Source of the DNA: a virus
DNA: 64,000 nt
Direction: 5' to 3' (one strand)
Virus record (IMG/VR): IMGVR_UViG_3300019776_000252
Coordinates: 10,704-74,703 of that record
Under the pieces are notes generated by a model, which did not search any database, was not told the DNA's origin, and was given only the letters and a program-made list of their open reading frames with translations. The translations under genes and the position numbers were made by a program. Shown in pieces: positions 1 to 64,000 of this stretch (within the stretch, counting starts at the first letter, position 1; every line of letters begins with the position of its first letter).

Positions 1-380
1 ACCAATGCCTTACGAGTAGTACAGGCATAAGCAGCACCATGAAGCTTCCCACGAAGTTCTCTATGCTTTTTATGTTGTTCTTCTTGTTTGGAAACCAAAT
101 CCAAAACTATTGCTCGTGCTTTAGGTGTAAGACTGAGCTTTTCATAAGGAATCATTGGAACGTTTATAGAACTTACTCCATTGATCTCAAATGATGTGTA
201 GCCCCTATTAATGTACCGAGAAGTCTTAGGATTCTTATAGACCTCTTTAACAGTCTCTGGAAGACTATTAACAATGTCTTCATGAATAAGTGTAGTGATC
301 TTAGTATGGTAATCAACACTGGGTACATCTGCCATAGCAGCATTTACAAAAGCATCACGAATAAAGTTAGTCAAACGCAT
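1..380 (-). CDS. Phage protein, possibly Nmad5-like (nucleotide-modification-associated); 3' end runs off the window
   Basis: Hand-translated, not in ORF track: MRLTNFIRDAFVNAAMADVPSVDY..., open to the window edge, AAGGA RBS upstream. Family call from recollection of the N-terminus only. Confidence 0.5.
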   Translation of the reverse strand, partial: MRLTNFIRDAFVNAAMADVPSVDYHTKITTLIHEDIVNSLPETVKEVYKNPKTSRYINRGYTSFEINGVSSINVPMIPYEKLSLTPKARAIVLDLVSKQEEQHKKHRELRGKLHGAAYACTTRKAL

Positions 381-390
381 ATATTTCCTT

Positions 391-1404
391 TTAAATCAAT
401 TCCATTGCAGCTTTACTGATCCACTCTTGCATACTCGGATGAGCAGCTAGTGGTTTATTCCTACGAACAATAGCTCGGTTAGTTACTACCTGAAACTCTA
501 CTGGCATACGGTTAATGAACACCATAAGAGCTTTCAGGTTCTCTTTAGTTGCATGTTCTGCAATAGAACCTGTAATAGCCCACAGAATGCTAGGTTCAGT
601 AGGCATTACTGCTTTCTCAGGATTGTTTTCAATCTGAGGAACAGTAATAAGGTTCTTGTAGATCTTTGTATAAGTCAAGAACTCCCTTGCTACACCTTCT
701 CCTAGCGTTCCAGCCAACAGAGGAAGAGTATCAGGATCGTCAAGCTCAGAATGCTCAAGAATATCATTGGCAAATTCCCATGTACGCAGACAAGCATAGG
801 TCTTATCTGTGTGATCTGGCTTAAAGGTATATAGATTGCCTGGTTTAAAGTTCAAATGGCTAGTAATCATATGATTAATGCCATTCTCATTAGCCCAGTC
901 CATCCATTCCTTCAGATCAGGCATTGTTTCAATATGAATAAGCCGTGATTGAAGTGCTGTACTCATTTCATTGGTGATAGCACCATCTGAATCCTTATTA
1001 CCAGCACAAACAATAGCTACATTCTTATGAAGATGGTTCTGACCTACCATCTTGTCCAAGACTATCTTGTAAGCAGCAGCTTGAACTGCAGTAGAAGCAG
1101 CATTGAACTCATCCAAGAACAATAACCAACCTGAATAGCCTTCAGGAATCTCATCTCCCTCAATAGGAAAGGTATCCATAGGCAAATAACTTGCTCTAGT
1201 ACCTTTAATGTTGGGGAATCCATTCAGATCTGTTGGATCACACTGGCTTAAGCGTAAATCAATAACCTTAAGGTTAAATTGTTTAGCAATAGCGTGAACA
1301 GCCTGAGATTTACCACAGCCAGGACTACCAATAAGCATAGGCACTTTACGTGCCTTAATACATTTGATGATCATGGATGTAGCTTGTTTAAGCTTAACTT
1401 GCAT
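391..1404 (-). CDS. MoxR-like AAA+ ATPase (N4 gp24-like)
   Basis: Walker A GSPGCGKS, Walker B LFLDE, arginine finger ALQSRL; position downstream of RNAP II. Confidence 0.85.
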   Translation of the reverse strand: MQVKLKQATSMIIKCIKARKVPMLIGSPGCGKSQAVHAIAKQFNLKVIDLRLSQCDPTDLNGFPNIKGTRASYLPMDTFPIEGDEIPEGYSGWLLFLDEFNAASTAVQAAAYKIVLDKMVGQNHLHKNVAIVCAGNKDSDGAITNEMSTALQSRLIHIETMPDLKEWMDWANENGINHMITSHLNFKPGNLYTFKPDHTDKTYACLRTWEFANDILEHSELDDPDTLPLLAGTLGEGVAREFLTYTKIYKNLITVPQIENNPEKAVMPTEPSILWAITGSIAEHATKENLKALMVFINRMPVEFQVVTNRAIVRRNKPLAAHPSMQEWISKAAMELI

Positions 1405-1612
1405 ACTTTTCCTCGTTGATGATCAACGGATCATCTATGTGTTGGTGATACCAGATAGCAGATTCAAGAGTCCTAAAGTGGACTGTATGACTGTCTTTAT
1501 AGCTTGCAATCCAAGGCTGGACTACACATTTATCTGGACGATAGGTAACTCTTCGTTCTCCACTCTCGCTCTTGAATGTTCTAGCGAGGTAGTATTCCTT
1601 GATTTTGCTCAT
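1394..1612 (-). CDS. Hypothetical protein
   Basis: 72-aa ORF tightly packed in the minus-strand operon. Confidence 0.55.
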   Translation of the reverse strand: MSKIKEYYLARTFKSESGERRVTYRPDKCVVQPWIASYKDSHTVHFRTLESAIWYHQHIDDPLIINEEKYAS

Positions 1613-1787
1613 GGTTTACCTTAAGCAATGTATTGTGATAGGTCATTAGTAATACAAACATCATGTTCTTACTTGCTACTGGCAAGGTTGAATCAGCATA
1701 TTCAATTACCTCATTCAAACTGTTCATTGTGGGGAACAAGTTCATAGGAACCGCACGGATGTGCGGCTTTAGGCTTGTGACTGTCAT
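1581..1787 (-). CDS. Hypothetical protein
   Basis: 68-aa ORF, ATGA overlap with the upstream gene. Confidence 0.6.
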   Translation of the reverse strand: MTVTSLKPHIRAVPMNLFPTMNSLNEVIEYADSTLPVASKNMMFVLLMTYHNTLLKVNHEQNQGILPR

Positions 1788-1987
1788 TGACTATCTCGCG
1801 CTTTCATCATTGCATCAGCCATTCCATAAGCTGTGTTACAGACTCTTTTTTCGTCTTTATATTCATAGGGATTAGCCAGCAATCCTTGCATTGCTTTAGC
1901 AGCAAAGTAATCTCGTAGATCCATACCAGCCCAATCTCCTTCAGTCATTGGAAATGCTGGTATGTATGGTCGTTGTACTGTTGTCAT
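1784..1987 (-). CDS. Small phage protein with GMxLRDYFAAKAMQG motif
   Basis: Common phage motif PAFP...GMDLRDYFAAKAMQG...AYxxADAM. Confidence 0.75.
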   Translation of the reverse strand: MTTVQRPYIPAFPMTEGDWAGMDLRDYFAAKAMQGLLANPYEYKDEKRVCNTAYGMADAMMKARDSQ

Positions 1988-2045
1988 ATTTAGTTCCTGT
2001 CTATCTATAGGCTGTCTATCGTATAAAAATCACTTTTTGTGAAAG

Positions 2046-2696
2046 TTAGTATCCCGCTTTTAATAGAAGTAGCTTGTCGGTAAAGTACTCAAGATATTTA
2101 CGTACTGCTTCTTTTACTAGCTGGTCTGGTTCTGCTCTAATTACTTTATTAGCAGCAATTCGTTTTGCATTGATGTAAGCATCAATGGCTTCAGGTACTG
2201 TGTTGTATGAACCAACCCAAGTTCTTTTGGCATTACCATAGCTGATGCCTACTTCATACTTGCCTTTACGGGCATAGATACCTACAGGAAGATTGCCTCT
2301 GTCATTAGCACGCTCATTGAAGAGAGAGTTCACTTGTCTAGATACAAAAAGACATGTATTTGGTGAATAGACTTTCTTATCTAATGAGAGTAAATCTTTA
2401 TCCAGTTGCTTATCCTTCCAATCTTTAGATAGCATCCATTGTTTGAATGCCATAAAGGAATGCCATTCGGGATCAACAGTGCAACCAACATATGTTGGAT
2501 TTTTCTTTAACCATTGGGGAGAATAGCAACGAGTGAACATATGCTTCCAACGCATAAAGTATGGGCAGTAATAAATCTTATTATTAACTCGTAGTGTGGT
2601 TTGATAAGGTGCATCGTTTATTCCAACTCGCCATACCAAACTACGTTTCATTCCACGCTTATCTGTCTTACTATCTAATGATATTTCTTTGAACAT
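2046..2696 (-). CDS. HNH-type homing endonuclease with AP2-like C-terminus
   Basis: WxxMxxRCY...V.PEW.SF..F..W...LDKD...YSP.TC..V...N pattern; start moved from the track's TTG to ATG 2696 after AAGG. Confidence 0.75.
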   Translation of the reverse strand: MFKEISLDSKTDKRGMKRSLVWRVGINDAPYQTTLRVNNKIYYCPYFMRWKHMFTRCYSPQWLKKNPTYVGCTVDPEWHSFMAFKQWMLSKDWKDKQLDKDLLSLDKKVYSPNTCLFVSRQVNSLFNERANDRGNLPVGIYARKGKYEVGISYGNAKRTWVGSYNTVPEAIDAYINAKRIAANKVIRAEPDQLVKEAVRKYLEYFTDKLLLLKAGY

Positions 2697-2771
2697 ATAC
2701 GCCTTATTAAGTGAGATATTCAAACTATATCAAATATCGGTGTTATCGGTTGAGAACTTTTTAGAAGTTCT

Positions 2772-2810
2772 AAAAAAATAAGGATCTATCCTTTCGGATA
2801 GACCCTTTTT
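2772..2810. terminator. Intrinsic terminator downstream of RNAP2, probably bidirectional
   Basis: Stem TCTATCC/GGATAGA, GAAA loop on minus strand, A-run on left and T-run on right. Confidence 0.7.
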
Positions 2811-2839
2811 CCAACTCACCAAGGCGCAGAATGCGCCTA

Positions 2840-4078
2840 TTAGGACAATGCGTAATTAGACTTCCTAATAAGTTCTCCTAGATTACTAGACAACTTCTTA
2901 TACTTCAAAGGAGTTCTATACAACTGACCTAACAAGTCATCAACCAAGTCACTTTCAGCTATCTCAGCCAATACATTAATGTATGTCTGACGTAGTACAT
3001 TCATATTGTTAGCGTGACACTTGAACTCATCATGAACAGTTACAACCTCGAATGGCTTATAACTAAGCATGTATTCAACCATCTCTGCTAACTTCTTGAG
3101 ATGTACTACATTGATATATCCCATGCTTTCTACTTCCAAATGAGGAAGTATTACAGCATCGGCTATACCGCTACGTTCATACTGCTTTACATAGTATTGA
3201 ACCTCTTGGCTTACACCCAGAGTAGCTGTTTCCTCACCCATAGAACGCTTAATCAGTTCAATCTCAATCAGATTAGCTGCTCTTTGAACCATCTCACGGT
3301 CATAGTTACATCTCCGATGAATAGTTCTCAGAACATATGCATCTACTGAGTGAACCACATTAGCCACATTAGAGAGACCCTTAGCTGTACCTTCATTCTC
3401 ATAGAACTCATAGGTAAAGCTAGAGTGTCCAAGCTCATCAACCTCAATACGAGCTTCCTTCTTGGTCATAACCTTAACCCTAGCGTCAAATCCATCTGGA
3501 AGCTTCCATTCATGTACCAATGCAAAGGCATTCCAGCTATTCAACAAGTCCTGTAGCAGTTCCCAAGCACCTGGAGCAACCCTAATTGCAGCCTCATAGA
3601 AGGCATTCAACTCAGGCGTATCCTCACCAAATATCTCCTTTGGCTTGGCTTTAGAACCATAGAAACTAGTCATCAGAGCCTCCTTAGCCTGCTGCCTAGA
3701 CACTCCAACAGTACTTCCAAGGATGTTTTGCATCTCGTTAGTAACTGCTGAATAGGCATCTGCACGCTTATTAGGATCTACTAGACCAGTAGCAGTAGCT
3801 CCAGCTACACAGCCTGTAAGAACAGACATAAGCTGGATACCACTACAGCAAGCATCAAAGCCTACCAAGTGACCTGTAGGCTTACCTTGTTGAGCTTTCC
3901 TCAGAGCCATTACAGCCTTCTGATACAGAGGCTTGTTATCTGCATCAACTTCAAGGCTCTCAAGCTTATCCATATTGGTTTTAACCCACTGGATACGATC
4001 CTCAAATAGCAGCTTATCTAGGCCAAATTGATTGGCAATATCAATCAATAAATACTCGTAACCAGTAAATGTTTTCAT
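2840..4078 (-). CDS. RNA polymerase II subunit 2 (N4 gp16-like, RNAP2)
   Basis: T7-type motifs A (GFDACCSGIQ), B (RQQAKEALMTSFYG), C (VHDEF), plus VVHSVDA. Confidence 0.95.
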   Translation of the reverse strand: MKTFTGYEYLLIDIANQFGLDKLLFEDRIQWVKTNMDKLESLEVDADNKPLYQKAVMALRKAQQGKPTGHLVGFDACCSGIQLMSVLTGCVAGATATGLVDPNKRADAYSAVTNEMQNILGSTVGVSRQQAKEALMTSFYGSKAKPKEIFGEDTPELNAFYEAAIRVAPGAWELLQDLLNSWNAFALVHEWKLPDGFDARVKVMTKKEARIEVDELGHSSFTYEFYENEGTAKGLSNVANVVHSVDAYVLRTIHRRCNYDREMVQRAANLIEIELIKRSMGEETATLGVSQEVQYYVKQYERSGIADAVILPHLEVESMGYINVVHLKKLAEMVEYMLSYKPFEVVTVHDEFKCHANNMNVLRQTYINVLAEIAESDLVDDLLGQLYRTPLKYKKLSSNLGELIRKSNYALS

Positions 4079-4086
4079 AAAACCTC

Positions 4087-4320
4087 CTATTTATGTAATA
4101 ACAGCTTAATATTTAACTCTTTAGGTATTTTTATATACATTGGTTTCCACCAACGCATTCCACCATCAACATCCAGATCTACTATCCACCACTTAGTTAC
4201 ATTGTGATGAAACTCAGCAGCAGGGTTATATAACCAAGTACCTTCAGGATATGAATTAGAAGCTGGAACTTGGTCATACTTATTAACCTCACCATCTGGT
4301 TTAAATACTATGTATTTCAT
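4087..4320 (-). CDS. Hypothetical protein between the RNAP II subunits
   Basis: 77-aa ORF with AAGGA RBS, coupled to neighbours. Confidence 0.6.
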   Translation of the reverse strand: MKYIVFKPDGEVNKYDQVPASNSYPEGTWLYNPAAEFHHNVTKWWIVDLDVDGGMRWWKPMYIKIPKELNIKLLLHK

Positions 4321-4475
4321 GATTTATCCTTGAGTTGATTAACTCCCATTGCCTTTAAATACTCTTCCCTAGTTTTTAACTCTGGATATCCACATTTAGG
4401 GCAAGCAGGAACATATCTACCGTAGAACTCATAAGACCAGAAGCATTTACCGCAGACATTACTATTGAAGCTCAT
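4317..4475 (-). CDS. 52-aa zinc-ribbon protein (not in ORF track)
   Basis: MSFNSNVCGKCFWSYEFYGRYVPACPKCGYPELK...; CxxC and CPxCG; ATGA overlaps at both ends. Confidence 0.7.
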   Translation of the reverse strand: MSFNSNVCGKCFWSYEFYGRYVPACPKCGYPELKTREEYLKAMGVNQLKDKS

Positions 4476-5371
4476 GGCATACCCTCAATTAATTCCTCAT
4501 TGGCTAATTCCACCATTGCTTTCTTAAATGGAGCACCTTGAGTATTAACGTGATAACCCTGAGAGTAAATTCTTCCTCTCTTATCTACCTTATGGGTCAG
4601 ATAGAACCTATTATTCTGTTGAGCTAACAAGGTATAAACCTTATAAGACTGCTTCTTAAAAGCATTCCATTGCTCAACTTTCTCTTGAGTATCTAACTCA
4701 AATGTAGGTTCTTCTTCGTAAGTACTCAGATAAGCTGTATCCAGCTTAAGAGCTACTTTATTCATAGTATTAAGAACATCAAGACACAGATCACCACCAT
4801 GATGATTACCTGTACCAAGCATCACACTGTCATTAAAGGACAGATATCCGCTTGAATAGTTATTCTCTAGATCCAATGGTTCACACACCATAGGAGGTAA
4901 ATAACCACTATTCTCAATCCTAAATACTAATGAATCAGGGAATGGCATTCTGCTAATTACCATTAACGATGCCATCTTATTAGCCTTAATAATGTCAAAT
5001 ACATCTGTATTACAGAGTATCGCCATTAACTCAGCCACAGTTTTAATACTATCTGCACGATCTGAGAATCCCAATCTACCAGCCATTTGAGCAGTAACAG
5101 AGGTAAATAACTCTTCCTTGGTGCAATAACTAGCACCAATAAAGATACCTAATACTACCTCTTGAATATCTAGTGTCTTAAGCTGATCTATTCTCTTGGC
5201 TTTACTGTCATAGTAACTACCACTTAGATAATCTTGAACAAGGCTAATACCTTGCTCAATCTTCTCCTGATAGTTATCAATAATGAACTGCTTGATATCT
5301 CTATCAATCAACTTCCTACTAAAGTTCTGTTCATTTGTTTCTTGCCAGATAATGTCTCTCATGGTTTCCAT
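4472..5371 (-). CDS. RNA polymerase II subunit 1 (N4 gp15-like, RNAP1)
   Basis: LPPMVCEP and DKRGRIY (DxRGRxY) motifs; synteny with RNAP2. Confidence 0.93.
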   Translation of the reverse strand: METMRDIIWQETNEQNFSRKLIDRDIKQFIIDNYQEKIEQGISLVQDYLSGSYYDSKAKRIDQLKTLDIQEVVLGIFIGASYCTKEELFTSVTAQMAGRLGFSDRADSIKTVAELMAILCNTDVFDIIKANKMASLMVISRMPFPDSLVFRIENSGYLPPMVCEPLDLENNYSSGYLSFNDSVMLGTGNHHGGDLCLDVLNTMNKVALKLDTAYLSTYEEEPTFELDTQEKVEQWNAFKKQSYKVYTLLAQQNNRFYLTHKVDKRGRIYSQGYHVNTQGAPFKKAMVELANEELIEGMP

Positions 5372-5373
5372 GA

Positions 5374-5739
5374 TTACTCCTTAATAACAACAAATACAGT
5401 CTTACCCTGTTTCTTCATGTAATTAATCATGTGCTCAGTGCCTTTGGATTTACCATCCCAAAAGGCAATAAGTCCATCTGCGAAGTCACCCATTTCTTGG
5501 TTTCTTACATATCCAGCACGTTTACCGTACTTAGCCCAATTAGCAGGGAACTCATGTACCTGAATACCGTGCTTATGAGCAAACATATAGCCAAGTGCAT
5601 CTGCACCTCTAGCCATTCCACTAACAATAGATACTGTCTTATCAGCCAATTCAGTATCATGAATGGCATAGATAGCTCGTACCATCAAGTCATAGTCATC
5701 GAAGTCTCTACTACCAGCAATAATCAATTTGTAGTCCAT
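5374..5739 (-). CDS. SLOG-family (YspA/DUF2493-like) protein
   Basis: IIAGSRDF, IVSGMARGAD, AGYVRN..M, FWDGKSKGT..MI. Confidence 0.85.
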   Translation of the reverse strand: MDYKLIIAGSRDFDDYDLMVRAIYAIHDTELADKTVSIVSGMARGADALGYMFAHKHGIQVHEFPANWAKYGKRAGYVRNQEMGDFADGLIAFWDGKSKGTEHMINYMKKQGKTVFVVIKE

Positions 5740-5770
5740 ATCAATTCCTTTGTCTGTCTATTAGCCACAT

Positions 5771-5790
5771 TACTGTACTTATATACAGTA
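5771..5790. promoter_or_regulatory. LexA operator (SOS box)
   Basis: TACTGTACTTATATACAGTA = CTGT-N8-ACAG, 18/20 match to TACTGTATATATATACAGTA; lies in the leader of the SLOG-RNAP1-RNAP2 operon. Confidence 0.75.
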
Positions 5791-5793
5791 AAC

Positions 5794-5813
5794 CCATAGC
5801 AACCACGAAGTGG
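5794..5813 (-). promoter_or_regulatory. vRNAP hairpin promoter P4 (SLOG-RNAP II operon)
   Basis: Template strand CCATAGCAA-CCAC-GAA-GTGG with C(GAA)G triloop as in N4 early promoters. Confidence 0.85.
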
Positions 5814-5826
5814 CAAGACACGAAAG

Positions 5827-5853
5827 AAAAAACATAACTTCCCCGAAGGGAAG
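5827..5853 (-). terminator. Intrinsic terminator after the 21-aa ORF
   Basis: Minus strand CTTCCC-TTCG-GGGAAG followed by TTATGTTTTTT. Confidence 0.8.
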
Positions 5854-5860
5854 CCATATT

Positions 5861-5926
5861 TCAGTCGAAGTACACATCGAGTTCCATATCGAAGTACTCA
5901 AACTCATCGTCAATAAACAGGAACAT
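5861..5926 (-). CDS. 21-aa acidic/aromatic early micropeptide
   Basis: MFLFIDDEFEYFDMELDVYFD; GGAG RBS; only ORF between promoter P3 and a terminator. Confidence 0.7.
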   Translation of the reverse strand: MFLFIDDEFEYFDMELDVYFD

Positions 5927-5952
5927 AGGAGTCTCCAAGTAAGGCAGGATTG

Positions 5953-5972
5953 CCATTACAACTGCGAAGCAG
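5953..5972 (-). promoter_or_regulatory. vRNAP hairpin promoter P3
   Basis: CCATTACAA-CTGC-GAA-GCAG. Confidence 0.85.
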
Positions 5973-5984
5973 GATGTAGGAGAT

Positions 5985-6021
5985 AAAAAAAGATACTAGT
6001 AAACCCGAAGGTCTACTAGTA
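5985..6021 (-). terminator. Intrinsic terminator after the Drc-like gene
   Basis: Minus strand TACTAGTAGACC-TTCG-GGTTTACTAGTA followed by TCTTTTTTT. Confidence 0.8.
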
Positions 6022-6029
6022 GTGCTGGA

Positions 6030-6302
6030 TTAGTCCAGCTTAAAGCCCACTTGGGACTTCTCATCTGCCAAGCGGAAATCAGCAGTCAATGCTGCCAATA
6101 CCTTTTGGACACGAGTGGGATCAGCTTTGAGCCAATCAATCAATCCCTTCTCTGCGACATTAGTGTCACGCAAGGGAATTGCACCGAATTTCTTCGGCTT
6201 ACCTGTAACGCTGTCAGGCAGATACAAGTTCATGAAAGCAGATGCTTTCCAGTTAGCATTTTGTTGAGCAGATGCTTGATTGTTTTCGATTTGAAAGGCC
6301 AT
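6030..6302 (-). CDS. ssDNA-binding RNAP II cofactor (N4 gp2 / Drc-like)
   Basis: WKASAFMNLYLP...GKPKKFGAIPL motif, 90 aa; start moved to ATG 6302 after GGAG and downstream of P2. Confidence 0.8.
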   Translation of the reverse strand: MAFQIENNQASAQQNANWKASAFMNLYLPDSVTGKPKKFGAIPLRDTNVAEKGLIDWLKADPTRVQKVLAALTADFRLADEKSQVGFKLD

Positions 6303-6349
6303 TTGAGTACTCCAATATAGATGTTGAGATGAACATACGATATGTATGT

Positions 6350-6369
6350 CCATAACAACCGCGAAGCGG
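6350..6369 (-). promoter_or_regulatory. vRNAP hairpin promoter P2
   Basis: CCATAACAA-CCGC-GAA-GCGG. Confidence 0.88.
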
Positions 6370-6576
6370 AATATAGGAGAGCGATAGAGTATCGGGAATA
6401 TATCGGTATTGGAGAGAGATATAGATGGTATATGGTTGGAGTTATAAAGTGAGTGAATACTATATGCTGAGTCGTATAGTCCTACTCTCACCAATAACCT
6501 GAGAGTTAAATCTTTCTACTTAATAAACTGACTATCTCAGTGTGTAGTTGTGTGTAATGGTATTAAGTGTGTAGTT

Positions 6577-6612
6577 AAAAAAAATAGGCTACTACTCCGT
6601 AGAGTAGTAACC
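6577..6612 (-). terminator. Intrinsic terminator after the first early gene
   Basis: Minus strand TACTACTC-TACG-GAGTAGTA followed by a T9 run. Confidence 0.8.
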
Positions 6613-6619
6613 AGTGATG

Positions 6620-6811
6620 TTAGATCTTGATACCAGATGCTTCTTCTAATGCTTTCTTCTTGCTTAGACGCTCTGCTCGTGCTTCCTCTGCGAATGATGC
6701 TGCTGTTTCTTCAGACCATTCTGCAAGGTGATTAAGAGCTTGTGCTGCTTTATTAGTAGCTCCGAAGATAGTAGCTAGTGCATCCCAGAGAGCTTGTAGT
6801 GCTTTACCCAT
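6620..6811 (-). CDS. First early protein, 63 aa, helical, function unknown
   Basis: GAGG RBS; bracketed by P1 and a terminator. Confidence 0.8.
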   Translation of the reverse strand: MGKALQALWDALATIFGATNKAAQALNHLAEWSEETAASFAEEARAERLSKKKALEEASGIKI

Positions 6812-6845
6812 GATAAACCTCGTATATATACAGTTCGACAGTGAA

Positions 6846-6865
6846 CCATAACAACCACGGAGTGG
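6846..6865 (-). promoter_or_regulatory. vRNAP hairpin promoter P1
   Basis: CCATAACAA-CCAC-GGA-GTGG. Confidence 0.85.
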
Positions 6866-7080
6866 GTATGTAGATAAGAATTCTTATAGATTTAGACCCA
6901 GGGGGGGTGATTGATATTTTGGAAGTCCAAACTGTAAGTACTACATCAGTACCCATTTTATTTTTTCTATAAAAACCTGTGCCTATTTTTTAAGCAAAAT
7001 ATTCTCTATATTAATGATCACTTTTATCATCTAATAGATCATGCTACTATATAAGCCCGATAACCTAACTAAGGACTTAT
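6866..7080. other. Divergent non-coding junction, probable terminal-repeat / genome-end region with late promoter
   Basis: AT-rich and ORF-free, G7 run at 6901, TG-C-TACTAT extended -10 near 7042-7050; early and packaging genes diverge here as in a circularised N4 map. Confidence 0.6.
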
Positions 7081-7386
7081 ATGAAGACACTCCACAATAG
7101 CGATGTATCTGGTGCTAGGGTTAATGTCCCTGATATCAAGGTAGTTGGTAATGGGGATACCTTTCAGCTTATCTGTAAAGCATCCTCTGCTAATGAAGGT
7201 TGGATGAAGAGTACTAAGGCTATGAATATCCCTGGCTTTGGTTGCTTGGTTCAGGTTACTACTCAGCAAAGGAATCCAGATGGTAGTTATGCAGTGGCAG
7301 AAGCACTAACTACTGTAGAGGGTGCTCATGCTGTTGAAGATAAGGTTAATGGTGGTCGTAAGATCGTTGCATGGGGATTGACATGA
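7081..7386 (+). CDS. Hypothetical phage protein
   Basis: AAGGA RBS, 101 aa, first gene of the late strand. Confidence 0.7.
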   Translation: MKTLHNSDVSGARVNVPDIKVVGNGDTFQLICKASSANEGWMKSTKAMNIPGFGCLVQVTTQQRNPDGSYAVAEALTTVEGAHAVEDKVNGGRKIVAWGLT

Positions 7387-7739
7387 TCATAGCTATTGAT
7401 TTTGATGGTACGTGTGTTACACATGAGTATCCAAAGGTAGGTGCAGATATTGGTGCTGCAGAAGTAATTAAGAAGATGTGTCTTGCTGGTCATCAGATTA
7501 TTCTTTTTACTATGCGCTCTGGTTTAGAACTGACCGCAGCTATTGAATGGTTTACTCGTAATGGGATTACGTTGTATGGGGTTAATAAAAACCCAGATCA
7601 ACATACTTGGACAACTAGCCCTAAGCCATACGCTCACATTTATATTGATGATGCTGCGTTAGGTGTTCCTTTGGTACATGGTAAGCATGGTCGGGCTTAT
7701 GTGGACTGGGAAGCTGTAGCTAAGTTACTAGCAGTATGA
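7383..7739 (+). CDS. HAD-superfamily hydrolase (minimal type)
   Basis: IAIDFDGT motif I, LFTMR motif II, K...YIDD motifs III/IV. Confidence 0.85.
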   Translation: MIIAIDFDGTCVTHEYPKVGADIGAAEVIKKMCLAGHQIILFTMRSGLELTAAIEWFTRNGITLYGVNKNPDQHTWTTSPKPYAHIYIDDAALGVPLVHGKHGRAYVDWEAVAKLLAV

Positions 7740-8119
7740 AGCCTGCTAATCGTTGGCTTGATCGAAGGGTGGCCCATGCAGGGCCATACCTTACGCTTTG
7801 TCTAAGTGAAGATGAGTTAGCTTTAGTTGGTAAGAAACTAAATCAGAATGGCTTGTATTTCCCTGTAAGTGGTGCTTTGTGTTGCACGTTTGTAAATAAG
7901 AAGTCTGAACAACTGTGTGCTGTTGTTTCGTTATCTTCTTCTGCACAGAGTAAGAATGCAATTGAAATTGCTGGTTTGCTAGTACATGAGGCAGTACATG
8001 TATGGCAAGCTTATATTGAAGACATGGGTGAAAGGTTTCCAGGGGCTGAACAGGAAGCCTATGGCATACAGGCTATATCCCAAGAGTTACTGGCAGAGTA
8101 CGCTAGGAGAATACAGTGA
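7736..8119 (+). CDS. Small HExxH (zincin-like) protein
   Basis: LVHEAVH followed by EQEAY. Confidence 0.65.
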   Translation: MKPANRWLDRRVAHAGPYLTLCLSEDELALVGKKLNQNGLYFPVSGALCCTFVNKKSEQLCAVVSLSSSAQSKNAIEIAGLLVHEAVHVWQAYIEDMGERFPGAEQEAYGIQAISQELLAEYARRIQ

Positions 8120-8805
8120 CAGCATTAACTATTGATCAGTTCAAGCAAGCTTTACCGGATAAGGTAAAGAAGTCTATAAACCAAGAGTTGATAGATCAGA
8201 TTAACACTACGTTGTCTGATCCTGATATGTTTGAGAGTTATAGGGATAACCTGCTTAGTTATACAAAGGTAATGGCTGATGGTAGGTTTAAGATTACTGA
8301 GTATGTAAGTGCTGTGAAGTATGTTAGTCATAAGCTTATGGGAGCTACTAACATTGAGGCTTACAGTAAGACATTCCCCGATAAGATACTTAGGTTTAAT
8401 CAGCAAGGGGTATTGCCAAAGGATATTGCTAGTTATGTCACAGCTTATAACAAGAGTAAGCTGGTTAACCTTATCTTTGAGCAGACGCTGATACCTAGTT
8501 ATGTATTGAATCAGGATTTGTATCAGAGGGCTTTGAATGTGCAGGCTGATCTTATGGTTTCAGCTAAGAGTGAAAAAGTTAGGAGTGATGCTGCTAATAG
8601 TTTGCTTACGCACTTGAAGATGCCTGAGACACAGAAGGTTGAGTTGGAGATTGGTGTTAAAGAGGATTCATCTATCGCCGCATTGAGGGCTAGTACGCTG
8701 GAGTTAGCACGGCAGCAGAGGTTGATGATGGAAGCTGGTGCTATGAATGCACAGCAGGTAGCGCATAGCAAGATTGTTATGGATGTAGAAGCTAAGGAGT
8801 TGTAA
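8116..8805 (+). CDS. N4 gp69-like protein, candidate terminase small subunit
   Basis: Position before TerL; AKSEKVRSDAANSLLTHLK motif. Confidence 0.75.
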   Translation: MTALTIDQFKQALPDKVKKSINQELIDQINTTLSDPDMFESYRDNLLSYTKVMADGRFKITEYVSAVKYVSHKLMGATNIEAYSKTFPDKILRFNQQGVLPKDIASYVTAYNKSKLVNLIFEQTLIPSYVLNQDLYQRALNVQADLMVSAKSEKVRSDAANSLLTHLKMPETQKVELEIGVKEDSSIAALRASTLELARQQRLMMEAGAMNAQQVAHSKIVMDVEAKEL

Positions 8806-9026
8806 TGGGTGAAGGTACTGTAGGGCACATGATGCCTTTGGATGTTACGGCTGCAGTTAGGACAGTGGGTACTGTTCCTATTGGTTTCAGGTTTGGTAAA
8901 TATCCTGATGGCTCTTGTAGGTTGCAGGGTTGTTATATGTGGAATGAGGGTATTAAGCACGGTCAATTGTGGAAAGACATTCCTACTGTGTTTGTTGATC
9001 AACAAGGTCAGGCTATTTATGAGTAA
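8805..9026 (+). CDS. Hypothetical protein
   Basis: AAGGAG RBS, coupled to both neighbours. Confidence 0.6.
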   Translation: MGEGTVGHMMPLDVTAAVRTVGTVPIGFRFGKYPDGSCRLQGCYMWNEGIKHGQLWKDIPTVFVDQQGQAIYE

Positions 9027-10629
9027 TGCTGTAGCCGAGGCATTGGCTCCGTGGAAGGTAGAGGATTACCTTAATAAAACAGACTACTCTGTTGATCCGA
9101 ACTATGTGCCGAGTGAGTTTGCATTGGAGTTTGTTACGTTTATTAAGCTGGTTAATGGTGAGCAAGGTGAAGAAAACCAGACACCAGTAGTTCACTACAA
9201 GATGTTGGATACGCTTACTAAAAGAGGTGAGCGTGTTATTAATCTATGCCATCGGGGTATTGCCAAGACTACAGTGATGGGTGAGTACCTGTTTCTTTAT
9301 ATTGCTACGTATGGCGAGATTCCTGGTTTCGGTAAGGTAGATCTGGCTTTGTATGTAAGTGACTCCATTGAGAATGGTGTTAAGAACATGCGTAAGAACT
9401 TGGAGTTCCGTTGGGAGAACTCTGACTTCTTGAGGATCTATGTGCCCGAGACAAGGTTTACTGATATCCGGTGGGAGTTTAAGAACGCTGATGGCAAGCT
9501 GTTCATTGTTAAGGGGTACGGTGCTAAGACAGGTGTTCGAGGTGCTAAAGAGTTGGGTATCCGTCCACAGTTAGCAGTACTGGATGACTTGATTAGTGAC
9601 GAGGATGCACGTTCGGCTACAGTGATTAGTGCTGTAGAGGATACGGTTTACAAAGCAGTTGACTATGCTTTGCATCCAACTAAGAACTTGATTATCTGGA
9701 GTGGTACTCCGTTTAATAGTAAAGACCCTCTGTATAAGGCTGTAGAGAGTGGAGCATGGGGAGTTAATGTGTTCCCTGTGTGTGAACAGTTCCCTTGTAA
9801 TAGAGAAGATTTCCGTGGTAGCTGGCCTGATCGCTTTACCTATGACTATGTGAAAGGTAAGTACGACAAGGCTGTACTGTCAGGAAAGATTGAAACCTTT
9901 AACCAAGAATTGATGCTACGAATCATGAGTGATGAAGATCGTATGGTTCAGGATAGTGACATTGGTTGGTACAAGATTGATGCTGTGATTAGGAATAAGT
10001 CACGGTTTAACTTCTATATCACCACTGACTTTGCTACTAGCGAGAAGCAGAAGGCTGACTTCTCTGTGATTAGTGTCTGGGCTTACAACAATGTAGGTGA
10101 TTGGCTCTGGGTTGATGGTATCTGTAAGCGCCAGTTAATGAACAAGAACATTGATGACTTGTTTAGGTTGGCTCAGATGTATAAGCCACAGCAAGTAGGT
10201 ATTGAGGTTAGTGGTCAGCAGGGTGGTTTTGTGTCTTGGGTACAGGATCAAATGCTTGAGAGGAACATTTACTTCCCCTTGGCTTCAGAAGGTAATGACA
10301 CTAAGCCTGGGATTAAGCCAAACACTAACAAGATGGTGCGGTTTAATACTGTATTACCTTGGTTTAAGTCTAGGAAAGTATTCTTCCCTATAGAAAAGAA
10401 GTCTGAAGCTACTATTGCCGAGGCTATTAATGAGCTTAGTCTGGTTTCAGTAGGTGGATTCAAGAGTAAACATGATGACTTCATTGATACTATTTCCATG
10501 TTGGGTTCATTAACCCCGTGGAAACCATCTGAAGAAGCTCCTGTTGTTGAATCCAAAGAGGGTAATGGTATGTGGGATGTGGATATAGAGGACAATACGG
10601 TAGATCGTATGGCTTCTTATATTGTTTAA
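9019..10629 (+). CDS. terL: Terminase large subunit (N4 gp68-like)
   Basis: HRGIAKTT, LAVLDD Walker B, SGTP motif, TDFA...DFSV and HDDFID nuclease residues; start moved to ATG 9019. Confidence 0.95.
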   Translation: MSNAVAEALAPWKVEDYLNKTDYSVDPNYVPSEFALEFVTFIKLVNGEQGEENQTPVVHYKMLDTLTKRGERVINLCHRGIAKTTVMGEYLFLYIATYGEIPGFGKVDLALYVSDSIENGVKNMRKNLEFRWENSDFLRIYVPETRFTDIRWEFKNADGKLFIVKGYGAKTGVRGAKELGIRPQLAVLDDLISDEDARSATVISAVEDTVYKAVDYALHPTKNLIIWSGTPFNSKDPLYKAVESGAWGVNVFPVCEQFPCNREDFRGSWPDRFTYDYVKGKYDKAVLSGKIETFNQELMLRIMSDEDRMVQDSDIGWYKIDAVIRNKSRFNFYITTDFATSEKQKADFSVISVWAYNNVGDWLWVDGICKRQLMNKNIDDLFRLAQMYKPQQVGIEVSGQQGGFVSWVQDQMLERNIYFPLASEGNDTKPGIKPNTNKMVRFNTVLPWFKSRKVFFPIEKKSEATIAEAINELSLVSVGGFKSKHDDFIDTISMLGSLTPWKPSEEAPVVESKEGNGMWDVDIEDNTVDRMASYIV

Positions 10630-10638
10630 GGATTGAAA

Positions 10639-11355
10639 ATGAAACTCAGTGAAGTGTTTAACCAGTTGGCTCATGGTGAGCTTACTCAATTGGCTTTGGT
10701 GGATGACACTACAGGTACTATTAAGACCAGTAAGTACCCAGTTATTGTGTCCAATGTGAACCTAGCAATGGCTGCATTGCATAAACGGTTCAATATGAAG
10801 GAGGGTAGGTTGTCTTTTTATCTGGAAACAGGGCGATTGACATACCCATTGAGTACTGCAGAGGATGTGAACTTCTTTGAAGGTAATGGTGATGAGGAAT
10901 TTACCGACAATATCTTGAAGATTGAACGTGTTTATACGGACACTGGCTATGAACTGGGGTTGAATGATGAATCAGATAGCTATTCTTGTAGTACTCCTAC
11001 TGCTACAACTCTTCGTTTATCCCCGTTACTCGCAGCGCAAAGTACGGACCTACCTAGTCAGTTACTTACTAAGTCGCTTACTGTGGTGTATCGGGCTAAT
11101 CCTACTCCTATCAAGTACACAGACAGCTTCAATCCAGCTAGGGTAGACATTGAATTGCCTTATAGCCATCTGGAACCACTGTTGTTCTTCGTGGCTAGTC
11201 GGATTCATAACCCTATTGGTATGACTAATGAGTTCCATGCTGGTAATAACTACGCAGCTAAGTACGAGAAAGCTTGTTTGCAGTTGGAAGAGTCCAATAT
11301 TCAGACAGATCAGGGTAGTCAGAGCACTAAGTTAATCAGAAACGGTTGGGTATAA
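10639..11355 (+). CDS. Head-tail adaptor (N4 gp67-like)
   Basis: Follows TerL; MKLSEVF..L..GEL start, LP...LEPLL.FVASR, C-terminal RNGWV. Confidence 0.8.
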   Translation: MKLSEVFNQLAHGELTQLALVDDTTGTIKTSKYPVIVSNVNLAMAALHKRFNMKEGRLSFYLETGRLTYPLSTAEDVNFFEGNGDEEFTDNILKIERVYTDTGYELGLNDESDSYSCSTPTATTLRLSPLLAAQSTDLPSQLLTKSLTVVYRANPTPIKYTDSFNPARVDIELPYSHLEPLLFFVASRIHNPIGMTNEFHAGNNYAAKYEKACLQLEESNIQTDQGSQSTKLIRNGWV

Positions 11356-11385
11356 AAAGAAAAGGCTCCCGAAGGAGCCTTTCTT
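11354..11385. terminator. Bidirectional terminator between convergent genes
   Basis: AGGCTCC-CGAA-GGAGCCT with A and T flanks. Confidence 0.85.
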
Positions 11386-11399
11386 ATTGATGGCTTAGG

Positions 11400-11522
11400 T
11401 TATTGAGGGGCTTCCTCAACCAAAGTGGTAGTGGTTGTCACTACGCCAGCTTCATCTTGGAAAGATTCCGACAGATAAAGAGCACCAGTCTCATCACGGT
11501 AGTAGCATTCACCAGTTTTCAT
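11400..11522 (-). CDS. 40-aa protein coupled to the 899-aa gene (not in ORF track)
   Basis: MKTGECYYRDETGALYLSESFQDEAGVVTTTTTLVEEAPQ; GGAGG RBS. Confidence 0.65.
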   Translation of the reverse strand: MKTGECYYRDETGALYLSESFQDEAGVVTTTTTLVEEAPQ

Positions 11523-11524
11523 GA

Positions 11525-14224
11525 TTAACCTCCAAAGGCTTTAAGGGAAATGTAGCCAAGAGTAGCACCAGAACCTGCTCCGGTAACGATTGCTCGTACA
11601 AAGGCAGCATTACGCAAAGAGTAAGTGGCTTCTTTTGTAGAGTTTGCTACTGTAGCAATGGCAGTACCCAAGTCATACCAGTTAGCATTGTCTTCAGACC
11701 CTTGGATTGTGATCGAAGGTGCAGTAGTAGTGACTGCTCCCATGTTAATCACAGCTTGAACGTTGGCTGCTTCAAAGACAGGCAATACTGTAGAGGTAGA
11801 GTTAGCTGTATTAACAGCCAAAGCCCGATCAAACAGACGACGTAGCTGGCTTGCAGGGGAGAATGGCAAGATGCTACGGTTTACAGCCATAGTAAAGCTA
11901 GGCGAAGTACCACTGAGAGTACGAACATAGCGAATATTTTGACCAGCAACACGTAATACAGGGCTGTTGTATGAACCAGTAGCGGTAATACGTGGGAATT
12001 CATAGAGAGTTACCCAGTTAGTACCACCATCATAGGACTCTTCAACACGAACATCCATAGCTGGAGTAGTTCCGGTAACTGCTGTCACTGCAAGATTAAA
12101 TTGAAATGCATTACCGTGTGTATTGGTAAGGCTTGATGATGTAGTAGTGCTGGTGATAGCAGCAGAAGCAACATCATTAATCCTAGTAACAGCAGGGTGG
12201 ATAGGCCAACCACCGAAACCGGTAGAAGTACTGATGGTTGCAGTAGTACCTTGAGCTACAGTAACACCACTCAATACGTTAACTGGAAGAGCACGATCCC
12301 AACGACCAGATCCTTGACCTTCAATACGGGTTACTGAATCATTCCAGCTTTCCATTTGAAAGTCGTGCAGACGTGCAGTAGGACGCAAGATCACAGTACC
12401 ACCACAGTTAGTACTGTTAAGTGTTCCTAGAGCAGGACTGATACGATTACCGTTGATATCAAAGATAGGTTCTAGATACAGGGTAGTTGTAGCTATACCG
12501 GTGATTTCCCAAGCACCATCAAGACCGAGGGTTGTACCATCAGTAGCGTTACCCATTCCATGAATGTTGATGTAATCTCCTGCAGCTAACAACGCCCAGT
12601 TAGCAGAACCTACTAGCATTAGTCCGTTGTTACCGGAAGACGTAGTAAAGCTGCTTGCTTGTTGGATAGTCTGTGTAATAACTCCTGGAAGATTCTTCAT
12701 TCCATTAGCAACGGATACAGAACCACCATACGAAGTGGCAATTGCAGCAGCACCCCAAGTTACAGTAAAGGTGTTAGCACCTGTCACTGTAATAGCTACA
12801 CCAGATACGTTAGGATAGTTTGTTACAGCATCACGGGAACCTGTAAGATTTACAAGAGTACCTGTAATCAATCCATGAGCACCATCGGTATAAACCGTAG
12901 CAGTAGAAGAAGCAGTAAGCTTTTCTGCTTTAAGGATCTTGATGGTAGGACGTACCATGCTGATCGGCTTATACAGACGAATACGTGGAGTAAGGTAAGC
13001 ACCTACTAGTGGTTTAACGCTAGTACGGGTGTCACGATTAGAAAATACACCGTTGGATTGCTCACCTTTATCCATAAAGTTGACCATATTAGGTTCAACT
13101 TGTATGCGATAACGAATGTTAGAACGAAGTTCATATTGGCCTGTAGTAGCTCCAGACACATAGTTTGGACCCATATTTCCAACGGTTGTTCGCTGATCGC
13201 CAGTAGCAGAACCAGATACTTGTGTATCTGCGCTTGCAAAGCAAGTCAGTAAAGCCGCAGTGGTATTGGAGTTACCGCTGTAACGAATACCTACTGCATT
13301 ACGGGCACCAGTAAAGTCTTGATAGAAAGAAACTTTAGCAGTACCAAGAGTAGGTGTAACTGTTCGTGCTGCAGAACCTACTGTACTTTCATCAGCCACT
13401 TGGCAAGCAATTGTCTTGCGGTCATAGCTGATGTAATAGATACAGAGGTTTTGATAATTCAAACCTACGTAATCTCCAGTAAGACCTGTAACGTTTATCC
13501 AATCACCGAGATAAATAGAACGATTACCGCCAATCTCAGGAAGTGCTGTCTCTAGGTTAATAGTTACATGAGTACCTGCTGTGGCGTTATATGCACCACC
13601 ATATGAATTACTACACTGATAGATGCTTGTAATATTAATTGGATCAGTTAAGGGTGCTGGACCTGCAGCAGGATTCTCAAACAAAGAGAGAATTGCAAAG
13701 TGTTGGGCAGCATGAACAAAAGTTAAAGCTGCTTCCAATGCAGCAGGCTGCATAACACCGGCTTTACCGTAGATATTAGACTCACCAGTAGTCAAAGGAT
13801 TACCAGACAAAGCCAGAATGTTCTGACCATTGGTTCCCTTCTGGAAGGTAACAAAGTCACCGCCAGCAGTATCTACACTAGAGAAGTTATTGAACTGACC
13901 AAGGTACTCAACCTCATCTTGGATGTGAGTAAGAGCTTGGACAATCTGACCAGTAGTAGAAGGAGCATCAGAAATAACTAGGTCTGCAGTAGCTGGTTTA
14001 GAACCTGCAGCTACCTTAGCCCAGACATATCCGTTACCTAGTACACCACGAGATACAGCATCAGTCTTAGATAGACGATGACCTGTAACAGTGGGTACAA
14101 AGTCACCAGAAGTAGTAGCAAACTCCAAGACTGCATTGGATTCCCAAGAAATCATGAAGTTAAGATAGGATGTGTCAGCAATCTTGGTCCAAGAAGTACC
14201 AACAGACTTATTAATAGTCGTCAT
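11525..14224 (-). CDS. Putative virion adhesin / decoration protein, beta-rich
   Basis: T/G/S/A-rich 899 aa; AHGL.TG..V.L.G modules; two C-terminal beta-sandwich repeats (EESYDGGTNW / QGSEDNANW). Confidence 0.6.
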   Translation of the reverse strand: MTTINKSVGTSWTKIADTSYLNFMISWESNAVLEFATTSGDFVPTVTGHRLSKTDAVSRGVLGNGYVWAKVAAGSKPATADLVISDAPSTTGQIVQALTHIQDEVEYLGQFNNFSSVDTAGGDFVTFQKGTNGQNILALSGNPLTTGESNIYGKAGVMQPAALEAALTFVHAAQHFAILSLFENPAAGPAPLTDPINITSIYQCSNSYGGAYNATAGTHVTINLETALPEIGGNRSIYLGDWINVTGLTGDYVGLNYQNLCIYYISYDRKTIACQVADESTVGSAARTVTPTLGTAKVSFYQDFTGARNAVGIRYSGNSNTTAALLTCFASADTQVSGSATGDQRTTVGNMGPNYVSGATTGQYELRSNIRYRIQVEPNMVNFMDKGEQSNGVFSNRDTRTSVKPLVGAYLTPRIRLYKPISMVRPTIKILKAEKLTASSTATVYTDGAHGLITGTLVNLTGSRDAVTNYPNVSGVAITVTGANTFTVTWGAAAIATSYGGSVSVANGMKNLPGVITQTIQQASSFTTSSGNNGLMLVGSANWALLAAGDYINIHGMGNATDGTTLGLDGAWEITGIATTTLYLEPIFDINGNRISPALGTLNSTNCGGTVILRPTARLHDFQMESWNDSVTRIEGQGSGRWDRALPVNVLSGVTVAQGTTATISTSTGFGGWPIHPAVTRINDVASAAITSTTTSSSLTNTHGNAFQFNLAVTAVTGTTPAMDVRVEESYDGGTNWVTLYEFPRITATGSYNSPVLRVAGQNIRYVRTLSGTSPSFTMAVNRSILPFSPASQLRRLFDRALAVNTANSTSTVLPVFEAANVQAVINMGAVTTTAPSITIQGSEDNANWYDLGTAIATVANSTKEATYSLRNAAFVRAIVTGAGSGATLGYISLKAFGG

Positions 14225-14303
14225 AAATGGCCTTTAAAGAGGTTGGAAGGGTATTTTTGTAATGGGTAAATTAATACCCACTACATAATGAACCCCATCT
14301 AGC

Positions 14304-14726
14304 TTATTTACCTGATGATCCAAAACCACCATCTCCGCGTAAAGTTTCTGTTAGGGAGTCAACGCGCTCTAGTGTAACGTTAATCACAGGAATTAGGACA
14401 AACTGCAGCAGTCTATCTCCTGCAGGCCAGGAATAAGACTCACCATTCTTGGTTTTGAGTACTGCTTTCCATTCACCACGGTAATCTGAGTCAATTACCC
14501 CAGCAGTATTGTTTAATTCAATACCAAACTTAGCTCCAGCACTGGATCTAGGTAGTAATAGGGCAATATAACCCTCTGGAACTTCAGCAGCGAAGCCTAA
14601 ATTCACGGTAATAGTATCGTTCTGTGGGATACTACCCTCTTCTGGCATATACAAGTCATACCCACCTGCTCCATTGCTACCCTTTGTAGGCATAATTAGC
14701 TTAGGATGTAGAGGTTTAATACGCAT
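14304..14726 (-). CDS. dut: Trimeric dUTPase
   Basis: AGGYDL, PRSS, GVIDSDYRGE, RGDGGFGSSG motifs. Confidence 0.97.
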   Translation of the reverse strand: MRIKPLHPKLIMPTKGSNGAGGYDLYMPEEGSIPQNDTITVNLGFAAEVPEGYIALLLPRSSAGAKFGIELNNTAGVIDSDYRGEWKAVLKTKNGESYSWPAGDRLLQFVLIPVINVTLERVDSLTETLRGDGGFGSSGK

Positions 14727-14791
14727 TAGATTGCCTTTCTTTGGTTAAATTGTGGATAACCACATTGTAAATACATGGAGTTTCAATAACT

Positions 14792-16966
14792 ATGACTGAA
14801 GCTGACCAAGATCTATCGGAAGATAACACACCACTGGTTTCGTGGAAGAATCCTCCGACTATTCGAGAACTTAAGCAAGATTTGCTTGAGGCTCAACCTA
14901 TCAAGGATGCTCAGGTTAGTCAGATTGATACTTGGCTTGACAACCTTAATGTCACCAATGGAGCAAAAGTTGATACTCCAAAGGGTAACTCTAAGATTGT
15001 TCCTCGGCTTATCCGTAAACAAGCAGAGTGGCGATACGCAGCATTGTCAGAACCATTCCTGAGTACAGATGACGTATTCAATGTACGTCCTATTACTTGG
15101 GAAGATCGTAAAGCTGCTCAACAGAACCAGTTGGTTCTGAACCATCAGTTCAATACTCAGATTGACAAGACGGAATTCATTGATGAGTACGTTCGTACTG
15201 CTGTAGATGAGGGTACTGTTATTGTTAGAGTGGGTTGGGAATTCCATGAAGAACAGTACGAAGGTACGTTTCCTCAAGTGGAATATAGGGTAAACCCTGA
15301 TGTGGTTCCTGTGATTCAGCAACTGGATCAGTTGAAGAAAGAATCTCCAAGCCAGTTTGATACAGACGTTCCTGAAGAGCTTAAGCAAGCTTATGAACTC
15401 AGTATGGAACAAGGACAGCCTATTGAGGCTGTTGTTGTGGGTCAAGTTAAGGAAACTCGTACCCGTACAGTGAAGAATGCTCCTACGGTGGAGATCTGTA
15501 ACTATCGGAATGTCACTATTGATCCCACTTGTAAGGGTGATATTGATAAGGCTGGCTTCCTGATTTACAGCTTTGAGTCTTCTATTTCCAAGTTGAAGAA
15601 AGACGGGAAATACAAGAATCTGAATAAGATTAATCTGGATGGAAACTCTATCCTTGGTCAACCAGACCATACTCCAGAACGTAATACCAACTCATTTAAC
15701 TTCAGTGATAAGTCACGTAAGAAGTTCATTGTTCATGAATACTGGGGTTACTGGGATATTGATGGTTCTGGTATTGTTAAACCATTTGTAGCTGCTTGGG
15801 TTGGTGAAACTCTGATCCGTTTGGAAGAGAATCCTTTCCCAGATAAGAAGATTCCCTTCGTTATTGCACAGTATTTGCCTGTTCGCCGTAGTATTTATGG
15901 TGAACCTGATGGTGCTTTGCTGGAAGATAACCAGAAGATCATTGGTGCTGTTACCCGTGGAATGATTGACATTATGGGTAAGTCTGCCAATGGTCAGACA
16001 GGTGTTCGTAAGGATATGTTGGATACCACTAATCGGAGAAAATTCGATAAGGGTATGGATTATGAGTTCAATGCAAATGTTGATCCACGTCAAGGAATAC
16101 ATATGCATACATATCCAGAGATTCCTCAGTCTGCTCAGTTCATGCTTCAGATGCAGAACATGGAAGCTGAGTCACTTACTGGTGTTAAGTCCTTTAGTCA
16201 GGGTGTTTCTGGCAATAGCCTGGGAGATGTAGCTGCTGGAGTACGTGGAGCACTGGATGCAGCTTCCAAGCGTGAATTGGGTATTCTCCGTAGGCTTAGT
16301 GCTGGAATTATTAAGATTGGACGCAAGATTGTCAGTATGAATGCTGAATTTCTCTCTGATAAAGAGGTTATTCGCATTACAAATGACCAGTTTGTAACCA
16401 TCCGTAAGGATGATTTGGCTGGCAATTTCGACCTTAAATTGTCTATTTCTACTGCAGAAGAAGACAATAACAAGGCTCAGGAACTGGCTTTTATGCTTCA
16501 GACTATGGGTAATAACATGGACCCAGAATTGTCTAAGATGATTCTGTCTGATATTGCCAAGCTTCGTAAGATGCCTGATATGGCTAAGAAGATTGAAGCT
16601 TATCAGCCACAACCCAATCCAATACTCCAAGAGAAAGCTCAGTTGGAGAATGAACTACTTAAAGCTCAGATTGCCAAAGAGAATGCTCAAGCTCAACTGG
16701 CTTTGAGTTCTGTTGGAGTGCATCAGAGTAAAGCACTTACTGAACAAGCTAAGGCTGCACATATTAAGAGTGATACTGACCTGAAGAATCTAGACTTTAT
16801 TGAACAAGAGTCTGGTGTTAAACAGGAACGTGACCTACAAAAGGTTGGTGAACAAGCTAGAAGCCAAGCTGAGTTAAAGAAGCTGGATTTACATATGCAA
16901 GATAAAGAACATATGCATGATTTCACTATGGCTCATTTGCAAAATCAACAAAATAATAAACAATAA
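14792..16966 (+). CDS. Portal protein (N4 gp59-like)
   Basis: PRLIRKQAEWRYAALSEPFL motif, size, synteny. Confidence 0.93.
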   Translation: MTEADQDLSEDNTPLVSWKNPPTIRELKQDLLEAQPIKDAQVSQIDTWLDNLNVTNGAKVDTPKGNSKIVPRLIRKQAEWRYAALSEPFLSTDDVFNVRPITWEDRKAAQQNQLVLNHQFNTQIDKTEFIDEYVRTAVDEGTVIVRVGWEFHEEQYEGTFPQVEYRVNPDVVPVIQQLDQLKKESPSQFDTDVPEELKQAYELSMEQGQPIEAVVVGQVKETRTRTVKNAPTVEICNYRNVTIDPTCKGDIDKAGFLIYSFESSISKLKKDGKYKNLNKINLDGNSILGQPDHTPERNTNSFNFSDKSRKKFIVHEYWGYWDIDGSGIVKPFVAAWVGETLIRLEENPFPDKKIPFVIAQYLPVRRSIYGEPDGALLEDNQKIIGAVTRGMIDIMGKSANGQTGVRKDMLDTTNRRKFDKGMDYEFNANVDPRQGIHMHTYPEIPQSAQFMLQMQNMEAESLTGVKSFSQGVSGNSLGDVAAGVRGALDAASKRELGILRRLSAGIIKIGRKIVSMNAEFLSDKEVIRITNDQFVTIRKDDLAGNFDLKLSISTAEEDNNKAQELAFMLQTMGNNMDPELSKMILSDIAKLRKMPDMAKKIEAYQPQPNPILQEKAQLENELLKAQIAKENAQAQLALSSVGVHQSKALTEQAKAAHIKSDTDLKNLDFIEQESGVKQERDLQKVGEQARSQAELKKLDLHMQDKEHMHDFTMAHLQNQQNNKQ

Positions 16967-17018
16967 ATATTTTGTTGTATAGTTACGCCCGTTAACCCTC
17001 TATTAACTTTAGAAAGCA

Positions 17019-17384
17019 ATGGTAGAAACTACGATGAGTAACGTTCAAGCAATTAAAGAGATTGATCTAAATATTAAACAGGCACAGAACTTTGTTGATC
17101 TAGGTAAATCCCTAGAACGACTGCGTTCTAACCGAGACTTCAAGGCAGTAATCCTTGATGGTTATTTGGAGAAAGAAGCAATTCGTTTGGTTCACTTGAA
17201 ATCTGATCCTAATATGCAGACTTCTGAGCGTCAGGAAAGTATTGTTAAGCAGATTGATGCTATTGGTGCTTTGAACCAATACTTCACTACTGTTTTGCAA
17301 CAAGCTAACCTGGCTTCTCGTGCTATTGCAGCCGATGAAGAAACTCGTGAAGAACTGCTTGCGGAGGATGTAGCAAATGGCTAA
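17019..17384 (+). CDS. N4 gp58-like protein
   Basis: LERL..NRDFK.VI..GY motif; between portal and gp57; start may be 17034. Confidence 0.75.
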   Translation: MVETTMSNVQAIKEIDLNIKQAQNFVDLGKSLERLRSNRDFKAVILDGYLEKEAIRLVHLKSDPNMQTSERQESIVKQIDAIGALNQYFTTVLQQANLASRAIAADEETREELLAEDVANG

Positions 17385-18576
17385 ACAATCTGATCAAGAC
17401 GAGTTGAATTCCATTCTTGGAATGTCGGATGAAGAGCTTATGAAGCTCGATCCGTCTACGCTTACAGCCACTCAAGAAGTAGTTGAAGAGGAAAGCAAGG
17501 ACGAGGTAGCAGACGAAGCGGTAGCGGAGTCTGCAGACACCGAGTCCGAAGCTTCCGATGCCAAGGAAGATGATGCAGAAGATAAAGAAGAGTCTAAGGA
17601 AGCTTCTGAAGATGCTGCTGAGTCTGAAGATAAAGAGGACGATAAGGAAGCTGAAGATGAGCAAAAAAGCCCAGATTCAAAAGCTAAACCTGATCAGAAA
17701 CCAGACGCTGAAGCCAAGCCAGATAAAACTGTTGAAGCTGAAAGCGTTGATTACAAGGCTGCGTATGAACGAATCCTTGCGCCATTTAAGGCGAATGGTC
17801 GTGATATTGCAGTCAAGTCTGTTGACGATGCTATTGCTCTTATGCAAATGGGAGCTAACTATAGCAAGAAGATGGCGGCTCTCAAGCCAAACTTGAAGCT
17901 GCTTAAGCTGTTGGAAAACAATGGCTTGTTAAATGAAGAACGCATTAGTTTTTTGATTGACGTTGAGAAAAAGAATCCCAGCGCAATCAACAAACTGGTC
18001 AAGGACAGTGGAATAGATCCTATGGATCTAGACGCTGAGAAAGCAGGCGATTACAAACCCAATACATACTCGGTTGATGATCGTGAGATGGAGTTAGAAG
18101 CAGTACTTGAGGAAATTCAAGATACTCCTACCTATGCTCGTACTCTAGAAGTCGTTAGCAAAGTATGGGATGGTCAAAGCAAACAAGTAATTGCAAGTTC
18201 TCCCCAACTGCTCAAGGTAATTAACGACCACATGAATAGTGGTATTTACGACCTGATTAGCAAGGAGATTGAGAACGAGCGCGTGTTTGGTCGCTTGAAG
18301 GGTTTGTCTGATATTGAAGCCTACCGGCAAGTCGGAGATTCAATACAGGCTCGTGGTGGGTTTGCTCATTTGGGACGCCAAGGACAACAAACCTCCGATA
18401 AGCCTGTAGTGGTCACACCGAAACCGAAGATGGTCGATGAAGCCAAGCTGCGTGACAAAAAGCGAGCTGCAAGCTCAACTAAACCTGCTGCACCTAGTAG
18501 TCAGATTGCTAAGGATTTCAATCCTTTGGCTTTGTCTGATGAAGAGTTCAGCAAAGCCGCAAGTCTCAAGTATTAA
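17377..18576 (+). CDS. N4 gp57-like protein (scaffold / 'tape measure')
   Basis: Acidic disordered N-terminus, PFKANG, LMQMGANY, NPLALSDEEF; directly before MCP. Confidence 0.85.
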   Translation: MAKQSDQDELNSILGMSDEELMKLDPSTLTATQEVVEEESKDEVADEAVAESADTESEASDAKEDDAEDKEESKEASEDAAESEDKEDDKEAEDEQKSPDSKAKPDQKPDAEAKPDKTVEAESVDYKAAYERILAPFKANGRDIAVKSVDDAIALMQMGANYSKKMAALKPNLKLLKLLENNGLLNEERISFLIDVEKKNPSAINKLVKDSGIDPMDLDAEKAGDYKPNTYSVDDREMELEAVLEEIQDTPTYARTLEVVSKVWDGQSKQVIASSPQLLKVINDHMNSGIYDLISKEIENERVFGRLKGLSDIEAYRQVGDSIQARGGFAHLGRQGQQTSDKPVVVTPKPKMVDEAKLRDKKRAASSTKPAAPSSQIAKDFNPLALSDEEFSKAASLKY

Positions 18577-18587
18577 GGAATTGAATC

Positions 18588-20006
18588 ATGGGTCAACAAT
18601 ACAACGATCCCGCTGGTGGAACAGCTTCCACAGTAGGTAATCAAATTAACACTCAGTACTACCAAAAGCAGGCACTGATTGAAGCTCGCAAAGAGCAGTA
18701 TTTCAGCCAGTTGGCTGATGTGGTTTCTATGCCCAAGAACATGGGTAAGAAAATCAAGCGTTTCCACTACATCCCTCTGCTGGATGCACAGAACTTGAAC
18801 GATCAAGGTATTGACGCAAGTAATGCAGTTATCACCTTGGGTACTTATACCGTTTCGTTCACACGTTCTGTTCTGGCTGTAGCTAATGCTTCTAAAGCTG
18901 CTGCTGTCACGGCTATCAACGACAACGTTGGTTCTACTTTGACCGCTGCTGCTGGTGCTAATGACAGTGCTGGTGCTGGTTTTGCAACTATCACTCTGAC
19001 AGGTGGTTTGTCTGCTAAGTATCTGAACTCTACTAAGGCTGCTGCTATTACAGCTTACAAGACTCTGGGTGCTACTGCTACTCAAAACTCTGGTAACTTG
19101 TATGGCTCTAGCAAAGACGTAGGCACTATTGCTGGCAAGATGCCTGCTCTGTCTGAAACAGGTGGTCGTGTAAACCGTGTTGGTTTCAAGCGTAAAGAAC
19201 TTGAAGGCACCATTGAGAAGTTTGGTTTCTTTGATGAGTACACCCAAGAGTCTCTGGACTTTGATACTGATGCAGAACTGCAGATGCATATCAACCGCGA
19301 GATGATCAACGGTGCTAACGAAATCACTGAAGATGCTCTCCAGATTGACTTGTTGAACTCTGCTGGTGTGATCAAGTACGCTGGTGACGCTACTCAAAAC
19401 AGCGAAATCGGTGCAAACGATGTGGTTACTTATGGTGATCTGCTGCGTTTGTCTATTGATCTGGACAACAACCGCACTCCCAAGCACACCAAGGTGATTA
19501 CTGGTACTCGAATGATCGACACAAAGACCATTCCTGCTGCCCGTGTTGCCTACATTGGTTCGGAACTGCTGCCGACCTTCAAAGCCATGAAGGATCTGCA
19601 TAACAACCCCGCTTTCATCTCTGTTGAGAAGTACGCTGCTAACGGTACTACCGTTACTGGTGAAGTGGGTTCTGTTGATCAGTTCCGTATCGTGGTTGTG
19701 CCTGAGATGATGAAGTGGGCTGGTGCCGGTGCTGCTGTTACTGGTACTGCTCACTATGACAACGGTGCTTACTACGATGTGTTCCCCATCTTGGTGGTTG
19801 GTGATGAGTCCTTCACTACTATTGGTTTCCAAACCGATGGTAAATCTGTGAAGTTCAAGATTACCCACAAAGCACCTGGTGAAGCTACTGCTGACCGTAA
19901 TGATCCTTACGGTGAAACTGGCTTCATGTCGATCAAGTGGTACTACGGTTTCATGGTTCTGCGTCCTGAGCGTATCGCTCTGTTGAAGACTGCAGCTACT
20001 CTGTAA
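18588..20006 (+). CDS. Major capsid protein (N4 gp56-like) with an insertion
   Basis: [47 protein letters not shown]. Confidence 0.95.
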
Positions 20007-20021
20007 TCGTCACTTGTCCGT

Positions 20022-20054
20022 AAGGGGGAGTGGGCAACTGCTCCCCTTTTATTT
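20022..20054 (+). terminator. Terminator after MCP
   Basis: GGGGAG...CTCCCC followed by TTTTATTT. Confidence 0.85.
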
Positions 20055-20076
20055 ACCTCCCAATTAGGAATTCGCA

Positions 20077-20655
20077 ATGTCTGATATTGATACCGATGAC
20101 ACCCTTCCCGCAGTTGATGAACTGGCTACCTTGAAAGCTCGTGCTGACATGCTTGGTGTGAAATACCACCCTTCTATTAGCTTGGAAAAGCTACGTGAGA
20201 AGGTAAATGCTGCAGCAACTGCAGAAGATGATGCGGAAGGTACTGAAGAAGCTGCTCCTTTGGCTTCTGAACCTGTTGAAGAAACTCTCTCTGAGCGTCG
20301 TGCTCGTAAACGTCGTGAAGCCAATGAGCTTATTCGTATTCGTGTTACGTGCATGAATCCTGCTAAACGTGAATGGGAAGGTGAACTGTTTACTGCTGGT
20401 AATTCACTGGTTGGTTCATTCTCTAAATTCGTTCCGTTTGACAATGATGAAGGTTGGCATGTGCCACGAATCATCTTGAACCAGATTCAACAACGTCAAT
20501 GTCAGATTTTCCAATCTGTCCGTGATGAGCGTGGTAACACTACTCGCCGTGGCAAGTTGATTAAAGAGTTTGCTGTTGAGATCCTGCCTAGTTTGACTCC
20601 TGATGAGTTGCAAGATCTGGCTCAACGTCAAGCTATGTCTAAAAGCGTTGGTTAA
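20077..20655 (+). CDS. N4 gp55-like protein
   Basis: LKARADMLGVKYHPSI; RIRVTCMNPAK..W.GE motif; synteny. Confidence 0.8.
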   Translation: MSDIDTDDTLPAVDELATLKARADMLGVKYHPSISLEKLREKVNAAATAEDDAEGTEEAAPLASEPVEETLSERRARKRREANELIRIRVTCMNPAKREWEGELFTAGNSLVGSFSKFVPFDNDEGWHVPRIILNQIQQRQCQIFQSVRDERGNTTRRGKLIKEFAVEILPSLTPDELQDLAQRQAMSKSVG

Positions 20656-20676
20656 GTAACTGAACCCAGATAGATC

Positions 20677-22041
20677 ATGACCACTACCCCAATTACGATC
20701 ACTGACCTGACCGAAGAAAACATTTCCGGTGCAGGAATTTTTGATAAGTTGATGCGGGTAAACAGCCTGTATCTGCAGTCTGAGTACGATAAAGGGCGTA
20801 TTAAGGGTAGTGAGTACGCTACGGTCTATCTGGGTTCTTTAGATGCTGTTATGAGGACTTCTTTGGAGTTCCTCTTGCAACAGCAACGAGTTAATCGTGA
20901 AGCTTTGTTGATGGATGAACAAATCCTTCAAGCCAAAGCACAAACAGAATTGCTTGTTCAACAAAAAGCCAATGCTTTGGTTGAGCATCAAGTACTTCAG
21001 AACAATGCAGACAAGATTGCTGCAGATGTTCAAATTGCTCTTCAACAGAAGATTAATCTTGCTGATGAATTGACTACTGCTGCAGTACAACGTGAACACG
21101 TAGCTGCACAGACCTCTTTGACTACACAGCAGAAGAACAATCTAGTAGATGAGTTGCTTACTGCTGCTGCTCAACGATTGAATTTGACTGCTACTAAGGC
21201 CCATATTGAGGCTCAAGCTGCAGTTACTACACAACAACGTCTTAACCTTATTGCTGAAGCTAGTAATCTGGCTAAACAAGGTGACATGTTGTTGGCTGAG
21301 ACTGATAAGGTTAAGCAAGAGAAGACTAATCTTGTCTCTGCTAAGTCCCATACTGATGCTCAAACTGGTTTGGTTACCCAACAGACTGCTAATCTGGTGG
21401 ATGAACTGGCTACTGCAGCAGCACAACGAGGAAAGATCAATCAAGAGGTCAATAACCTGACTTCTCAGAAAGCTCTAACCGATGCTCAGAAGGAAGTGGC
21501 TTCTCAGCAGAAAACTAATCTGCAAGATGAACTGCTTACTGCTCAATCTCAGAGAGCTAAACTTGCTCAAGAAGTTACTAACATGGCTGCTCAGAAATCT
21601 GAGACAGATGCACGTACTACTTTGATTACTCAGCAGAAATCTAATGAATCATTGAAGGCTTTGAACATTCCCAAGGAAGGTCAGATCCTTGATGATCAGT
21701 CTTGCAAGCTTAAGGCTGAATACGATGTGCTTATCAATGAGAAAACCAAGGTAAGTACTGAAAACAGCTTGCTTACCCAGAAAGTTGCTACTGAAAAGGC
21801 TCAGATTCTCGCTATTGGTGTAGATGCTGATAGTGTGGTTGGACGCCAAAAAGCACTCTATAAGGCCCAATCTGATGGCTTCCAACGTGATGCTGAACAG
21901 AAAGCTGCTAAGTTGCTTGTGGATACTTGGAATGTTCGTCAAACCACAGATGGTGCTGAGTTGACAGGAACAAACCTAGACAACACAACTATTGGTAAGG
22001 CTGTTACTAAGTTGCTATCTGGTGTTGGAGTAGCTCCTTAA
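20677..22041 (+). CDS. N4 gp54-like structural protein with expanded coiled-coil repeats
   Basis: G.G.FD.LM...L..EY.KGRI.G.EY..VY N-terminus; G.Q..LY..Q..GF.RDAEQK C-terminus. Confidence 0.75.
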
Positions 22042-22062
22042 CAGGAAACCTTGAAACTAATG

Positions 22063-22088
22063 AAGGGAGCTTAGTGCTCCCTTTATTT
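22063..22088 (+). terminator. Terminator after the gp54-like gene
   Basis: AAGGGAGC-TTAGT-GCTCCCTT followed by TATTT. Confidence 0.75.
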
Positions 22089-22101
22089 CTAGAAGAGTCT
22101 T

Positions 22102-24354
22102 ATGGGAATCTTTGATAGTCATACTAGAACGTCAGTAGGTACTTCGGTATCTAAGCTTATTGACACTTCAAAGATTGTCCCTTCTACCAAGACAGCACTT
22201 ATCAATGCTATTTTTGGTGATACAGGAAGCATTACAGACCATGCTTTAGATGGTTTGACTTCTGGTTTAGGTATTAAAGCCGAGCGTATGTACGATTACG
22301 CTAGTACTAAATACACCTATGGCTTACCTAAAGCTAACTTTATTTCTTCTGCTAGTGGAGAAGTAGCAATCAAGAACAGATTAACTTGGTTGTTTGGTCC
22401 TGACATAGCAATCAAGTATTACCACGTTGGTGCATATAACTTAATGCACCATGCCTATGCGTATCTGGTTAATAACTTGGCTTATGAATCTAGTACTGGT
22501 GAAGTTAATGCACTAACAAGTGAAAAAGGTACTAAGGTATCTTTTGTTAAATTAGTTGTAATAGTTAAAGAAGCCACTCTTGCTGAGAAGGCTAATGGTT
22601 CATTAGACCAATGGGAACTGGATGCTCCTTCATTTGAAGTTAATCCTAGTATCTCTCAGGATATTGCTCAACTTACTTATTCATGGGTTGAGGAAAGTAA
22701 GTCTAATGGTTCAACTATTAAGCTAACCAAGAAAGCTACTAGAGATATTCCTTTAGCTGCAGTAGATACTGACATAGTTCAGGTAAAACTATCTACTGGT
22801 GGCAATAATAAATACTTTAGTTATGTTATTGGCTCTGGAAGCTATCCAGAAGTAGATGCAATATTTAAGCCAGGATATGATGGCCTAGGCACATTCTTCC
22901 CATTTACTTACTTTAGATATAACAAGACTTCGATGAAAGGTCTTGAGGGAACTGATGGTTATAAAACCTCAGAGAAGATGCTTAAGTATTTGAATATTGA
23001 TTACAAAACAGTACTCAATTCAATACATGAGAATCCTCAGATTAATGATGTAGAGCAAGCCATGCTAGTTATGGCTGTACCTGCTAACAGTACTGATCCA
23101 GTAGAGCAGAAGTATCTATTTGACTTCTTTACCAAGGCATATAACGAACTAGGTTCTGGAATTGTTATTGGTGGCTCAGTTGGAGAGACAGACTCAATCT
23201 CTAGAGCCAGAGGAAACAGTACTCTATCTGCAGAGGAAGTAGCAATCTCTAAGGCTATGGGAGCATCTGTACCAAAGGTTTCTATTGTTATTAGAGACAA
23301 TAGATTTCAGATGGCTTTGGCTTTCCAGACTATTACTAAGCAACTTACTACTGGAACCATTGGTGAAGTTGGTTCTTATAAAGCAGTAGTAAGTACTAAG
23401 GATGTTGCGTATTCATACACCACAAGACAATATATTGGTCAGGGTGGGAAGTATGAGTTAATTCCCCACACATTTACTATTCCTGTTCCAGTTCATAAAT
23501 ATCAGAAGCAAATAGCTGACTATGTTTATGAAGAAGTGATTGTTTATGGTTTAAGACTTACCTATTACATCTACGATGTATTTACTACTGTAGGTGAATC
23601 CTCTAGTGATATTCTATTAATCCCTATTGATAAGTCTATTTCTGAGACTTATTCCATAGGAGAAAGAGAAGCTCTCTATACCCGTGGTTTAACCTTTGTA
23701 TTTAATAGCCGAGTTGATACTCAAGTAGAGTGGTATCAATCTGCAGACTTTATGCAATTTCTATTTGTAGTAGCTGCTGCAATGAGTTTGTACGATATGG
23801 GTACTACTTTGGCCTCATTAAGTACTATGACTTTGGCAGACTTTACTATGATGGTAGCCATGAAGTTAGTTACTTATGCAGCAATATCTGCTGGTGTTGG
23901 CTTATTTGTTAAAGCAGTAGGTGCTGAAACCGCATTTATTGCAGCAATGATTGCTGCTGTGTATGGTGGTTACGAAGCTATTAAAGCTGGTGGAATTAAG
24001 GGATCTCCTTTTGCTAAAGATTTACTAGACTTAGCTAGTAACATCAATAAAGGAATCTCTGTTTCCATTCAAAAAGATTTTGAGTTACTAGGTAAAGAGA
24101 ATGAGGCTTTCAATACTTTGGCTAAAGAAAAGGATGAACTCCTTAATAAAGCCAAAGAAGAATTGGATCAAACCTCAGTTCTGAATCCCTTGGTAATCTT
24201 TGGAGAAACACCCTCACGGTTGTATGATAGAACCGTACATTCCGGTAACATAGGGGTTATCGGGATAGATAGCGTTTCTTCGTTTGTTGAGGTCGCACTC
24301 ACCCTCCCTAAAATCAACGAAACTCTTGAAAGTAATTTATATGGGACAGTCTAA
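22102..24354 (+). CDS. N4 gp53-like virion protein with hydrophobic C-terminal segments
   Basis: MGIF....T.V.TSVS start, VEWYQS followed by hydrophobic helices; synteny. Confidence 0.75.
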   Translation: MGIFDSHTRTSVGTSVSKLIDTSKIVPSTKTALINAIFGDTGSITDHALDGLTSGLGIKAERMYDYASTKYTYGLPKANFISSASGEVAIKNRLTWLFGPDIAIKYYHVGAYNLMHHAYAYLVNNLAYESSTGEVNALTSEKGTKVSFVKLVVIVKEATLAEKANGSLDQWELDAPSFEVNPSISQDIAQLTYSWVEESKSNGSTIKLTKKATRDIPLAAVDTDIVQVKLSTGGNNKYFSYVIGSGSYPEVDAIFKPGYDGLGTFFPFTYFRYNKTSMKGLEGTDGYKTSEKMLKYLNIDYKTVLNSIHENPQINDVEQAMLVMAVPANSTDPVEQKYLFDFFTKAYNELGSGIVIGGSVGETDSISRARGNSTLSAEEVAISKAMGASVPKVSIVIRDNRFQMALAFQTITKQLTTGTIGEVGSYKAVVSTKDVAYSYTTRQYIGQGGKYELIPHTFTIPVPVHKYQKQIADYVYEEVIVYGLRLTYYIYDVFTTVGESSSDILLIPIDKSISETYSIGEREALYTRGLTFVFNSRVDTQVEWYQSADFMQFLFVVAAAMSLYDMGTTLASLSTMTLADFTMMVAMKLVTYAAISAGVGLFVKAVGAETAFIAAMIAAVYGGYEAIKAGGIKGSPFAKDLLDLASNINKGISVSIQKDFELLGKENEAFNTLAKEKDELLNKAKEELDQTSVLNPLVIFGETPSRLYDRTVHSGNIGVIGIDSVSSFVEVALTLPKINETLESNLYGTV

Positions 24355-24937
24355 TTACACATTCCCCTATACCGAGCCAACGCTTAATTTCTCCCTAATG
24401 GGTAATAAGTGGGCTGGTAGGAACGCTATTGCTGATGCCAATTCTGTAATGGCTCCTGTTGCATTGGCCCCTAGTGCTACACCTTTTCAAACACCAGTAA
24501 CAGATGCAACAAATGCTTCTTTTACAGGAGCTTTTAAGCCAGAAGCATTCGGTGCTATCGGTGATGCAGCTAAAACTTATGGTGCTGGATCTGGTGGTTG
24601 GCTTCAAAGTCTTAGCAACTGGGGTAAAGAAAACGGTATGTTTACGCAAGTAGACAAGAACGGTATGAAGACTACTGGTTTGTTGGATTATGGAATTGGT
24701 TTGGGACAAGGTTTGCTAAACACTAAGATGGGTTTGGATTACCTAAACCTAGCTAAACAGTCTCAACAAAGTCAGCAAGAACAGTTCTGGACGAATCACA
24801 ATAACCAAGTGAAGACAACTAATGCTGAACTTACTGCACGTAGGGAACGTCAGTTGTCAGCTACAGATCCTAACTTGTCTGCTGATCAACGTAACCAGAA
24901 GGTTGCTGAGTACATGTCTAAGTGGGGAGTTTCCTAA
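24341..24937 (+). CDS. N4 gp52-like virion / ejection protein
   Basis: Gly-rich segment then coiled coil (N.EL..R...Q.S); synteny; start moved to ATG 24341. Confidence 0.7.
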   Translation: MGQSNYTFPYTEPTLNFSLMGNKWAGRNAIADANSVMAPVALAPSATPFQTPVTDATNASFTGAFKPEAFGAIGDAAKTYGAGSGGWLQSLSNWGKENGMFTQVDKNGMKTTGLLDYGIGLGQGLLNTKMGLDYLNLAKQSQQSQQEQFWTNHNNQVKTTNAELTARRERQLSATDPNLSADQRNQKVAEYMSKWGVS

Positions 24938-24939
24938 TC

Positions 24940-26484
24940 ATGGCATATACGCCTATTACTTGGCAGAACATTTCTGCACCTAATCTTACTGATGTAGCCA
25001 ATATTCTTGGTAATGCTCAGAAGAGTTTTAATAACGCTCTTTCTAGTGTCGGTGATGTAGTTAAGATGCGTAATGCTACTGAGGACTCCAATTGGCAAGC
25101 TCAGAAAGCAGTAAACACTAACAACTTTATGAGCACTGTATTAGGTGCTAATACTGTTGATGACTATAAGAAGTTGCAAGAGTCTGGGACTCTTAAGAAT
25201 CTTCTTAGTGGTGCTGGTGCTCAAATTGATTCTGCTGCTGCAATGAAAGCAATGGATGAACGCATGGGTACATTGCAACAACGAGGTCTTACGGCTATTG
25301 ATTACAACAACAAGACGTTGGACAACGAGCAAGCTCCTTTGCGTGATCAGATTGCTTCTCTTACTGCTCAAGGCAAAACAGGTGAAGCACTTGCATTGGC
25401 TAATGCTCATAACGAATTGCGTAACAGAGCTACTCTGTTTCAAGGCATTGACACCAAGAACCAAGATCTTGTTAATCGTGATCGTGCTACTACTGAGTTT
25501 GGTTGGAAGACAGAGATGCATCCTCTGGATATTGCTGCCAAACAAGCAGGTATTGATGCTAGTCGCACCTCTACTGCTCTTCATGGAGTACAGCTTAAAA
25601 CTGCACAGAATACGCTTGCTGATCAGACTGAAACCAGAAAGCTTGAAGGCATTCTTGCACAAGCTGCTTCTCAGAATGTGGCTGAAAAAGCTGCTCTTGG
25701 GCAAGTACAGGGTAGGTATGCTGCTGCTAATGGTTTAACAGTTAATTCTCAAGGTCTTCCAGACTTTGAGAATTACACCAAAGACCAGATGATTAAGTTT
25801 AATGAGGTAGCGAAAAAGAATGGCATTCCTGGTTCTGCTGAGTACCTAACTGGAGACACTAAACGAGCCAATAGTTTGTTTGAAACCTTAACTAAATCTA
25901 GTGGAATCAGTCCTCGCATTCTTAAAGCCAATGAGCAAAACATCCGTGGAGTATTTAATACCTCTATTACTGCCAACACTCCAACTGGCAATGATGCATT
26001 GAAGGCAGCTACTGATACTGCTAGTAATAAAGTCATGTTTGACCGTTTGGATGAAGCTAATTGGTATGCTCCAGGCAGTGAAAATGCTCGTAAGCAGTAT
26101 GAGAAACTAGCTACTCAAATAACACCTACCCTCAAAGGAATGTCTAATGGTATTTGGTTTGGAGACAATACCAAAGATGCTGATGCTATTCAAAAGATGT
26201 TGGGTGAAGTTGCATCCGTTGGTTTGAAAAACAAAAACGGAGAGATGGTTACTCCTTCTGCAAACGATGTTATGCGGTTTATTCGTGATAGCAATACACG
26301 AATTAATGCTTGGACTGGCTTTACAGATAGTGGTAGAGCAGATGCTATTAAAAGTGCTTTGCAGGAGTGGATTGATACTCCAGAAGCTCTTAAGATGCAA
26401 ATGGATGGTCTTGCAAGCCAGAAGTTTCAAGATAATGAACGTAAAGCTCAACTAATCCGAGAAACTCTATATCCTAAAAAGTAA
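24940..26484 (+). CDS. N4 gp51-position ejection protein
   Basis: PITWQNI N-terminal motif, helical, directly before vRNAP; start moved to ATG 24940. Confidence 0.7.
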   Translation: MAYTPITWQNISAPNLTDVANILGNAQKSFNNALSSVGDVVKMRNATEDSNWQAQKAVNTNNFMSTVLGANTVDDYKKLQESGTLKNLLSGAGAQIDSAAAMKAMDERMGTLQQRGLTAIDYNNKTLDNEQAPLRDQIASLTAQGKTGEALALANAHNELRNRATLFQGIDTKNQDLVNRDRATTEFGWKTEMHPLDIAAKQAGIDASRTSTALHGVQLKTAQNTLADQTETRKLEGILAQAASQNVAEKAALGQVQGRYAAANGLTVNSQGLPDFENYTKDQMIKFNEVAKKNGIPGSAEYLTGDTKRANSLFETLTKSSGISPRILKANEQNIRGVFNTSITANTPTGNDALKAATDTASNKVMFDRLDEANWYAPGSENARKQYEKLATQITPTLKGMSNGIWFGDNTKDADAIQKMLGEVASVGLKNKNGEMVTPSANDVMRFIRDSNTRINAWTGFTDSGRADAIKSALQEWIDTPEALKMQMDGLASQKFQDNERKAQLIRETLYPKK

Positions 26485-26496
26485 TAGGTATTCAAC

Positions 26497-26541
26497 GATA
26501 ATACGGGGAGAATAGGAAACTATCTCCCCGTTATTATTTTT
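26497..26541 (+). terminator. Terminator/attenuator hairpin before vRNAP
   Basis: CGGGGAG-A-ATAG-GAAA-CTAT-CTCCCCG followed by TTATTATTTTT. Confidence 0.7.
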
Positions 26542-26553
26542 GAAGGTCTACCT

Positions 26554-29500
26554 ATGGCTGAAGACTACCGTGATTATTTCAATAACAAGCTTTCTCAGGA
26601 ACTAGCAGCTACCTCTCAAAAGTTTGGTAGAGATACCCGTTTCGCTGATCTACAAGCAGCCACTAATGAAAAGATTGCACAACTCGGTATTCTCCGAGAG
26701 GAAGCAATTAAGCAACGGGAGATTGACAACCAATCTTGGGTTAAGAAACTTGATCTAGATCCTAATGGCCTAGCTGCTGATATTGCCAACATTGGAGCAA
26801 GTGTTTATCAGGGTATTTCCAACAATATTGTTGGTCCTACTGTAGCCCTGCCTCATACTGTTGGGGCTATTCTTGATCAAGCTCGTCTTACCTCTGCTGA
26901 ACAAGAGGCTTATACCCGCTATAAGCAAAACCAAGCCACACCAGAAGACATTGCCATGTTGAACCAACGCAAGGGTGTTTACACGCCTTCTGCAATGGAA
27001 CTGGCTAGGAATGCTGAAGATAATCGTAAGACTGCTACTGATATTCGAGATGCATTCAATCGGGATGAGGTTATTTACAGTGCTGATCGTAGGAAGCTAT
27101 CCCAAGATCTGGGTCAAGACTTTCAATCTGCATGGGATCAAACTGGTTTAGAAAACCTGTTCACCAAAGGTAAGGAAATTGGTGGAGCAGGAGATGTTGT
27201 TTCTGGTTTAGCCAAACTGATCTATAACGCTGGTAAGGCTGCTGTTAATAATCCCGCAGCTTCTATGCAGTACATGGCAGAAAACCTGCCACAGATGTTC
27301 GTAGGTGGTGCTGGTAAAGCTGGTTCTGCAGCATTGGCTTTAACCAATGCCCAATATGGTGCTGATCTGTACTTCAAGAGTGTCCAGAAGTACCAAGCAG
27401 ATAACAACGGAGCAATGCCCCCACCTGAGTTAGCTCAATCCTTGGCTTTACAAGCAGCAGGGGCTGCTGCCTTGGAACATGCAGGTGAGCTTGGACAACT
27501 TAAGGCTGCTGGGAAGATCGGTAATGCAGCTACAGAGGCTACTAAGGCTGAAGCTACCAAAGGCTTCAAGGAAGCCATCCTAAACGCTGCTAAACCGCTT
27601 GTTCCTGGTATTAAGGCAACTGCTGCAGGTATGGCAGATGAGGCTATTACAGAAGGTGTTCAGACTTACCTTGAGGGTAATCTGGACTTTAAGCCAGCTA
27701 CAGCCAAAGATATCTATGAAGGTGCTGCTATTGGTGGTATTTCTGGTGGTGGTTTGTCTGGTTCTCATAAAGTAGTCCAGCAACTCACGGGTACTACTGA
27801 AGAAGCTATTGCTAAAAAGAAAGAAGACTTCATTGCTGCTGTTGGTTACGCTCAGAACGTAAAAGACAACAATGCTGACTTCTACCTGACTCCTGAGAAT
27901 AATGATCCTGTCAAGGCTATGAAGGTCTTGTTTGATCATGCTCAGTCTGATGCAGCTACTCCTGAAACCAAGGTTCAGAACTATGCCAAAGCATTGGAGA
28001 TCTTGGATCAGATGGAAAGCGAAGTTGCTAAGAAGCAATCTATCTTGGACTATGCAGGTGAGACTCGGGAAGAGTTAAACCGAGCTATTGAGAGTGCTAC
28101 TCAACAGCTTCAAAACCTTGATCTAAATCAACCAGATCAAGCTAAAAAAGCAGAAGTGTTTCAAAATGCGATTGATGAACGTCAAGCCGCAATTGAGCTT
28201 CAAGACGGTGGTACAACCGCAATACAGCGTCAACAAGCGGAGGTAGACGCTAGTAATAAAAAGATCAAGACTGCAACTAACCTTCAGGTTCAGCTTGCAA
28301 ACACCACGAAAGTTTTGGCTTCACAAGAGCAAGTTAATACAGATATTTCTGTAGCTAACTCTCCGGTGAATATTGCTGACCCTGCCTCTATTGATGCTGC
28401 AACAAAATCAATAGAGAGGGTAATCCAAGTGACTTATGCGTCACCAGATAAAGTGTCTCCGCAACAGGCACTAGCAATTGCAGATAACATGGACAATGGC
28501 TTAACAGAGCCACAGCGTACATATCTAAGGGAGTTTTCCAAAGCACGTATTGAACAAAACCTACTCGAAACTACTGAGTCGGTTAATAGCACCATCCTTA
28601 ATGGTTCTAAGGCACATAAAGGTGTTCTTACTTACCAAGCCCAGATTGGTGATGCATTACTGAATAACGACTTTGCTCGTGCAACTCGTTTGGTTGGTTT
28701 GCTGAGTAACTTCGCTAATGACCATACTCAAAAGGCAGAAGTTGCCACAAAAGCACTGGAACAAGCCATTGCTACCAAGCGTTCTGTGCAAGTCATTAAG
28801 ACAGCAGGAAGCAACGGTACTTGGCAGATCAATACTGGTAAGCCACTTGGTCGTGATGAGATGGCTGCAATGGGTGGTGTTACAGCACATCCTAATAGCC
28901 CTAAATCTCGTGCATTGATTGCCAGTATTCCATTGGAAGCCAAGATCCTTCAATCTACTCATGCTGCTCAAGTGGCAGCTATGAACTTGAGATTTGCTGG
29001 TTCTACCGCCTCCGCTACTCCCGCAACACAGACTACGGCTACGCCTTCGTCTGTTGCTCCCGTAGCGTCGGCTGTTCCTAAAACTACAGTAGAATCCCCA
29101 ACTCCCAACTCCCCTATAAATAATCAATCTGAGAACAAGTCAGAGGATGCTGCACGTACTGATATTACATCCAGTACTTCTGCAGGGACAGGCTCACTCC
29201 GTGAGCCACTGACAGATCCAGTTAAAGATACAGCTAACCTAGCTAAACACCAGCCCCTGGTTTCAGATCGTAAGCTGGAAGTACTGAACGATGTTCAGAG
29301 AGCCAAGCTAGAAGACGTTCTTCAGAAGCTTGCTGGTTACTACGGTAATCAGATCAATAGCGTCACGTTCTACATCCAAGACAAACTGGATGCCAACGGT
29401 AAGCCTGAACTAGCTGCAGCCTTTATTGATGACAAGGTTCAAGCTATTGGCTTGCATTCTTCTCTATTCGGTACTTTTAACCTTACAAGTGTCACTGATG

Positions 29501-32500
29501 AGGCTATCTTTGAGTTTGTTGTTGCCCATGAGCTAGGACACGTTAAAGACAAAGAGACTGCTTATGCCTCTGAGAATGCAGAAGAACTCTCTTATGGTGG
29601 TATCGTCTATACTGAAATTTCCAAGGCTCTGAAAGCCAATCAGCTAAGTCCTCTGGCTCAGATGGCCTTTGGGCAGATCTTTAAGGCTGGATTCAAAGGT
29701 AATGTTCCCAAGGAAATCTTCGCTAATCTTCATGCTTTTGCAAGCATCCAACCTGACCTTCTAAAGAAAGAGCTTCCCAATGGATACCAATTCATCCAAG
29801 GACCAGACACAGCAACAACCGGAAACCAAGGAACAACCGAAACAACTCAAGATAGTTCCGTTTCCAGCGTATCTGAACGACCTGCTGACACAAAATCTAC
29901 CGAGTCAACAGACACCGGAACAGAGTCCCAAACAGGAAAGCTAGACGCACTAGTAGGTGATAAGTCTTCCAAGAATTCACCGTTTATTGAACGTAACCTG
30001 CTTGTAGATCATGTTACTCAGCAGATTGGTGATGAGACTAATCTCAACTATCAACGTCCTCTTGTAGCAGTAAAGAACTTCTTTAGTACTGCAGCAGGTA
30101 AGTTCACAGACTTCCTTGCTAAAGGTAGCTACACAGCTTCTGAGAAACAGAATGCTGCTCTTGGCTTGTTCAACTCTATTACTCCTTTGTGGAGCAAGAT
30201 CATTAATAATGATCTGGTTGAGGAAGATAAGAAGTTTCACTACACCACACCATTTAACTGGCTCATCAAGAAAGAAGGCAATAAGCTTCAACTTGAAGAG
30301 AACGTTACTACTGCAATGGTGTATGCAGCACTGAATGCTCTTACTGAACTAGATAGTAAAGGCATCTACAACACCCAAGAAACTATTGCTTCTATGGTTG
30401 GTTTGTCTTCTGTAGCAGGCATTACTCCACAGATGACAGCTACCCTTACTGATGTGGGTATGCGAGCCAATGTATTCCGTAATGCTATTGGTTCTTCAGC
30501 CATGCAAGCTCTTGGCTTCAAGGTAGATAAAGATGCTCCTAAGAACTTAGAAGCACGTCTTGAAGCTGGATTTGCAGGACGTATTGAGAAGCTGCTTATT
30601 GATCGTGGCTTGGTAGAAGTACGGGATATCCCCGCTGCTGAGATGCAGCAGATTGAGAACTCTGTAGCTTTATTTGAAGGACGTAAAGCTCGTAGCTTTG
30701 ATGCCGGTACTAAGTTCAAATTTATCCGTCTAAAGCGTCAAGGAGATAAACTACATCCAGATGTAACTAATCTCTTGGATTCTTTGAAGGGTAGTAATGG
30801 CATTCTGGATAAGCTGTTTGGTGTTCAATCCAACATCAAATATCCTAGTCTTACTCCATTGAACTATGTTCAAACCAAAACAAAAGGCAAACAAGAAGTA
30901 CCAAGTCTTCTTGCAGAAGTGAACCAGCAAAACCAACAAACAAAGAACTTTGTTCGTGAGGATTTGTGGCGTGTTCTTTCTGGTTTGGATTCCTCTGTTA
31001 TTGAAGGTTTGATTGGTATTGTTCCTGAAGGTGCAGATCAGCCAGTAGCTAATGCCCTGTCTACCAAAGCCAAGAATGATGGCTTGCGTAGGGAATGGGC
31101 GATTGCTACCGACTTTGTAAACGACATTCTTCTTAAGACAGCAGAGGGCTTCAATCAGCCTATCTACTTCTCGTATGACACATGGATTCAACAACGTGTT
31201 GGTCTTGATGGTTCTTTGAATCCACAATCCAGCAAGATCCATCGTGCATTGATGACCAAGGAAACTTGGAAGACAGAGATTGATCCCAACAACCTTGGCA
31301 AAGTAGCTTTCATGAAGCTGTTTGTTGCAGAGTCTTTCGGTGTCAAGATTGATCGGATGGACCCAGCTAATTCTTTAGAAAAGTTTAGTAATAAGCTGGC
31401 TGATCCTGTAATTGCTAAGGCAATTGACGATATTCAAGCCAACATCTATGAAGGTACTTCATTAGATTCTGAAAGCCAAGACAATCTACTCAAAGCAGTT
31501 CGTAAAGGTGGTGAGAACCTAGCGACAATGGATGCTATTGTTGCTATGGCTCACTTGCAGCAAGCTATTGCTACTAATAAGCCTGTTACTGTAAGTCTAC
31601 CTGCTAGTGTTGACGGAGTTACCAATGGTCCTATTCTTGGTTTGATTCTGTTCAGTGCTGGCTTGGATGTTAAGTCTTTGAACTATCTAGCTGAGAAAGG
31701 CGGTATCTATACCGATGCTTCTAATGCAGAAGACTTTCCTGAATGGAAAGACAACCCAGCTAATAAAGATCTGTACGAAACAGTAATGGATGACGTATTG
31801 AAACATGTACGTAAAGCCATTGAAAGTGGTCAAGTACCAGTAGAACTAGCTAAGGCTGTTAGCTTCTTCACAGGAGATCTCCGTGAGAAAGACAAGCCTA
31901 CTTCTATTAGTTCTGCAGCACGTAAGATCATCAAGCCACCAGTAACTGAATCAGTATTTGGTGCTGGAGTGTCTACGTCTATTGAGCACATGGCTTTGAA
32001 TTTTGTTGACTCTGTTTATGCCAAGCTTGCAGAAGTCAACCTTATGGACGAAGCAGACAAAGCCGAAGCAGTAAAACACATTAATTACTTACTCTATACA
32101 GGTGGTTCAAAGCTTCGTTTGAATGCTTCTCAGAACCTTAATGATTCGTTCTTACAACCAGAAATCAATGCTATTAAGCAGGCTTTTGGTGACTTGTTTG
32201 GTGAAGCAGTTACCCAAACAATGGAAACACAATTCAGTGCTTTCAAGGAATCTACTCGTACCTATAACCAGTTGGCTTCTACTCTTAACAGCATCTATGA
32301 AAACATCTATGTTGTTAAGCGCCAAGAGTTTATTCAAGAGCTTATTGCTAAGGAAAAAGCAAAGCCTGGTACTGGAATGCCTTATGGATTGGGTAAAGTT
32401 GATCCCAATACAGGCAAACCAATTAAGGACAAGGAAACCCCTTTACGTGATCTAACAACCAAGGAAGAGGAAGAGCTTGCTAAACGACTAGCTCCTGTAT

Positions 32501-35500
32501 TCCCTATTGTTCAGACACTGCTCTCTAGGGAAAGCAACCAACCAAACGCAGGATTGCGTATTGCTTCTATTACAGAAGATCTTAAGCTAAATCCTTTGTA
32601 TCGAACAGCTACCAAGTTCAAGAATGTAATCACTAGTAGTGATTCCAGCTTGTGGGGAAAACACAGCCTAGTAACTCAAAGTTTTACTGAGACTTTTGAA
32701 GATCCGGGTGTAGCAATGCTTCCATTGCTTATCCACTCTTTGGATAGCTACATCTCTCACACGACACAGAAAGACATGGAACTATTGAATGTCCATGACT
32801 CTGTTGTTGGTGGTTTAAACACTATTGCAGAAGCCAGTGAAAAGATTAACAAAGTTACCTTTAATGCTCTGCTGAAGTTCTCTCCAATGGGTGAGATGTA
32901 CCATTCACTAGAGAACATGATTACTGGTTTATCTTTGTTAAAAGACCGTAATGAACTGACACCAGAGATTCTTAGCAAGCTAGGTAAAGAAGGCTCTTTT
33001 GTTAAGAAGCTGATGAATACTCATGCAGCAGTACGTGAAGCTGATACAGCCAAACTTAATGCAATGCTTAAGTGGGTTTCTGTTAATCAGTATGCTCTTA
33101 CTGGTGGTGCTTACACAGTTACCGAGGAAGATACCAAGGCAGTAGAGAAAGCTTTGGAAGCTACCAAAGAGCCTATTAATCCTTTGATCTTGCAACGTGC
33201 TCGTGATCTGGACAAGTTGTTTAAGGCTAAGGATACCCAAGACAACAAGCCAAAGGCAGACAACGCACCAATATTGCCACCAAGCAATACCTACAGTACT
33301 CATGACATTTTTAATGCCATTGATACGAATGGTGTTAGCCCTACCTTTAGGGATCATCTAAGCAAGATCTTGACTGACATTGTTGAGCGTCTTCATGGTT
33401 CATTTGGTACTCTTACCGAAGCCATGATGAAAGACACTCCATTGGCACCAATTGATGTGTTCTCTACCGCTATGGCTACTGGTGTAGCTCCCTTTGCTTC
33501 TGAACTGGTTGCTTCTGGTTTCAAGTTTGACAACCAAAGCATGTTTGTTGCAGAACAGATCGAAGCCACAGTACGTAGCTTGATCAGCAATGGCAACCAG
33601 AACAACTCCGTTGTTTACAACGAACTAGTTCGCTTGGAGAAGGAAACTCGTCAACGTCTTAAGGTTCAAGACTTCCATAAAGGTGACTGGAATACAGCAA
33701 ACCAACAGGAAAAAGACAAGGCACAAGCCTTGTACGACTACCTTTTTAACAAGGTAGATACCAATTACTTGGCTAGGTTTGCTGCTCTTGGTTTGGCTCA
33801 TGAAGACTTCAATAAGCTCTTGCAAGTTCCAACCAAGTTGGCTCCCAAGATCATGGAAGACAAGACTATTGCAGGTGTATTGGGCCGAGTCTTCCAGAAG
33901 ATTACTCAGTTGATCAACGGTAAATTGACCAACACAAAGCCAGGACAAGCAGCAGACCTTAAATTGAATCTGTTGGTTCGTCAATTGGTAGAGATTGAGA
34001 ACAAACGCAAAGTCATGTTGACTATGAAAGATACCAGCTTGGTTTCATTCATGGATAAGACTATGCGTGCTACTCGTAAGGGTGCTAGAACTCAATTTGC
34101 CAACGTATTGAACAGCAGCATGTTCATGCATAACAAGAACGCAGTTATTAGTGCTGGTTCTAGGTTTGCCAATGCTATTGCGAATAATCAATTGAAGTAC
34201 TGGTTTAAGGGAATGCAAATCCTTCGCAACCGTACTATCAAAGATATTCAAGGTACAGGAGCATCAATACTTGGTGAGATGAATGGTCCAGCAATGTCTA
34301 TTGCTACTATCTTCCGTCTTACTAAGACGTTGGAAAAGCATCGTAAAGACGCTATTACTTTCACCAGTAAGGCAGTAATTGAGTCCTTTGTGAACAAAGG
34401 CAAAGACCTAACGACAAGCGCAAAAGCAAGCATTAGCAATGTGTTGCTTCGTTCCGGTGCTTATGTCTTGCAATCTAAGTACGACATGAAGCAGTTGGAA
34501 ACATTGCTTCGTGATACCACTGCTTTGAATAAAGAAATCCAAAGCCATGAAGATCTCTTGAAGCAAGAAGCAGGAACAGACTATGGCTACGTACAGGCAC
34601 AGTCAGCAGCTTTGGGTTATTTCTTGGTAACAGGACAATCCACAATTGAGTACCTACTTAAGAACGCAAACAACATTGCTAAGTTGGCAGGTACAAAGAA
34701 TTATGGAAAATTCTCCCCCGCCCAAGAAAAGAAAGTAACTGAATTGGTAGATGTGTTGACCAGCTTGTACGCACTTCGGTACAACACAGCCACAGCACGT
34801 AACGAAGTAGCAGACGTATTGGGCAAAGAGAACGCACGAACAGACGAAGACCACGGTATTCGTATGGTGTTTGCCCAGCATGAGCAGCTAGAACTGGATG
34901 CTAAGGAACGTCTGTTTGATGGCTCTGAGGCATTGATGCAGAAGGGATATACCCCAGAGATTTATAACCCCCACACAGACATTCAAGTAGTGGAAGCAGG
35001 CATGGGTAAAGACCTAGAAAATCTTGGCTACACCAAGGTTTCTAAGCTTGGTTTAGATCCTATGGACCCAGCCACATCCTCTAAGGAAATGTACGTTCTT
35101 AGAGATGGTGGTTTGCTTCCTTGGCTTTCTGGCATCTTTTCTTACACCAGTATGAAGGCCAAGGGAACGCAGGTACATAGTGGCTATAACCAACAGGTGC
35201 ATAACCAGATCATGTTGGATAAGCAGAATGCTATGGCTAAGTACACAGGTACATTTGACCCTACAAAGGTAACTGCTAACTACACAGTTCCTCTGTTGAA
35301 TTCCAACATGTATCCGGTCAACTTCCAATACATGATGACCAGTGATACCAAAGATACTTTGCTTGAGCGCAATAACGACATGGCATCTATCTTGGGTACA
35401 TTGGCAGGTAATACCTACGACAAGGAAGCTTCTAGCGTACAGAACAAAAAGGCTGTGGAACTCTTCTATAAAGAGTTTAAAGCTAACTACACAAAGCATC

Positions 35501-36744
35501 CTGATGGCTTTATGGCTGTTAGTGCTACTAGTTCTATTCCTGAGCTACGTGAAATCTATTCAATGCTTCCTAAAGCCACCAAGGATCACATTCGTGAAAT
35601 CTGGGGTAAGGATGAAATGCTTATTGATGTAGCCAATCTGGATATTGCTTTTGGATATCGCAAGAAGAGCCTGTCTACAGTGTTTGACAAGGATGAAGCA
35701 GAACGTAACTCACTAGAGAAGCTGTTCCACTTCGTAGTAACCAGAATGCTCTATGACTATGCACGAGTAATGAAGCACATGTCTGTAGCAGATGCAGAAA
35801 CATTCTCTAAGAGTGCTGCTGTACGTGTTCGTAGAGCAGAGAACATGTGGCAAGCTCTGGTTCACGAAGTTAAAGATATCTATGTAGTAAAGAACATTAC
35901 TACTTCACTGGATAACATCAAGAGTAACTACATCATGCTGATGTTGTACGGTGTTCCAGTGATGGATATTGTTAAAGATACTACTGTAGCTTGGATTGAA
36001 GCAAGTAAGTATCGTAAGACTACTGAAGAAGTAGCCTTACTTAAGGCTAAGTTAGCTAAAGGCTACACACAAGGTAGTACTAAACGTATTGAAAATGAGA
36101 TTGCTCGTCTTGAATCTAACCTTAGTAATAGTCCTGTGCATGAGCTAATGGTTGCTGGCATGATGCCAACAATTGTGGAAGATGTTGGTGCTGTAGATGA
36201 TCCTTATTCTTATAAGGCTGGTTTCATCCATAAGATGGAGAAGTTCACTAATAAGATTAATCCACATGTTAAAAATGTGGCTAAACATGTCTACATGGCC
36301 CACGACACACCACAATATAAGGTGTTAAGCCAGATCACTCAATTGAGTGACTTTGTTGGTAAGTATGCTCTGTATAAGCACCTTACTACCCGCAAGCACA
36401 ACCCTATTGCTAAGGATGTTGCTATGCAGGAAGTATCAGACGCATTTATTAACTACGATATCCCAATGCATCGAAATCTCCAATATTTGGATGACATGGG
36501 TTTTAGCATGTTTAATAAATACTTCTTGCGTATTCAGCGTGTAATTCGTGGTCGCTTTATTCACGCTTCAGGAAAGATGGCTGGAATGATGTTCTTTGAA
36601 AAGAACGTAACCAATCTGCCTACTATTCTGGATTCCTCTGTATTGCTTAGGTTTGGCAATAATCCATTCTCTCTAGGAGCTTTGAATTACCCAAGTGCTC
36701 TTGGTGAGTTACCTGCACTGAAGATGGTTAGTAGCATCTTCTAA
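26554..36744 (+). CDS. Virion-encapsidated RNA polymerase (N4 gp50-like vRNAP)
   Basis: 3396 aa; LNPQSSKIHR, motif A DGVTNG, motif B RKIIKPPVTESVFG, motif C NVHD; no cysteine seen on reading, as in N4 vRNAP. Confidence 0.96.
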   Translation: MAEDYRDYFNNKLSQELAATSQKFGRDTRFADLQAATNEKIAQLGILREEAIKQREIDNQSWVKKLDLDPNGLAADIANIGASVYQGISNNIVGPTVALPHTVGAILDQARLTSAEQEAYTRYKQNQATPEDIAMLNQRKGVYTPSAMELARNAEDNRKTATDIRDAFNRDEVIYSADRRKLSQDLGQDFQSAWDQTGLENLFTKGKEIGGAGDVVSGLAKLIYNAGKAAVNNPAASMQYMAENLPQMFVGGAGKAGSAALALTNAQYGADLYFKSVQKYQADNNGAMPPPELAQSLALQAAGAAALEHAGELGQLKAAGKIGNAATEATKAEATKGFKEAILNAAKPLVPGIKATAAGMADEAITEGVQTYLEGNLDFKPATAKDIYEGAAIGGISGGGLSGSHKVVQQLTGTTEEAIAKKKEDFIAAVGYAQNVKDNNADFYLTPENNDPVKAMKVLFDHAQSDAATPETKVQNYAKALEILDQMESEVAKKQSILDYAGETREELNRAIESATQQLQNLDLNQPDQAKKAEVFQNAIDERQAAIELQDGGTTAIQRQQAEVDASNKKIKTATNLQVQLANTTKVLASQEQVNTDISVANSPVNIADPASIDAATKSIERVIQVTYASPDKVSPQQALAIADNMDNGLTEPQRTYLREFSKARIEQNLLETTESVNSTILNGSKAHKGVLTYQAQIGDALLNNDFARATRLVGLLSNFANDHTQKAEVATKALEQAIATKRSVQVIKTAGSNGTWQINTGKPLGRDEMAAMGGVTAHPNSPKSRALIASIPLEAKILQSTHAAQVAAMNLRFAGSTASATPATQTTATPSSVAPVASAVPKTTVESPTPNSPINNQSENKSEDAARTDITSSTSAGTGSLREPLTDPVKDTANLAKHQPLVSDRKLEVLNDVQRAKLEDVLQKLAGYYGNQINSVTFYIQDKLDANGKPELAAAFIDDKVQAIGLHSSLFGTFNLTSVTDEAIFEFVVAHELGHVKDKETAYASENAEELSYGGIVYTEISKALKANQLSPLAQMAFGQIFKAGFKGNVPKEIFANLHAFASIQPDLLKKELPNGYQFIQGPDTATTGNQGTTETTQDSSVSSVSERPADTKSTESTDTGTESQTGKLDALVGDKSSKNSPFIERNLLVDHVTQQIGDETNLNYQRPLVAVKNFFSTAAGKFTDFLAKGSYTASEKQNAALGLFNSITPLWSKIINNDLVEEDKKFHYTTPFNWLIKKEGNKLQLEENVTTAMVYAALNALTELDSKGIYNTQETIASMVGLSSVAGITPQMTATLTDVGMRANVFRNAIGSSAMQALGFKVDKDAPKNLEARLEAGFAGRIEKLLIDRGLVEVRDIPAAEMQQIENSVALFEGRKARSFDAGTKFKFIRLKRQGDKLHPDVTNLLDSLKGSNGILDKLFGVQSNIKYPSLTPLNYVQTKTKGKQEVPSLLAEVNQQNQQTKNFVREDLWRVLSGLDSSVIEGLIGIVPEGADQPVANALSTKAKNDGLRREWAIATDFVNDILLKTAEGFNQPIYFSYDTWIQQRVGLDGSLNPQSSKIHRALMTKETWKTEIDPNNLGKVAFMKLFVAESFGVKIDRMDPANSLEKFSNKLADPVIAKAIDDIQANIYEGTSLDSESQDNLLKAVRKGGENLATMDAIVAMAHLQQAIATNKPVTVSLPASVDGVTNGPILGLILFSAGLDVKSLNYLAEKGGIYTDASNAEDFPEWKDNPANKDLYETVMDDVLKHVRKAIESGQVPVELAKAVSFFTGDLREKDKPTSISSAARKIIKPPVTESVFGAGVSTSIEHMALNFVDSVYAKLAEVNLMDEADKAEAVKHINYLLYTGGSKLRLNASQNLNDSFLQPEINAIKQAFGDLFGEAVTQTMETQFSAFKESTRTYNQLASTLNSIYENIYVVKRQEFIQELIAKEKAKPGTGMPYGLGKVDPNTGKPIKDKETPLRDLTTKEEEELAKRLAPVFPIVQTLLSRESNQPNAGLRIASITEDLKLNPLYRTATKFKNVITSSDSSLWGKHSLVTQSFTETFEDPGVAMLPLLIHSLDSYISHTTQKDMELLNVHDSVVGGLNTIAEASEKINKVTFNALLKFSPMGEMYHSLENMITGLSLLKDRNELTPEILSKLGKEGSFVKKLMNTHAAVREADTAKLNAMLKWVSVNQYALTGGAYTVTEEDTKAVEKALEATKEPINPLILQRARDLDKLFKAKDTQDNKPKADNAPILPPSNTYSTHDIFNAIDTNGVSPTFRDHLSKILTDIVERLHGSFGTLTEAMMKDTPLAPIDVFSTAMATGVAPFASELVASGFKFDNQSMFVAEQIEATVRSLISNGNQNNSVVYNELVRLEKETRQRLKVQDFHKGDWNTANQQEKDKAQALYDYLFNKVDTNYLARFAALGLAHEDFNKLLQVPTKLAPKIMEDKTIAGVLGRVFQKITQLINGKLTNTKPGQAADLKLNLLVRQLVEIENKRKVMLTMKDTSLVSFMDKTMRATRKGARTQFANVLNSSMFMHNKNAVISAGSRFANAIANNQLKYWFKGMQILRNRTIKDIQGTGASILGEMNGPAMSIATIFRLTKTLEKHRKDAITFTSKAVIESFVNKGKDLTTSAKASISNVLLRSGAYVLQSKYDMKQLETLLRDTTALNKEIQSHEDLLKQEAGTDYGYVQAQSAALGYFLVTGQSTIEYLLKNANNIAKLAGTKNYGKFSPAQEKKVTELVDVLTSLYALRYNTATARNEVADVLGKENARTDEDHGIRMVFAQHEQLELDAKERLFDGSEALMQKGYTPEIYNPHTDIQVVEAGMGKDLENLGYTKVSKLGLDPMDPATSSKEMYVLRDGGLLPWLSGIFSYTSMKAKGTQVHSGYNQQVHNQIMLDKQNAMAKYTGTFDPTKVTANYTVPLLNSNMYPVNFQYMMTSDTKDTLLERNNDMASILGTLAGNTYDKEASSVQNKKAVELFYKEFKANYTKHPDGFMAVSATSSIPELREIYSMLPKATKDHIREIWGKDEMLIDVANLDIAFGYRKKSLSTVFDKDEAERNSLEKLFHFVVTRMLYDYARVMKHMSVADAETFSKSAAVRVRRAENMWQALVHEVKDIYVVKNITTSLDNIKSNYIMLMLYGVPVMDIVKDTTVAWIEASKYRKTTEEVALLKAKLAKGYTQGSTKRIENEIARLESNLSNSPVHELMVAGMMPTIVEDVGAVDDPYSYKAGFIHKMEKFTNKINPHVKNVAKHVYMAHDTPQYKVLSQITQLSDFVGKYALYKHLTTRKHNPIAKDVAMQEVSDAFINYDIPMHRNLQYLDDMGFSMFNKYFLRIQRVIRGRFIHASGKMAGMMFFEKNVTNLPTILDSSVLLRFGNNPFSLGALNYPSALGELPALKMVSSIF

Positions 36745-36778
36745 TAAAAAGAAAGCCCTCTAATGAGGGCTTTCCTTA
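36743..36778. terminator. Bidirectional terminator at the convergence point
   Basis: GAAAGCCCTC-TAAT-GAGGGCTTTC with A-run on the left. Confidence 0.85.
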
Positions 36779-36982
36779 TTAGTCATCTTTACGCTTCCCA
36801 AATAGTAATTCTTTAATAGCCACTGCTACTACAAGTACCACTACAAAGAATGATTGCATAAAGCTGAAAATGCTAGAGATTATGACTCCACTAGCAATAA
36901 CCGCTGCTCCAGCTACTGCAGCAAATACTGCTACAACAACTGCAAATATCGAGCCTGCTAGGTGGAAAAGAACTTTGAACAT
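36779..36982 (-). CDS. Small membrane protein
   Basis: Two hydrophobic segments and a charged tail. Confidence 0.65.
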   Translation of the reverse strand: MFKVLFHLAGSIFAVVVAVFAAVAGAAVIASGVIISSIFSFMQSFFVVVLVVAVAIKELLFGKRKDD

Positions 36983-36990
36983 CCTATGCC

Positions 36991-37239
36991 TTAGTTAAAG
37001 AGCGTAGGTGTTGGAGCTTCTTTCTTGGCTTCTGCAACAGGTTCTGCTGCTGTCATAGTCATCAGAGTCTGTGTTGTGTCTTTGGCGTCATTGATCTCAA
37101 CTTCAGCAGACAGGCCATTGTCCCTACGTCCAGAGGTGAACGTAACGTCAACAGTCTTACCCACCAGATTGATACCTTGTTGGATGATGTAGAGGCGAAG
37201 TCCTGCTTCAATCTCTGATTGTTTCAGTTGAATTTGCAT
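36991..37239 (-). CDS. N4-like conserved small protein
   Basis: MQI.L.Q.EIE..L..YI...G and F.SGR..NGLSAEV motifs. Confidence 0.7.
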   Translation of the reverse strand: MQIQLKQSEIEAGLRLYIIQQGINLVGKTVDVTFTSGRRDNGLSAEVEINDAKDTTQTLMTMTAAEPVAEAKKEAPTPTLFN

Positions 37240-37247
37240 AAGTTTCC

Positions 37248-37814
37248 TTAATGTTTGGTTAGTGACAACAGTTGCTTAAAGGTGTTACTTGCGATACCTG
37301 CATGGATAGCGGCTGTTGCATCAGCTTGATGTTCTGCTTTGGAAGCATTGACCAAGATAGAGCCTTTCTCCACATAGGTAGGCCAGTTAGCTTCTGGATG
37401 GCTTTTCATTGCCCAAGAAATCATCTCTGCTTTAGAAGCAGTGATCTTTCCAGGGCCTGCGAGTTTAACCTCAGAAGGTGTGACTTCAATCAAGGGAAAT
37501 CCTTGAGCACGTAACGAACCTAGAACACCGACACAGATCCCATAAGAAGCCATAGCCCTTGCTGTTTGGCTTCCTACAGGAACCTCTGCGAAGATAGCAT
37601 GAGCGTCTTTACAGGCGTCCAGCGTACCCTCGTAGAGTTGCTTAGAGGATTCAAGATCCAAGCTATTCTGTCGAGTTTGTTTGGCTTTAGGTAGGGCTGG
37701 ATTGATTACAGATACTTGTTCCACAATCAATAGCTTACTTTCGGTGTCATAGACCCCGATTGCCATACCCCAATTTCTTAGACTTGGGTCTAAACCCACT
37801 AATTTCCACAGCAT
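37248..37814 (-). CDS. RuvC-like Holliday junction resolvase
   Basis: VGLDPSLRNWG, FAEVP, VTP.EVK, EHQADA catalytic pattern. Confidence 0.85.
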   Translation of the reverse strand: MLWKLVGLDPSLRNWGMAIGVYDTESKLLIVEQVSVINPALPKAKQTRQNSLDLESSKQLYEGTLDACKDAHAIFAEVPVGSQTARAMASYGICVGVLGSLRAQGFPLIEVTPSEVKLAGPGKITASKAEMISWAMKSHPEANWPTYVEKGSILVNASKAEHQADATAAIHAGIASNTFKQLLSLTKH

Positions 37815-37821
37815 ATTTATC

Positions 37822-38091
37822 CTAGTGTTTAGTAGAAGAATCAGATTCTTCCATTTCAGCTACAAAAGGCAACTCACCTAATTCAGACAAAGCAATTGAT
37901 ACACCAAGCTCGAATCCCTTACGGAATTCCCCAGTCATTTTCACTGGTTCAGCTTCGTTAATCATTACTTCGGCATCTTCAGGCACAGTAAGCATGTGGT
38001 TCAGTATGGCTACCTTACGCTGATGCCAACGTGATAGCAAACCAACAAAGTGGTTTATGTCCTTGATTTCTAGGGTGTCTGGTGATTCCAT
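37822..38091 (-). CDS. Hypothetical protein
   Basis: 89-aa ORF in operon; AGGA RBS; ELPF motif. Confidence 0.65.
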   Translation of the reverse strand: MESPDTLEIKDINHFVGLLSRWHQRKVAILNHMLTVPEDAEVMINEAEPVKMTGEFRKGFELGVSIALSELGELPFVAEMEESDSSTKH

Positions 38092-38099
38092 TGGTTTCC

Positions 38100-38480
38100 T
38101 TATTTAGAAAGACGCTCTTTTAAGGCGTATCCCATCAAAGGCCAGATTTTCTGTTTAGCGTTTTCTCTAGCAATTTTTTTGCCAATATCGGCATCAAAAT
38201 TCTCAGGAGAGGCACAAGCACTTTCGCCGGTAACGGTGAAGCCATTTCGTAATACCAATACACAAAAGGTTAAAAGATCTAGTGATTTCTCATAGACAGC
38301 ATTAGGACGTTGATTGGAGACTTCTTCTCCAAATACTCCCTCAGAGGCTGTAAAGAAATAGCAAGAGACAATGTTTTCTTCAATGTCTTGTGGTGTTACT
38401 CGTGGCTTGGTAAGTCCCTTAGCTACGATTTCTTGTTCGATAGCAGAATCATCAGTCCTGGGTGAAGATATGTTATGCAT
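38100..38480 (-). CDS. N4 Gp49 / Sf6 gp66 family protein
   Basis: PRVTP, LTFCVLVLRNGFTVTGESACASPENFD..IG...A...A..KIW.L.GY. Confidence 0.88.
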   Translation of the reverse strand: MHNISSPRTDDSAIEQEIVAKGLTKPRVTPQDIEENIVSCYFFTASEGVFGEEVSNQRPNAVYEKSLDLLTFCVLVLRNGFTVTGESACASPENFDADIGKKIARENAKQKIWPLMGYALKERLSK

Positions 38481-38496
38481 AAGAGTACTCAGGCAA

Positions 38497-38523
38497 TAAA
38501 AAAGCCCTCAGTTAAGAGGGCTT
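38497..38523 (-). terminator. Terminator after the SSB operon
   Basis: Minus strand AAGCCCTC-TTAACT-GAGGGCTT followed by T-run. Confidence 0.8.
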
Positions 38524-38544
38524 CGGAATCTATGCTGAATTGAT

Positions 38545-38592
38545 TCAGCACTTCTTCGGAGGTTTCTTACCAGCAGCTTTTTTGGTTGCCAT
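38545..38592 (-). CDS. 15-aa lysine-rich micropeptide
   Basis: MATKKAAGKKPPKKC; GAAAGG RBS 5 nt upstream; between SSB and terminator. Confidence 0.55.
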   Translation of the reverse strand: MATKKAAGKKPPKKC

Positions 38593-38647
38593 GATAGCCT
38601 TTCAGTTAATGTAGGGAAACGCTCCCTACGGGCGGTTTGATTATAAA

Positions 38648-39388
38648 TTAACCAAACAAACTGGTTGTAGGCTTCTTGGTTGCCGCTGCAGCAGCCAATC
38701 CACCTACTTTGGGAACTCCAGCAGTACCAGAAGCTCCTTTAGACTTATCCTTGGTCTTACCAGCCCACTTGGTTTCCCAAGTATTAATGAAAGATGCTTC
38801 TTCTGCTTGAGCACGAATCTCAGCAGTAGTCATCTTATCCTTGGCACGGAAGAACTTATCCACTTCGTTCTCATCACGAGTTTCACCAGTGGCTACATAA
38901 GAACCATCATCAGCTTTCTTGGTTTTATCTACTGTTTGTTTCAGCAAGCCAATGATGACTTCCTTACCAATCAGGTCAACCAAGACTTCAGCTTTAGTGG
39001 GTACTTCAGCTTTGGCTTCAGGGGAGTACAGCTTGATTACCTTGGTTTCGGTATCCATAGCTGCAACTTCCTTACCTACTGTCAGCAGGCACAGGCTATT
39101 AGCGTGCAGGAAACCAGGCAGATACTTCTTCTCACCGTTCTTGTCGGTGTAGTAATTCAATCCACCTTTGGCTGTACCAGAGTTCATCCAGAAGGTTTGA
39201 CGGAATTCACGACCAGATTCGGTTTTGAAAGTGGCTACCAAGCCAAGAGCACCACTAGAAGCTTTATTAATATAGGCCATAGTGATTGTGGTGTTATAGA
39301 TACCAGATTCCAGAGGACCGGCACTACCTACGGAATCCTTTTCGTCTTCAATAGATGCATCGGTGGAGAGGTTTGCGAGTAGAGACAT
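38648..39388 (-). CDS. ssb: Single-stranded DNA-binding protein (N4 gp45-like)
   Basis: YY.DKNGEKKYLPGF, GETRDENEVDKFF, C-terminal SLFG; synteny. Confidence 0.9.
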   Translation of the reverse strand: MSLLANLSTDASIEDEKDSVGSAGPLESGIYNTTITMAYINKASSGALGLVATFKTESGREFRQTFWMNSGTAKGGLNYYTDKNGEKKYLPGFLHANSLCLLTVGKEVAAMDTETKVIKLYSPEAKAEVPTKAEVLVDLIGKEVIIGLLKQTVDKTKKADDGSYVATGETRDENEVDKFFRAKDKMTTAEIRAQAEEASFINTWETKWAGKTKDKSKGASGTAGVPKVGGLAAAAATKKPTTSLFG

Positions 39389-39438
39389 GTAATATCCTTT
39401 ATTTAGGTTTACGGGTTGGGAGATGGATTGTAGATAAC

Positions 39439-40164
39439 TTAAGCGTAATAGTCTTTAAGTTTATTCAAGACTAATTGCATATTGTTATCAATGAAGGTTT
39501 CCTTGGTTTCAAATAAACCAAGTGGACCACGTAGGCGCTCATTAACTGTATCTTTAGTCAGTTTGCACTGATAAACATATTTAAAGCCAAGAGCTTCTTC
39601 TTCTGGAGTAATGTTCAGAAGTGGAGAACCATAGTCCTTGAGAGTTTTAAGTGGTACTTTCTTGGAAGAAATTACTACTGTGAAATAACTCTCAAGTCCG
39701 TTGTTCTTAAGTGCTCCTTTGACAGGCACTTTTGTTTCCATAACCATCTCAGATTCATTAAGTGTGTCTAGAGTATGGGCAATGAAGATAACGTTCTTAG
39801 TGGACTTAGCTACATGCTGTTGCATCAGTGTTTTAAAGTACTGAGCAAACTGTCCCCATGCTTGCATGGTGTTAGTAGATGGAAGGACATAGACAGACTC
39901 ATACATATCCAGTAGATATGTGAGACTATCAACCACAATAGTGTGGATTCCATCCATCTCTTCAGCTTTATCAAATGCTTCCAGTACTTGCAGAGGATCA
40001 GTGATCACAAACTGCTTGAACTTAGCATTGAATGGAAGCTTCTTACCTGCTTCACAGTTGAGGTACATAACACCTTCTGGTTTCTCCAGCCCCATGAGAG
40101 AGGCTGATTTACCAGTAGCTGATTTACCACACAACAGAACTAGATGATCGTTAAATTGGCTCAT
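39439..40164 (-). CDS. AAA_24 / Sak4-like ATPase (N4 gp44-like)
   Basis: G.SATGKS Walker A, IVVDSLT Walker B, ERLRGPLGLF. Confidence 0.88.
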   Translation of the reverse strand: MSQFNDHLVLLCGKSATGKSASLMGLEKPEGVMYLNCEAGKKLPFNAKFKQFVITDPLQVLEAFDKAEEMDGIHTIVVDSLTYLLDMYESVYVLPSTNTMQAWGQFAQYFKTLMQQHVAKSTKNVIFIAHTLDTLNESEMVMETKVPVKGALKNNGLESYFTVVISSKKVPLKTLKDYGSPLLNITPEEEALGFKYVYQCKLTKDTVNERLRGPLGLFETKETFIDNNMQLVLNKLKDYYA

Positions 40165-40172
40165 TGGATTCC

Positions 40173-42314
40173 TTATCGTTTAGCCATGTTTTTAGAGACA
40201 GTTACCATGATGGTCGAGATAATTTCTGCTTCACTGAGCTTGTCAGGTATCTTGTCATTCAGGTGCATAACCCTAGACCGAATACCATCAAAGTCAAAGC
40301 CAGCATCCATAAGGATCATGGCGTAACGAAGCAGCATATTGTTTCGGTTTCCATCACCGATGTTATTGATTACCCAACGCTCCAAGTTATCCATAGACTG
40401 TTGGGAGTCCAATAACTGTTTACGTTCTTCATTCTTACTGGTTTTAGGAATGAAGGGTAGGGCATCCAATACTTCACCATCGTTGTACTCAAAGTAACCT
40501 TCATGAGTTAACCACTTACGTGCTCTTTGGTTAGTAGCTTTATCCACTTCAAATGGAAGCCACTCAAAGATATTGCTCATGAATTCTTTGTAGTCCTTGG
40601 CATCAAGCTGCAACTCATAATTGATAGGCATGATGATTCGGAAACGATTCTCTTCTGCTGTATGACGCTTAGTTGTGTAAATAAGGAACTTGTAATTCCT
40701 CATGAGCAACTTCACAGTGCTCAGATTTACTCCACCATCCACGTCAATAACTACCAGATTGAAGCCAGGAATACAGTTTTCCTCATTCCTGTAACCACCA
40801 TTAAGGTGATGTGCTACCCAGTGCATTCCATTGGCTTGAGTCAACTTATGCAGTTGATCAAATGGAGCACGCTCATTCCGATAGTCAGTGGTGATATCAG
40901 AGCTGTAGCTCAGTACCATCTTGCTCAGATCAGTCTCTTTCAGAGTCTCACCACGCAAGAACTCAATACCATCAGCAAAAGATTTCTTGATGATGATATT
41001 GTTCTTGTAACCGTAAGCAATAGCCAATGAGAGCATTTCTGCTTTCTGGCTTTGTGCTCCACGATAGAAAGGCAAGTCATCAACCAGATCAGCCTGAGTA
41101 ATATCAGCCTTCACTGTGGCAATGTACTTAGCCAGTTTTACATAGTTACGATCACGAGTAAGCAGACGATTAAAAGCAGCGCCAGACTCTTCTGCAAGCT
41201 TGATAGCATAGTAAAGGTGTCTTTCAGTAAGTTCAGGAGATTGATCAATAAAGGCATAGGCTCCAGCCAACTTCAATGCCTTGAAGTAGCGGTGAGCAAT
41301 TTCAGCTTTCTTGATTTCCTCATGCTCTGGATACTGAGCAGCTTCACGTTCACACTTAAGACGGTACTCAATCAAGGTAAGGGTAGTTTCCTTGCTGATT
41401 ACTATCTTCTTGTTGACGTTTATTACGTCAGCCAAGGCTTCTAGATTGTCAGATAACGTGTCCAAGAAGCTATCGTCATCAGTGCTAGTAATCTGGTTAT
41501 AGATTTCTTCCTTGGTTTGGTTCAGAGCATTGGTTGAATGCCGTGAATAACCAAAGAAGCATCTACGTGCATAACCAGTTTCAAGTAATGAATAGAGTTC
41601 CTCTTCATTCTTTCCACCATTAAGCAACTTAGCAGGAGTACCGAACATCAGAAGATTAGCTGGAGTACGTCCAATAATCTCTTCTGTACGTGTATTGTCT
41701 GAACCAGACTTGGTAAGCTTCTGCTTAATAGCACCTACGTCATACAACTCCAGATAGGTGTTGAATGCTTCAATGCTTCCAGACAGGTTAGAACCAATCT
41801 CATCAATGAGCAGGTTCATAGATCCTGCATCTGCCATAAGAAGCTTATGGCGCATCTGCTTGATAGCTGGTGAGGTAGCTTCAGAGAAACTAAACAACAT
41901 TGCTCCAATGTTGTCGTACTCTTTCTGTACCTTAACCATCTCTTCATCTGGATCAGTGCCCTTACGGTTAGCACGCTTCAGAGCAATCTTTGGAAGATTC
42001 TGTTCAGCCAAGATCGGAAAGGTTTCTTCCAGAAATCGTTGACGAAACTGATTGATCACTCGGTTTTCAATGATGTTGGTAGACTTTCCTTTGCCTGCAC
42101 CTGAACTCATCAAGTTCAGTGCATACATGTTTACAGGAACGTCCCCTTGATCATGGGTGCTAATAGACGCTCGCATCGAAGATGCAACCAGACTAAAGTA
42201 AAACCCTACCAATACCCGAAAGAACATCGGGTTACTGTTCTGGGTTTTATTACAGAGAATATTCGCCAACTTCTCAGACGTTGGGTGATATTCCATCTCA
42301 TCAACGGATATCAT
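40173..42314 (-). CDS. DNA primase (N4 gp43-like)
   Basis: SGAGKG, DEIG, IDVD, YTTKRH and GNRNN (PriCT-like) motifs. Confidence 0.9.
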   Translation of the reverse strand: MISVDEMEYHPTSEKLANILCNKTQNSNPMFFRVLVGFYFSLVASSMRASISTHDQGDVPVNMYALNLMSSGAGKGKSTNIIENRVINQFRQRFLEETFPILAEQNLPKIALKRANRKGTDPDEEMVKVQKEYDNIGAMLFSFSEATSPAIKQMRHKLLMADAGSMNLLIDEIGSNLSGSIEAFNTYLELYDVGAIKQKLTKSGSDNTRTEEIIGRTPANLLMFGTPAKLLNGGKNEEELYSLLETGYARRCFFGYSRHSTNALNQTKEEIYNQITSTDDDSFLDTLSDNLEALADVINVNKKIVISKETTLTLIEYRLKCEREAAQYPEHEEIKKAEIAHRYFKALKLAGAYAFIDQSPELTERHLYYAIKLAEESGAAFNRLLTRDRNYVKLAKYIATVKADITQADLVDDLPFYRGAQSQKAEMLSLAIAYGYKNNIIIKKSFADGIEFLRGETLKETDLSKMVLSYSSDITTDYRNERAPFDQLHKLTQANGMHWVAHHLNGGYRNEENCIPGFNLVVIDVDGGVNLSTVKLLMRNYKFLIYTTKRHTAEENRFRIIMPINYELQLDAKDYKEFMSNIFEWLPFEVDKATNQRARKWLTHEGYFEYNDGEVLDALPFIPKTSKNEERKQLLDSQQSMDNLERWVINNIGDGNRNNMLLRYAMILMDAGFDFDGIRSRVMHLNDKIPDKLSEAEIISTIMVTVSKNMAKR

Positions 42315-42324
42315 GGATTTCCTT

Positions 42325-43299
42325 TCAAAGAGTTAAGTCACCTGTGTTAATCAGAATGTCTTTCTGACTGCACAGAGAAAAGCCAGAACAATACTTACAG
42401 GCAGTGACTTGACCAGGACACTCTTTAACAATACCTCGACCACCATCTTCTGCATTACGCAGCATGGCATCTTGTTTGTTATCGAAGTTCTTAGTACTAC
42501 GTGTCATCTTTTCAGGATTCTTGTAATACTTAAACACTGGTTCACTACGCCACAGATCTTCATCAGAGCACAATGGGATTTGCTCTTCTGGAGCATCCCA
42601 ATATTTCTCAATGAGAGCCAACTTATTCCGTACAAACAGATCTGTTTCCTGAATTGACTTCAGAGGCAAGATACGTTGCTGAATACGTTGTTGTGGGTAC
42701 TTAGGATCTGCCATTGCCTTGGCTTTACTCCAGTCAGTAAAGATGAACTGGATAGCCATGTCATCCTTAGTAATAATGTCTGGATTAAGCCAACGATAGA
42801 TACTTCCTTGAAGGATGTACTTCTCGTCATTGGTATTGTTCATAGCAGTGAAGGTTGAAGTAGATTTGAAGTCTTCTACTCGTCCATCACCAATGAAGTC
42901 AAACTTACCAGAGATGGTGTATTTACCTACCTTCTTATAGGAGCGCATCTCCATATAAATCGGTATTGAATCCTCAGTCAGTTGATCCTTCCTTGGATTG
43001 ATAATCACACGATCAATAATCTTCTGGGGATAACCCAGAGATTTCATTGCCTCTTCGTAATTAGTGCGCCAAGCACGTTCGATTCCATCATGAATAGCTG
43101 TTCCCATACGGGAAGCAACCATATTCACCAAGTCAATCTGAACATCATCAGTATTAACCCGACTACCCAAGATAGCTTGACGTAGTGGCTTAATCAATGA
43201 TGTGGCTGACAAGGTGTGCTCATCATGGTCATAGTGGTCTGTAGCCAAAAATACGGCTAGAGATAAGGGCACGGAAGATACATTCGCATATTTAGCCAT
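42325..43299 (-). CDS. PD-(D/E)xK exonuclease (N4 gp42-like)
   Basis: GTAIH, GKFD...DFKSTS, Q.SIY, C-terminal CxxC..C. Confidence 0.85.
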   Translation of the reverse strand: MAKYANVSSVPLSLAVFLATDHYDHDEHTLSATSLIKPLRQAILGSRVNTDDVQIDLVNMVASRMGTAIHDGIERAWRTNYEEAMKSLGYPQKIIDRVIINPRKDQLTEDSIPIYMEMRSYKKVGKYTISGKFDFIGDGRVEDFKSTSTFTAMNNTNDEKYILQGSIYRWLNPDIITKDDMAIQFIFTDWSKAKAMADPKYPQQRIQQRILPLKSIQETDLFVRNKLALIEKYWDAPEEQIPLCSDEDLWRSEPVFKYYKNPEKMTRSTKNFDNKQDAMLRNAEDGGRGIVKECPGQVTACKYCSGFSLCSQKDILINTGDLTL

Positions 43300-43338
43300 T
43301 GGTATTCCTTATTGAATCGGAGAGGCGCAAGGATTGCG

Positions 43339-43701
43339 CTACTCCGGTTTTGACTGCTCATTAAGTTCAAGCCAACGATTCAAAGTATCTCTGGCTTCCT
43401 TAATATCCTGGTAGACAGATTTGCCTCCAGTACGGACACCAGAAAGCAAAAGCTTTTTACTGGCGTGTTGAATACATCCAGAAGGGTCTTGGATGTTGAA
43501 GAGGAAATGGGTAGCGTAAACATCTATCTCAGTCAGTTCCCCTACGGACTTGTAGTACTTAGGGTATTTCTGAGACATTGTTTGAACTTCCATTCCTACT
43601 TCCTTACGGACGTTAGTAATGAAGTCACTCTCACATTCAGTACAGAAGTCATGATTGTTTTGAGTAATAGAAAAACAGCCTACAGATTTACATTTAGACA
43701 T
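43339..43701 (-). CDS. Phage protein with N-terminal Cys cluster and DUF3310-like C-terminus
   Basis: IDVY...F...HA.KKLL..G.R.G.KS..QDI.EA...L.R. Confidence 0.65.
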   Translation of the reverse strand: MSKCKSVGCFSITQNNHDFCTECESDFITNVRKEVGMEVQTMSQKYPKYYKSVGELTEIDVYATHFLFNIQDPSGCIQHASKKLLLSGVRTGGKSVYQDIKEARDTLNRWLELNEQSKPE

Positions 43702-43727
43702 TGGCTTCCCTTTGAATTGATATTAGA

Positions 43728-43812
43728 GATGGGCTATTGCTACTCGCTGCGTCTGGAACCATATTTCGGAACGATTAAGTCCCGCCAGCATCCGCTTTTG
43801 CAATAACCCATC
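43728..43812 (-). ncRNA. Candidate 85-nt structured element
   Basis: 13-bp closing stem with G-U on the minus strand and a nested inner hairpin; intergenic. Confidence 0.4.
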
Positions 43813-43833
43813 AAAAAGACAACCGGAGGTTGT

Positions 43834-45732
43834 TTAGATAATCTCACAGACGCCAGAAGTGCAAGCAAGTTCTCGCACACTGACTGTGGCATCATCTCTT
43901 TCAAAGGAACTAAGGGCATCCCAGTTGAAACTGGGCATACGTACCAACAGATCTTGATACTCTTCCAGAGTACATTCTGTATAAGGTGCTTGCTTATAGG
44001 TGTGATCACTGTGGGGCAAGAAACTTACTCCAGCAATCTTATTGAAGTTACGGTAAACCCAATCACCTACACCCAACCATTCATGGTCTTTGACATAAAC
44101 AGTAACACTAACGTTGTGCTCTGTCCAATTAGATTGGAACATCAGATAGTGATCCAATTGCTCAATGGCAGTACGATCATTACGGAATACTCCTAGCTCT
44201 GGTCCCTTCACAGGGAAGCTAAAAATATCTGTGCTTTCTGGTTTAGTAACACAGTCCTCTACTGGGAAGCCTTGTTGACGCATCAACTTAGCAAGAGGAT
44301 CTTTCTTATCTGCACGTACAGTACGAATGTAGTACTCAGAATAACGTGGATGAATGCCACTAGCACTATCAACCAACTGACTAACTGTTCCACTTGGTTT
44401 GACCGTAGTAATAGCTACTGACGGATTAATACCAAGTTTCTCAGCCCAGATCTTATTGGTTTCAATTGCATGTTGCTTCATTTCACGAAGCCAAGATGCT
44501 GCTTCTTCAGTAGTGTTAGACAGTACTGGGTGATCCATGATGCCTGTCAGAGATACACCAAGCAGACGTTCTTCTTCTTGGTTTTTCTTCCAGATATTCC
44601 GTACATAACGGAACTCAGTCAACATGGATTGATAAGTACCGATGATGGTAGCGATACGGACTTTCTCTTTCAGATCAGCCAACGTATCTCCAGCACGGAT
44701 AACCACTTCAGAGAGGTTACACAAGCCTGCAGAACGCAGAGTAATCTCAGCACAAGGATTTACACCAACTACTTTGGTGTGATCTCTACGACCTGTTTCA
44801 ATGGCTTTTTTGATAGCTGCTTCACGGTTGAAGATACCCCGTTCACCAGACTTAGACTCAATCAAAGACAGCCACTCCTTCATGAACAGTTCCATTTCTG
44901 GACGTTCTGTATAGGCTGCAGAATTGTTAGCCAGTGCTCGTTGTGGCTCATTAACCCACCACTGACCGGACTTAGCATGACGCATACGGTCATCACTAAG
45001 ATTGCTTAGGGAGATAAGAGCACTACGACGGACTCCACCAACCACTACGATATCTGCAATCTTGCAAACCAAGTCATGACATTCAACGCTTGTAAGCTTA
45101 CGTCCTGCTGCTCCCTTGAAGGTAGCAATTGCAAACTTGAATAGATCTATTAGTGGGGCTGGTCCAGATGCACGACCACCAAAGGTTTTGAGTTTCATGC
45201 CTGCTGCACGAACTTTGCTAGTGTCCCATTGCGGGATACTTCCAGAGTACAGTAAAGCCAAGAGTTCACGGAAGGCATTGCACCATCCAGCTTTACTATC
45301 TTTAACTACGATAGTGATATCAGTATTAGTGAAAGTTTCTGCTACTGTGGGTAGATTAGCAATGAACTGACGTTCAACACTGAATCCCATACCTGTTCCA
45401 CACATAAGCACATAGAGAATCTCATCAAAGGCACGTACATCATCAATAGCTGTAAATGCACAGTTATATCCTGCCATTGGATCACGCTCTAGTGCTGGTC
45501 CTGCTGTCATCAACGCTCGCATTGATGGCATGGTTTTCAGTTCATAGATGTGATCAAAGATCTCGTTGGCTGGATAGTGTGGAAACTTGTTCTTGAAATA
45601 GTTCACATAACGAAGAACTGTTTCTTCCCAAGTTTCTCTACGATTCTCGGAATCAATCCACCGTGCATAACGACTCTTATGCACATACTCTTGGAGGGGA
45701 GTTGGTAGTTGACCAGATGAAATAGCTGTCAT
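43834..45732 (-). CDS. nrdJ: Class II (adenosylcobalamin-dependent) ribonucleotide reductase
   Basis: PSMRAL, YNC, GGVRRSA, NPCAE, CNLSE, KPSGT, C-terminal CxxGxC; no beta-subunit gene nearby. Confidence 0.93.
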   Translation of the reverse strand: MTAISSGQLPTPLQEYVHKSRYARWIDSENRRETWEETVLRYVNYFKNKFPHYPANEIFDHIYELKTMPSMRALMTAGPALERDPMAGYNCAFTAIDDVRAFDEILYVLMCGTGMGFSVERQFIANLPTVAETFTNTDITIVVKDSKAGWCNAFRELLALLYSGSIPQWDTSKVRAAGMKLKTFGGRASGPAPLIDLFKFAIATFKGAAGRKLTSVECHDLVCKIADIVVVGGVRRSALISLSNLSDDRMRHAKSGQWWVNEPQRALANNSAAYTERPEMELFMKEWLSLIESKSGERGIFNREAAIKKAIETGRRDHTKVVGVNPCAEITLRSAGLCNLSEVVIRAGDTLADLKEKVRIATIIGTYQSMLTEFRYVRNIWKKNQEEERLLGVSLTGIMDHPVLSNTTEEAASWLREMKQHAIETNKIWAEKLGINPSVAITTVKPSGTVSQLVDSASGIHPRYSEYYIRTVRADKKDPLAKLMRQQGFPVEDCVTKPESTDIFSFPVKGPELGVFRNDRTAIEQLDHYLMFQSNWTEHNVSVTVYVKDHEWLGVGDWVYRNFNKIAGVSFLPHSDHTYKQAPYTECTLEEYQDLLVRMPSFNWDALSSFERDDATVSVRELACTSGVCEII

Positions 45733-45760
45733 TTCATTCTTTCATAAGGATGGGGAATAG

Positions 45761-45794
45761 AAAAAGCCAGTAATCCCACACGGAAGTACTGGCT
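45761..45794 (-). terminator. Terminator-like hairpin in the nrdJ leader
   Basis: Minus strand AGCCAGTA-N14-TACTGGCT then TTTT, about 30 nt before the nrdJ start. Confidence 0.65.
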
Positions 45795-45916
45795 CATACT
45801 GCAATTAATGCTTTTTGGTAGGCATTGACGGCAAAGTTGCTGTTTACTACGCTTAATTGGGATCGTGAGTTTAGCTGAATACTCCTTGAATAAGTTAACT
45901 TAACTAAGGTAAGTGG

Positions 45917-46654
45917 TTAATAATTGCCCTGTGTCAAGGCAGACCAGCTTACCGGATAAAGGGGTGCAATAATCTCATTGACCTGTTCTGCAAGCTCCTG
46001 AATCTCCTTTTGAGCATGAGAATCAGAGCGTTGGTTGTAGAAATTGGCAAATGCATAGAGGGAACCTGTCCATACCCAGTTAACTTCACAGCCTTGAGGC
46101 AGGAAGAATCTGGCTTGCTCTGGACAGACGTTATCTTCAATGGCTTGTAGATAAGCCTCTACCATGACACTGGTACGGTCAAAATACTCTGCCATCCAGT
46201 AATCGCTACGGATATGCTTTCCACCACTTCCTTGCTTAACTGATTCAGCAGCCTGACGGAAATGTTGTGGAATGTAGACCTTTGGTGCAGACTTAATGTA
46301 TCTGCGGGATTCCTCAGACTCTACAAAGCCAACCTTATGCTTGAAGCACTGGACTCGAATAGGAATAGGGGCTTCCATACGCAGAGAGATGTGTGGGTGT
46401 CCAAATGGAACCCAATGCTCAGGGATATTACGCAGGTAAATAGCCAGTTTCTTGGCTTCAATGGTATTGGTAATACCTACCAGGTCGTAAACCAGCTTAT
46501 CCCAATCTCCCGAAGCCATACCTCGGGCTAGGAATCGGATTAGATTGTTATTCTGTTCTTCAGTAAAGTTATCTGCTAGTGCTGCAAATGACTGTCGGGC
46601 ATAATTAGCTACATCTTTATCTGAGAGGTAGTGGTTTTCATAAACTGCTTTCAT
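45917..46654 (-). CDS. thyX: Flavin-dependent thymidylate synthase
   Basis: AR.SF, HWVPF.H, Q..KH......E.SRRY, PEQAR..LP, R....AQ.EI. Confidence 0.93.
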   Translation of the reverse strand: MKAVYENHYLSDKDVANYARQSFAALADNFTEEQNNNLIRFLARGMASGDWDKLVYDLVGITNTIEAKKLAIYLRNIPEHWVPFGHPHISLRMEAPIPIRVQCFKHKVGFVESEESRRYIKSAPKVYIPQHFRQAAESVKQGSGGKHIRSDYWMAEYFDRTSVMVEAYLQAIEDNVCPEQARFFLPQGCEVNWVWTGSLYAFANFYNQRSDSHAQKEIQELAEQVNEIIAPLYPVSWSALTQGNY

Positions 46655-46687
46655 AAATCCTCGGTTGGTTAGTTAAACGGTCAAAAG

Positions 46688-46704
46688 ACCACACGGAGTG
46701 TGGT
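46688..46704 (-). promoter_or_regulatory. C(GGA)G triloop hairpin upstream of thyX, candidate phage-RNAP promoter
   Basis: ACCACAC-GGA-GTGTGGT preceded by TCAAAAG, resembling N4 P2 architecture; at a divergent junction. Confidence 0.55.
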
Positions 46705-46716
46705 TAAGGAGCTATT

Positions 46717-48180
46717 GTGGCAAATCTTGTTTGCGGTATTGGGGATTGGAATGGTCCCAAGGCTGGAGACCCTTCCAATAATGTGACCCTAGGTACTTCA
46801 ACAGTACTAGGAGGTATCTATCTTAGCTGGAACTACCCTACAGTTAATCCACATGCAGTAGCACACACATTGGTTTATCGTGGCACTAATGGGACTTTTG
46901 GTTCAGCCATCAAAATAGCAGTAGCTGCAGGTAGTGGTTACTTTGACCGTATTACTGTAACTACGGATACTACTTATTACTATTGGATTCAAATAGTTTC
47001 TATTAACGGAACTACTTTAACTCCAATTGGTCCAGTTACAGGAGTTGCTATACCTCCTGCTGCCACATTATCTAATGATTTAAACCAACAGATTAATAGC
47101 AGCCTATTATCTGAAGAGTTAAGAACTGATATTGGTAATATTGAATTGCTAGGACATTCTCTTACTCAAGAGATTAAAGACCGTCTAGCAGCTAATCTAG
47201 CTCTTGGTAATACTATTACTGGTGTAGATGGTCGAGTACATAATGCACTTGCATTTATTGAGCAGGAAACCAATCAACGTATTACTGGTGATGGTGCTCT
47301 AGCTACTCGCCTAGATGTGATGGGTGTTGGCTTTGATACTGCTATGGCAGGCATTGCTGATCAATTCATTGTCAAAGCCACAGAGACTGAGGCTCTAGCC
47401 AAGAAGATCACTACTGTAGAAGCTACCCTAAACGGTAATACTGCTACAGGCGAGATTGGTTTGAAAGCAATTGTTTCAAACAATGCCAATAGCATGACTG
47501 ACCTTAGTAATGCTCTAGGCGATGTTACTGATGACGTTACTAAAGCATCTAACGATATTAAAGGCATCAATACTAAGCTTGCTTCTGTATATACAGTCAA
47601 ACTTAAAACAGTTAACCAAGCTACAGGTAAAACCTTATTTGGTGGTTTTGGTTTAGTAAATGATGGTACTACTGTAGATGCTGGTTTTAATGTTAATAAC
47701 TTCTGGATTGGTGACGTTAATAGCGTTGTTAAACCGTTTGTTGTTGGAAAAGATCCTAATACTAATGTAGATACTGTATTTATTGATACTGCAGTAATTA
47801 AAGACCTATCGGTTACTACAGCCAAAATTGGTAAGAACTCTATTACTATTCCTACTTCAGGATATAACGTTTGTTATCTTGATATGCCTTCAGACGGCAA
47901 AGTATTTGTAGTTGCTACAGCCAATATGTATGAGAATAGTGGTTCTGATGGAGGTGGGCTTAACTCGGCTTATTCCATACAACTAGATTGCCCTACTAAT
48001 GGTGAATCTGGTGGCTTTATGTGGGTACATGGAGCCAAAGCTAGGTGGTCTGTTGCCACTACCAGTTTTACATTTACTGTTCCCAAAGGTTCGCATACCT
48101 TCCAAATTTCTTATCAGAATTGGGGTGGTAACTTCTCTTTGAGTAATGCAGCCATGATTGCTATAGCGGTACTACGATGA
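46717..48180 (+). CDS. Tail fibre / host-specificity protein (FN3-like domain, coiled coil, gpJ C-terminus-like region)
   Basis: LSW...VYR...YYYWI FN3 pattern; KPF.V....VFID.A.I....VT.AKI; AAGGAG RBS with GTG start. Confidence 0.75.
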   Translation: MANLVCGIGDWNGPKAGDPSNNVTLGTSTVLGGIYLSWNYPTVNPHAVAHTLVYRGTNGTFGSAIKIAVAAGSGYFDRITVTTDTTYYYWIQIVSINGTTLTPIGPVTGVAIPPAATLSNDLNQQINSSLLSEELRTDIGNIELLGHSLTQEIKDRLAANLALGNTITGVDGRVHNALAFIEQETNQRITGDGALATRLDVMGVGFDTAMAGIADQFIVKATETEALAKKITTVEATLNGNTATGEIGLKAIVSNNANSMTDLSNALGDVTDDVTKASNDIKGINTKLASVYTVKLKTVNQATGKTLFGGFGLVNDGTTVDAGFNVNNFWIGDVNSVVKPFVVGKDPNTNVDTVFIDTAVIKDLSVTTAKIGKNSITIPTSGYNVCYLDMPSDGKVFVVATANMYENSGSDGGGLNSAYSIQLDCPTNGESGGFMWVHGAKARWSVATTSFTFTVPKGSHTFQISYQNWGGNFSLSNAAMIAIAVLR

Positions 48181-48602
48181 TTCACTATATTGAAGCAGAC
48201 TCACAAGGCAAGATCTTTAACTTTGGTAGTGCTGGTGGATTCAGTGATGCTGAGTCCTTCAAGAAAGTGCTTCCAACAGCAATTATTCTTGACACTCCAG
48301 TTTCTCAGCTAAACCAATACTATTGGGATGGTAAAGCTATCCAACCAATGGGTAGACAGCCTTCCCTGGCCCATGAGTTCAACTATGAACTCAAAGCTTG
48401 GGTTTTGAATGCTCAAACCCAATGGGAATTGGTCAAATCCAAGAGAAATGACCTATTAGCTGCTACAGATTGGCGAGTTATTAAGGCTCAAGAGGAAGGA
48501 ATCTCTCTAGATCCAGTTTGGATTGCTTATCGGCAAGCCTTACGAGATATTACTGAGCAACCAGATCCGTTTAAGATTGTTTGGCCTAATTCACCAAACT
48601 AA
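48177..48602 (+). CDS. Tail fibre assembly protein
   Basis: RN.LL.ATDW...W..YRQALRDIT.Q..P..I.WP..P. Confidence 0.88.
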   Translation: MIHYIEADSQGKIFNFGSAGGFSDAESFKKVLPTAIILDTPVSQLNQYYWDGKAIQPMGRQPSLAHEFNYELKAWVLNAQTQWELVKSKRNDLLAATDWRVIKAQEEGISLDPVWIAYRQALRDITEQPDPFKIVWPNSPN

Positions 48603-48622
48603 GATTAGTTTCGGATATGATT

Positions 48623-48850
48623 GGGCACACAATTAGCCATTAATGGGGTAATGCTCCAGTAAATAGGGTAATTTGTATCATTGGATGACTAGCAAGAGCA
48701 GCAACTTCCATAACAAGCCTAAATATCCCTTACAGAGCAATCTGTCGGGTTTTTATGTTGTTGGAGAACGATTTGCTGCATTTCCTTGCCTCTGAAGACT
48801 CCTGCAGCTTGGTTTGTAAAGGCGTAAGCCTTGATTTCATTCATACCTAG
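48623..48850 (+). ncRNA. Candidate multi-stem structured RNA / long leader
   Basis: Intergenic gap of about 270 nt with nested stems and two GNRA-capped hairpins; TATGAT -10-like hexamer at 48616. Confidence 0.5.
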
Positions 48851-48870
48851 TTTCTTATTAAGGAGTTCTA

Positions 48871-49296
48871 ATGTCTAAGTTTTCGAACTACACAGAAGGC
48901 AATATCATTGAAACCACTCTGCGTGGTGCTGCCTTTCCTGTACCCACTGCTGTTTATATTGCCCTGTTTACTGCAGATCCGACTGATGCCAACGTAACTG
49001 CTGGTGAAGTACAAACCTCTGCTTGGCCTGCTTATGTCCGTAAAGATGCTGCCGTTGGTGGTGCTATCTCTACTGGCTGGACAGCCAATGCTAATGGCGT
49101 GTCTTCTAATGCCAAAGCAATTACCTTCCCTGCTAATAACGGTGCTGGTTCGGTAACTGTTGGCTATATCGGTATCTACGATGCTGCTACAGGAGGTAAC
49201 TTGCTGTACCACTCTCCCTTGGTTTCGTCCAAGGTTCTTCAAGTGGGTGACGTGCTTTCCTTCGGTATTGGTGCTATCACCATCACTATCGACTAA
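48871..49296 (+). CDS. Virion structural / fibre-associated protein
   Basis: SNY.E......LRG...YIALFTADPTD...I.FP...GIYDAATGGNLL. Confidence 0.75.
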   Translation: MSKFSNYTEGNIIETTLRGAAFPVPTAVYIALFTADPTDANVTAGEVQTSAWPAYVRKDAAVGGAISTGWTANANGVSSNAKAITFPANNGAGSVTVGYIGIYDAATGGNLLYHSPLVSSKVLQVGDVLSFGIGAITITID

Positions 49297-49308
49297 TAGG
49301 TAAGCAAG

Positions 49309-50745
49309 ATGGACCAAACTGCTGTTAACAGTAGTGGTGTAAACAGTGCCAGTAACCTATCATGGGTACTGGCTTCTGTTGCTATTACAGCCTCTGCTGC
49401 TGTTAATGCAGTTGCTGTCCGTCAATATGAGATCTTTGCATCTCCTACTGCTAATGCAGTAGTTAATGTAGTTCCAACAAATACACAACCTGGTGTTGTA
49501 AACGTTCTTGGAACTGGTGGTGTTTATCCTGATGCCTATCTACAACAAGCAGCTACTGCTAATCTAGTTGCTTCAGGTAAGGTTCAGGCTTATGTTCTTA
49601 GCTATGTAGCTGGTTCAGCTACTATCATCTGCAATTCGACTATCCAAGCTATTCCAGCAAATAGTCTAGGTCGTGCAGATATCACTGGATCTGCTGCTGT
49701 AAGCCCTACAGCAACCAGAATCCAGCCTGCTAAAGCTAATTTAACTGCTTCAGGTGCAGTAAGTAACTCTATTGCACCAGTTGTGACTCGATATGTAACA
49801 GCTAATCTAGCTGCTGCAGGTAAAGTACGTGTTGAAACACGTATTAACGGTGTCCATGAGACATATGCAGCACCTGTAGGTTCAGCAAACATTGTTGCTG
49901 ATCCTTTGGCAAATGTAATGTTTGCCTTTAATGCTGCATGTAGTGCTAATGTTTCCCCAGTAATCACATTAGAGCAAACCACTGTATCCAGTGTTTATGC
50001 TAACTCTCTGATTGTGGTTGCTGAACCAGAAGTTACTAGGCCGTCTGTTGCATACATGTATCCCAGTTGTACTGTCTCTGCTGACGGTACTAGGATGCGA
50101 CTAGCTGAATCCAGCTTTGTAGGTTCATCGACTATTACGATGGCTAAAACCTATCAAACACACTCTGCAAACGCTTCTTTGAGTGGTTTGGCTTCTGTAT
50201 CTGGGGCTGGCACTGTTACTCAGTACGCTAATGTAGCTTCTGCAGCCTATGTAAATATGGCAGCAGATGCCTCTAAGACTGCTTATGCACTTTCTCAAGG
50301 TGAGAAAGGAACTGCTGTTCTAGAGGCTACTGCTTGGCTTCAAGAGTTTGGTACTGCAACACTAACTTGCAGATCGTTAGTTAATGCTGAAGCTGTTCAA
50401 ACTTGCTTGGCTTATTCCAACGCAACAAACACTATTTCTGTAGTGGCTAATGCTACTAAGACTATGTTTGTAGACTCTTCAGCACAAGCTGGAGTAACTA
50501 TTGCAGCAGACGCTACCCGAGTAGTAATGCCTCAGTCTGTAATCACTAATGAAGTAACTATAGAAGCAGTAGCTCTACGTACTGCTTATGGAATAGCTGC
50601 AGTTGATGCAGCCGTAACTATTGTTGTTGATTCCATTGCAAACCCTGAATCTATTGATCCAGAGTCTAGAACTTTCTATGCTGCTCCTAGAACCACTGAG
50701 TTTGCAAGACCTTATGTTGAAACAGAATTTAGGAGAGCCGCATGA
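49309..50745 (+). CDS. Ala/Val-rich repetitive fibre-like structural protein
   Basis: Short beta-strand repeats of type A.A.L.ASG.V throughout 478 aa. Confidence 0.6.
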   Translation: MDQTAVNSSGVNSASNLSWVLASVAITASAAVNAVAVRQYEIFASPTANAVVNVVPTNTQPGVVNVLGTGGVYPDAYLQQAATANLVASGKVQAYVLSYVAGSATIICNSTIQAIPANSLGRADITGSAAVSPTATRIQPAKANLTASGAVSNSIAPVVTRYVTANLAAAGKVRVETRINGVHETYAAPVGSANIVADPLANVMFAFNAACSANVSPVITLEQTTVSSVYANSLIVVAEPEVTRPSVAYMYPSCTVSADGTRMRLAESSFVGSSTITMAKTYQTHSANASLSGLASVSGAGTVTQYANVASAAYVNMAADASKTAYALSQGEKGTAVLEATAWLQEFGTATLTCRSLVNAEAVQTCLAYSNATNTISVVANATKTMFVDSSAQAGVTIAADATRVVMPQSVITNEVTIEAVALRTAYGIAAVDAAVTIVVDSIANPESIDPESRTFYAAPRTTEFARPYVETEFRRAA

Positions 50746-51023
50746 AGTTAGGCACAGTTAAAAAGCAACCTAGGGAGAATTTCTCCTATACGGTTACTTA
50801 TGAAGATGCTCTTACTGTTGGTGACAATGTTCAAGCTGTTGAAGTAGTTTCTGTACCAACAGGTTTAGTAATTACTAACGTAGCTGTGTTTGACCCACGA
50901 GTTAAGTTCTGGGTTGGTGGTGGTACTGATGGCTCTTCTTATAAGCTGTCAATCACAGTAACAACTGCTGATGGTCGAGTGTTCCAAGACGAGCTTACAT
51001 TTGTTATTAAGGAAGTAGTCTAA
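50742..51023 (+). CDS. Fibre-tail adaptor-like structural protein
   Basis: KQP.E...Y...Y...L..GD and W..GG.DG..YK.....T.DGR. Confidence 0.7.
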   Translation: MKLGTVKKQPRENFSYTVTYEDALTVGDNVQAVEVVSVPTGLVITNVAVFDPRVKFWVGGGTDGSSYKLSITVTTADGRVFQDELTFVIKEVV

Positions 51024-53377
51024 TGGCTCAGTTATTTACAAATAACGCTACAACTAAACTCAGTACTGGTATTGATGCCGTTACTACTTCTGTTGTTGTC
51101 GTTGATGGATCTAAATTCCCATCACCTACTGGTGGAGACTACTTCTATATCACTGTATCTCGTATTAATGGCAGTGGTCAAGAAGATCAATGGGAGATTA
51201 TGAAATGTACTAGTCGAACGACTAATACATTGACTGTTGTACGTGCTCAAGACAACACTACTGCTGTATCTGCTGTTGCTGGTTCACCTGTTGAGCTTCG
51301 TCAAGTAGCGCAGACAATCTCTAATCCAGATCTCAATAGCCTTACTGTTAAGAACAACATCAACAATACGGCTCTTACAGCCTCTTCTGCAGTAGCTACA
51401 GATGCGTCAAAGAACCTTGTTTCGGTGCCTACTACTGGCACTGGTAGTTATGTACTGTCTAACAGCCCCACTCTGGTCACACCTAATCTTGGAACTCCAA
51501 CTACCTTAGTTGGAACCAACATTACTGGTACTGCTTCTGGTTTGACAGCAGGTACTGTGACTACCAATGCCAACCTAACTGGTGACGTTACCTCTGCAGG
51601 TAACACTACAACGATTGGTGCTAATAAAGTTACCTTGGCTAAGATTGCTCAAGTAGCAACATCTATTTTCCTAGGTAGGGTATCTGTTGGTACTGGTAAC
51701 GTTGAAGAAGTTACTGTTGCTTCTGCCAAGACAATGCTTGGCATTAGTAACGTAGACAATACCTCTGATGCTAATAAGCCTCTAAGTACTGCAGAGACTA
51801 CTGCTCTTGCTTTAAAACAAAACTTGTCTGATAAAGATGCTTCTGGTGGCTATGTCGGTTTAACCACGATGAAGATCAACTTCAGAAACGCTCTGAATAC
51901 GATCACTAGCTTCTTTACTAATGCTAATACGGTAGCACGTACTTATACCTTCCCTGATAAGGATGGTACGGTAGCAATGACCAGTGACATTACTGGAACC
52001 AATAGTGGTACTAACACCGGTGATGAAACCACAGCTACTATTAAATCCAAGCTAGGTATCACTACCTTGTCTGGTTCTAATACAGGTGATCAAACTACTA
52101 TTTCAGGTAATGCAGGTTCTGCAACACGTATTGCATTTAATGACCGTAGAGCAGTAAACCAGACCCCTGGGTATTTCGGTGCTGGTGCAGATTGGTCGTT
52201 TATGGCTAACGCTACAGACGGTCTTGCTGATGGTGGTACATACCACGGAGTAATGCACTTCCAACCATACACAGATGCGTCTGGTGGTGGTGCTTATGAA
52301 CTTGGTTTCACAGATAACAACAATCTGTGGATTCGAGGTAGTAGTGGAGGCCTTACCTCTTGGGCATCTTGGAAAAAGATCATTGATAACAGTAATGTTG
52401 GTAACTATGCACCTTCATTAACAGGCACAGGAGCTTCCGGTACATGGGGCATTAACATTACAGGGACTGCAGGTTCTGTTGCATGGGGTAATGTCTCTGG
52501 TCGTCCTACAGCAGTATCTTCGTTTACTAATGACTCTGGTTATGTAACCTCTGGTGGTACTGTGGCAAACGCCACTAATGCTACTAACTCAACAAATGCA
52601 ACTAACTTAACTGGTACTGCTAGTACCGCTGGTTATTCAACTAGTTCGGCATCGGTAGCCTATGGTGGTATTGGCGGTCCACAAGTTATGGGCCAAGGTG
52701 GTGGTGCGGCGATGTTATCGTTCCATCGTCCAGGTTCATATGCTATTAACTTCGGTCTTGATACAGACAATGTTCTGAAGGTTGGCGGCTGGAGTATGGG
52801 TGCGGTGTCATATGCAATCATGCATAGTGGCAATATTGGATCACAGTCTGTTAATTACGCAACAACAGCAGGATCGGCGCCTGCCAATGGGGGAACATCT
52901 TCATATAGCACTTACCAATGGTCTACCTCTCATAGTGGTACTTACTATGTTTCTAATGCTTGGAACGGAACATATTGGCGTTTTACTTCAAATCATGGTG
53001 CGGGTATCAGTGTTACTCACGCTGATTATGCAAATAGTGCTGGATCAATATCAGGCGGTTTGAAAACCATTGGTGGACAATCTTTAATTGGTTCTGGGGA
53101 TTTATCTATGATTAAAAGTGTTCAACACGGTAGTACCGCAGTTGGTGTAATGAGCGTTAATGTGACAATTTCTGCTGTTAATACTAGTAAAGCTTTTGTT
53201 GTAGCAAATGTTGCTGGTACTCCACCTATGTATGACCCCTATGGATCTGTTCGACAAACTGGTGGTGGAGCATACTTTGCATCAACTGGAGCAAGCGTAA
53301 CCTCTCTAACAATCGAAGGTAATGGAAACTTTGGTGTAAACACCACTATCCATTGGTCTGTTATTGAATATTATTAA
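51023..53377 (+). CDS. Long tail fibre protein
   Basis: FTNNA...L..GI N-terminus, SGTNTGD repeats, W.SW..I knob, SFHRPG...GLDTDN knob, LKTIGGQSLIGSGD. Confidence 0.85.
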   Translation: MAQLFTNNATTKLSTGIDAVTTSVVVVDGSKFPSPTGGDYFYITVSRINGSGQEDQWEIMKCTSRTTNTLTVVRAQDNTTAVSAVAGSPVELRQVAQTISNPDLNSLTVKNNINNTALTASSAVATDASKNLVSVPTTGTGSYVLSNSPTLVTPNLGTPTTLVGTNITGTASGLTAGTVTTNANLTGDVTSAGNTTTIGANKVTLAKIAQVATSIFLGRVSVGTGNVEEVTVASAKTMLGISNVDNTSDANKPLSTAETTALALKQNLSDKDASGGYVGLTTMKINFRNALNTITSFFTNANTVARTYTFPDKDGTVAMTSDITGTNSGTNTGDETTATIKSKLGITTLSGSNTGDQTTISGNAGSATRIAFNDRRAVNQTPGYFGAGADWSFMANATDGLADGGTYHGVMHFQPYTDASGGGAYELGFTDNNNLWIRGSSGGLTSWASWKKIIDNSNVGNYAPSLTGTGASGTWGINITGTAGSVAWGNVSGRPTAVSSFTNDSGYVTSGGTVANATNATNSTNATNLTGTASTAGYSTSSASVAYGGIGGPQVMGQGGGAAMLSFHRPGSYAINFGLDTDNVLKVGGWSMGAVSYAIMHSGNIGSQSVNYATTAGSAPANGGTSSYSTYQWSTSHSGTYYVSNAWNGTYWRFTSNHGAGISVTHADYANSAGSISGGLKTIGGQSLIGSGDLSMIKSVQHGSTAVGVMSVNVTISAVNTSKAFVVANVAGTPPMYDPYGSVRQTGGGAYFASTGASVTSLTIEGNGNFGVNTTIHWSVIEYY

Positions 53378-53389
53378 TTGGAGTAATTT

Positions 53390-53788
53390 ATGTACTACTA
53401 CGCTCACATGGACTCTGATGTTGTCATTGGAAAAGTTAATACTCATCTGCCTGTAGAGGTTGCTGAGTATCTTGAGATAACTGCTGAACAATACATTTCA
53501 GTAAAGTTGGGAAGCATCTACTCTAAAGGTATCTTCTTGTCTCCTGAAATTGCTGAACCTACTACAAGACTTATTTCTAAATTGGAATATATGAATAGGT
53601 TCACAACTGCAGAGTTGGCGAGTATTTATACAGCCGCTAAAACAGAAGTTTTAGTAGAAATTTGGTTAGAGAAATTTAAACTTGCTCAAAATATTGATCT
53701 AATGGATCAACGGACTATTGAAGGAGTCCATGCACTTGAAGCAACGGGCCTTATTGCTACTGGACGTGCTGCAGCAATTCTTGCTTAA
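53390..53788 (+). CDS. Probable tail fibre chaperone
   Basis: Follows the fibre; I.K.....RFT..E...I...IDL.D......L...G.....RA..IL. Confidence 0.65.
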   Translation: MYYYAHMDSDVVIGKVNTHLPVEVAEYLEITAEQYISVKLGSIYSKGIFLSPEIAEPTTRLISKLEYMNRFTTAELASIYTAAKTEVLVEIWLEKFKLAQNIDLMDQRTIEGVHALEATGLIATGRAAAILA

Positions 53789-53790
53789 AT

Positions 53791-54030
53791 ATGCTTGAAA
53801 GACTCATTAATGTCATTTTTGCCTTGGATTGCTTTCTATTCTCCCTTGCTACTCTTGGGAGAAGTTATCCCTATGAGTCTTTTTCAAGTGCAGCCTACCG
53901 TGCAGAAAAGTACGGTAGGCTCTACGGAAAATTCAGGCCAGTAATTGATACCTTACTGTGGTTTGACAAAAACCACTGTGAAAGATCCTATAAACAAGCC
54001 AAACTTAACTTACCAGAGGACATGCGGTGA
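53791..54030 (+). CDS. Small phage protein
   Basis: A.D.......G...E..SS..YR...ID.L.....HC..SY pattern common next to fibre genes. Confidence 0.65.
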   Translation: MLERLINVIFALDCFLFSLATLGRSYPYESFSSAAYRAEKYGRLYGKFRPVIDTLLWFDKNHCERSYKQAKLNLPEDMR

Positions 54031-54311
54031 ACTACGTTAGAGCATTCTTTGAAGCTATCCCAGTAATCTTGGCTATTGTGGCTATCTTTACTTGTGGAAA
54101 CCATGCTATTACCACTAGACGAATCCATGATCGTCAAACCCATATTGCTATGGTAGTGGCTGCAGTTCTTCTAATCTGTGCTCAATCCAGTTGGACTTAT
54201 ACCGTACTACACGGAATGACTTTTGGAACCTTCATTGCAGATGTAATCTGGACGATATTTAATACTCTGGTTATGGTGACATTTATCCTGTCAACTCGGA
54301 GAACAAAATGA
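54027..54311 (+). CDS. Membrane protein, about 3 TM
   Basis: Three hydrophobic segments; GAGGA RBS with GTG start. Confidence 0.65.
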   Translation: MNYVRAFFEAIPVILAIVAIFTCGNHAITTRRIHDRQTHIAMVVAAVLLICAQSSWTYTVLHGMTFGTFIADVIWTIFNTLVMVTFILSTRRTK

Positions 54312-54691
54312 GTCTTGTCTTTGAGCGTTTACGCTCAGTACTTCTAGAAGATCCAACCGGTAATGTCCGGTTATTCTTTGGCTTAATAACAATAGGGTAC
54401 TCCCTATTTATTCCACAGACAGTTGGACATTTTATGTATCAACTGGCGGTAGAATGGGTTAATCCTTGGATCTGGGCAATTGCATTTATGACAAATGGAA
54501 TTGCACTGGTTTATGGAGCTATATCAAATAAACCAAGTCTTACTGGCTTTATATTAGAAGGCTGGCTTGGTTTGGCATCATGGGGCACTATGGGGGTTGC
54601 AACGTCACTATCCCAAGGGATTCCTGGTCCAACATTTTGTGCTGCATTTATTGCAGTGTGGATTTTTGTGAGGTATCCAAAATGGCGTTAG
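54308..54691 (+). CDS. Membrane protein, about 4 TM
   Basis: Hydrophobic segments; GGAG RBS. Confidence 0.65.
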   Translation: MSLVFERLRSVLLEDPTGNVRLFFGLITIGYSLFIPQTVGHFMYQLAVEWVNPWIWAIAFMTNGIALVYGAISNKPSLTGFILEGWLGLASWGTMGVATSLSQGIPGPTFCAAFIAVWIFVRYPKWR

Positions 54692-55074
54692 AGGTAGGGC
54701 TTAATACTGAAACTATCGCAGGTGGAGGAATAGCTGGTGGAGCTTTCCTTATGTACGTGCGTAAGTTCTACCTTGATTGGATTGGCTCAAGGCCACAAGT
54801 AGCCAGTGCTGCTGCTGTTGAATCCCAGTTTAAAGCTCTTCGTGAACAGATCGAATCTCTTCAAGCTGACAACAAAGAACTCCGTAAAGAGTTCAACCGT
54901 ATGGATGTAGTTATCCACCGTCAGCAAACCAAACTCACACGTACAGAGATGCTTGTACGTCAATTCGTTGGTATGGCTAAAGAATGGGGTAAGGAAGTCC
55001 CTAAGTTCATGCAAGACGAATTAGATGATCTCCTTCATAGTGATCCTAAGCCAGAGGCAAATATCAATGGCTGA
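54682..55074 (+). CDS. N-terminal anchor plus coiled-coil protein (lysis-associated?)
   Basis: Start moved to ATG 54682 after GAGG; Gly-rich hydrophobic stretch then heptads. Confidence 0.6.
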   Translation: MALEVGLNTETIAGGGIAGGAFLMYVRKFYLDWIGSRPQVASAAAVESQFKALREQIESLQADNKELRKEFNRMDVVIHRQQTKLTRTEMLVRQFVGMAKEWGKEVPKFMQDELDDLLHSDPKPEANING

Positions 55075-55168
55075 TATTTACTCTGTTTTGTTATTTGTAA
55101 TATGTGTACTCCTAGCAATCCTAGGAGTATCTTGGTGGGTCATTGAAAGAGATTTAAAGGATAAGTAA
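55067..55168 (+). CDS. 33-aa single-TM peptide (not in ORF track)
   Basis: MADIYSVLLFVICVLLAILGVSWWVIERDLKDK; GAGG RBS; TAATG overlap with the next gene. Confidence 0.6.
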   Translation: MADIYSVLLFVICVLLAILGVSWWVIERDLKDK

Positions 55169-55701
55169 TGCTACCTATTGTTGCTACTCTTCTTTCTAGC
55201 GGTCTTAGTCTTCTTGGTAATGCTGTTCTTGCTAAGGGACAAGACGTTATCGAAGAGAAGCTAGGGGTAAAGCTTGATGAACTAACTCAAACCAATGATG
55301 GTTTGGTTAAGCTTCGTCAGATTGAAATGGCTAATGAACAAGCTCTTCGTGACTTTGCTATTGCTAAGAAGGAACAAGAGCTTAAAGAAGATTCTATGGC
55401 TTATGCTGATACGGCTAATGCTCGTAATATGCAAATAGCTGCTCTAAACCAGAACGATATATTCAGTAAACGTTTCATTTACTACTTTGCTATCTTCTGG
55501 TCTGTAATGTCCTGCCTTTATATTGCGTTCATTACCTTTGGTACTATTCCTCAAGCTAATATCCGCTTTGCAGATACTATTCTTGGTTTCTTGCTTGGTA
55601 CGGCTATTGCTACGATTATTCAGTTCTTCTACGGTACTTCTAAAGGTAGCCGAGATAAGGATGATCATTTGATTACTGCCATTAAGGAGATGAGCAAATG
55701 A
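55168..55701 (+). CDS. Putative holin (3TM / GTA-holin-like)
   Basis: D.ANAR.MQ, two C-terminal TM helices, FFYG.S.GS..K; directly before the endolysin. Confidence 0.7.
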   Translation: MLPIVATLLSSGLSLLGNAVLAKGQDVIEEKLGVKLDELTQTNDGLVKLRQIEMANEQALRDFAIAKKEQELKEDSMAYADTANARNMQIAALNQNDIFSKRFIYYFAIFWSVMSCLYIAFITFGTIPQANIRFADTILGFLLGTAIATIIQFFYGTSKGSRDKDDHLITAIKEMSK

Positions 55702-56036
55702 GTATGGTTGATGAACAATTTGCTTTCCTACAAGATGTAGCCAAGCTTATTCAATATGCTGCTTCTAAAGGCTTGAAAGTTACTGCTGGTGAGATGTACC
55801 GTACAGCAGAACAGCAAGCTATTTATGTGAAGACAGGGCGTTCTAAAACCATGAAGTCCAAACACCTAGATCGCCTAGCTGTTGACTTGAACTTCTTTAA
55901 AGAAGGTCGTTTGGACTATGAATGTAAGGAAGTGGTGGACGTAGGACTTTATTGGGAGTCTTTGTCCACAAAGAATAGTTCAGGAATGTTCTGGAAATCG
56001 TTTGTTGATGTTCCTCATTTCGAGCGTCGTATTTAA
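55698..56036 (+). CDS. Endolysin, M15-family peptidase (L-Ala-D-Glu type)
   Basis: R..EQQ, SKH..RLAVD, D.PHFE zinc-ligand motifs. Confidence 0.9.
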   Translation: MSMVDEQFAFLQDVAKLIQYAASKGLKVTAGEMYRTAEQQAIYVKTGRSKTMKSKHLDRLAVDLNFFKEGRLDYECKEVVDVGLYWESLSTKNSSGMFWKSFVDVPHFERRI

Positions 56037-56048
56037 CTAGGAGTAATT

Positions 56049-56294
56049 ATGCTTACAGCACCTTCATCTATTTTCATTGACGTATCCTCTGCTAAGAGTG
56101 ATACCGTAGATCTTCCTAACGGTCCTTGCCGTTCTCTTTATATTGGTAATGGTGGAAACATCGTAGTTATTCCTACAGGTGGTACTGCTTCCATTACCTT
56201 TAACAATGTGCAGAGTGGTTCTATTCTGCCTATTCAAGTTAAGCGTGTTATTTCCACTAACACTACTGTCTCTAACATCATCGCACTGTACTAA
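56049..56294 (+). CDS. Head-spike base protein (RcGTA Rcc01079-like)
   Basis: 81 aa; SD..DL....R.LYIG.GG.I.V......TF..V..G.ILPI.V.RV..T.TT...I.AL. Confidence 0.75.
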   Translation: MLTAPSSIFIDVSSAKSDTVDLPNGPCRSLYIGNGGNIVVIPTGGTASITFNNVQSGSILPIQVKRVISTNTTVSNIIALY

Positions 56295-56296
56295 TC

Positions 56297-58555
56297 ATGG
56301 AACTTGGCCTGTCTGTATCGCTGTCCAATGCACGAAGGACAGGACTTTCTGCAGCACTAGATCTTATTTTTAATAAAGCTAGTGCTTTTGATTCTCGTGT
56401 TGTAGCAACACGTACTGATCCCAATGGTAGTTGCGCTTCTTATTGGGATAGTGATGGTGTGTTGAAGTTTATGGGTATGAATTTAATACCCAATTCAGCC
56501 TGTGTTGGAGCAAGCATGCCTTCAACATTACCTACTGGATGGAGTTTAGGAAGTCCAGGCTACACAGGTTTAAGCTATTCAGTCGTAGGTACAGGGGTTA
56601 CTAGTAATGGCAATCCTTATGTAGATATTCGTATTAATGGAACATCTACAAGTGGTGGCACATTAAGTATTCGTCCAGATACCACATACAAAACTGTTGC
56701 TCCCAGTTCAACTTATACAGCTTCAATAAATGTTGCATTAATTGCTGGAACTAACCCAAGTGCAGCAGCACTTGGTTTTGACTTTAGTATCGGTGGAGCG
56801 TATGCAGGTACAGTGACTGCTGCAGCCGCAGCACCTACAAGCACGCTGACTCAAGCTAAAACAACAGGAGCTGTTTCTGCTAGTGCTAATCAAATAAGCT
56901 CTGTTTATTTTTACTACACTGCTTTGACTGCAAGCCAAGCAGTAGACGTAACGCTTCGTCTTAGTGCTCCACAACTAGAGTTTGGAAGTACAGTAAATAC
57001 CTTTAGTCCTACCTATGGAACTGCTAACAGTGGTCCTAGGATCAACCACGATCCTTCACAGCCTATTGGCGGTAATGGTGTAGAGATTGCTACTAACTTT
57101 CAGAATGCTACTGGTTGGGGTACTGGTGGTAGTGGCTTTACTGTTGCTAACGGTCAAGTAACCATTACCAACTCTCCACAGAATAGTTGGGTACAGTTTG
57201 GAAGCCTTAGTGTTGGTAAACAGTACTTTGTTAAATTCACCGTCTCTGGTTTAACAAACGGTCCTGTAGCTATTCTTCCTGCTGGTGGAGCAGGAATATC
57301 AGCCAGTACTAACGGTAACTACTCAGGGTACATAACTCCTAATGCCAATGGACAAGGTTTCTATATCTGGCAGTCTGGAGCAAGTAATACTTCTTGTGTA
57401 ATCAGTAATGTTACTGTTCAAGAAGCTACCTTTGCTCCTAGATCTTGGTTGATGGAAGAAACCAGAACTAACCTTCTTACTGGTAACTTTTGGTCTAATA
57501 ATGGTAATGGATCTTCTGCAACCAGTACTCAAAATGCTATTGGTCCAGATGGACTAGCTACTAGTGCATGGACAGTTACTGAAAGTCTTACTTCTGCTTA
57601 TCAGTATTCAATATCTGCTGGTGGAAATCTCACTTCAGCAGTACATACCGCCTCTGCATTTGTAAAAGCAGGTACTGCAAATAAGTGTCAGCTTTTCGTT
57701 AATGCACTTCTATCCGGTGATTACGTTAATTTCTCATTAACAGGTACTGGTTCTATAACAGCAGCTACTACCCCTGCTAATTGCTCAATTACTCTACTAG
57801 CTAATGGTTGGTACAGGGTAACAATGCAATTCACAGCTACTGCTGGAAGTGGTGGAGTACTAATCTCTCACATTGCAACTGCTACTGATACTAGAAATCC
57901 TGCTACAAATACTGGTACAGGACGTACCCTATTTGTCTATGGTGCTCAGATAGAACTTGGCGCTACTGCTAGTTCGTTTATTTTGCCTACAACTACTACT
58001 GCAGCTACAACTCGTGGTACAGACTCAGGCTTAATGTCTGGTACAGGATTTACCTCTTGGTTTCCATCAGGTAATGCTATTGGAACCTTGGTTTGTGAGT
58101 TTGATACTGCTGCTAAAGATGCCGATGCTAGAGCAGTATGTTTGTTTAACTCTGGTGACTCTAATACAGTAAGTATTCGCAAGCTTACTAGTAATGCCTT
58201 ATCAATGGTTAATCGTCTTGGTGCTACCAATAATGACATTACTAGTATTCCTGGCTCTAATACTATTAACAACGTCATTAAGATGGCTGTATCGTTTAAC
58301 TCTACAGCAGGTACTGCTCAAGCTAGTTATAACGGTGGTTGTATTTGTACTGGTGTATTTCCAGTAATCAATAACTTTGACCATATGAACATTGGAATAG
58401 CTTCTGCTAACTCTGGTTCAATAAATGGTCATATCAAGCGTATTACCTACTATCCACAAGAGTTTAAAGGTGCTGCTCTACAGAACCTAGCTGCTCCTGT
58501 AATACCAGTACCAGACATGTTGCTGGATTTCGTTAATAACACTTACTACAGCTAA
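56297..58555 (+). CDS. Head-spike fibre protein 1 (Rcc01080-like; CBM/LamG-like domains)
   Basis: MELGLSVSL N-terminal peptide, E..RTNLL, NGWYR, GAQIE.G..ASS.I motifs; follows the base gene. Confidence 0.7.
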   Translation: MELGLSVSLSNARRTGLSAALDLIFNKASAFDSRVVATRTDPNGSCASYWDSDGVLKFMGMNLIPNSACVGASMPSTLPTGWSLGSPGYTGLSYSVVGTGVTSNGNPYVDIRINGTSTSGGTLSIRPDTTYKTVAPSSTYTASINVALIAGTNPSAAALGFDFSIGGAYAGTVTAAAAAPTSTLTQAKTTGAVSASANQISSVYFYYTALTASQAVDVTLRLSAPQLEFGSTVNTFSPTYGTANSGPRINHDPSQPIGGNGVEIATNFQNATGWGTGGSGFTVANGQVTITNSPQNSWVQFGSLSVGKQYFVKFTVSGLTNGPVAILPAGGAGISASTNGNYSGYITPNANGQGFYIWQSGASNTSCVISNVTVQEATFAPRSWLMEETRTNLLTGNFWSNNGNGSSATSTQNAIGPDGLATSAWTVTESLTSAYQYSISAGGNLTSAVHTASAFVKAGTANKCQLFVNALLSGDYVNFSLTGTGSITAATTPANCSITLLANGWYRVTMQFTATAGSGGVLISHIATATDTRNPATNTGTGRTLFVYGAQIELGATASSFILPTTTTAATTRGTDSGLMSGTGFTSWFPSGNAIGTLVCEFDTAAKDADARAVCLFNSGDSNTVSIRKLTSNALSMVNRLGATNNDITSIPGSNTINNVIKMAVSFNSTAGTAQASYNGGCICTGVFPVINNFDHMNIGIASANSGSINGHIKRITYYPQEFKGAALQNLAAPVIPVPDMLLDFVNNTYYS

Positions 58556-58557
58556 TC

Positions 58558-61059
58558 ATGCCAACCTCTAAGTCATTTCAAGAGATTCAGAACTTTGCTA
58601 GAAATTCTGCTGGCTGGTTTTTTGATGTAGATGGTGTCTACAAACCAGCAAGAGTTAATTACATTCGTAATAACACTATGCTTGGTGTTATTGCTGGTAG
58701 TCCAGGCACTATCCCAACTAACTGGGCTATTGATGGTAACGAGAATGGCTTAACTCGTACCATTGTTGGTGTTGGTGTTGAGAATGGTATTAGCTACATA
58801 GATGTTCAATGGTCTGGAACACCTACAGCTACTTCTGATCTAGATCATTTCTTTGAAACTGGTAACGGTATTGGAGCTAGTAATGGACAGACTTGGACAG
58901 GTTCTGTTTACTTAAAACTAGTATCAGGCACATTGCCAGGAACTGTAGTTCACTATGGCTATGTTCTGGATTCAAGCCAAACGTTTATTAATCTTCTAGA
59001 CTTCGGCACTCTTAGCGTTAATTCAACGCTTACTCGTTTTGTTGGTACTGGTCAAATCAATACAGCTAGTGCTACTTACATGCGTCCTACGGTAAAGATA
59101 AGCTACACACTTAGTGTGGCAGTTAACTTCACCATTCGTATTGGAATGCCTCAACTTGAACTAGGTCTTACACCAAGTACTGTAGCCCCTACTGTTATTG
59201 CTACTAGTGGAGCACCTCGTAGAGCTTATGACCCTAGCTGCTATGACTTTGGATATCTTCTAAACACTGAACTAGTTACTAATGGTCCTACTGGTTTTGC
59301 TAATACCACTGGTATTGCTGCAGGTAACTCTGCAACTATTGCAGCCACTGGTAATGAACTAGTTATTACCCAAGCTGCATCCAGTGTCTATGGACAAGCA
59401 CAAGTTTCATACTCTGGTTTAACAGTAGGTAAGCGTTATCGTTTGTCTATTAAGTACTCTAATCTCACTGATACTACTGGTGGAACAATCATCCAGTTTG
59501 GTACACAGACAGTTGGTAATCCTTATTCCATAGATACCTTTATCTATGATTGGTTGTGTACTAGTGCTTCTGGAAGTATCAACATAAGCCATAGCAATAC
59601 CAATCCAATTGGTGCCAAGATCAATGTAGCTTCCTTGTCTCTACAAGAAATAGTAGCTAAGACAGTTGGTACTGAACTAGCTGTTAATGGTTCCTTCAGT
59701 GCAGATACTAATTGGACTAAAGGTAACGCTGCATGGACTATTTCTGGTGGAACATTGAACTGTAATGGTTCTTCTGCAGGTGTTTGGACAACTGCCAGTG
59801 ATATGCCTGCTGTAAGCGTAGGCAAAACATACAGAATTATTTGGACTGTTACAACTACTACTGCAGGTAGCGGAGTATCTGTTGGTTTTAATGGAACAAC
59901 TACAAATAACGTAGGTGGTACATATTCAACTTCTGGAACATTTATTGATTACGTTACTGTTCCTTATGGTTCAACTAGCTTCTTCATTGGTGCTCGTGGA
60001 GCAGGTACTTGGGCAGGTAGTATTGATAACATATCAATACAAGAAGTAATGTTCCGTCCTGTTGGTGTAATGTCTGAAGACACTAGAACCAACATGATTA
60101 ACTACACAGAGAATTTAGGTGATAACACTTATTGGAATAATGCCGGTAGTGTTACTGCTGCTGCAGGAGAAACATCTCCTACTGGTGCAACAGCAGCCTT
60201 AGTAACATTTACAGCTTCTGGAACTCGTTATAGGACTGCACAATCCCTTACTGCAGGTATTGCCTACACTTCTAGTCTTTATATGAAGTGGGTATCTGGT
60301 GCTACTAATCTAGTATTTGTAGCTTGCTCTTCAGGAAGTTTTGGAGGTACTGGTGGAGATAGAACACTGGTGTTTAGTGGTATCAACGGAGGTTGGGTAA
60401 GCAATAGTTCCGAAATAACTTCTTACTCTATTACTCGTTGCGGTAATGGTTGGTTTAGGGTATCAGCAACATATACTCCTACAACTACCAACGTCACTAA
60501 CATAGGTGTTCAAGCCGGTGCTGCTAACGTAACAGCAGCATGGGGTGCTCAGATAGAGCAAGGAAGTATTGCTACTTCTTATATCCCTAACCCTAGTGCT
60601 ACTTATAACCAACGTGTCTACGACAACATAGCCATTACAGGTAACAAGCTAACTGATTGGTTTACCCAATACAGTACAGGTGCTTTTGTTATTGAGTATG
60701 AACCAAATGCTAACTCTGCTGGTTATTTGCTTGGTTCTGCAGCTTGTGGACTTCAAGGCGGTCAAGCAAGTCTTTCTCAATGGAATAACATTACTACAGT
60801 TACAAATAGTGGTCCAACAACTCCATTTGAGAAATGTAAGGTTGCTTTATCTTATATAGGTAACAAGCGTGTAGCCTGTATCAACGGCTCTATGGCTACT
60901 ATTGATAACAATCCAGCATTTACCACTGCTGTTACTGGCTTGTATATTGGGTCCTTTAGTAGTGCTTCTGGAAACATTCAGAATGGAGCCATTAGAACTG
61001 TTAAGTACTACAAGGATGGTTTGACTGAGGCAGCTATGCGCTACCTCACGGCTAACTAA
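58558..61059 (+). CDS. Head-spike fibre protein 2, paralogue of the preceding gene
   Basis: Same motif order: DGV.K, P.T.PT.W, PQLE.G, E.TRTN, NGWFR, GAQIEQG..ATSYI. Confidence 0.7.
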   Translation: MPTSKSFQEIQNFARNSAGWFFDVDGVYKPARVNYIRNNTMLGVIAGSPGTIPTNWAIDGNENGLTRTIVGVGVENGISYIDVQWSGTPTATSDLDHFFETGNGIGASNGQTWTGSVYLKLVSGTLPGTVVHYGYVLDSSQTFINLLDFGTLSVNSTLTRFVGTGQINTASATYMRPTVKISYTLSVAVNFTIRIGMPQLELGLTPSTVAPTVIATSGAPRRAYDPSCYDFGYLLNTELVTNGPTGFANTTGIAAGNSATIAATGNELVITQAASSVYGQAQVSYSGLTVGKRYRLSIKYSNLTDTTGGTIIQFGTQTVGNPYSIDTFIYDWLCTSASGSINISHSNTNPIGAKINVASLSLQEIVAKTVGTELAVNGSFSADTNWTKGNAAWTISGGTLNCNGSSAGVWTTASDMPAVSVGKTYRIIWTVTTTTAGSGVSVGFNGTTTNNVGGTYSTSGTFIDYVTVPYGSTSFFIGARGAGTWAGSIDNISIQEVMFRPVGVMSEDTRTNMINYTENLGDNTYWNNAGSVTAAAGETSPTGATAALVTFTASGTRYRTAQSLTAGIAYTSSLYMKWVSGATNLVFVACSSGSFGGTGGDRTLVFSGINGGWVSNSSEITSYSITRCGNGWFRVSATYTPTTTNVTNIGVQAGAANVTAAWGAQIEQGSIATSYIPNPSATYNQRVYDNIAITGNKLTDWFTQYSTGAFVIEYEPNANSAGYLLGSAACGLQGGQASLSQWNNITTVTNSGPTTPFEKCKVALSYIGNKRVACINGSMATIDNNPAFTTAVTGLYIGSFSSASGNIQNGAIRTVKYYKDGLTEAAMRYLTAN

Positions 61060-61988
61060 ATCCCATCAGCTATCTGGCTTATCGTAGGCCGATAGTAGGT
61101 GTTCATCAGTAGATTCAAATTCTTGTGTCTACTGATCTTCGCTAAGGTCATCACATCGACTTTCTTTGCTAAGTGAGTTAATGCGGTGGCCCTAGTATCA
61201 TGGAACGTTAAACCAGTGATTTGAAGCTCTCTACAGAGCTTACTGAACAACACAGAACCCTCATTAGCATCAACCACAAATGATGGTCTTGCTAACAACT
61301 TCCTAGCTATTCTGCCTATTGGGATTCGTCCTACTTGTTCTGTCTTGGTTTTGAGAGTTACAACCTTCGTCAGAGGGTCATAGTTGTCTGGTGCTTGAAG
61401 TACTTCAGACATTCTCATACCAGTCCTCAGAGCGATGTGAAAGGCATCCTGCATCTCTTTAGTCTTACCTACCCTAGGTGCTCTCAAAACTCGTTTTATA
61501 GCCTTCCAGCCCCATACAGATTGTCTGGGTTGGTTTTCTTTAGGCATCTTGGCTCCTGAGAATGGATCATGGTCAAGCCACTTCCATTCCTTACGAGCCA
61601 GATTTAACAGGTTTCGCAATAGATTTGCTTCCCTGACTACGGTAGATCCACTGACTGTTTCCAGCCTTGTGTCTCTCCATTTGGCTATGTCTGGAGTGTC
61701 TAGATCCTGAAGGATCTGATCCTTACCAAAGTGCTCTAGCATCTGTTCTAGCCTACGCACTTCCCAAGGACCGCCATCTTTCTTGGATGAGACTTCTTTT
61801 TGGTACTTCTCTACGGCATCACCAAAGGTGTGAATGCCTGTTTGTTTGTCTCTCTTGGCTTTGGCTTCTTGCTCAGTAGCCCATGCTTGAGCTTCTCTTT
61901 TCGTATCGAAGGATTTGCTTGAACGTTTACCGTTCCTAGCTATCTGAGCTTGCCACTTACCAGAGGGAATCTTTTGGATGTAGGCCAT
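61056..61988 (-). CDS. int: Tyrosine integrase
   Basis: N-terminal arm-binding domain (GKWQAQI...SKSFDTKREAQAWA), TGMR.SE, K, HDTR, H, C-terminal YY. Confidence 0.93.
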   Translation of the reverse strand: MAYIQKIPSGKWQAQIARNGKRSSKSFDTKREAQAWATEQEAKAKRDKQTGIHTFGDAVEKYQKEVSSKKDGGPWEVRRLEQMLEHFGKDQILQDLDTPDIAKWRDTRLETVSGSTVVREANLLRNLLNLARKEWKWLDHDPFSGAKMPKENQPRQSVWGWKAIKRVLRAPRVGKTKEMQDAFHIALRTGMRMSEVLQAPDNYDPLTKVVTLKTKTEQVGRIPIGRIARKLLARPSFVVDANEGSVLFSKLCRELQITGLTFHDTRATALTHLAKKVDVMTLAKISRHKNLNLLMNTYYRPTISQIADGI

Positions 61989-62026
61989 TCGTAATCACCA
62001 TTCGTACTTTATTCGGGGAGCATTCG
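61987..62026. repeat. Four ATTCG direct repeats, candidate integrase arm sites
   Basis: ATTCG at 61987, 62000, 62011, 62022 (spacing 13, 11, 11). Confidence 0.7.
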
Positions 62027-62031
62027 GAAAC

Positions 62032-62054
62032 AAAAAGACCTCCATTGGGAGGTC
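62032..62054 (-). terminator. Terminator downstream of the attP tRNA fragment
   Basis: Minus strand GACCTCC-CAAT-GGAGGTC then TTTTT. Confidence 0.8.
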
Positions 62055-62097
62055 GTGTAGTGTATCCGTAGCATCTTTCCAATGAAAGTAACCTAAA

Positions 62098-62115
62098 TGG
62101 TGCCCGAGGCCGGAA
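62098..62115 (-). other. attP core: 3' end of a tRNA, probably tRNA-Leu
   Basis: Minus strand TTCCGGCCTCGGGCACCA = part of T-loop, T-stem 3' side, acceptor 3' side, discriminator A, CCA; no rest of tRNA; between xis and int. Confidence 0.85.
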
Positions 62116-62127
62116 CTTAACCTACAG

Positions 62128-62340
62128 CTAAGAAGGCCCTGATTCGTAATCCATTCGACTTTTGACTGCTTTTCGATGCATAAATGCAGCTACTTCAGAC
62201 CTAAGCCAGAGTGGATTACGAGCACTAGAACCAGGAGCAATGTCAGGGAATCCTATCGTCTTGGTAAGAACATCCCTAGCATGTCTCCTGCTGCACTTGT
62301 AGATCTTTGCCAGATCATCCAGATTCAACAGACCGATCAT
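62128..62340 (-). CDS. xis: Excisionase / AlpA-like winged-helix protein
   Basis: LL.L.DLA..Y..S.........GFP......R..LW..SEV..F; adjacent to attP and int. Confidence 0.8.
   Translation of the reverse strand: MIGLLNLDDLAKIYKCSRRHARDVLTKTIGFPDIAPGSSARNPLWLRSEVAAFMHRKAVKSRMDYESGPS
62142..62157. repeat. Two ATTCG repeats on the other side of the core, candidate arm sites
   Basis: ATTCGTAATCCATTCG; the 10-mer ATTCGTAATC is identical to 61987-61996. Confidence 0.65.
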
Positions 62341-62474
62341 AGAGGGCTGACCTCCCTACGCTCATGCTTCTTCAAAGACTGAATAGCGTTGTGAATCACA
62401 TGAGCTTGGTGAAGTTTTCCGTTGGCTTGGTAATCCTGACGAATTTGCTCAAGAATTTCAATTGCTCGTTGCAT
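62337..62474 (-). CDS. 45-aa hypothetical protein (not in ORF track)
   Basis: MQRAIEILEQIRQDYQANGKLHQAHVIHNAIQSLKKHERREVSPL; ATGA overlap with xis. Confidence 0.6.
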   Translation of the reverse strand: MQRAIEILEQIRQDYQANGKLHQAHVIHNAIQSLKKHERREVSPL

Positions 62475-62670
62475 CTTCAGCCTCCGCTTGTTTCTTCAGA
62501 TCTGTGTAGTGACCCATGCAAAGCATGTACTCTTTACGATCCAAGCCAGTAGCATCACGAGCTTCTGCTGAGTACATGTTGAAGTGCCCAGACTGACGAA
62601 CAGCTTCGTAGATCTTCCAGTTCTCAATCTGTTTAGGAGTAAATTTCTTATTAGGCATTACTAATTCCAA
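62458..62670 (-). CDS. Small phage protein
   Basis: YEAVRQSG.FNM...A...TGL...EY......Y..L; true start may be 62658. Confidence 0.65.
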   Translation of the reverse strand: MELVMPNKKFTPKQIENWKIYEAVRQSGHFNMYSAEARDATGLDRKEYMLCMGHYTDLKKQAEAEDATSN

Positions 62671-62956
62671 TTAAAGAGTCATTAACTTTCATTGTGATTT
62701 GTGGTTTGCTTACTGGCCTAGCAAATAGAGCCATATTCATTGGTAATACTATTGAAGGATCAACAGTACGATAGGTTGGATAACCACCATAAGGACCATT
62801 TACATAAGCTACTGGTTCTGTAGTAATTTCTTGTGCTGCTTCAGCATCAAGACAAAACATTTCAATAATCTCTTCAAGATCACAGCAGCGGTTTTGATAG
62901 TGACAAGCCAATTTAATAGCTTTACTTAAAGCTTCTTCAAGAGCCACAATGTTCAT
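62651..62956 (-). CDS. Hypothetical protein
   Basis: 101 aa, EPVAY motif, coupled ORF. Confidence 0.6.
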   Translation of the reverse strand: MNIVALEEALSKAIKLACHYQNRCCDLEEIIEMFCLDAEAAQEITTEPVAYVNGPYGGYPTYRTVDPSIVLPMNMALFARPVSKPQITMKVNDSLIGISNA

Positions 62957-63132
62957 ATATCCACCTTTGCAGTAGCTGTGGTTTCTATTACTAGAGTTTC
63001 ACCAGCAGCAAAATTAACTATAGGAACAAGCATCCAAAAAGCCAGCTTGTTTCCGTAGTAAAACTCAGCAACAAGACCATCATATTTCGGCTTGATTTCA
63101 ATCCTGTCATAAGGTACTTGTACTTCTGTCAT
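62953..63132 (-). CDS. 59-aa hypothetical protein (not in ORF track)
   Basis: MTEVQVPYDRIEIKPKYDGLVAEFYYG...; ATGA overlaps at both ends. Confidence 0.6.
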   Translation of the reverse strand: MTEVQVPYDRIEIKPKYDGLVAEFYYGNKLAFWMLVPIVNFAAGETLVIETTATAKVDI

Positions 63133-63311
63133 ACATCCCCCTTCAGTGCTTCTTCCTTCTCCTTGGCTACCCGCTGAGAAGTCAACAAAGCAACTCGTAT
63201 CTCAGGGTCTATGCTCGACAACACCCCATAGACTTCTTCAATGCTCATACCTTTAAGGGTGGCATCATTGATGTGGGTAATGATTAGATTGCGTAGTTCT
63301 GTAAACGTCAT
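63129..63311 (-). CDS. Hypothetical protein
   Basis: 60 aa, ATGA-coupled. Confidence 0.6.
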   Translation of the reverse strand: MTFTELRNLIITHINDATLKGMSIEEVYGVLSSIDPEIRVALLTSQRVAKEKEEALKGDV

Positions 63312-63763
63312 ACATCCCTCATCAGTGCTGCACGGGCAGCGATTACCTGTCCTGCTGGCTTTGCATTCAGTAAGCCCTCACAAGATTCTGTGTACTGCAC
63401 CAACATCGACAACGCCTCACGCAACCGAGCAACTTCTGCCTGTGCTTCAACGAGTTGTGCCTTAAATTCTTTATCAACCAATTGCGCTACTTGACACTGC
63501 TTGTCCAAAGCTCGGTGTGCTTCAGCGAGTTGGGTGCGTAGCTCGTCTTCTACTTTCGCTGCACCGTCTAACACCAGCAGTCCCATACTCTTTTCATGCT
63601 CCAACTCTTGGCGTAGTGCTGCGAGTGCGGAGGTGGGGTAGAGTGGCTCCATATCAGGAAGCTTGTTAAGTTCTCGGTAGTCGATGGCAATACTTTTGTT
63701 TCCAGTTGAGTACGCTACAACGTGACCTACTGGCTCCACATCCACCTTGTTTGTGTCAGTCAT
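63308..63763 (-). CDS. Coiled-coil accessory protein of a type common in temperate phages
   Basis: EPV...PLY...AEVARLREAL...ARAAL pattern; visibly GC-richer than the core genome. Confidence 0.65.
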   Translation of the reverse strand: MTDTNKVDVEPVGHVVAYSTGNKSIAIDYRELNKLPDMEPLYPTSALAALRQELEHEKSMGLLVLDGAAKVEDELRTQLAEAHRALDKQCQVAQLVDKEFKAQLVEAQAEVARLREALSMLVQYTESCEGLLNAKPAGQVIAARAALMRDV

Positions 63764-64000
63764 ATATCCACCTTCATCGCTTCTTTGATTTTGTCTGCTT
63801 GCATATCATCAGACAGCAGATTCTTTGTCGATGGTGAATTAAAGTAGTCGAGGCAAGATTGCAGCGCCTTTCGCAACCGCTTATTCTCTACTTCCAGCTT
63901 CGCACCGGCGTCATCTAAGGTCGGGTATTCAATATCAACACCACACCCACAGTTATTGCAGGTGTATGTGATTGACCGCTGTTGGTGGTGGCATACCGGA
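63760..64000 (-). CDS. Hypothetical protein, 5' end outside the window
   Basis: Open frame ...TCNNCGCGVDIEYPTLDDAGAKLEVENKRLRKALQ... ending in an ATGA overlap. Confidence 0.5.
   Translation of the reverse strand, partial: PVCHHQQRSITYTCNNCGCGVDIEYPTLDDAGAKLEVENKRLRKALQSCLDYFNSPSTKNLLSDDMQADKIKEAMKVDI

Follow-up and report, generated by a model that had tools for sequence, protein, structure and literature searches.

A LexA-Box-Like Palindrome in the Leader of the RNA Polymerase II Unit of an Uncultured N4-Like Phage

Results

Genome and Organization of the Early Region

The window, the whole stretch of 64,000 nucleotides analyzed here, corresponds to bases 10704-74703 of a 74,703-bp IMG/VR virus record that is rated 100% complete and has a GC content of 41.9%. 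An 85-bp terminal repeat of the record sits within a minus-strand gene block and was therefore read as an assembly overlap. By gene content the phage belongs to the N4-like (Schitoviridae-type) podoviruses, and its nearest isolates are enterobacterial, Pseudomonas and Vibrio N4-like phages with a portal identity of about 55-61%. No tRNA genes were found in the genome. The phage is uncultured, and its DNA was found in aquatic and freshwater metagenomes from two studies; no RNA run was listed as containing it. Read mapping recovered an unchanged copy of the sequence from another run of the same study. A 2024 freshwater run contained a diverged variant, whose contigs leave out 5743-5931, a region that includes the palindrome described below.

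Exactly four perfect copies of CTYCGNNGTTGNNATGG were present, all on the minus strand and between 5794 and 6862, and in front of each is a 4-bp stem with matching changes in its two arms (CCAC/GTGG, CCGC/GCGG and CTGC/GCAG). Since a short GC-rich stem with compensatory changes, a 3-nt loop and a conserved flank, repeated at one genome end, are the design of N4 virion-RNAP hairpin promoters, the four sites were designated as such promoters, P1 to P4 (Table 1), and the same design was seen in relatives and in Salmonella phage FSL SP-058. The center of the hairpin loop of N4 early promoters is located at -11 (PMC4496689), and this geometry, when applied to P4, gives a predicted start site at A5797. 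The P4 unit is bounded by terminators and runs in the order SLOG, RNAP1, two small ORFs and RNAP2. A Shine-Dalgarno sequence (AAGGA, 5746-5750) precedes the SLOG gene, and the RNAP1 ORF of 299 aa had no Pfam match.

Table 1. Features of the window, with positions counted from its first base.
Feature	Position	Strand	Basis or remark
RNAP II unit terminator, strong, intrinsic	2780-2807	-	Ends the P4 unit
RNAP II large subunit (RNAP2), 412 aa	2840-4078	-	RNA_pol PF00940, E 2e-16
Two small ORFs (52 and 77 aa)	4087-4475	-	Between the RNAP II subunit genes
RNAP II small subunit (RNAP1), 299 aa	4472-5371	-	Place in operon; conservation in about 100 N4-like loci
SLOG (YspA/cpYpsA-related) protein, 121 aa	5374-5739	-	First gene of the P4 unit; PF10686, E 7e-14
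LexA (SOS) box-like palindrome, CTGT-N8-ACAG	5771-5790	+ (as read)	TACTGTACTTATATACAGTA
P4, N4-type virion-RNAP hairpin promoter	5794-5813	-	CCAC-TTC-GTGG, then TTGCTATGG; motif and N4 geometry
Intrinsic terminator	5829-5862	-	Closes the P3 unit; insulates P4 from upstream transcription
P3 hairpin promoter	5953-5972	-	Leader hairpin GGCA-ATCC-TGCC (4-bp), then 21-aa ORF at 5866-5931
Terminators between the first three early units	6612-6587, 6021-5994, 5862-5829	-	
Drc/gp2-like gene	6030-6302	-	Driven by P2
P2 hairpin promoter	6350-6369	-	Drives the Drc (N4 gp2)-like gene; leader begins with a 10-bp hairpin
P1 hairpin promoter	6846-6865	-	Drives a 63-aa ORF
SU10/N4-type portal	14792-16966		PF23899, E 2e-154
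Virion RNA polymerase candidate, 3396-aa ORF	26554-36744		Size typical of N4-like virion RNA polymerases
Tyrosine integrase, 310 aa	61056-61988	-	PF00589; phrog_1, E 4e-45
Terminator following the tRNA-Leu(UAA) 3' end	62037-62054		
18-nt tRNA-Leu(UAA) 3' end, candidate attP core	62098-62115	-	Next to the integrase

A Single LexA-Box-Like Palindrome Follows P4

The leader of the P4 unit contains a palindrome that reads TACTGTATATAAGTACAGTA on the coding (minus) strand. It agrees with the LexA 20-mer at 18/20 positions, this consensus being the gamma/beta-proteobacterial one. All 14 of the 14 outer positions match (7/7 in each half), the CTGT/ACAG words and the outer TA/TA flanks are intact, and the center is AT-rich. 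The palindrome is non-coding, starts 3 nt past the ATGG that ends the P4 promoter motif and ends 31 nt ahead of the SLOG ATG (5739); from the predicted start site it would occupy about +8 to +27. As the P4 unit is bounded by terminators on both sides and the box lies in its leader, the box putatively gates exactly the RNAP II unit.

A scan of the whole 74,703-bp genome found this box once, with the next best site having 6 mismatches, and the three other CTGT-N8-ACAG words of the window (570, 23075 and 39079) are located inside long ORFs and have GC-rich spacers. Chance alone would give about 5e-4 sites with at least 18/20 matches per genome. In 200 simulated first-order Markov genomes 18/20 was never reached; the highest score was 17, seen once. 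The sequence-only reading, which had described a full box of 18/20 and CTGT-N8-ACAG type, 3 nt from the P4 motif and about 30 nt from the first start codon, and had found no other in the intergenic regions, is thus confirmed in its description of the site, and the match is far beyond chance.

In the transcript the palindrome forms a 9-bp 5' leader hairpin with its stem starting at +4 to +7, and at this position of a leader palindromy as such is uninformative, so that the weight rests with the specific letters. Given a perfect 7-bp palindrome arm, the probability that the arm reads TACTGTA is about 9e-5, and if an AT-type center (at least 4/6 positions, a factor of about 0.06 estimated by hand) and the right spacing are added, the probability would fall to under about 1e-5 per hairpin.

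Leader Hairpins and Conservation Among Relatives

About 100 loci of relatives were collected by RNAP1-anchored scans of IMG/VR, GTDB genomes and JGI/ENA metagenomes. They share at most 65% RNAP1 identity with the phage, except for one partial fragment (L106) with 71%, and within this range of identity all loci examined (29 viral, 6 genomic and 67 metagenomic) lacked a box at the orthologous position. Fifteen whole related genomes, seven of them with integrases, had no box, and a relative integrated in a 914-kb Xenophilus contig had none within 10 kb of RNAP1. Co-occurrence of the box with int, which had been proposed as a check of the switch, therefore fails (0/7 integrase-bearing relatives, and none in the Xenophilus prophage). 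A strict pattern search revealed no other IMG/VR contig combining this promoter type with CTGT-N8-ACAG, and a loose pattern (promoter tail plus CTGT-N8-ACAG) gave only chance matches or sigma-70-type contexts.

Ten lytic N4-like isolates of gamma-proteobacterial hosts had no comparable intergenic box. Box-like sites that did appear were discarded, one of them in 24-32N/K57 lying inside an ATPase gene and those of Pylas and FSL SP-058 being half boxes rich in TGTATA that precede an early promoter by about 150 nt and lie outside any leader. A link between SLOG and LexA was likewise dropped, given that E. coli phage 24-32N has SLOG inside an operon and no box upstream.

A hairpin at the 5' end of the leader, with varying sequence, is the rule across this phage clade. 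Over 104 hairpin-promoter candidates from the relatives and the window, the first 36 transcribed nucleotides fold better than shuffles, with a mean z of -1.46 and 64% of the leaders below -1. Three of the four leaders of this phage start with a hairpin (P2, 10-bp; P3, 4-bp; P4, 9-bp), and the P2 stem reaches a z of -5.6, so that the small 5' hairpins which the sequence-only reading had pointed out in other early leaders are borne out. Its remark that Drc has no box also stands, since the genome scan found none at the Drc-like gene and none in the P1, P2 or P3 leaders.

These observations bear on an alternative in which the palindrome is a plain 5' leader hairpin, with a role such as shielding the 5' end of the transcript from decay or helping the nascent RNA to come off its template. 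Its likeness to a LexA box would then be without function, either having arisen by chance in an AT-rich stem or because a LexA of that specificity is absent from the host. The clade-wide folding argues for it, as do the relatives, which keep pairing at the homologous place with other sequences and registers. The RNAP II leaders of four of them (L002, L008, L009 and L053) have CTGGCGCTKTTGCCAG in place of CTGT-N8-ACAG, three more (L003, L004 and L007) keep the pairing in other registers, and the Drc leaders keep GGCAAATCCTGCC. Within the phage itself, the P1 leader has a degenerate half box, AACTGTATATATACGAGG, at 6816-6835, whose right half carries one extra base, which would break the LexA spacing and still permits bulged pairing. 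Conservation of base-pairing with loss of CTGT-N8-ACAG had been named as an outcome that would speak against the switch, and it was found in part, in relatives that are distant (at most 65% protein identity). The relatives with RNAP II leaders compared have 49-63% GC against 41.9% in the phage and, in view of this and of the low protein identity, probably infect other hosts.

What a plain hairpin leaves unexplained is the exact LexA half site on both arms together with the AT-rich center, at the probabilities given above. Moreover, the other 103 leaders show no likeness to a LexA box, and the fold of the whole P4 leader is unexceptional (z of -0.74 against dinucleotide shuffles). We consider the plain hairpin a serious possibility that falls well short of being probable, and it is given this much weight mainly because of the uncertainty about the host and the absent conservation.

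The Same 20-mer in Other Viruses and LexA in Possible Hosts

The identical 20-mer occurs in seven other viral contigs. In one of them (L045), it directly precedes a umuD (S24, E 3.8e-19)-umuC (IMS, E 1.4e-20) operon, and in five related contigs of 38-45 kb it adjoins a CI-like HTH_3 gene. Both neighborhoods are classic SOS contexts.

Gamma/beta-proteobacterial genomes that harbor relatives of the phage belong to Xenophilus, Larsenimonas, Vreelandella and Dyella, and LexA was present in three of the four; the lexA genes of Xenophilus and Larsenimonas have CTGT-N8-[CT]CAG boxes upstream. The tRNA-Leu(UAA) end of the phage is common to seven of 401 genomes, with one mismatch outside the 18-nt core. 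The 401 genomes were drawn evenly from one GTDB class, the one that holds Vreelandella, and one unpublished genome (G174) was used only in this count. Because the seven span a GC content of 0.43 to 0.66, the tRNA end does not pin down the host genus. In two genomes with this end, lexA is preceded by boxes, with the halves CTGT/ACAG and CTGC/ACAG. In three of the seven the loci have 42-46% GC, close to the phage, and these three genomes, which may be incomplete, gave no CTG-N10-CAG box at recA and no LexA DNA-binding domain; an S24 protein of one of the three (G053) proved on inspection to be CI-like. The host of the phage may thus lack a canonical LexA, which also counts in favor of a plain leader hairpin.

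Absence of a Host Promoter at the Box

LexA boxes classically overlap the -10/+1 region of a promoter. Within 5600-7200, in contrast to what is usual for LexA operators, the box neither overlaps nor abuts a host-RNAP promoter and is instead preceded by the phage hairpin promoter. A promoter scan of both strands of this interval found no sigma-70-like promoter where 4.8 were expected, in agreement with the sequence-only reading, which had seen no clean sigma70 -35/-10 pair. Such sites are depleted across the early and middle block as a whole (7 found, 18.2 expected). By eye, TTGCCA-N18-TTTACT (5816-5787) could be picked out, with its -10-like hexamer over the left edge of the box; it is weak, the -10 lacking the essential A at position 2 and the spacer being 18 nt long.

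This candidate matters for a second alternative, in which a weak host-RNAP promoter overlaps P4 and has the box as its operator, so that DNA damage would remove LexA, allow RNAP II to be made and induce the prophage. An integrated N4-like prophage has no virion polymerase and needs a host-driven entry point, and the phage does have int and an attP-like site with no repressor detected, so the idea has a rationale beyond the by-eye promoter and the classical position of LexA boxes. Against it, apart from the scan and the defects of the hexamer and spacer, the Drc-like cofactor needed by RNAP II has its own hairpin promoter and terminator and no box, and the integrated Xenophilus relative is also without one near RNAP1. 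We regard this explanation as improbable, given the lack of a visible promoter and of a box at the Drc-like cofactor, and the earlier suggestion that a host promoter makes RNAP II after DNA damage finds no anatomical support.

Integrase, Attachment Site and Search for a Repressor

The integrase was judged intact, the R..HxxR..H..Y residues being visible in its translation, and a protein atlas placed it only as far as the phylum Pseudomonadota. The int gene has the same orientation as the RNAP II unit and is located about 21 kb further downstream; a terminator lies in front of it, and no sigma-70-like promoter serves it. Among 13 near-complete relatives, seven have PF00589. N4-like viruses that carry an integrase or are integrated were reported in 2023 (PMC10654107), and temperate N4-like phages as such are not new.

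HMM searches of the whole genome for HTH_3, Peptidase_S24 and LexA_DNA_bind, which would reveal CI, Cro or LexA-type repressors, gave no match, and the lack of a visible CI-like repressor in the window was thereby extended to the entire genome. In the middle block and around int, about 20 small ORFs lack a functional assignment.

The palindrome might also be bound by a different dimeric protein, either a small phage protein or another host regulator, and be merely LexA-like. Palindromes of this size are typical operators, and about 25 small ORFs of the early and middle block without assigned function could supply such a protein. However, phage repressors usually have several operators and this genome has one copy, no HTH_3 or S24 protein was detected, and the agreement with LexA at 14/14 outer positions would have to be a coincidence. 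We consider this explanation highly improbable.

Discussion

Considering the above results, we tentatively favor the reading that the palindrome is a gamma/beta-proteobacterial LexA operator, lineage-specific and laid over a generic early-leader hairpin. It is judged the most likely of the explanations, although we stop short of calling it probable, because the letters of the arms are so improbable for a hairpin, the more so with center and spacing included, and because the other 103 leaders are unlike LexA boxes. The case rests on a single site in one uncultured phage. Observations on its favorable side are that the identical 20-mer heads a umuDC operon, that hosts of relatives have CTGT-type boxes at lexA, and that the phage carries int and an attP-like end with no recognizable repressor; those on the other side are the clade-wide hairpins, the absence of the box from relatives and the low-GC genomes that share the tRNA end and have no LexA.

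If LexA binds here, we infer the following course of events. The injected virion RNA polymerase would start at the P4 hairpin promoter at about A5797, and a LexA dimer on the duplex DNA from +8 to +27 would stop the polymerase during promoter escape or early elongation. In undamaged cells the SLOG-RNAP II unit would be held back, so that middle transcription, replication and the completion of genome entry would be delayed, and release would follow when RecA-stimulated self-cleavage removes LexA. The proposed roadblock is likened to that of LacI against T7 RNA polymerase at T7lac, an engineered promoter in which the LacI operator placed just downstream of the T7 RNA polymerase start acts as a roadblock. 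In both cases the operator of a host-type repressor is located a few bases past the start of a T7-like single-subunit polymerase; in contrast to T7lac, the arrangement here would be natural, with LexA as the repressor and a hairpin promoter that needs supercoiling and SSB.

The genome entry of N4 is completed only once the middle transcription machinery has been made (PMC4496689), and int is located far downstream, behind a terminator; a block of RNAP II would therefore not obviously promote integration, as the sequence-only reading had supposed. By the same logic of N4 entry (PMC4496689), a tight block by LexA would bring infection to a standstill in all healthy cells, which speaks against the operator. 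A brake that leaks, or an arrest akin to dormancy, is more readily imagined. That this is a temperate N4-like phage without a repressor of its own, in which host LexA is the only gate and RNAP II, completion of entry and the lytic cascade are all SOS-dependent, appears unlikely to us.

A lysis/lysogeny switch at this site is plausible but unproven. Of the original proposal of a LexA-gated RNAP II switch, the real and unique box, its place in an N4-like RNAP II leader, the integrase and the lack of a recognizable repressor stand, whereas co-occurrence with int, the host promoter, conservation in homologous leaders and the logic of integration were weakened or found no support, and the host is possibly without a canonical LexA.

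The box resembles the SOS boxes before umuDC, recA and lexA in being a 20-bp palindrome with 18/20 matches and an AT-rich center, and the operon headed by the identical 20-mer in L045 is itself a umuDC operon. Unlike them, it has no overlap with a host sigma-70 promoter and would lie at +8 to +27 of the hairpin promoter of a single-subunit polymerase delivered with the virion. Parallels are also found in temperate phages. In the Bacillus thuringiensis tectivirus GIL01, lysogeny is maintained by host LexA, which acts as the repressor together with phage gp7 (PMC4551915; PMC6182141). The present phage, putatively temperate and with no CI-type repressor recognized, would resemble GIL01 in having a host LexA site on early/lytic transcription, with DNA damage as the release. 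In GIL01, however, several boxes lie within a host-RNAP promoter and a co-repressor takes part, while here a single box is associated with the promoter of a phage polymerase, and no gp7-like co-repressor was identified in this phage; furthermore, GIL01 is a non-integrating linear plasmid prophage of a Gram-positive host, whereas this phage has an integrase. LexA-controlled antirepressor modules are represented by Tum of coliphage 186 and by the Gifsy/Fels antirepressors (PMC3121763). They share with the arrangement proposed here a single host LexA box that ties a temperate phage to the SOS response. What their boxes control is a small antirepressor directed against a phage repressor, whereas the box here would control the phage's own middle RNA polymerase, with no known repressor.

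Host LexA sites in control regions of temperate phages are therefore already known, and what would be new is the target, namely the hairpin promoter of an injected polymerase that gates the second polymerase of the N4 cascade. We found no literature linking LexA to N4-like phages and no precedent there for LexA repression of a virion-delivered polymerase acting at hairpin promoters, and we know of no LexA site reported for N4 itself. N4-like phages were long regarded as strictly lytic, and their early promoters need a polymerase that is present only in virions. If true, a host LexA site on the second-polymerase unit would be the first concrete candidate for the control of silence and induction in N4-like phages and the first molecular handle on how they choose or leave dormancy. 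It would, in addition, provide the first example from nature of a cellular repressor that gates a hairpin-promoter phage polymerase, and a natural counterpart of T7lac. If the palindrome is merely a leader hairpin, the clade-wide 5' hairpins of early transcripts would be a modest finding on gene expression in N4-like phages.

The early region as a whole is comparable to that of coliphage N4, in which P1-P3 are likewise hairpin promoters with a 3-nt loop at one genome end and drive Drc/gp2-like and RNAP II genes in units closed by terminators (PMC4496689). It differs from N4 in the 4-bp stem, the flanking consensus, the presence of an integrase and the number of promoters, four being found here, with one of them dedicated to RNAP II.

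Leader elements in the window and in relatives

The RNAP II leaders of several N4-like relatives share a palindrome, CTGGCGCTKTTGCCAG, which has the skeleton CTG-N10-CAG and a GC-rich centre and is placed 1 nt past the TGG of the promoter. In the leaders of the relatives L003, L004 and L007, the left part of CTGGCGCTKTTGCCAG is retained, with pairing in other registers. Within the window, the leader of the hairpin promoter P1 carries AACTGTATATATACGAGGTT, in which the left LexA half site is perfect and the right half has one additional base, and TTYACTGT stands in the same register in the P1 and P4 leaders. This P1-leader element may be a copy, either decayed or ancestral, of the LexA-box-like 20-mer of the P4 leader.

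The Drc-like (N4 gp2-like cofactor) genes of relatives are preceded by a different conserved leader hairpin, GGCAA(A)TCCTGCC. In the window, this hairpin comes after P3 and ahead of a 21-aa acidic/aromatic ORF, and it is P2 that precedes the Drc-like gene, whose 10-bp leader hairpin is another one.

Positions of leader elements and box-like sites
Feature	Locus	Position
CTGGCGCTKTTGCCAG, RNAP II leader	L002	2954-3000
	L009	2572-2620
	L008	2950-3000
	L053	about 2666-2710
AACTGTATATATACGAGGTT, P1 leader	Window	6816-6835
GGCAA(A)TCCTGCC hairpin	Window	5940-5952
	L002	2550-2562
	L004	2178-2190
	L007	1510-1522
	L008	2536-2548
	L009	2170-2182
Identical 20-mer, umuD-umuC	L045	679-698
Identical 20-mer, CI-like gene	L044	6550-6569
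	L046	
	L047	
	L048	
	L050	
Half boxes	L136 (Klebsiella phage Pylas)	681-720
	L137 (Salmonella phage FSL SP-058)	488-530

Box-like sites in other phages

One provirus-type contig has the identical 20-mer at the head of a umuD-umuC operon. The 20-mer is also found in five related viral contigs of 38-45 kb, where a 62-aa ORF adjoining a CI-like repressor gene follows it 47 nt downstream, a layout similar to that of 186/Tum. TGTATA/TATACA-rich half boxes are present at the left genome end of two lytic Humphriesvirinae, Pylas and FSL SP-058. They lie past the first terminator, with the next hairpin promoter about 150 nt downstream; the FSL SP-058 promoter, CTCAC-TTC-GTGAG-TAATGG, has the same design as the window promoters.

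Another N4-like relative, with an RNAP1 (RNAP II small subunit) identity of 57% and with Drc-like and SLOG-like genes, was located at 99-120 kb of a contig of Xenophilus sp. Marseille-Q4582 (NZ_CAKAKO010000006.1), and because it is embedded in 914 kb of bacterial sequence it is presumably an integrated prophage. No LexA-type box was found within 10 kb of its RNAP1 gene; the Xenophilus host has lexA with CTGT-type boxes.

Promoters, genome ends and natural variants

Sigma-70-like promoter matches were strongly depleted on both strands of the early and middle block (window 1-7200), with 7 matches against 18.2 expected in window 1-5700 and none on either strand against 4.8 expected in window 5600-7200, which fits transcription of this block by phage polymerases only. 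The region upstream of the integrase gene (window 61989-62127) contains a tRNA-Leu(UAA) 3' fragment and a terminator (62054-62037), and neither a sigma-70-like nor a hairpin promoter was found there.

The 85-bp "direct terminal repeat" given in the record, at window 63916-64000 and genome 1-85, falls within the minus-strand gene block and resembles an assembly overlap; the genome more likely has its physical ends near the divergent AT-rich gap at 6957-7080.

A diverged variant of the early region (window 5571-7016) was detected in X5, a 2024 freshwater metagenome run from a different study, as pieces of 99-263 nt differing from the window at a few to 17 positions per contig of roughly 170-260 nt, and this suggests that closer relatives of the window phage occur in nature.

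Follow-up and report, generated by a model that had tools for sequence, protein, structure and literature searches.

A lambda-type integration cassette with a tRNA-Leu core on an N4-like phage genome, and its probable origin in smaller temperate phages

The integration system of phage lambda comprises the heterobivalent tyrosine integrase Int, the Xis protein and an attP site in which a core is combined with arm sites. N4-like phages are a model for virion-delivered transcription and are regarded as ‘safe’, strictly lytic candidates for therapy; their early transcription requires an RNA polymerase that is delivered with the virion. Integration has been shown experimentally for the T7-like cyanophages P-SSP7 and S-TIP37, which carry an int gene and a tRNA-Leu attP and in which no repressor homologues were found (PMC8776855). 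For the N4-like phages themselves, a 2023 survey in mSystems mined IMG/VR, described 54 N4-like genomes and proviruses in which lysogeny hallmark genes are present, and proposed a lysogenic strategy for some of these viruses (PMC10654107). The survey lists integrases, and its main text contains neither attP anatomy nor tRNA targets, the term ‘tRNA’ appearing there once, under host prediction (PMC10654107). The first-pass annotation of the DNA described here had based its novelty on N4-like phages being classically lytic, a view that these 54 genomes and proviruses make outdated. As in the survey, an N4-like backbone is here combined with a lysogeny hallmark gene; beyond its main text, the present analysis defines the attP core, arm sites, terminator and candidate Xis and follows the cassette back to non-N4 phages of which integrated forms are seen.

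The source phage is a complete 74.6-kb N4-type genome from an aquatic metagenome, analysed as a window of 64,000 nucleotides (the whole stretch of DNA examined). Profile and sequence matches confirm the backbone as genuinely N4-like (Schitoviridae-type): a 3396-aa ORF matches the vRNAP profile phrog_2206 (E=0), RNAP1/2 are assigned by phrog_2166 and phrog_2051, the MCP by phrog_1357 and the portal by phrog_1216, and the MCP shares 58-70% identity with its counterparts in cultured N4-like phages, those of LUZ7 type among them. The cassette is located where a minus-strand early/middle block converges with a plus-strand tail-fibre block. An intact tyrosine integrase, a Xis-like gene, an 18-nt tRNA 3' end followed by a terminator in the same orientation, and six same-direction ATTCG repeats flanking the core, one of them over the int start codon, had all been proposed in the first-pass annotation, and all were recovered (Table 1).

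Table 1. Positions (in the window) of the features of the integration cassette
Feature	Position	Strand	Basis
int, tyrosine integrase, 310 aa	61056..61988	-	ORF, phrog_1, PF00589 and catalytic residues
P' arm, four arm-type repeats (CGAAT on int strand)	61987..62026	-	copies at 61987, 62000, 62011, 62022
Intrinsic terminator	62027..62054	-	hairpin GACCTCC-CAAT-GGAGGTC, then TTTTTGTTTC
Conserved non-coding spacer, core to terminator	62055..62098	-	many invariant columns in nine-cassette alignment
attP core, 18 nt, tRNA-Leu 3' end	62099..62116	-	sequence identity
Degenerate tRNA T-arm remnant	62117..62126	-	GTAGGTTAAG versus host GCCGGTTCGA
Candidate Xis-like recombination directionality factor, 70 aa	62128..62340	-	position, conservation and fold match
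P arm, two arm-type repeats	62142..62157	-	copies at 62142, 62153, spacing 11

The core sequence, TTCCGGCCTCGGGCACCA, occurs a single time, on the strand of int and xis, and is composed of the last two T-loop bases, the 3' halves of the T stem and acceptor stem, the discriminator A and CCA; the portion kept in every related cassette is its last ~14 nt. The degenerate T-arm remnant marks the left limit of attP/attB identity. The spacer, which contains an inverted repeat (CTTTC-N4-GAAAG) and a block (GCTAC-N-G-N-TACACTACA), may be a binding site of a host factor or of a recombinase. The terminator, with its 7-bp stem (five G-C pairs), 4-nt loop and T-run, lies between the 18-mer and int on the strand shared by the tRNA end, xis and int. 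It is kept in seven of eight aligned relative cassettes, the exception being L123, and stem differences in relatives are compensatory, GCCTCCCC/GGAGGC replacing GACCTCC/GGAGGTC. The arm repeats read ATTCG on the plus strand and are spaced by 13, 11 and 11 in the P' arm, whilst the P arm pair falls within the 3' end of the xis ORF; relatives likewise have two P arm repeats at the equivalent site, roughly -160 to -175 when counted from the start of int. Six copies in 181 bp compare with 31 in the remaining 63.8 kb (Poisson P about 6e-10), and the maximum in any other 181-bp segment is three. The int ATG (61986-61988) shares bases with the copy at 61987, an arrangement that relatives conserve.

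The integrase matches phrog_1 over residues 8-305 (E=4e-45) and PF00589 with 37.6 bits against a cut-off of 27.1, the latter match covering only residues 247-301. Alignment to the integrase of PDB 5c6k places the full catalytic set (R192, K215, H263, R266, H288 and Y298), and the corresponding columns are invariant or nearly so across 128 homologues. At the N terminus, residues 4-111 are matched by phrog_11531, an N-terminal integrase family (E=5e-8), and the precomputed domain list has an additional Pfam family there; the N-terminal region is predicted to be the arm-type DNA-binding domain and the C-terminal region the catalytic domain. A variant from another metagenome and study (X5) differs in int by 20 nt in 19 codons, 17 of which are hit synonymously, with two residues changed. 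Its core, stem and arm repeats are identical although int differs by 6%, and its two intergenic differences are both in the terminator loop. As judged from these comparisons, the integrase is intact and evolves under purifying selection. In the stretch from the terminator to the ATG, no sigma-70-like promoter was detected that could serve int.

The 70-aa ORF is a candidate Xis, an assignment made by position, conservation and a weak fold match. It is the final gene of the long minus-strand early/middle block, and its ATG overlaps the stop of an upstream 45-aa ORF (ATGA). More than 20 related cassettes have a homologue immediately upstream of attP, at identities of 30-78% (30-64% in ten cassettes). 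The AlphaFold model (pLDDT 82) has its best fold matches among MerR-type winged-helix proteins, including the GIsul2 excisionase, BldC and the DNA-binding domains of terminase small subunits; these matches are weak (E 0.07-0.3, TM 0.5-0.68, Foldseek probability 0.9-0.99), as are those of HTH_17 to the family, which were found in three of 11 members.

The 18-mer had been read as the end of a betaproteobacterial tRNA-Leu gene. In more than 120 genomes, tRNA-Leu(UAA/CAA) genes do end in exactly this sequence: of 40 loci scanned with ARAGORN, 26 have a called tRNA-Leu(UAA) or tRNA-Leu(CAA) gene that terminates with it, and a tRNA-Leu T arm precedes it at about 115 of 121 sites. The taxonomic part of that reading is too narrow: the matches are mostly from Burkholderiales, Xanthomonadales and Aeromonas, with Moritella and others also represented, and the sequence is therefore not specific to Betaproteobacteria. 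The host would be a proteobacterium with a matching tRNA-Leu end, most likely a low-GC aquatic member of the Burkholderiales. The core is oriented such that it would rebuild the tRNA gene, and it shares the strand of int, as it does in integrated relatives.

The same layout is present in more than 30 related cassettes on metagenomic phage contigs, which resemble that of the phage in their integrases (47-77% identical) and in a common gene order of xis, two repeats, tRNA-Leu end, terminator, three or four repeats and int, with the last repeat at the int ATG. They reside on contigs or prophages of 15-62 kb from aquatic metagenomes (e.g. L122, L179, L184 and L375). They differ in core variants, which vary in the manner of tRNA-Leu acceptor stems (CTCGGGC, CCCGGGC, TCCCGGC), and in arm repeats that, in alignment A2, are fixed in position and variable in sequence (CGAAT, CGAAC, CAAAC, CAAAT); core and arm-repeat sequences covary. 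They differ further in GC, int being 45% against 42% for the phage and 48-69% for the relatives, and in lacking vRNAP, of which there was none among the nine records tested. The only genes common to the phage and the relatives' contigs are int and xis. Because the tested relatives are without vRNAP, the cassette is considered to have been acquired horizontally by the N4-like backbone. Among 24 N4-like relatives, seven carry an integrase, one of them 33% identical and the others without detectable similarity.

Nine of the cassette relatives are integrated directly downstream of a tRNA-Leu gene, and in L126, L191, L192, L193, L384, L390, L395 and L399 a complete tRNA-Leu precedes int on the same strand, at a distance of 110-215 nt. 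L183 represents attL: to the right of the core it matches the attP of L122/L179, and to the left the host tRNA, so that the T-arm region is present as the host version in L183 and as the phage version in L122/L179. The earlier proposal that integration restores the tRNA and its terminator and parts xis from int is upheld by the geometry of the site, and the relatives show exactly this integrated layout.

Taken together, the preferred reading, to which a probability of roughly 0.8 is assigned, is that an intact lambda-type integration cassette was acquired horizontally by an N4-like phage from smaller temperate phages of aquatic proteobacteria. The cassette very probably combines a tyrosine integrase of the heterobivalent kind with a small directionality factor of winged-helix type and a tRNA-derived core between arm-type sites. 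It is like lambda in having a predicted arm-binding N-terminal and a catalytic C-terminal part of the integrase, arm repeats that flank a short core, and a small candidate directionality factor beside attP. It is unlike lambda in that the two integrases have no detectable sequence similarity (PDB search), that the core lies in the 3' end of a tRNA gene whereas the lambda attB is intergenic, that no IHF sites were identified, and that attP is placed between xis and int, which integration would separate.

By analogy with the integrase family, the phage genome would circularise, and Int, bound to the core and to the arm repeats (four in P', two in P), would catalyse exchange between the core and the terminal 14-18 nt of a tRNA-Leu(UAA or CAA) gene of the host. 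Phage DNA would then restore the tRNA 3' end, followed by the phage terminator, which would shield int from tRNA read-through; int would lie beside the tRNA at attL, with xis at attR, the opposite end of the prophage. As xis is the last gene of the early/middle block, it is proposed that Xis is made only when that block is transcribed, whilst Int would limit its own synthesis through the arm repeat on the int start codon.

A true temperate cycle, with a stable prophage in which an unrecognised repressor and/or host LexA at an SOS box silences the lytic cascade until DNA damage, is an extension of the horizontally acquired cassette reading and not a replacement for it, and is given somewhat less than an even chance. 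Alongside the complete cassette, it would account for a near-consensus SOS box (TACTGTATATAAGTACAGTA, window positions 5771-5790) that precedes the first gene of the RNAP1/RNAP2 operon by about 30 nt, with similar boxes at the corresponding site of relatives G416 and G423; two related N4-like records are classed as proviruses by IMG/VR, and N4-like proviruses are reported in the 2023 survey (PMC10654107). The first-pass annotation had gone further, outlining a full temperate circuit around this LexA box. The box is real, but it does not track the integrase: it is absent from all seven integrase-bearing N4-like relatives, and the three relatives with a box show no integrase in their incomplete records. 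No sigma-70-like promoter overlapping the box was found, and the 20 small ORFs of the early region include no Pfam repressor family, although most of them match nothing and may therefore hide a novel repressor.

Functional lysogeny, as first proposed, was likewise not supported. No integrated copy of the phage, or of any N4-like genome with this cassette, was found in IMG/VR, a JGI/ENA metagenome scan, 241 Polynucleobacter and 401 Burkholderiaceae genomes or the contigs of four runs. The attL/attR check on the contigs of the four runs, in which rare junctions are invisible, revealed neither junction of the phage, and contigs from the three metagenomes covering attP gave the attP form only. Because there is no integrated copy, no recognised repressor and only the attP form, stable lysogeny can only be inferred.

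Since N4-type early transcription relies on virion-delivered RNAP, a prophage would need another start for the lytic cascade. In a speculative and distinctly unlikely version of a temperate Schitovirus, a LexA-controlled host promoter at the SOS box would transcribe the RNAP1/RNAP2 operon after DNA damage, and 20-kb leftward read-through would yield Xis last. Such an SOS-driven start would answer the N4 ‘bootstrapping’ problem, namely that a prophage has no virion-delivered RNAP for its early promoters, and prophage induction would then be coupled to excision through the distal xis.

A serious, though less likely, alternative is that Int and attP are active and that a fraction of infected cells integrate the phage during lytic infection, with no stable maintenance or immunity. 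The precedent comes from P-SSP7 and S-TIP37, podoviruses regarded as lytic that likewise have an integrase, an attP that exactly reproduces part of a host tRNA-Leu gene and no recognised repressor (PMC8776855), and the lack of a recognised repressor and the attP-only contigs of the phage would agree with it. However, the cyanophage attP, located downstream of int, is 39-44 bp long and corresponds to the first half of the tRNA, and no Xis or arm-site array has been described for it (PMC8776855), whereas the 18-nt attP core of the phage, for which integration is predicted, represents the tRNA 3' end and belongs to a cassette with a conserved candidate directionality factor and full arm-site architecture. 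This cassette is moreover common to phages found as prophages, and rare junctions escape contigs.

That the cassette is an inactive passenger or relic, gained by recombination with a prophage and unused by the phage, is very unlikely: its horizontal acquisition is clear and cultured N4-like phages are lytic, but int and xis are intact ORFs, the catalytic residues are complete, the differences from the X5 variant are largely synonymous in int and spare the core, stem and arm repeats, GC has ameliorated to the phage level, and the core matches real tRNA genes exactly. An assembly chimera of an N4-like phage and a temperate-phage fragment, raised earlier as a potential refutation, is so improbable as to be ruled out, even though the sequence derives from metagenome assembly and the relatives of the cassette reside in unrelated phages, for a single 43.6-kb contig of run X1 spans the whole module at even depth, independent contigs of sample X2 bridge the fibre/int junction (60784-61570), attP (61890-62223) and the xis/early-gene junction (62211-62823) with zero differences from the phage sequence, the assembly ends overlap by 85 bp and so close on themselves, and the stop codons of int and the fibre gene overlap. 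The GC of int, the overlapping stops and the bridging contigs indicate long residence of the cassette in place of a recent or artefactual join.

The published 2023 picture of N4-like lysogeny genes is unchanged by this case. What it adds is a clear donor pool, smaller temperate phages seen integrated at tRNA-Leu, together with a defined minimal core and arm-site map. The cassette supplies a concrete attP/attB pair, and with each well-documented cassette on an N4-like backbone it becomes harder to assume a lytic family.

An integrase gene (int), a gene for an Xis-like protein (xis) and, between them, an attP site whose core is the 18-nt 3' end of a tRNA-Leu very probably form a working integration module with tRNA-Leu as its target, as judged from sequence comparison. 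This arrangement had been described in the first-pass annotation, and the integrase, the Xis-like ORF, the 18-mer, the terminator and the six repeats were all found where it had placed them. The 3' end of a tRNA gene is a common integration target, and the cassette shares its architecture with lambda-type systems. The repeats (ATTCG on the plus strand, CGAAT on the int strand) occur six times in one orientation within 181 bp, while all the other 63.8 kb contain 31 copies (P about 6e-10), and every other 181-bp stretch of the window contains three at most. The spacer beside the core is conserved among cassettes with integrases that are only about 70% identical; it contains an inverted repeat (CTTTC-N4-GAAAG) and a GCTAC-N-G-N-TACACTACA block, and may be a binding site for a host factor or recombinase, or a promoter element.

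Features of the integration cassette and of the phage genome (window positions)
Feature	Position	Strand	Remarks
int, 310 aa	61056-61988	minus	ORF
Four CGAAT repeats	3' of terminator		last one overlaps int ATG
Hairpin GACCTCC-CAAT-GGAGGTC + T-run	3' of spacer	minus	terminator
Spacer, 44 nt	62055-62098		between attP core and terminator
attP core TTCCGGCCTCGGGCACCA	62116 down to 62099	minus	between xis and int
Two further repeats	other side of core		inside 3' end of xis
Xis-like ORF (xis), 70 aa	62128-62340	minus	same strand as int
SOS (LexA) box, near consensus	5771-5790	minus	reads TACTGTATATAAGTACAGTA
vRNAP ORF, 3396 aa	26554-36744		phrog_2206, E=0

The genome around the cassette is N4-like. 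The virus record (74,703 bp, GC 42%), of which the window covers bases 10704-74703, has ends that share an 85-bp overlap, which indicates that the assembly closes into a circle of about 74.6 kb. Alongside the giant virion RNA polymerase (vRNAP), it encodes two small RNA polymerase subunits (RNAP1 and RNAP2), a portal, a primase and an N4-type major capsid protein that is 58–70% identical to cultured Schitoviridae capsids, e.g. that of Pseudomonas phage LUZ7. An integrase on such a backbone has been known since 2023, when integrase-bearing N4-like uncultured genomes and N4-like proviruses, together 54, were reported from IMG/VR in a paper whose main text does not describe att sites (PMC10654107).

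Int matches phrog_1 over residues 8-305 (E=4e-45) and Pfam PF00589 above threshold. Its motifs were placed by aligning it with the integrase in PDB entry 5c6k, and across 128 homologues the columns of R192, K215, H263, R266, H288 and Y298 show no variation or almost none. In a freshwater metagenome of another study (run X5), a variant cassette has 20 listed differences in int, which affect 19 codons and change only two residues, and two in the 139-bp intergenic region, both in the terminator loop. The core, the stem and the arm repeats are unchanged, and the pattern as a whole is as expected of purifying selection on a working module. The Xis-like protein gave no convincing match to any curated family. 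Its predicted fold is a small winged-helix domain (pLDDT 82), for which the nearest solved structures, at weak E-values, are MerR-type DNA binders, among them BldC, an excisionase of a transposon and the DNA-binding domains of terminase small subunits. The start codon of xis overlaps the stop of an upstream 45-aa ORF (ATGA, 62337-62340), so that xis appears to be translationally coupled to the end of an approximately 20-kb minus-strand block of early/middle genes. A search between the terminator and the int ATG gave no sigma-70-like promoter.

The strongest part of the case for an integration cassette is comparative. Public protein data contain about 1,500 homologues of Int; the best 120 are 68–77% identical, and the closest occur on long contigs (e.g. 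155.8, 94.9 and 69.1 kb). Related loci taken from IMG/VR and metagenomes show a recurrent order of Xis homologue, two repeats, tRNA-Leu 3' end, conserved spacer, terminator, three or four repeats and int, with the last repeat at the int ATG. The tRNA end differs among them in the manner of real tRNA-Leu acceptor stems (CTCGGGC, CCCGGGC, TCCCGGC). The repeats are fixed in position and variable in sequence (CGAAT, CCCGAA, GCAAAC, CCCGCAC, TTACGCA), as would be expected of arm-type sites that co-evolve with the arm-binding domain of the integrase. In eight relatives with an int 47–64% identical (L126, L191, L192, L193, L384, L390, L395 and L399), int is preceded on its own strand, at a distance of 110-215 nt, by a complete tRNA-Leu gene. 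A further locus, L183 (71% identical), is an attL junction, in which the sequence right of the core aligns with the attP of two related loci (L122/L179) and that to the left switches to a genuine tRNA T arm. At another locus (L393:6005-7102), a 52%-identical integrase lies directly downstream of tRNA-Arg(CCU) rather than tRNA-Leu, which indicates that the integrase family has switched target at least once.

The identity of the 18-mer as a tRNA-Leu 3' end, proposed from the sequence alone, was confirmed by genome scan, ARAGORN and T-arm context. A search for exact matches, with each species represented by one genome, returned at least 120 loci. ARAGORN was run on 40 loci, and in 26 of them the tRNA-Leu that it called ends exactly with the 18-mer, the anticodon being mostly UAA and in some cases CAA; among the matches listed the tRNA-Leu T arm GCCGGTTCGA lies directly 5' of it in about 115 of 121 sites. 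The genomes among those matches are mainly Burkholderiales (including Polynucleobacter, Limnohabitans, Undibacterium and Variovorax), Xanthomonadales, Aeromonas and Moritella, plus a scatter of other taxa, so that the suggested betaproteobacterial host is plausible without being the sole possibility. The phage sequence 5' of the 18-mer, GTAGGTTAAG, is no more than a degenerate echo of the T arm, and identity with attB therefore begins in the T loop. Crossover within that loop was rejected, as attP reads TTAAGTT where hosts read TTCGATT, and it is also opposed by several related cassettes that are identical to the tRNA only from GGCC onward; strand exchange most likely takes place within the last ~14 nt.

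The scan also brought up two observations of another kind. Ten genomes contain both the 18-mer and the T arm, yet neither ARAGORN nor Rfam called a tRNA there. In one of these, a Variovorax sp. (L017:3090-3400), about 240 nt interrupt the anticodon loop of a tRNA-Leu(UAA) between U34 and A35 and match the group I intron model of Rfam over its full length (34.6 bits, E=4.5e-7, below the gathering score), and the other nine (L004, L007, L010, L020, L034, L052, L054, L067 and L075) are probably the same case. Group I introns have reportedly been mapped in bacterial tRNA genes, in a 2020 preprint (10.1101/2020.01.27.920355). Separately, a MAG contig of an uncultured freshwater betaproteobacterium (L016:2449-3900) carries a second, different cassette, with an Int 46% identical and another small HTH gene upstream; its core, in attP configuration and about 150 nt before int, is the identical 18-mer.

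A temperate life style is plausible from these sequence features. Stable lysogeny is something that we only infer, given that the searches yielded the attP form alone and neither an integrated copy, a repressor nor an int promoter, and that the SOS box is not linked to integrases. Of 20 small ORFs in the early region, none could be recognised as a member of a repressor family. The first-pass annotation had suggested looking for vRNAP-encoding prophages at tRNA-Leu; none with this cassette was found in the loci and genomes searched, and IMG/VR, metagenomes and Burkholderiaceae/Polynucleobacter genomes yielded no integrated copy of the phage or of any N4-like genome with the cassette. Int gave nothing at E<=1e-60 in 401 Burkholderiaceae genomes, its best match in 241 Polynucleobacter genomes was 39–40% identical, and five candidate genomes carrying the 18-mer contained no homologue. 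Contigs of four metagenome runs over 60000-63500 showed only the attP form (in X1, X2 and X5), with no joints or loose ends at the core; contigs drop rare variants, and this result thus says nothing on the absence of integration. By analogy, integration without lysogeny is a real alternative: T7-like cyanophages carry an integrase and a tRNA-Leu attP, integrate during lytic infection and form no lysogens (PMC8776855).

The SOS box had been counted as part of a temperate circuit. It is real and near consensus, and a minus-strand operon that includes RNAP1 and RNAP2 has its first gene about 30 nt downstream of it; no sigma-70-like promoter overlaps the box. Similar boxes occupy the equivalent place, between terminase-side genes and RNAP1, in the N4-like relatives G416 (TACTGTATATAAACACAGTA) and G423; the box is absent from all seven integrase-bearing relatives, and the idea that it tracks integrase presence was rejected across 24 N4-like relatives. 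The incomplete records G416, G423 and G429 end without any sign that the missing part is an int module.

As for the origin of the cassette, its join to the backbone is neither recent nor artefactual: its GC content (45%) is near that of the phage, most relatives being at 55–69%, the int stop overlaps that of the fibre gene, and contigs from two samples bridge every junction with zero differences, which disposes of a chimeric assembly. Beyond int and xis, almost nothing is common to the phage and the contigs with related cassettes, the exceptions being a few small-ORF matches in two short contigs (L184 and L189) that might be related podoviruses. No vRNAP was present in nine larger related-cassette records tested. 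That integrated relatives might be N4-like was rejected: G635-G639 have no vRNAP, and neither do G627-G629, which share the capsid PHROG. The latter three (28.6-38 kb; loci L124, L125 and L126) are small temperate phages with a related integrase and a major capsid gene that falls in the PHROG of the N4-type capsid (phrog_1357, E 1e-51 to 1e-76); one bears a provirus flag, and one sits at a tRNA-Leu in integrated form. Among 50,697 GenBank phage records the module had no blastn match, and at the protein level the best matches to Int from cultured phages (35–40% identical) were in 32-48-kb Burkholderia, Ralstonia and Pseudomonas phages. Sequence relationships of this kind point to a pool of smaller temperate phages as the source of the cassette. 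Amongst the 24 N4-like records with capsids 60–75% identical to that of the phage, IMG/VR labels two as proviruses (G406 and G421), the ends of which have no att repeats and no tRNA called by ARAGORN. Seven of the 24 have an integrase, one 33% identical to Int and the rest without detectable similarity to it, and these adjoin different backbone genes where the neighbours are recognisable. Different integration modules have therefore entered N4-like phages of this clade on several occasions.
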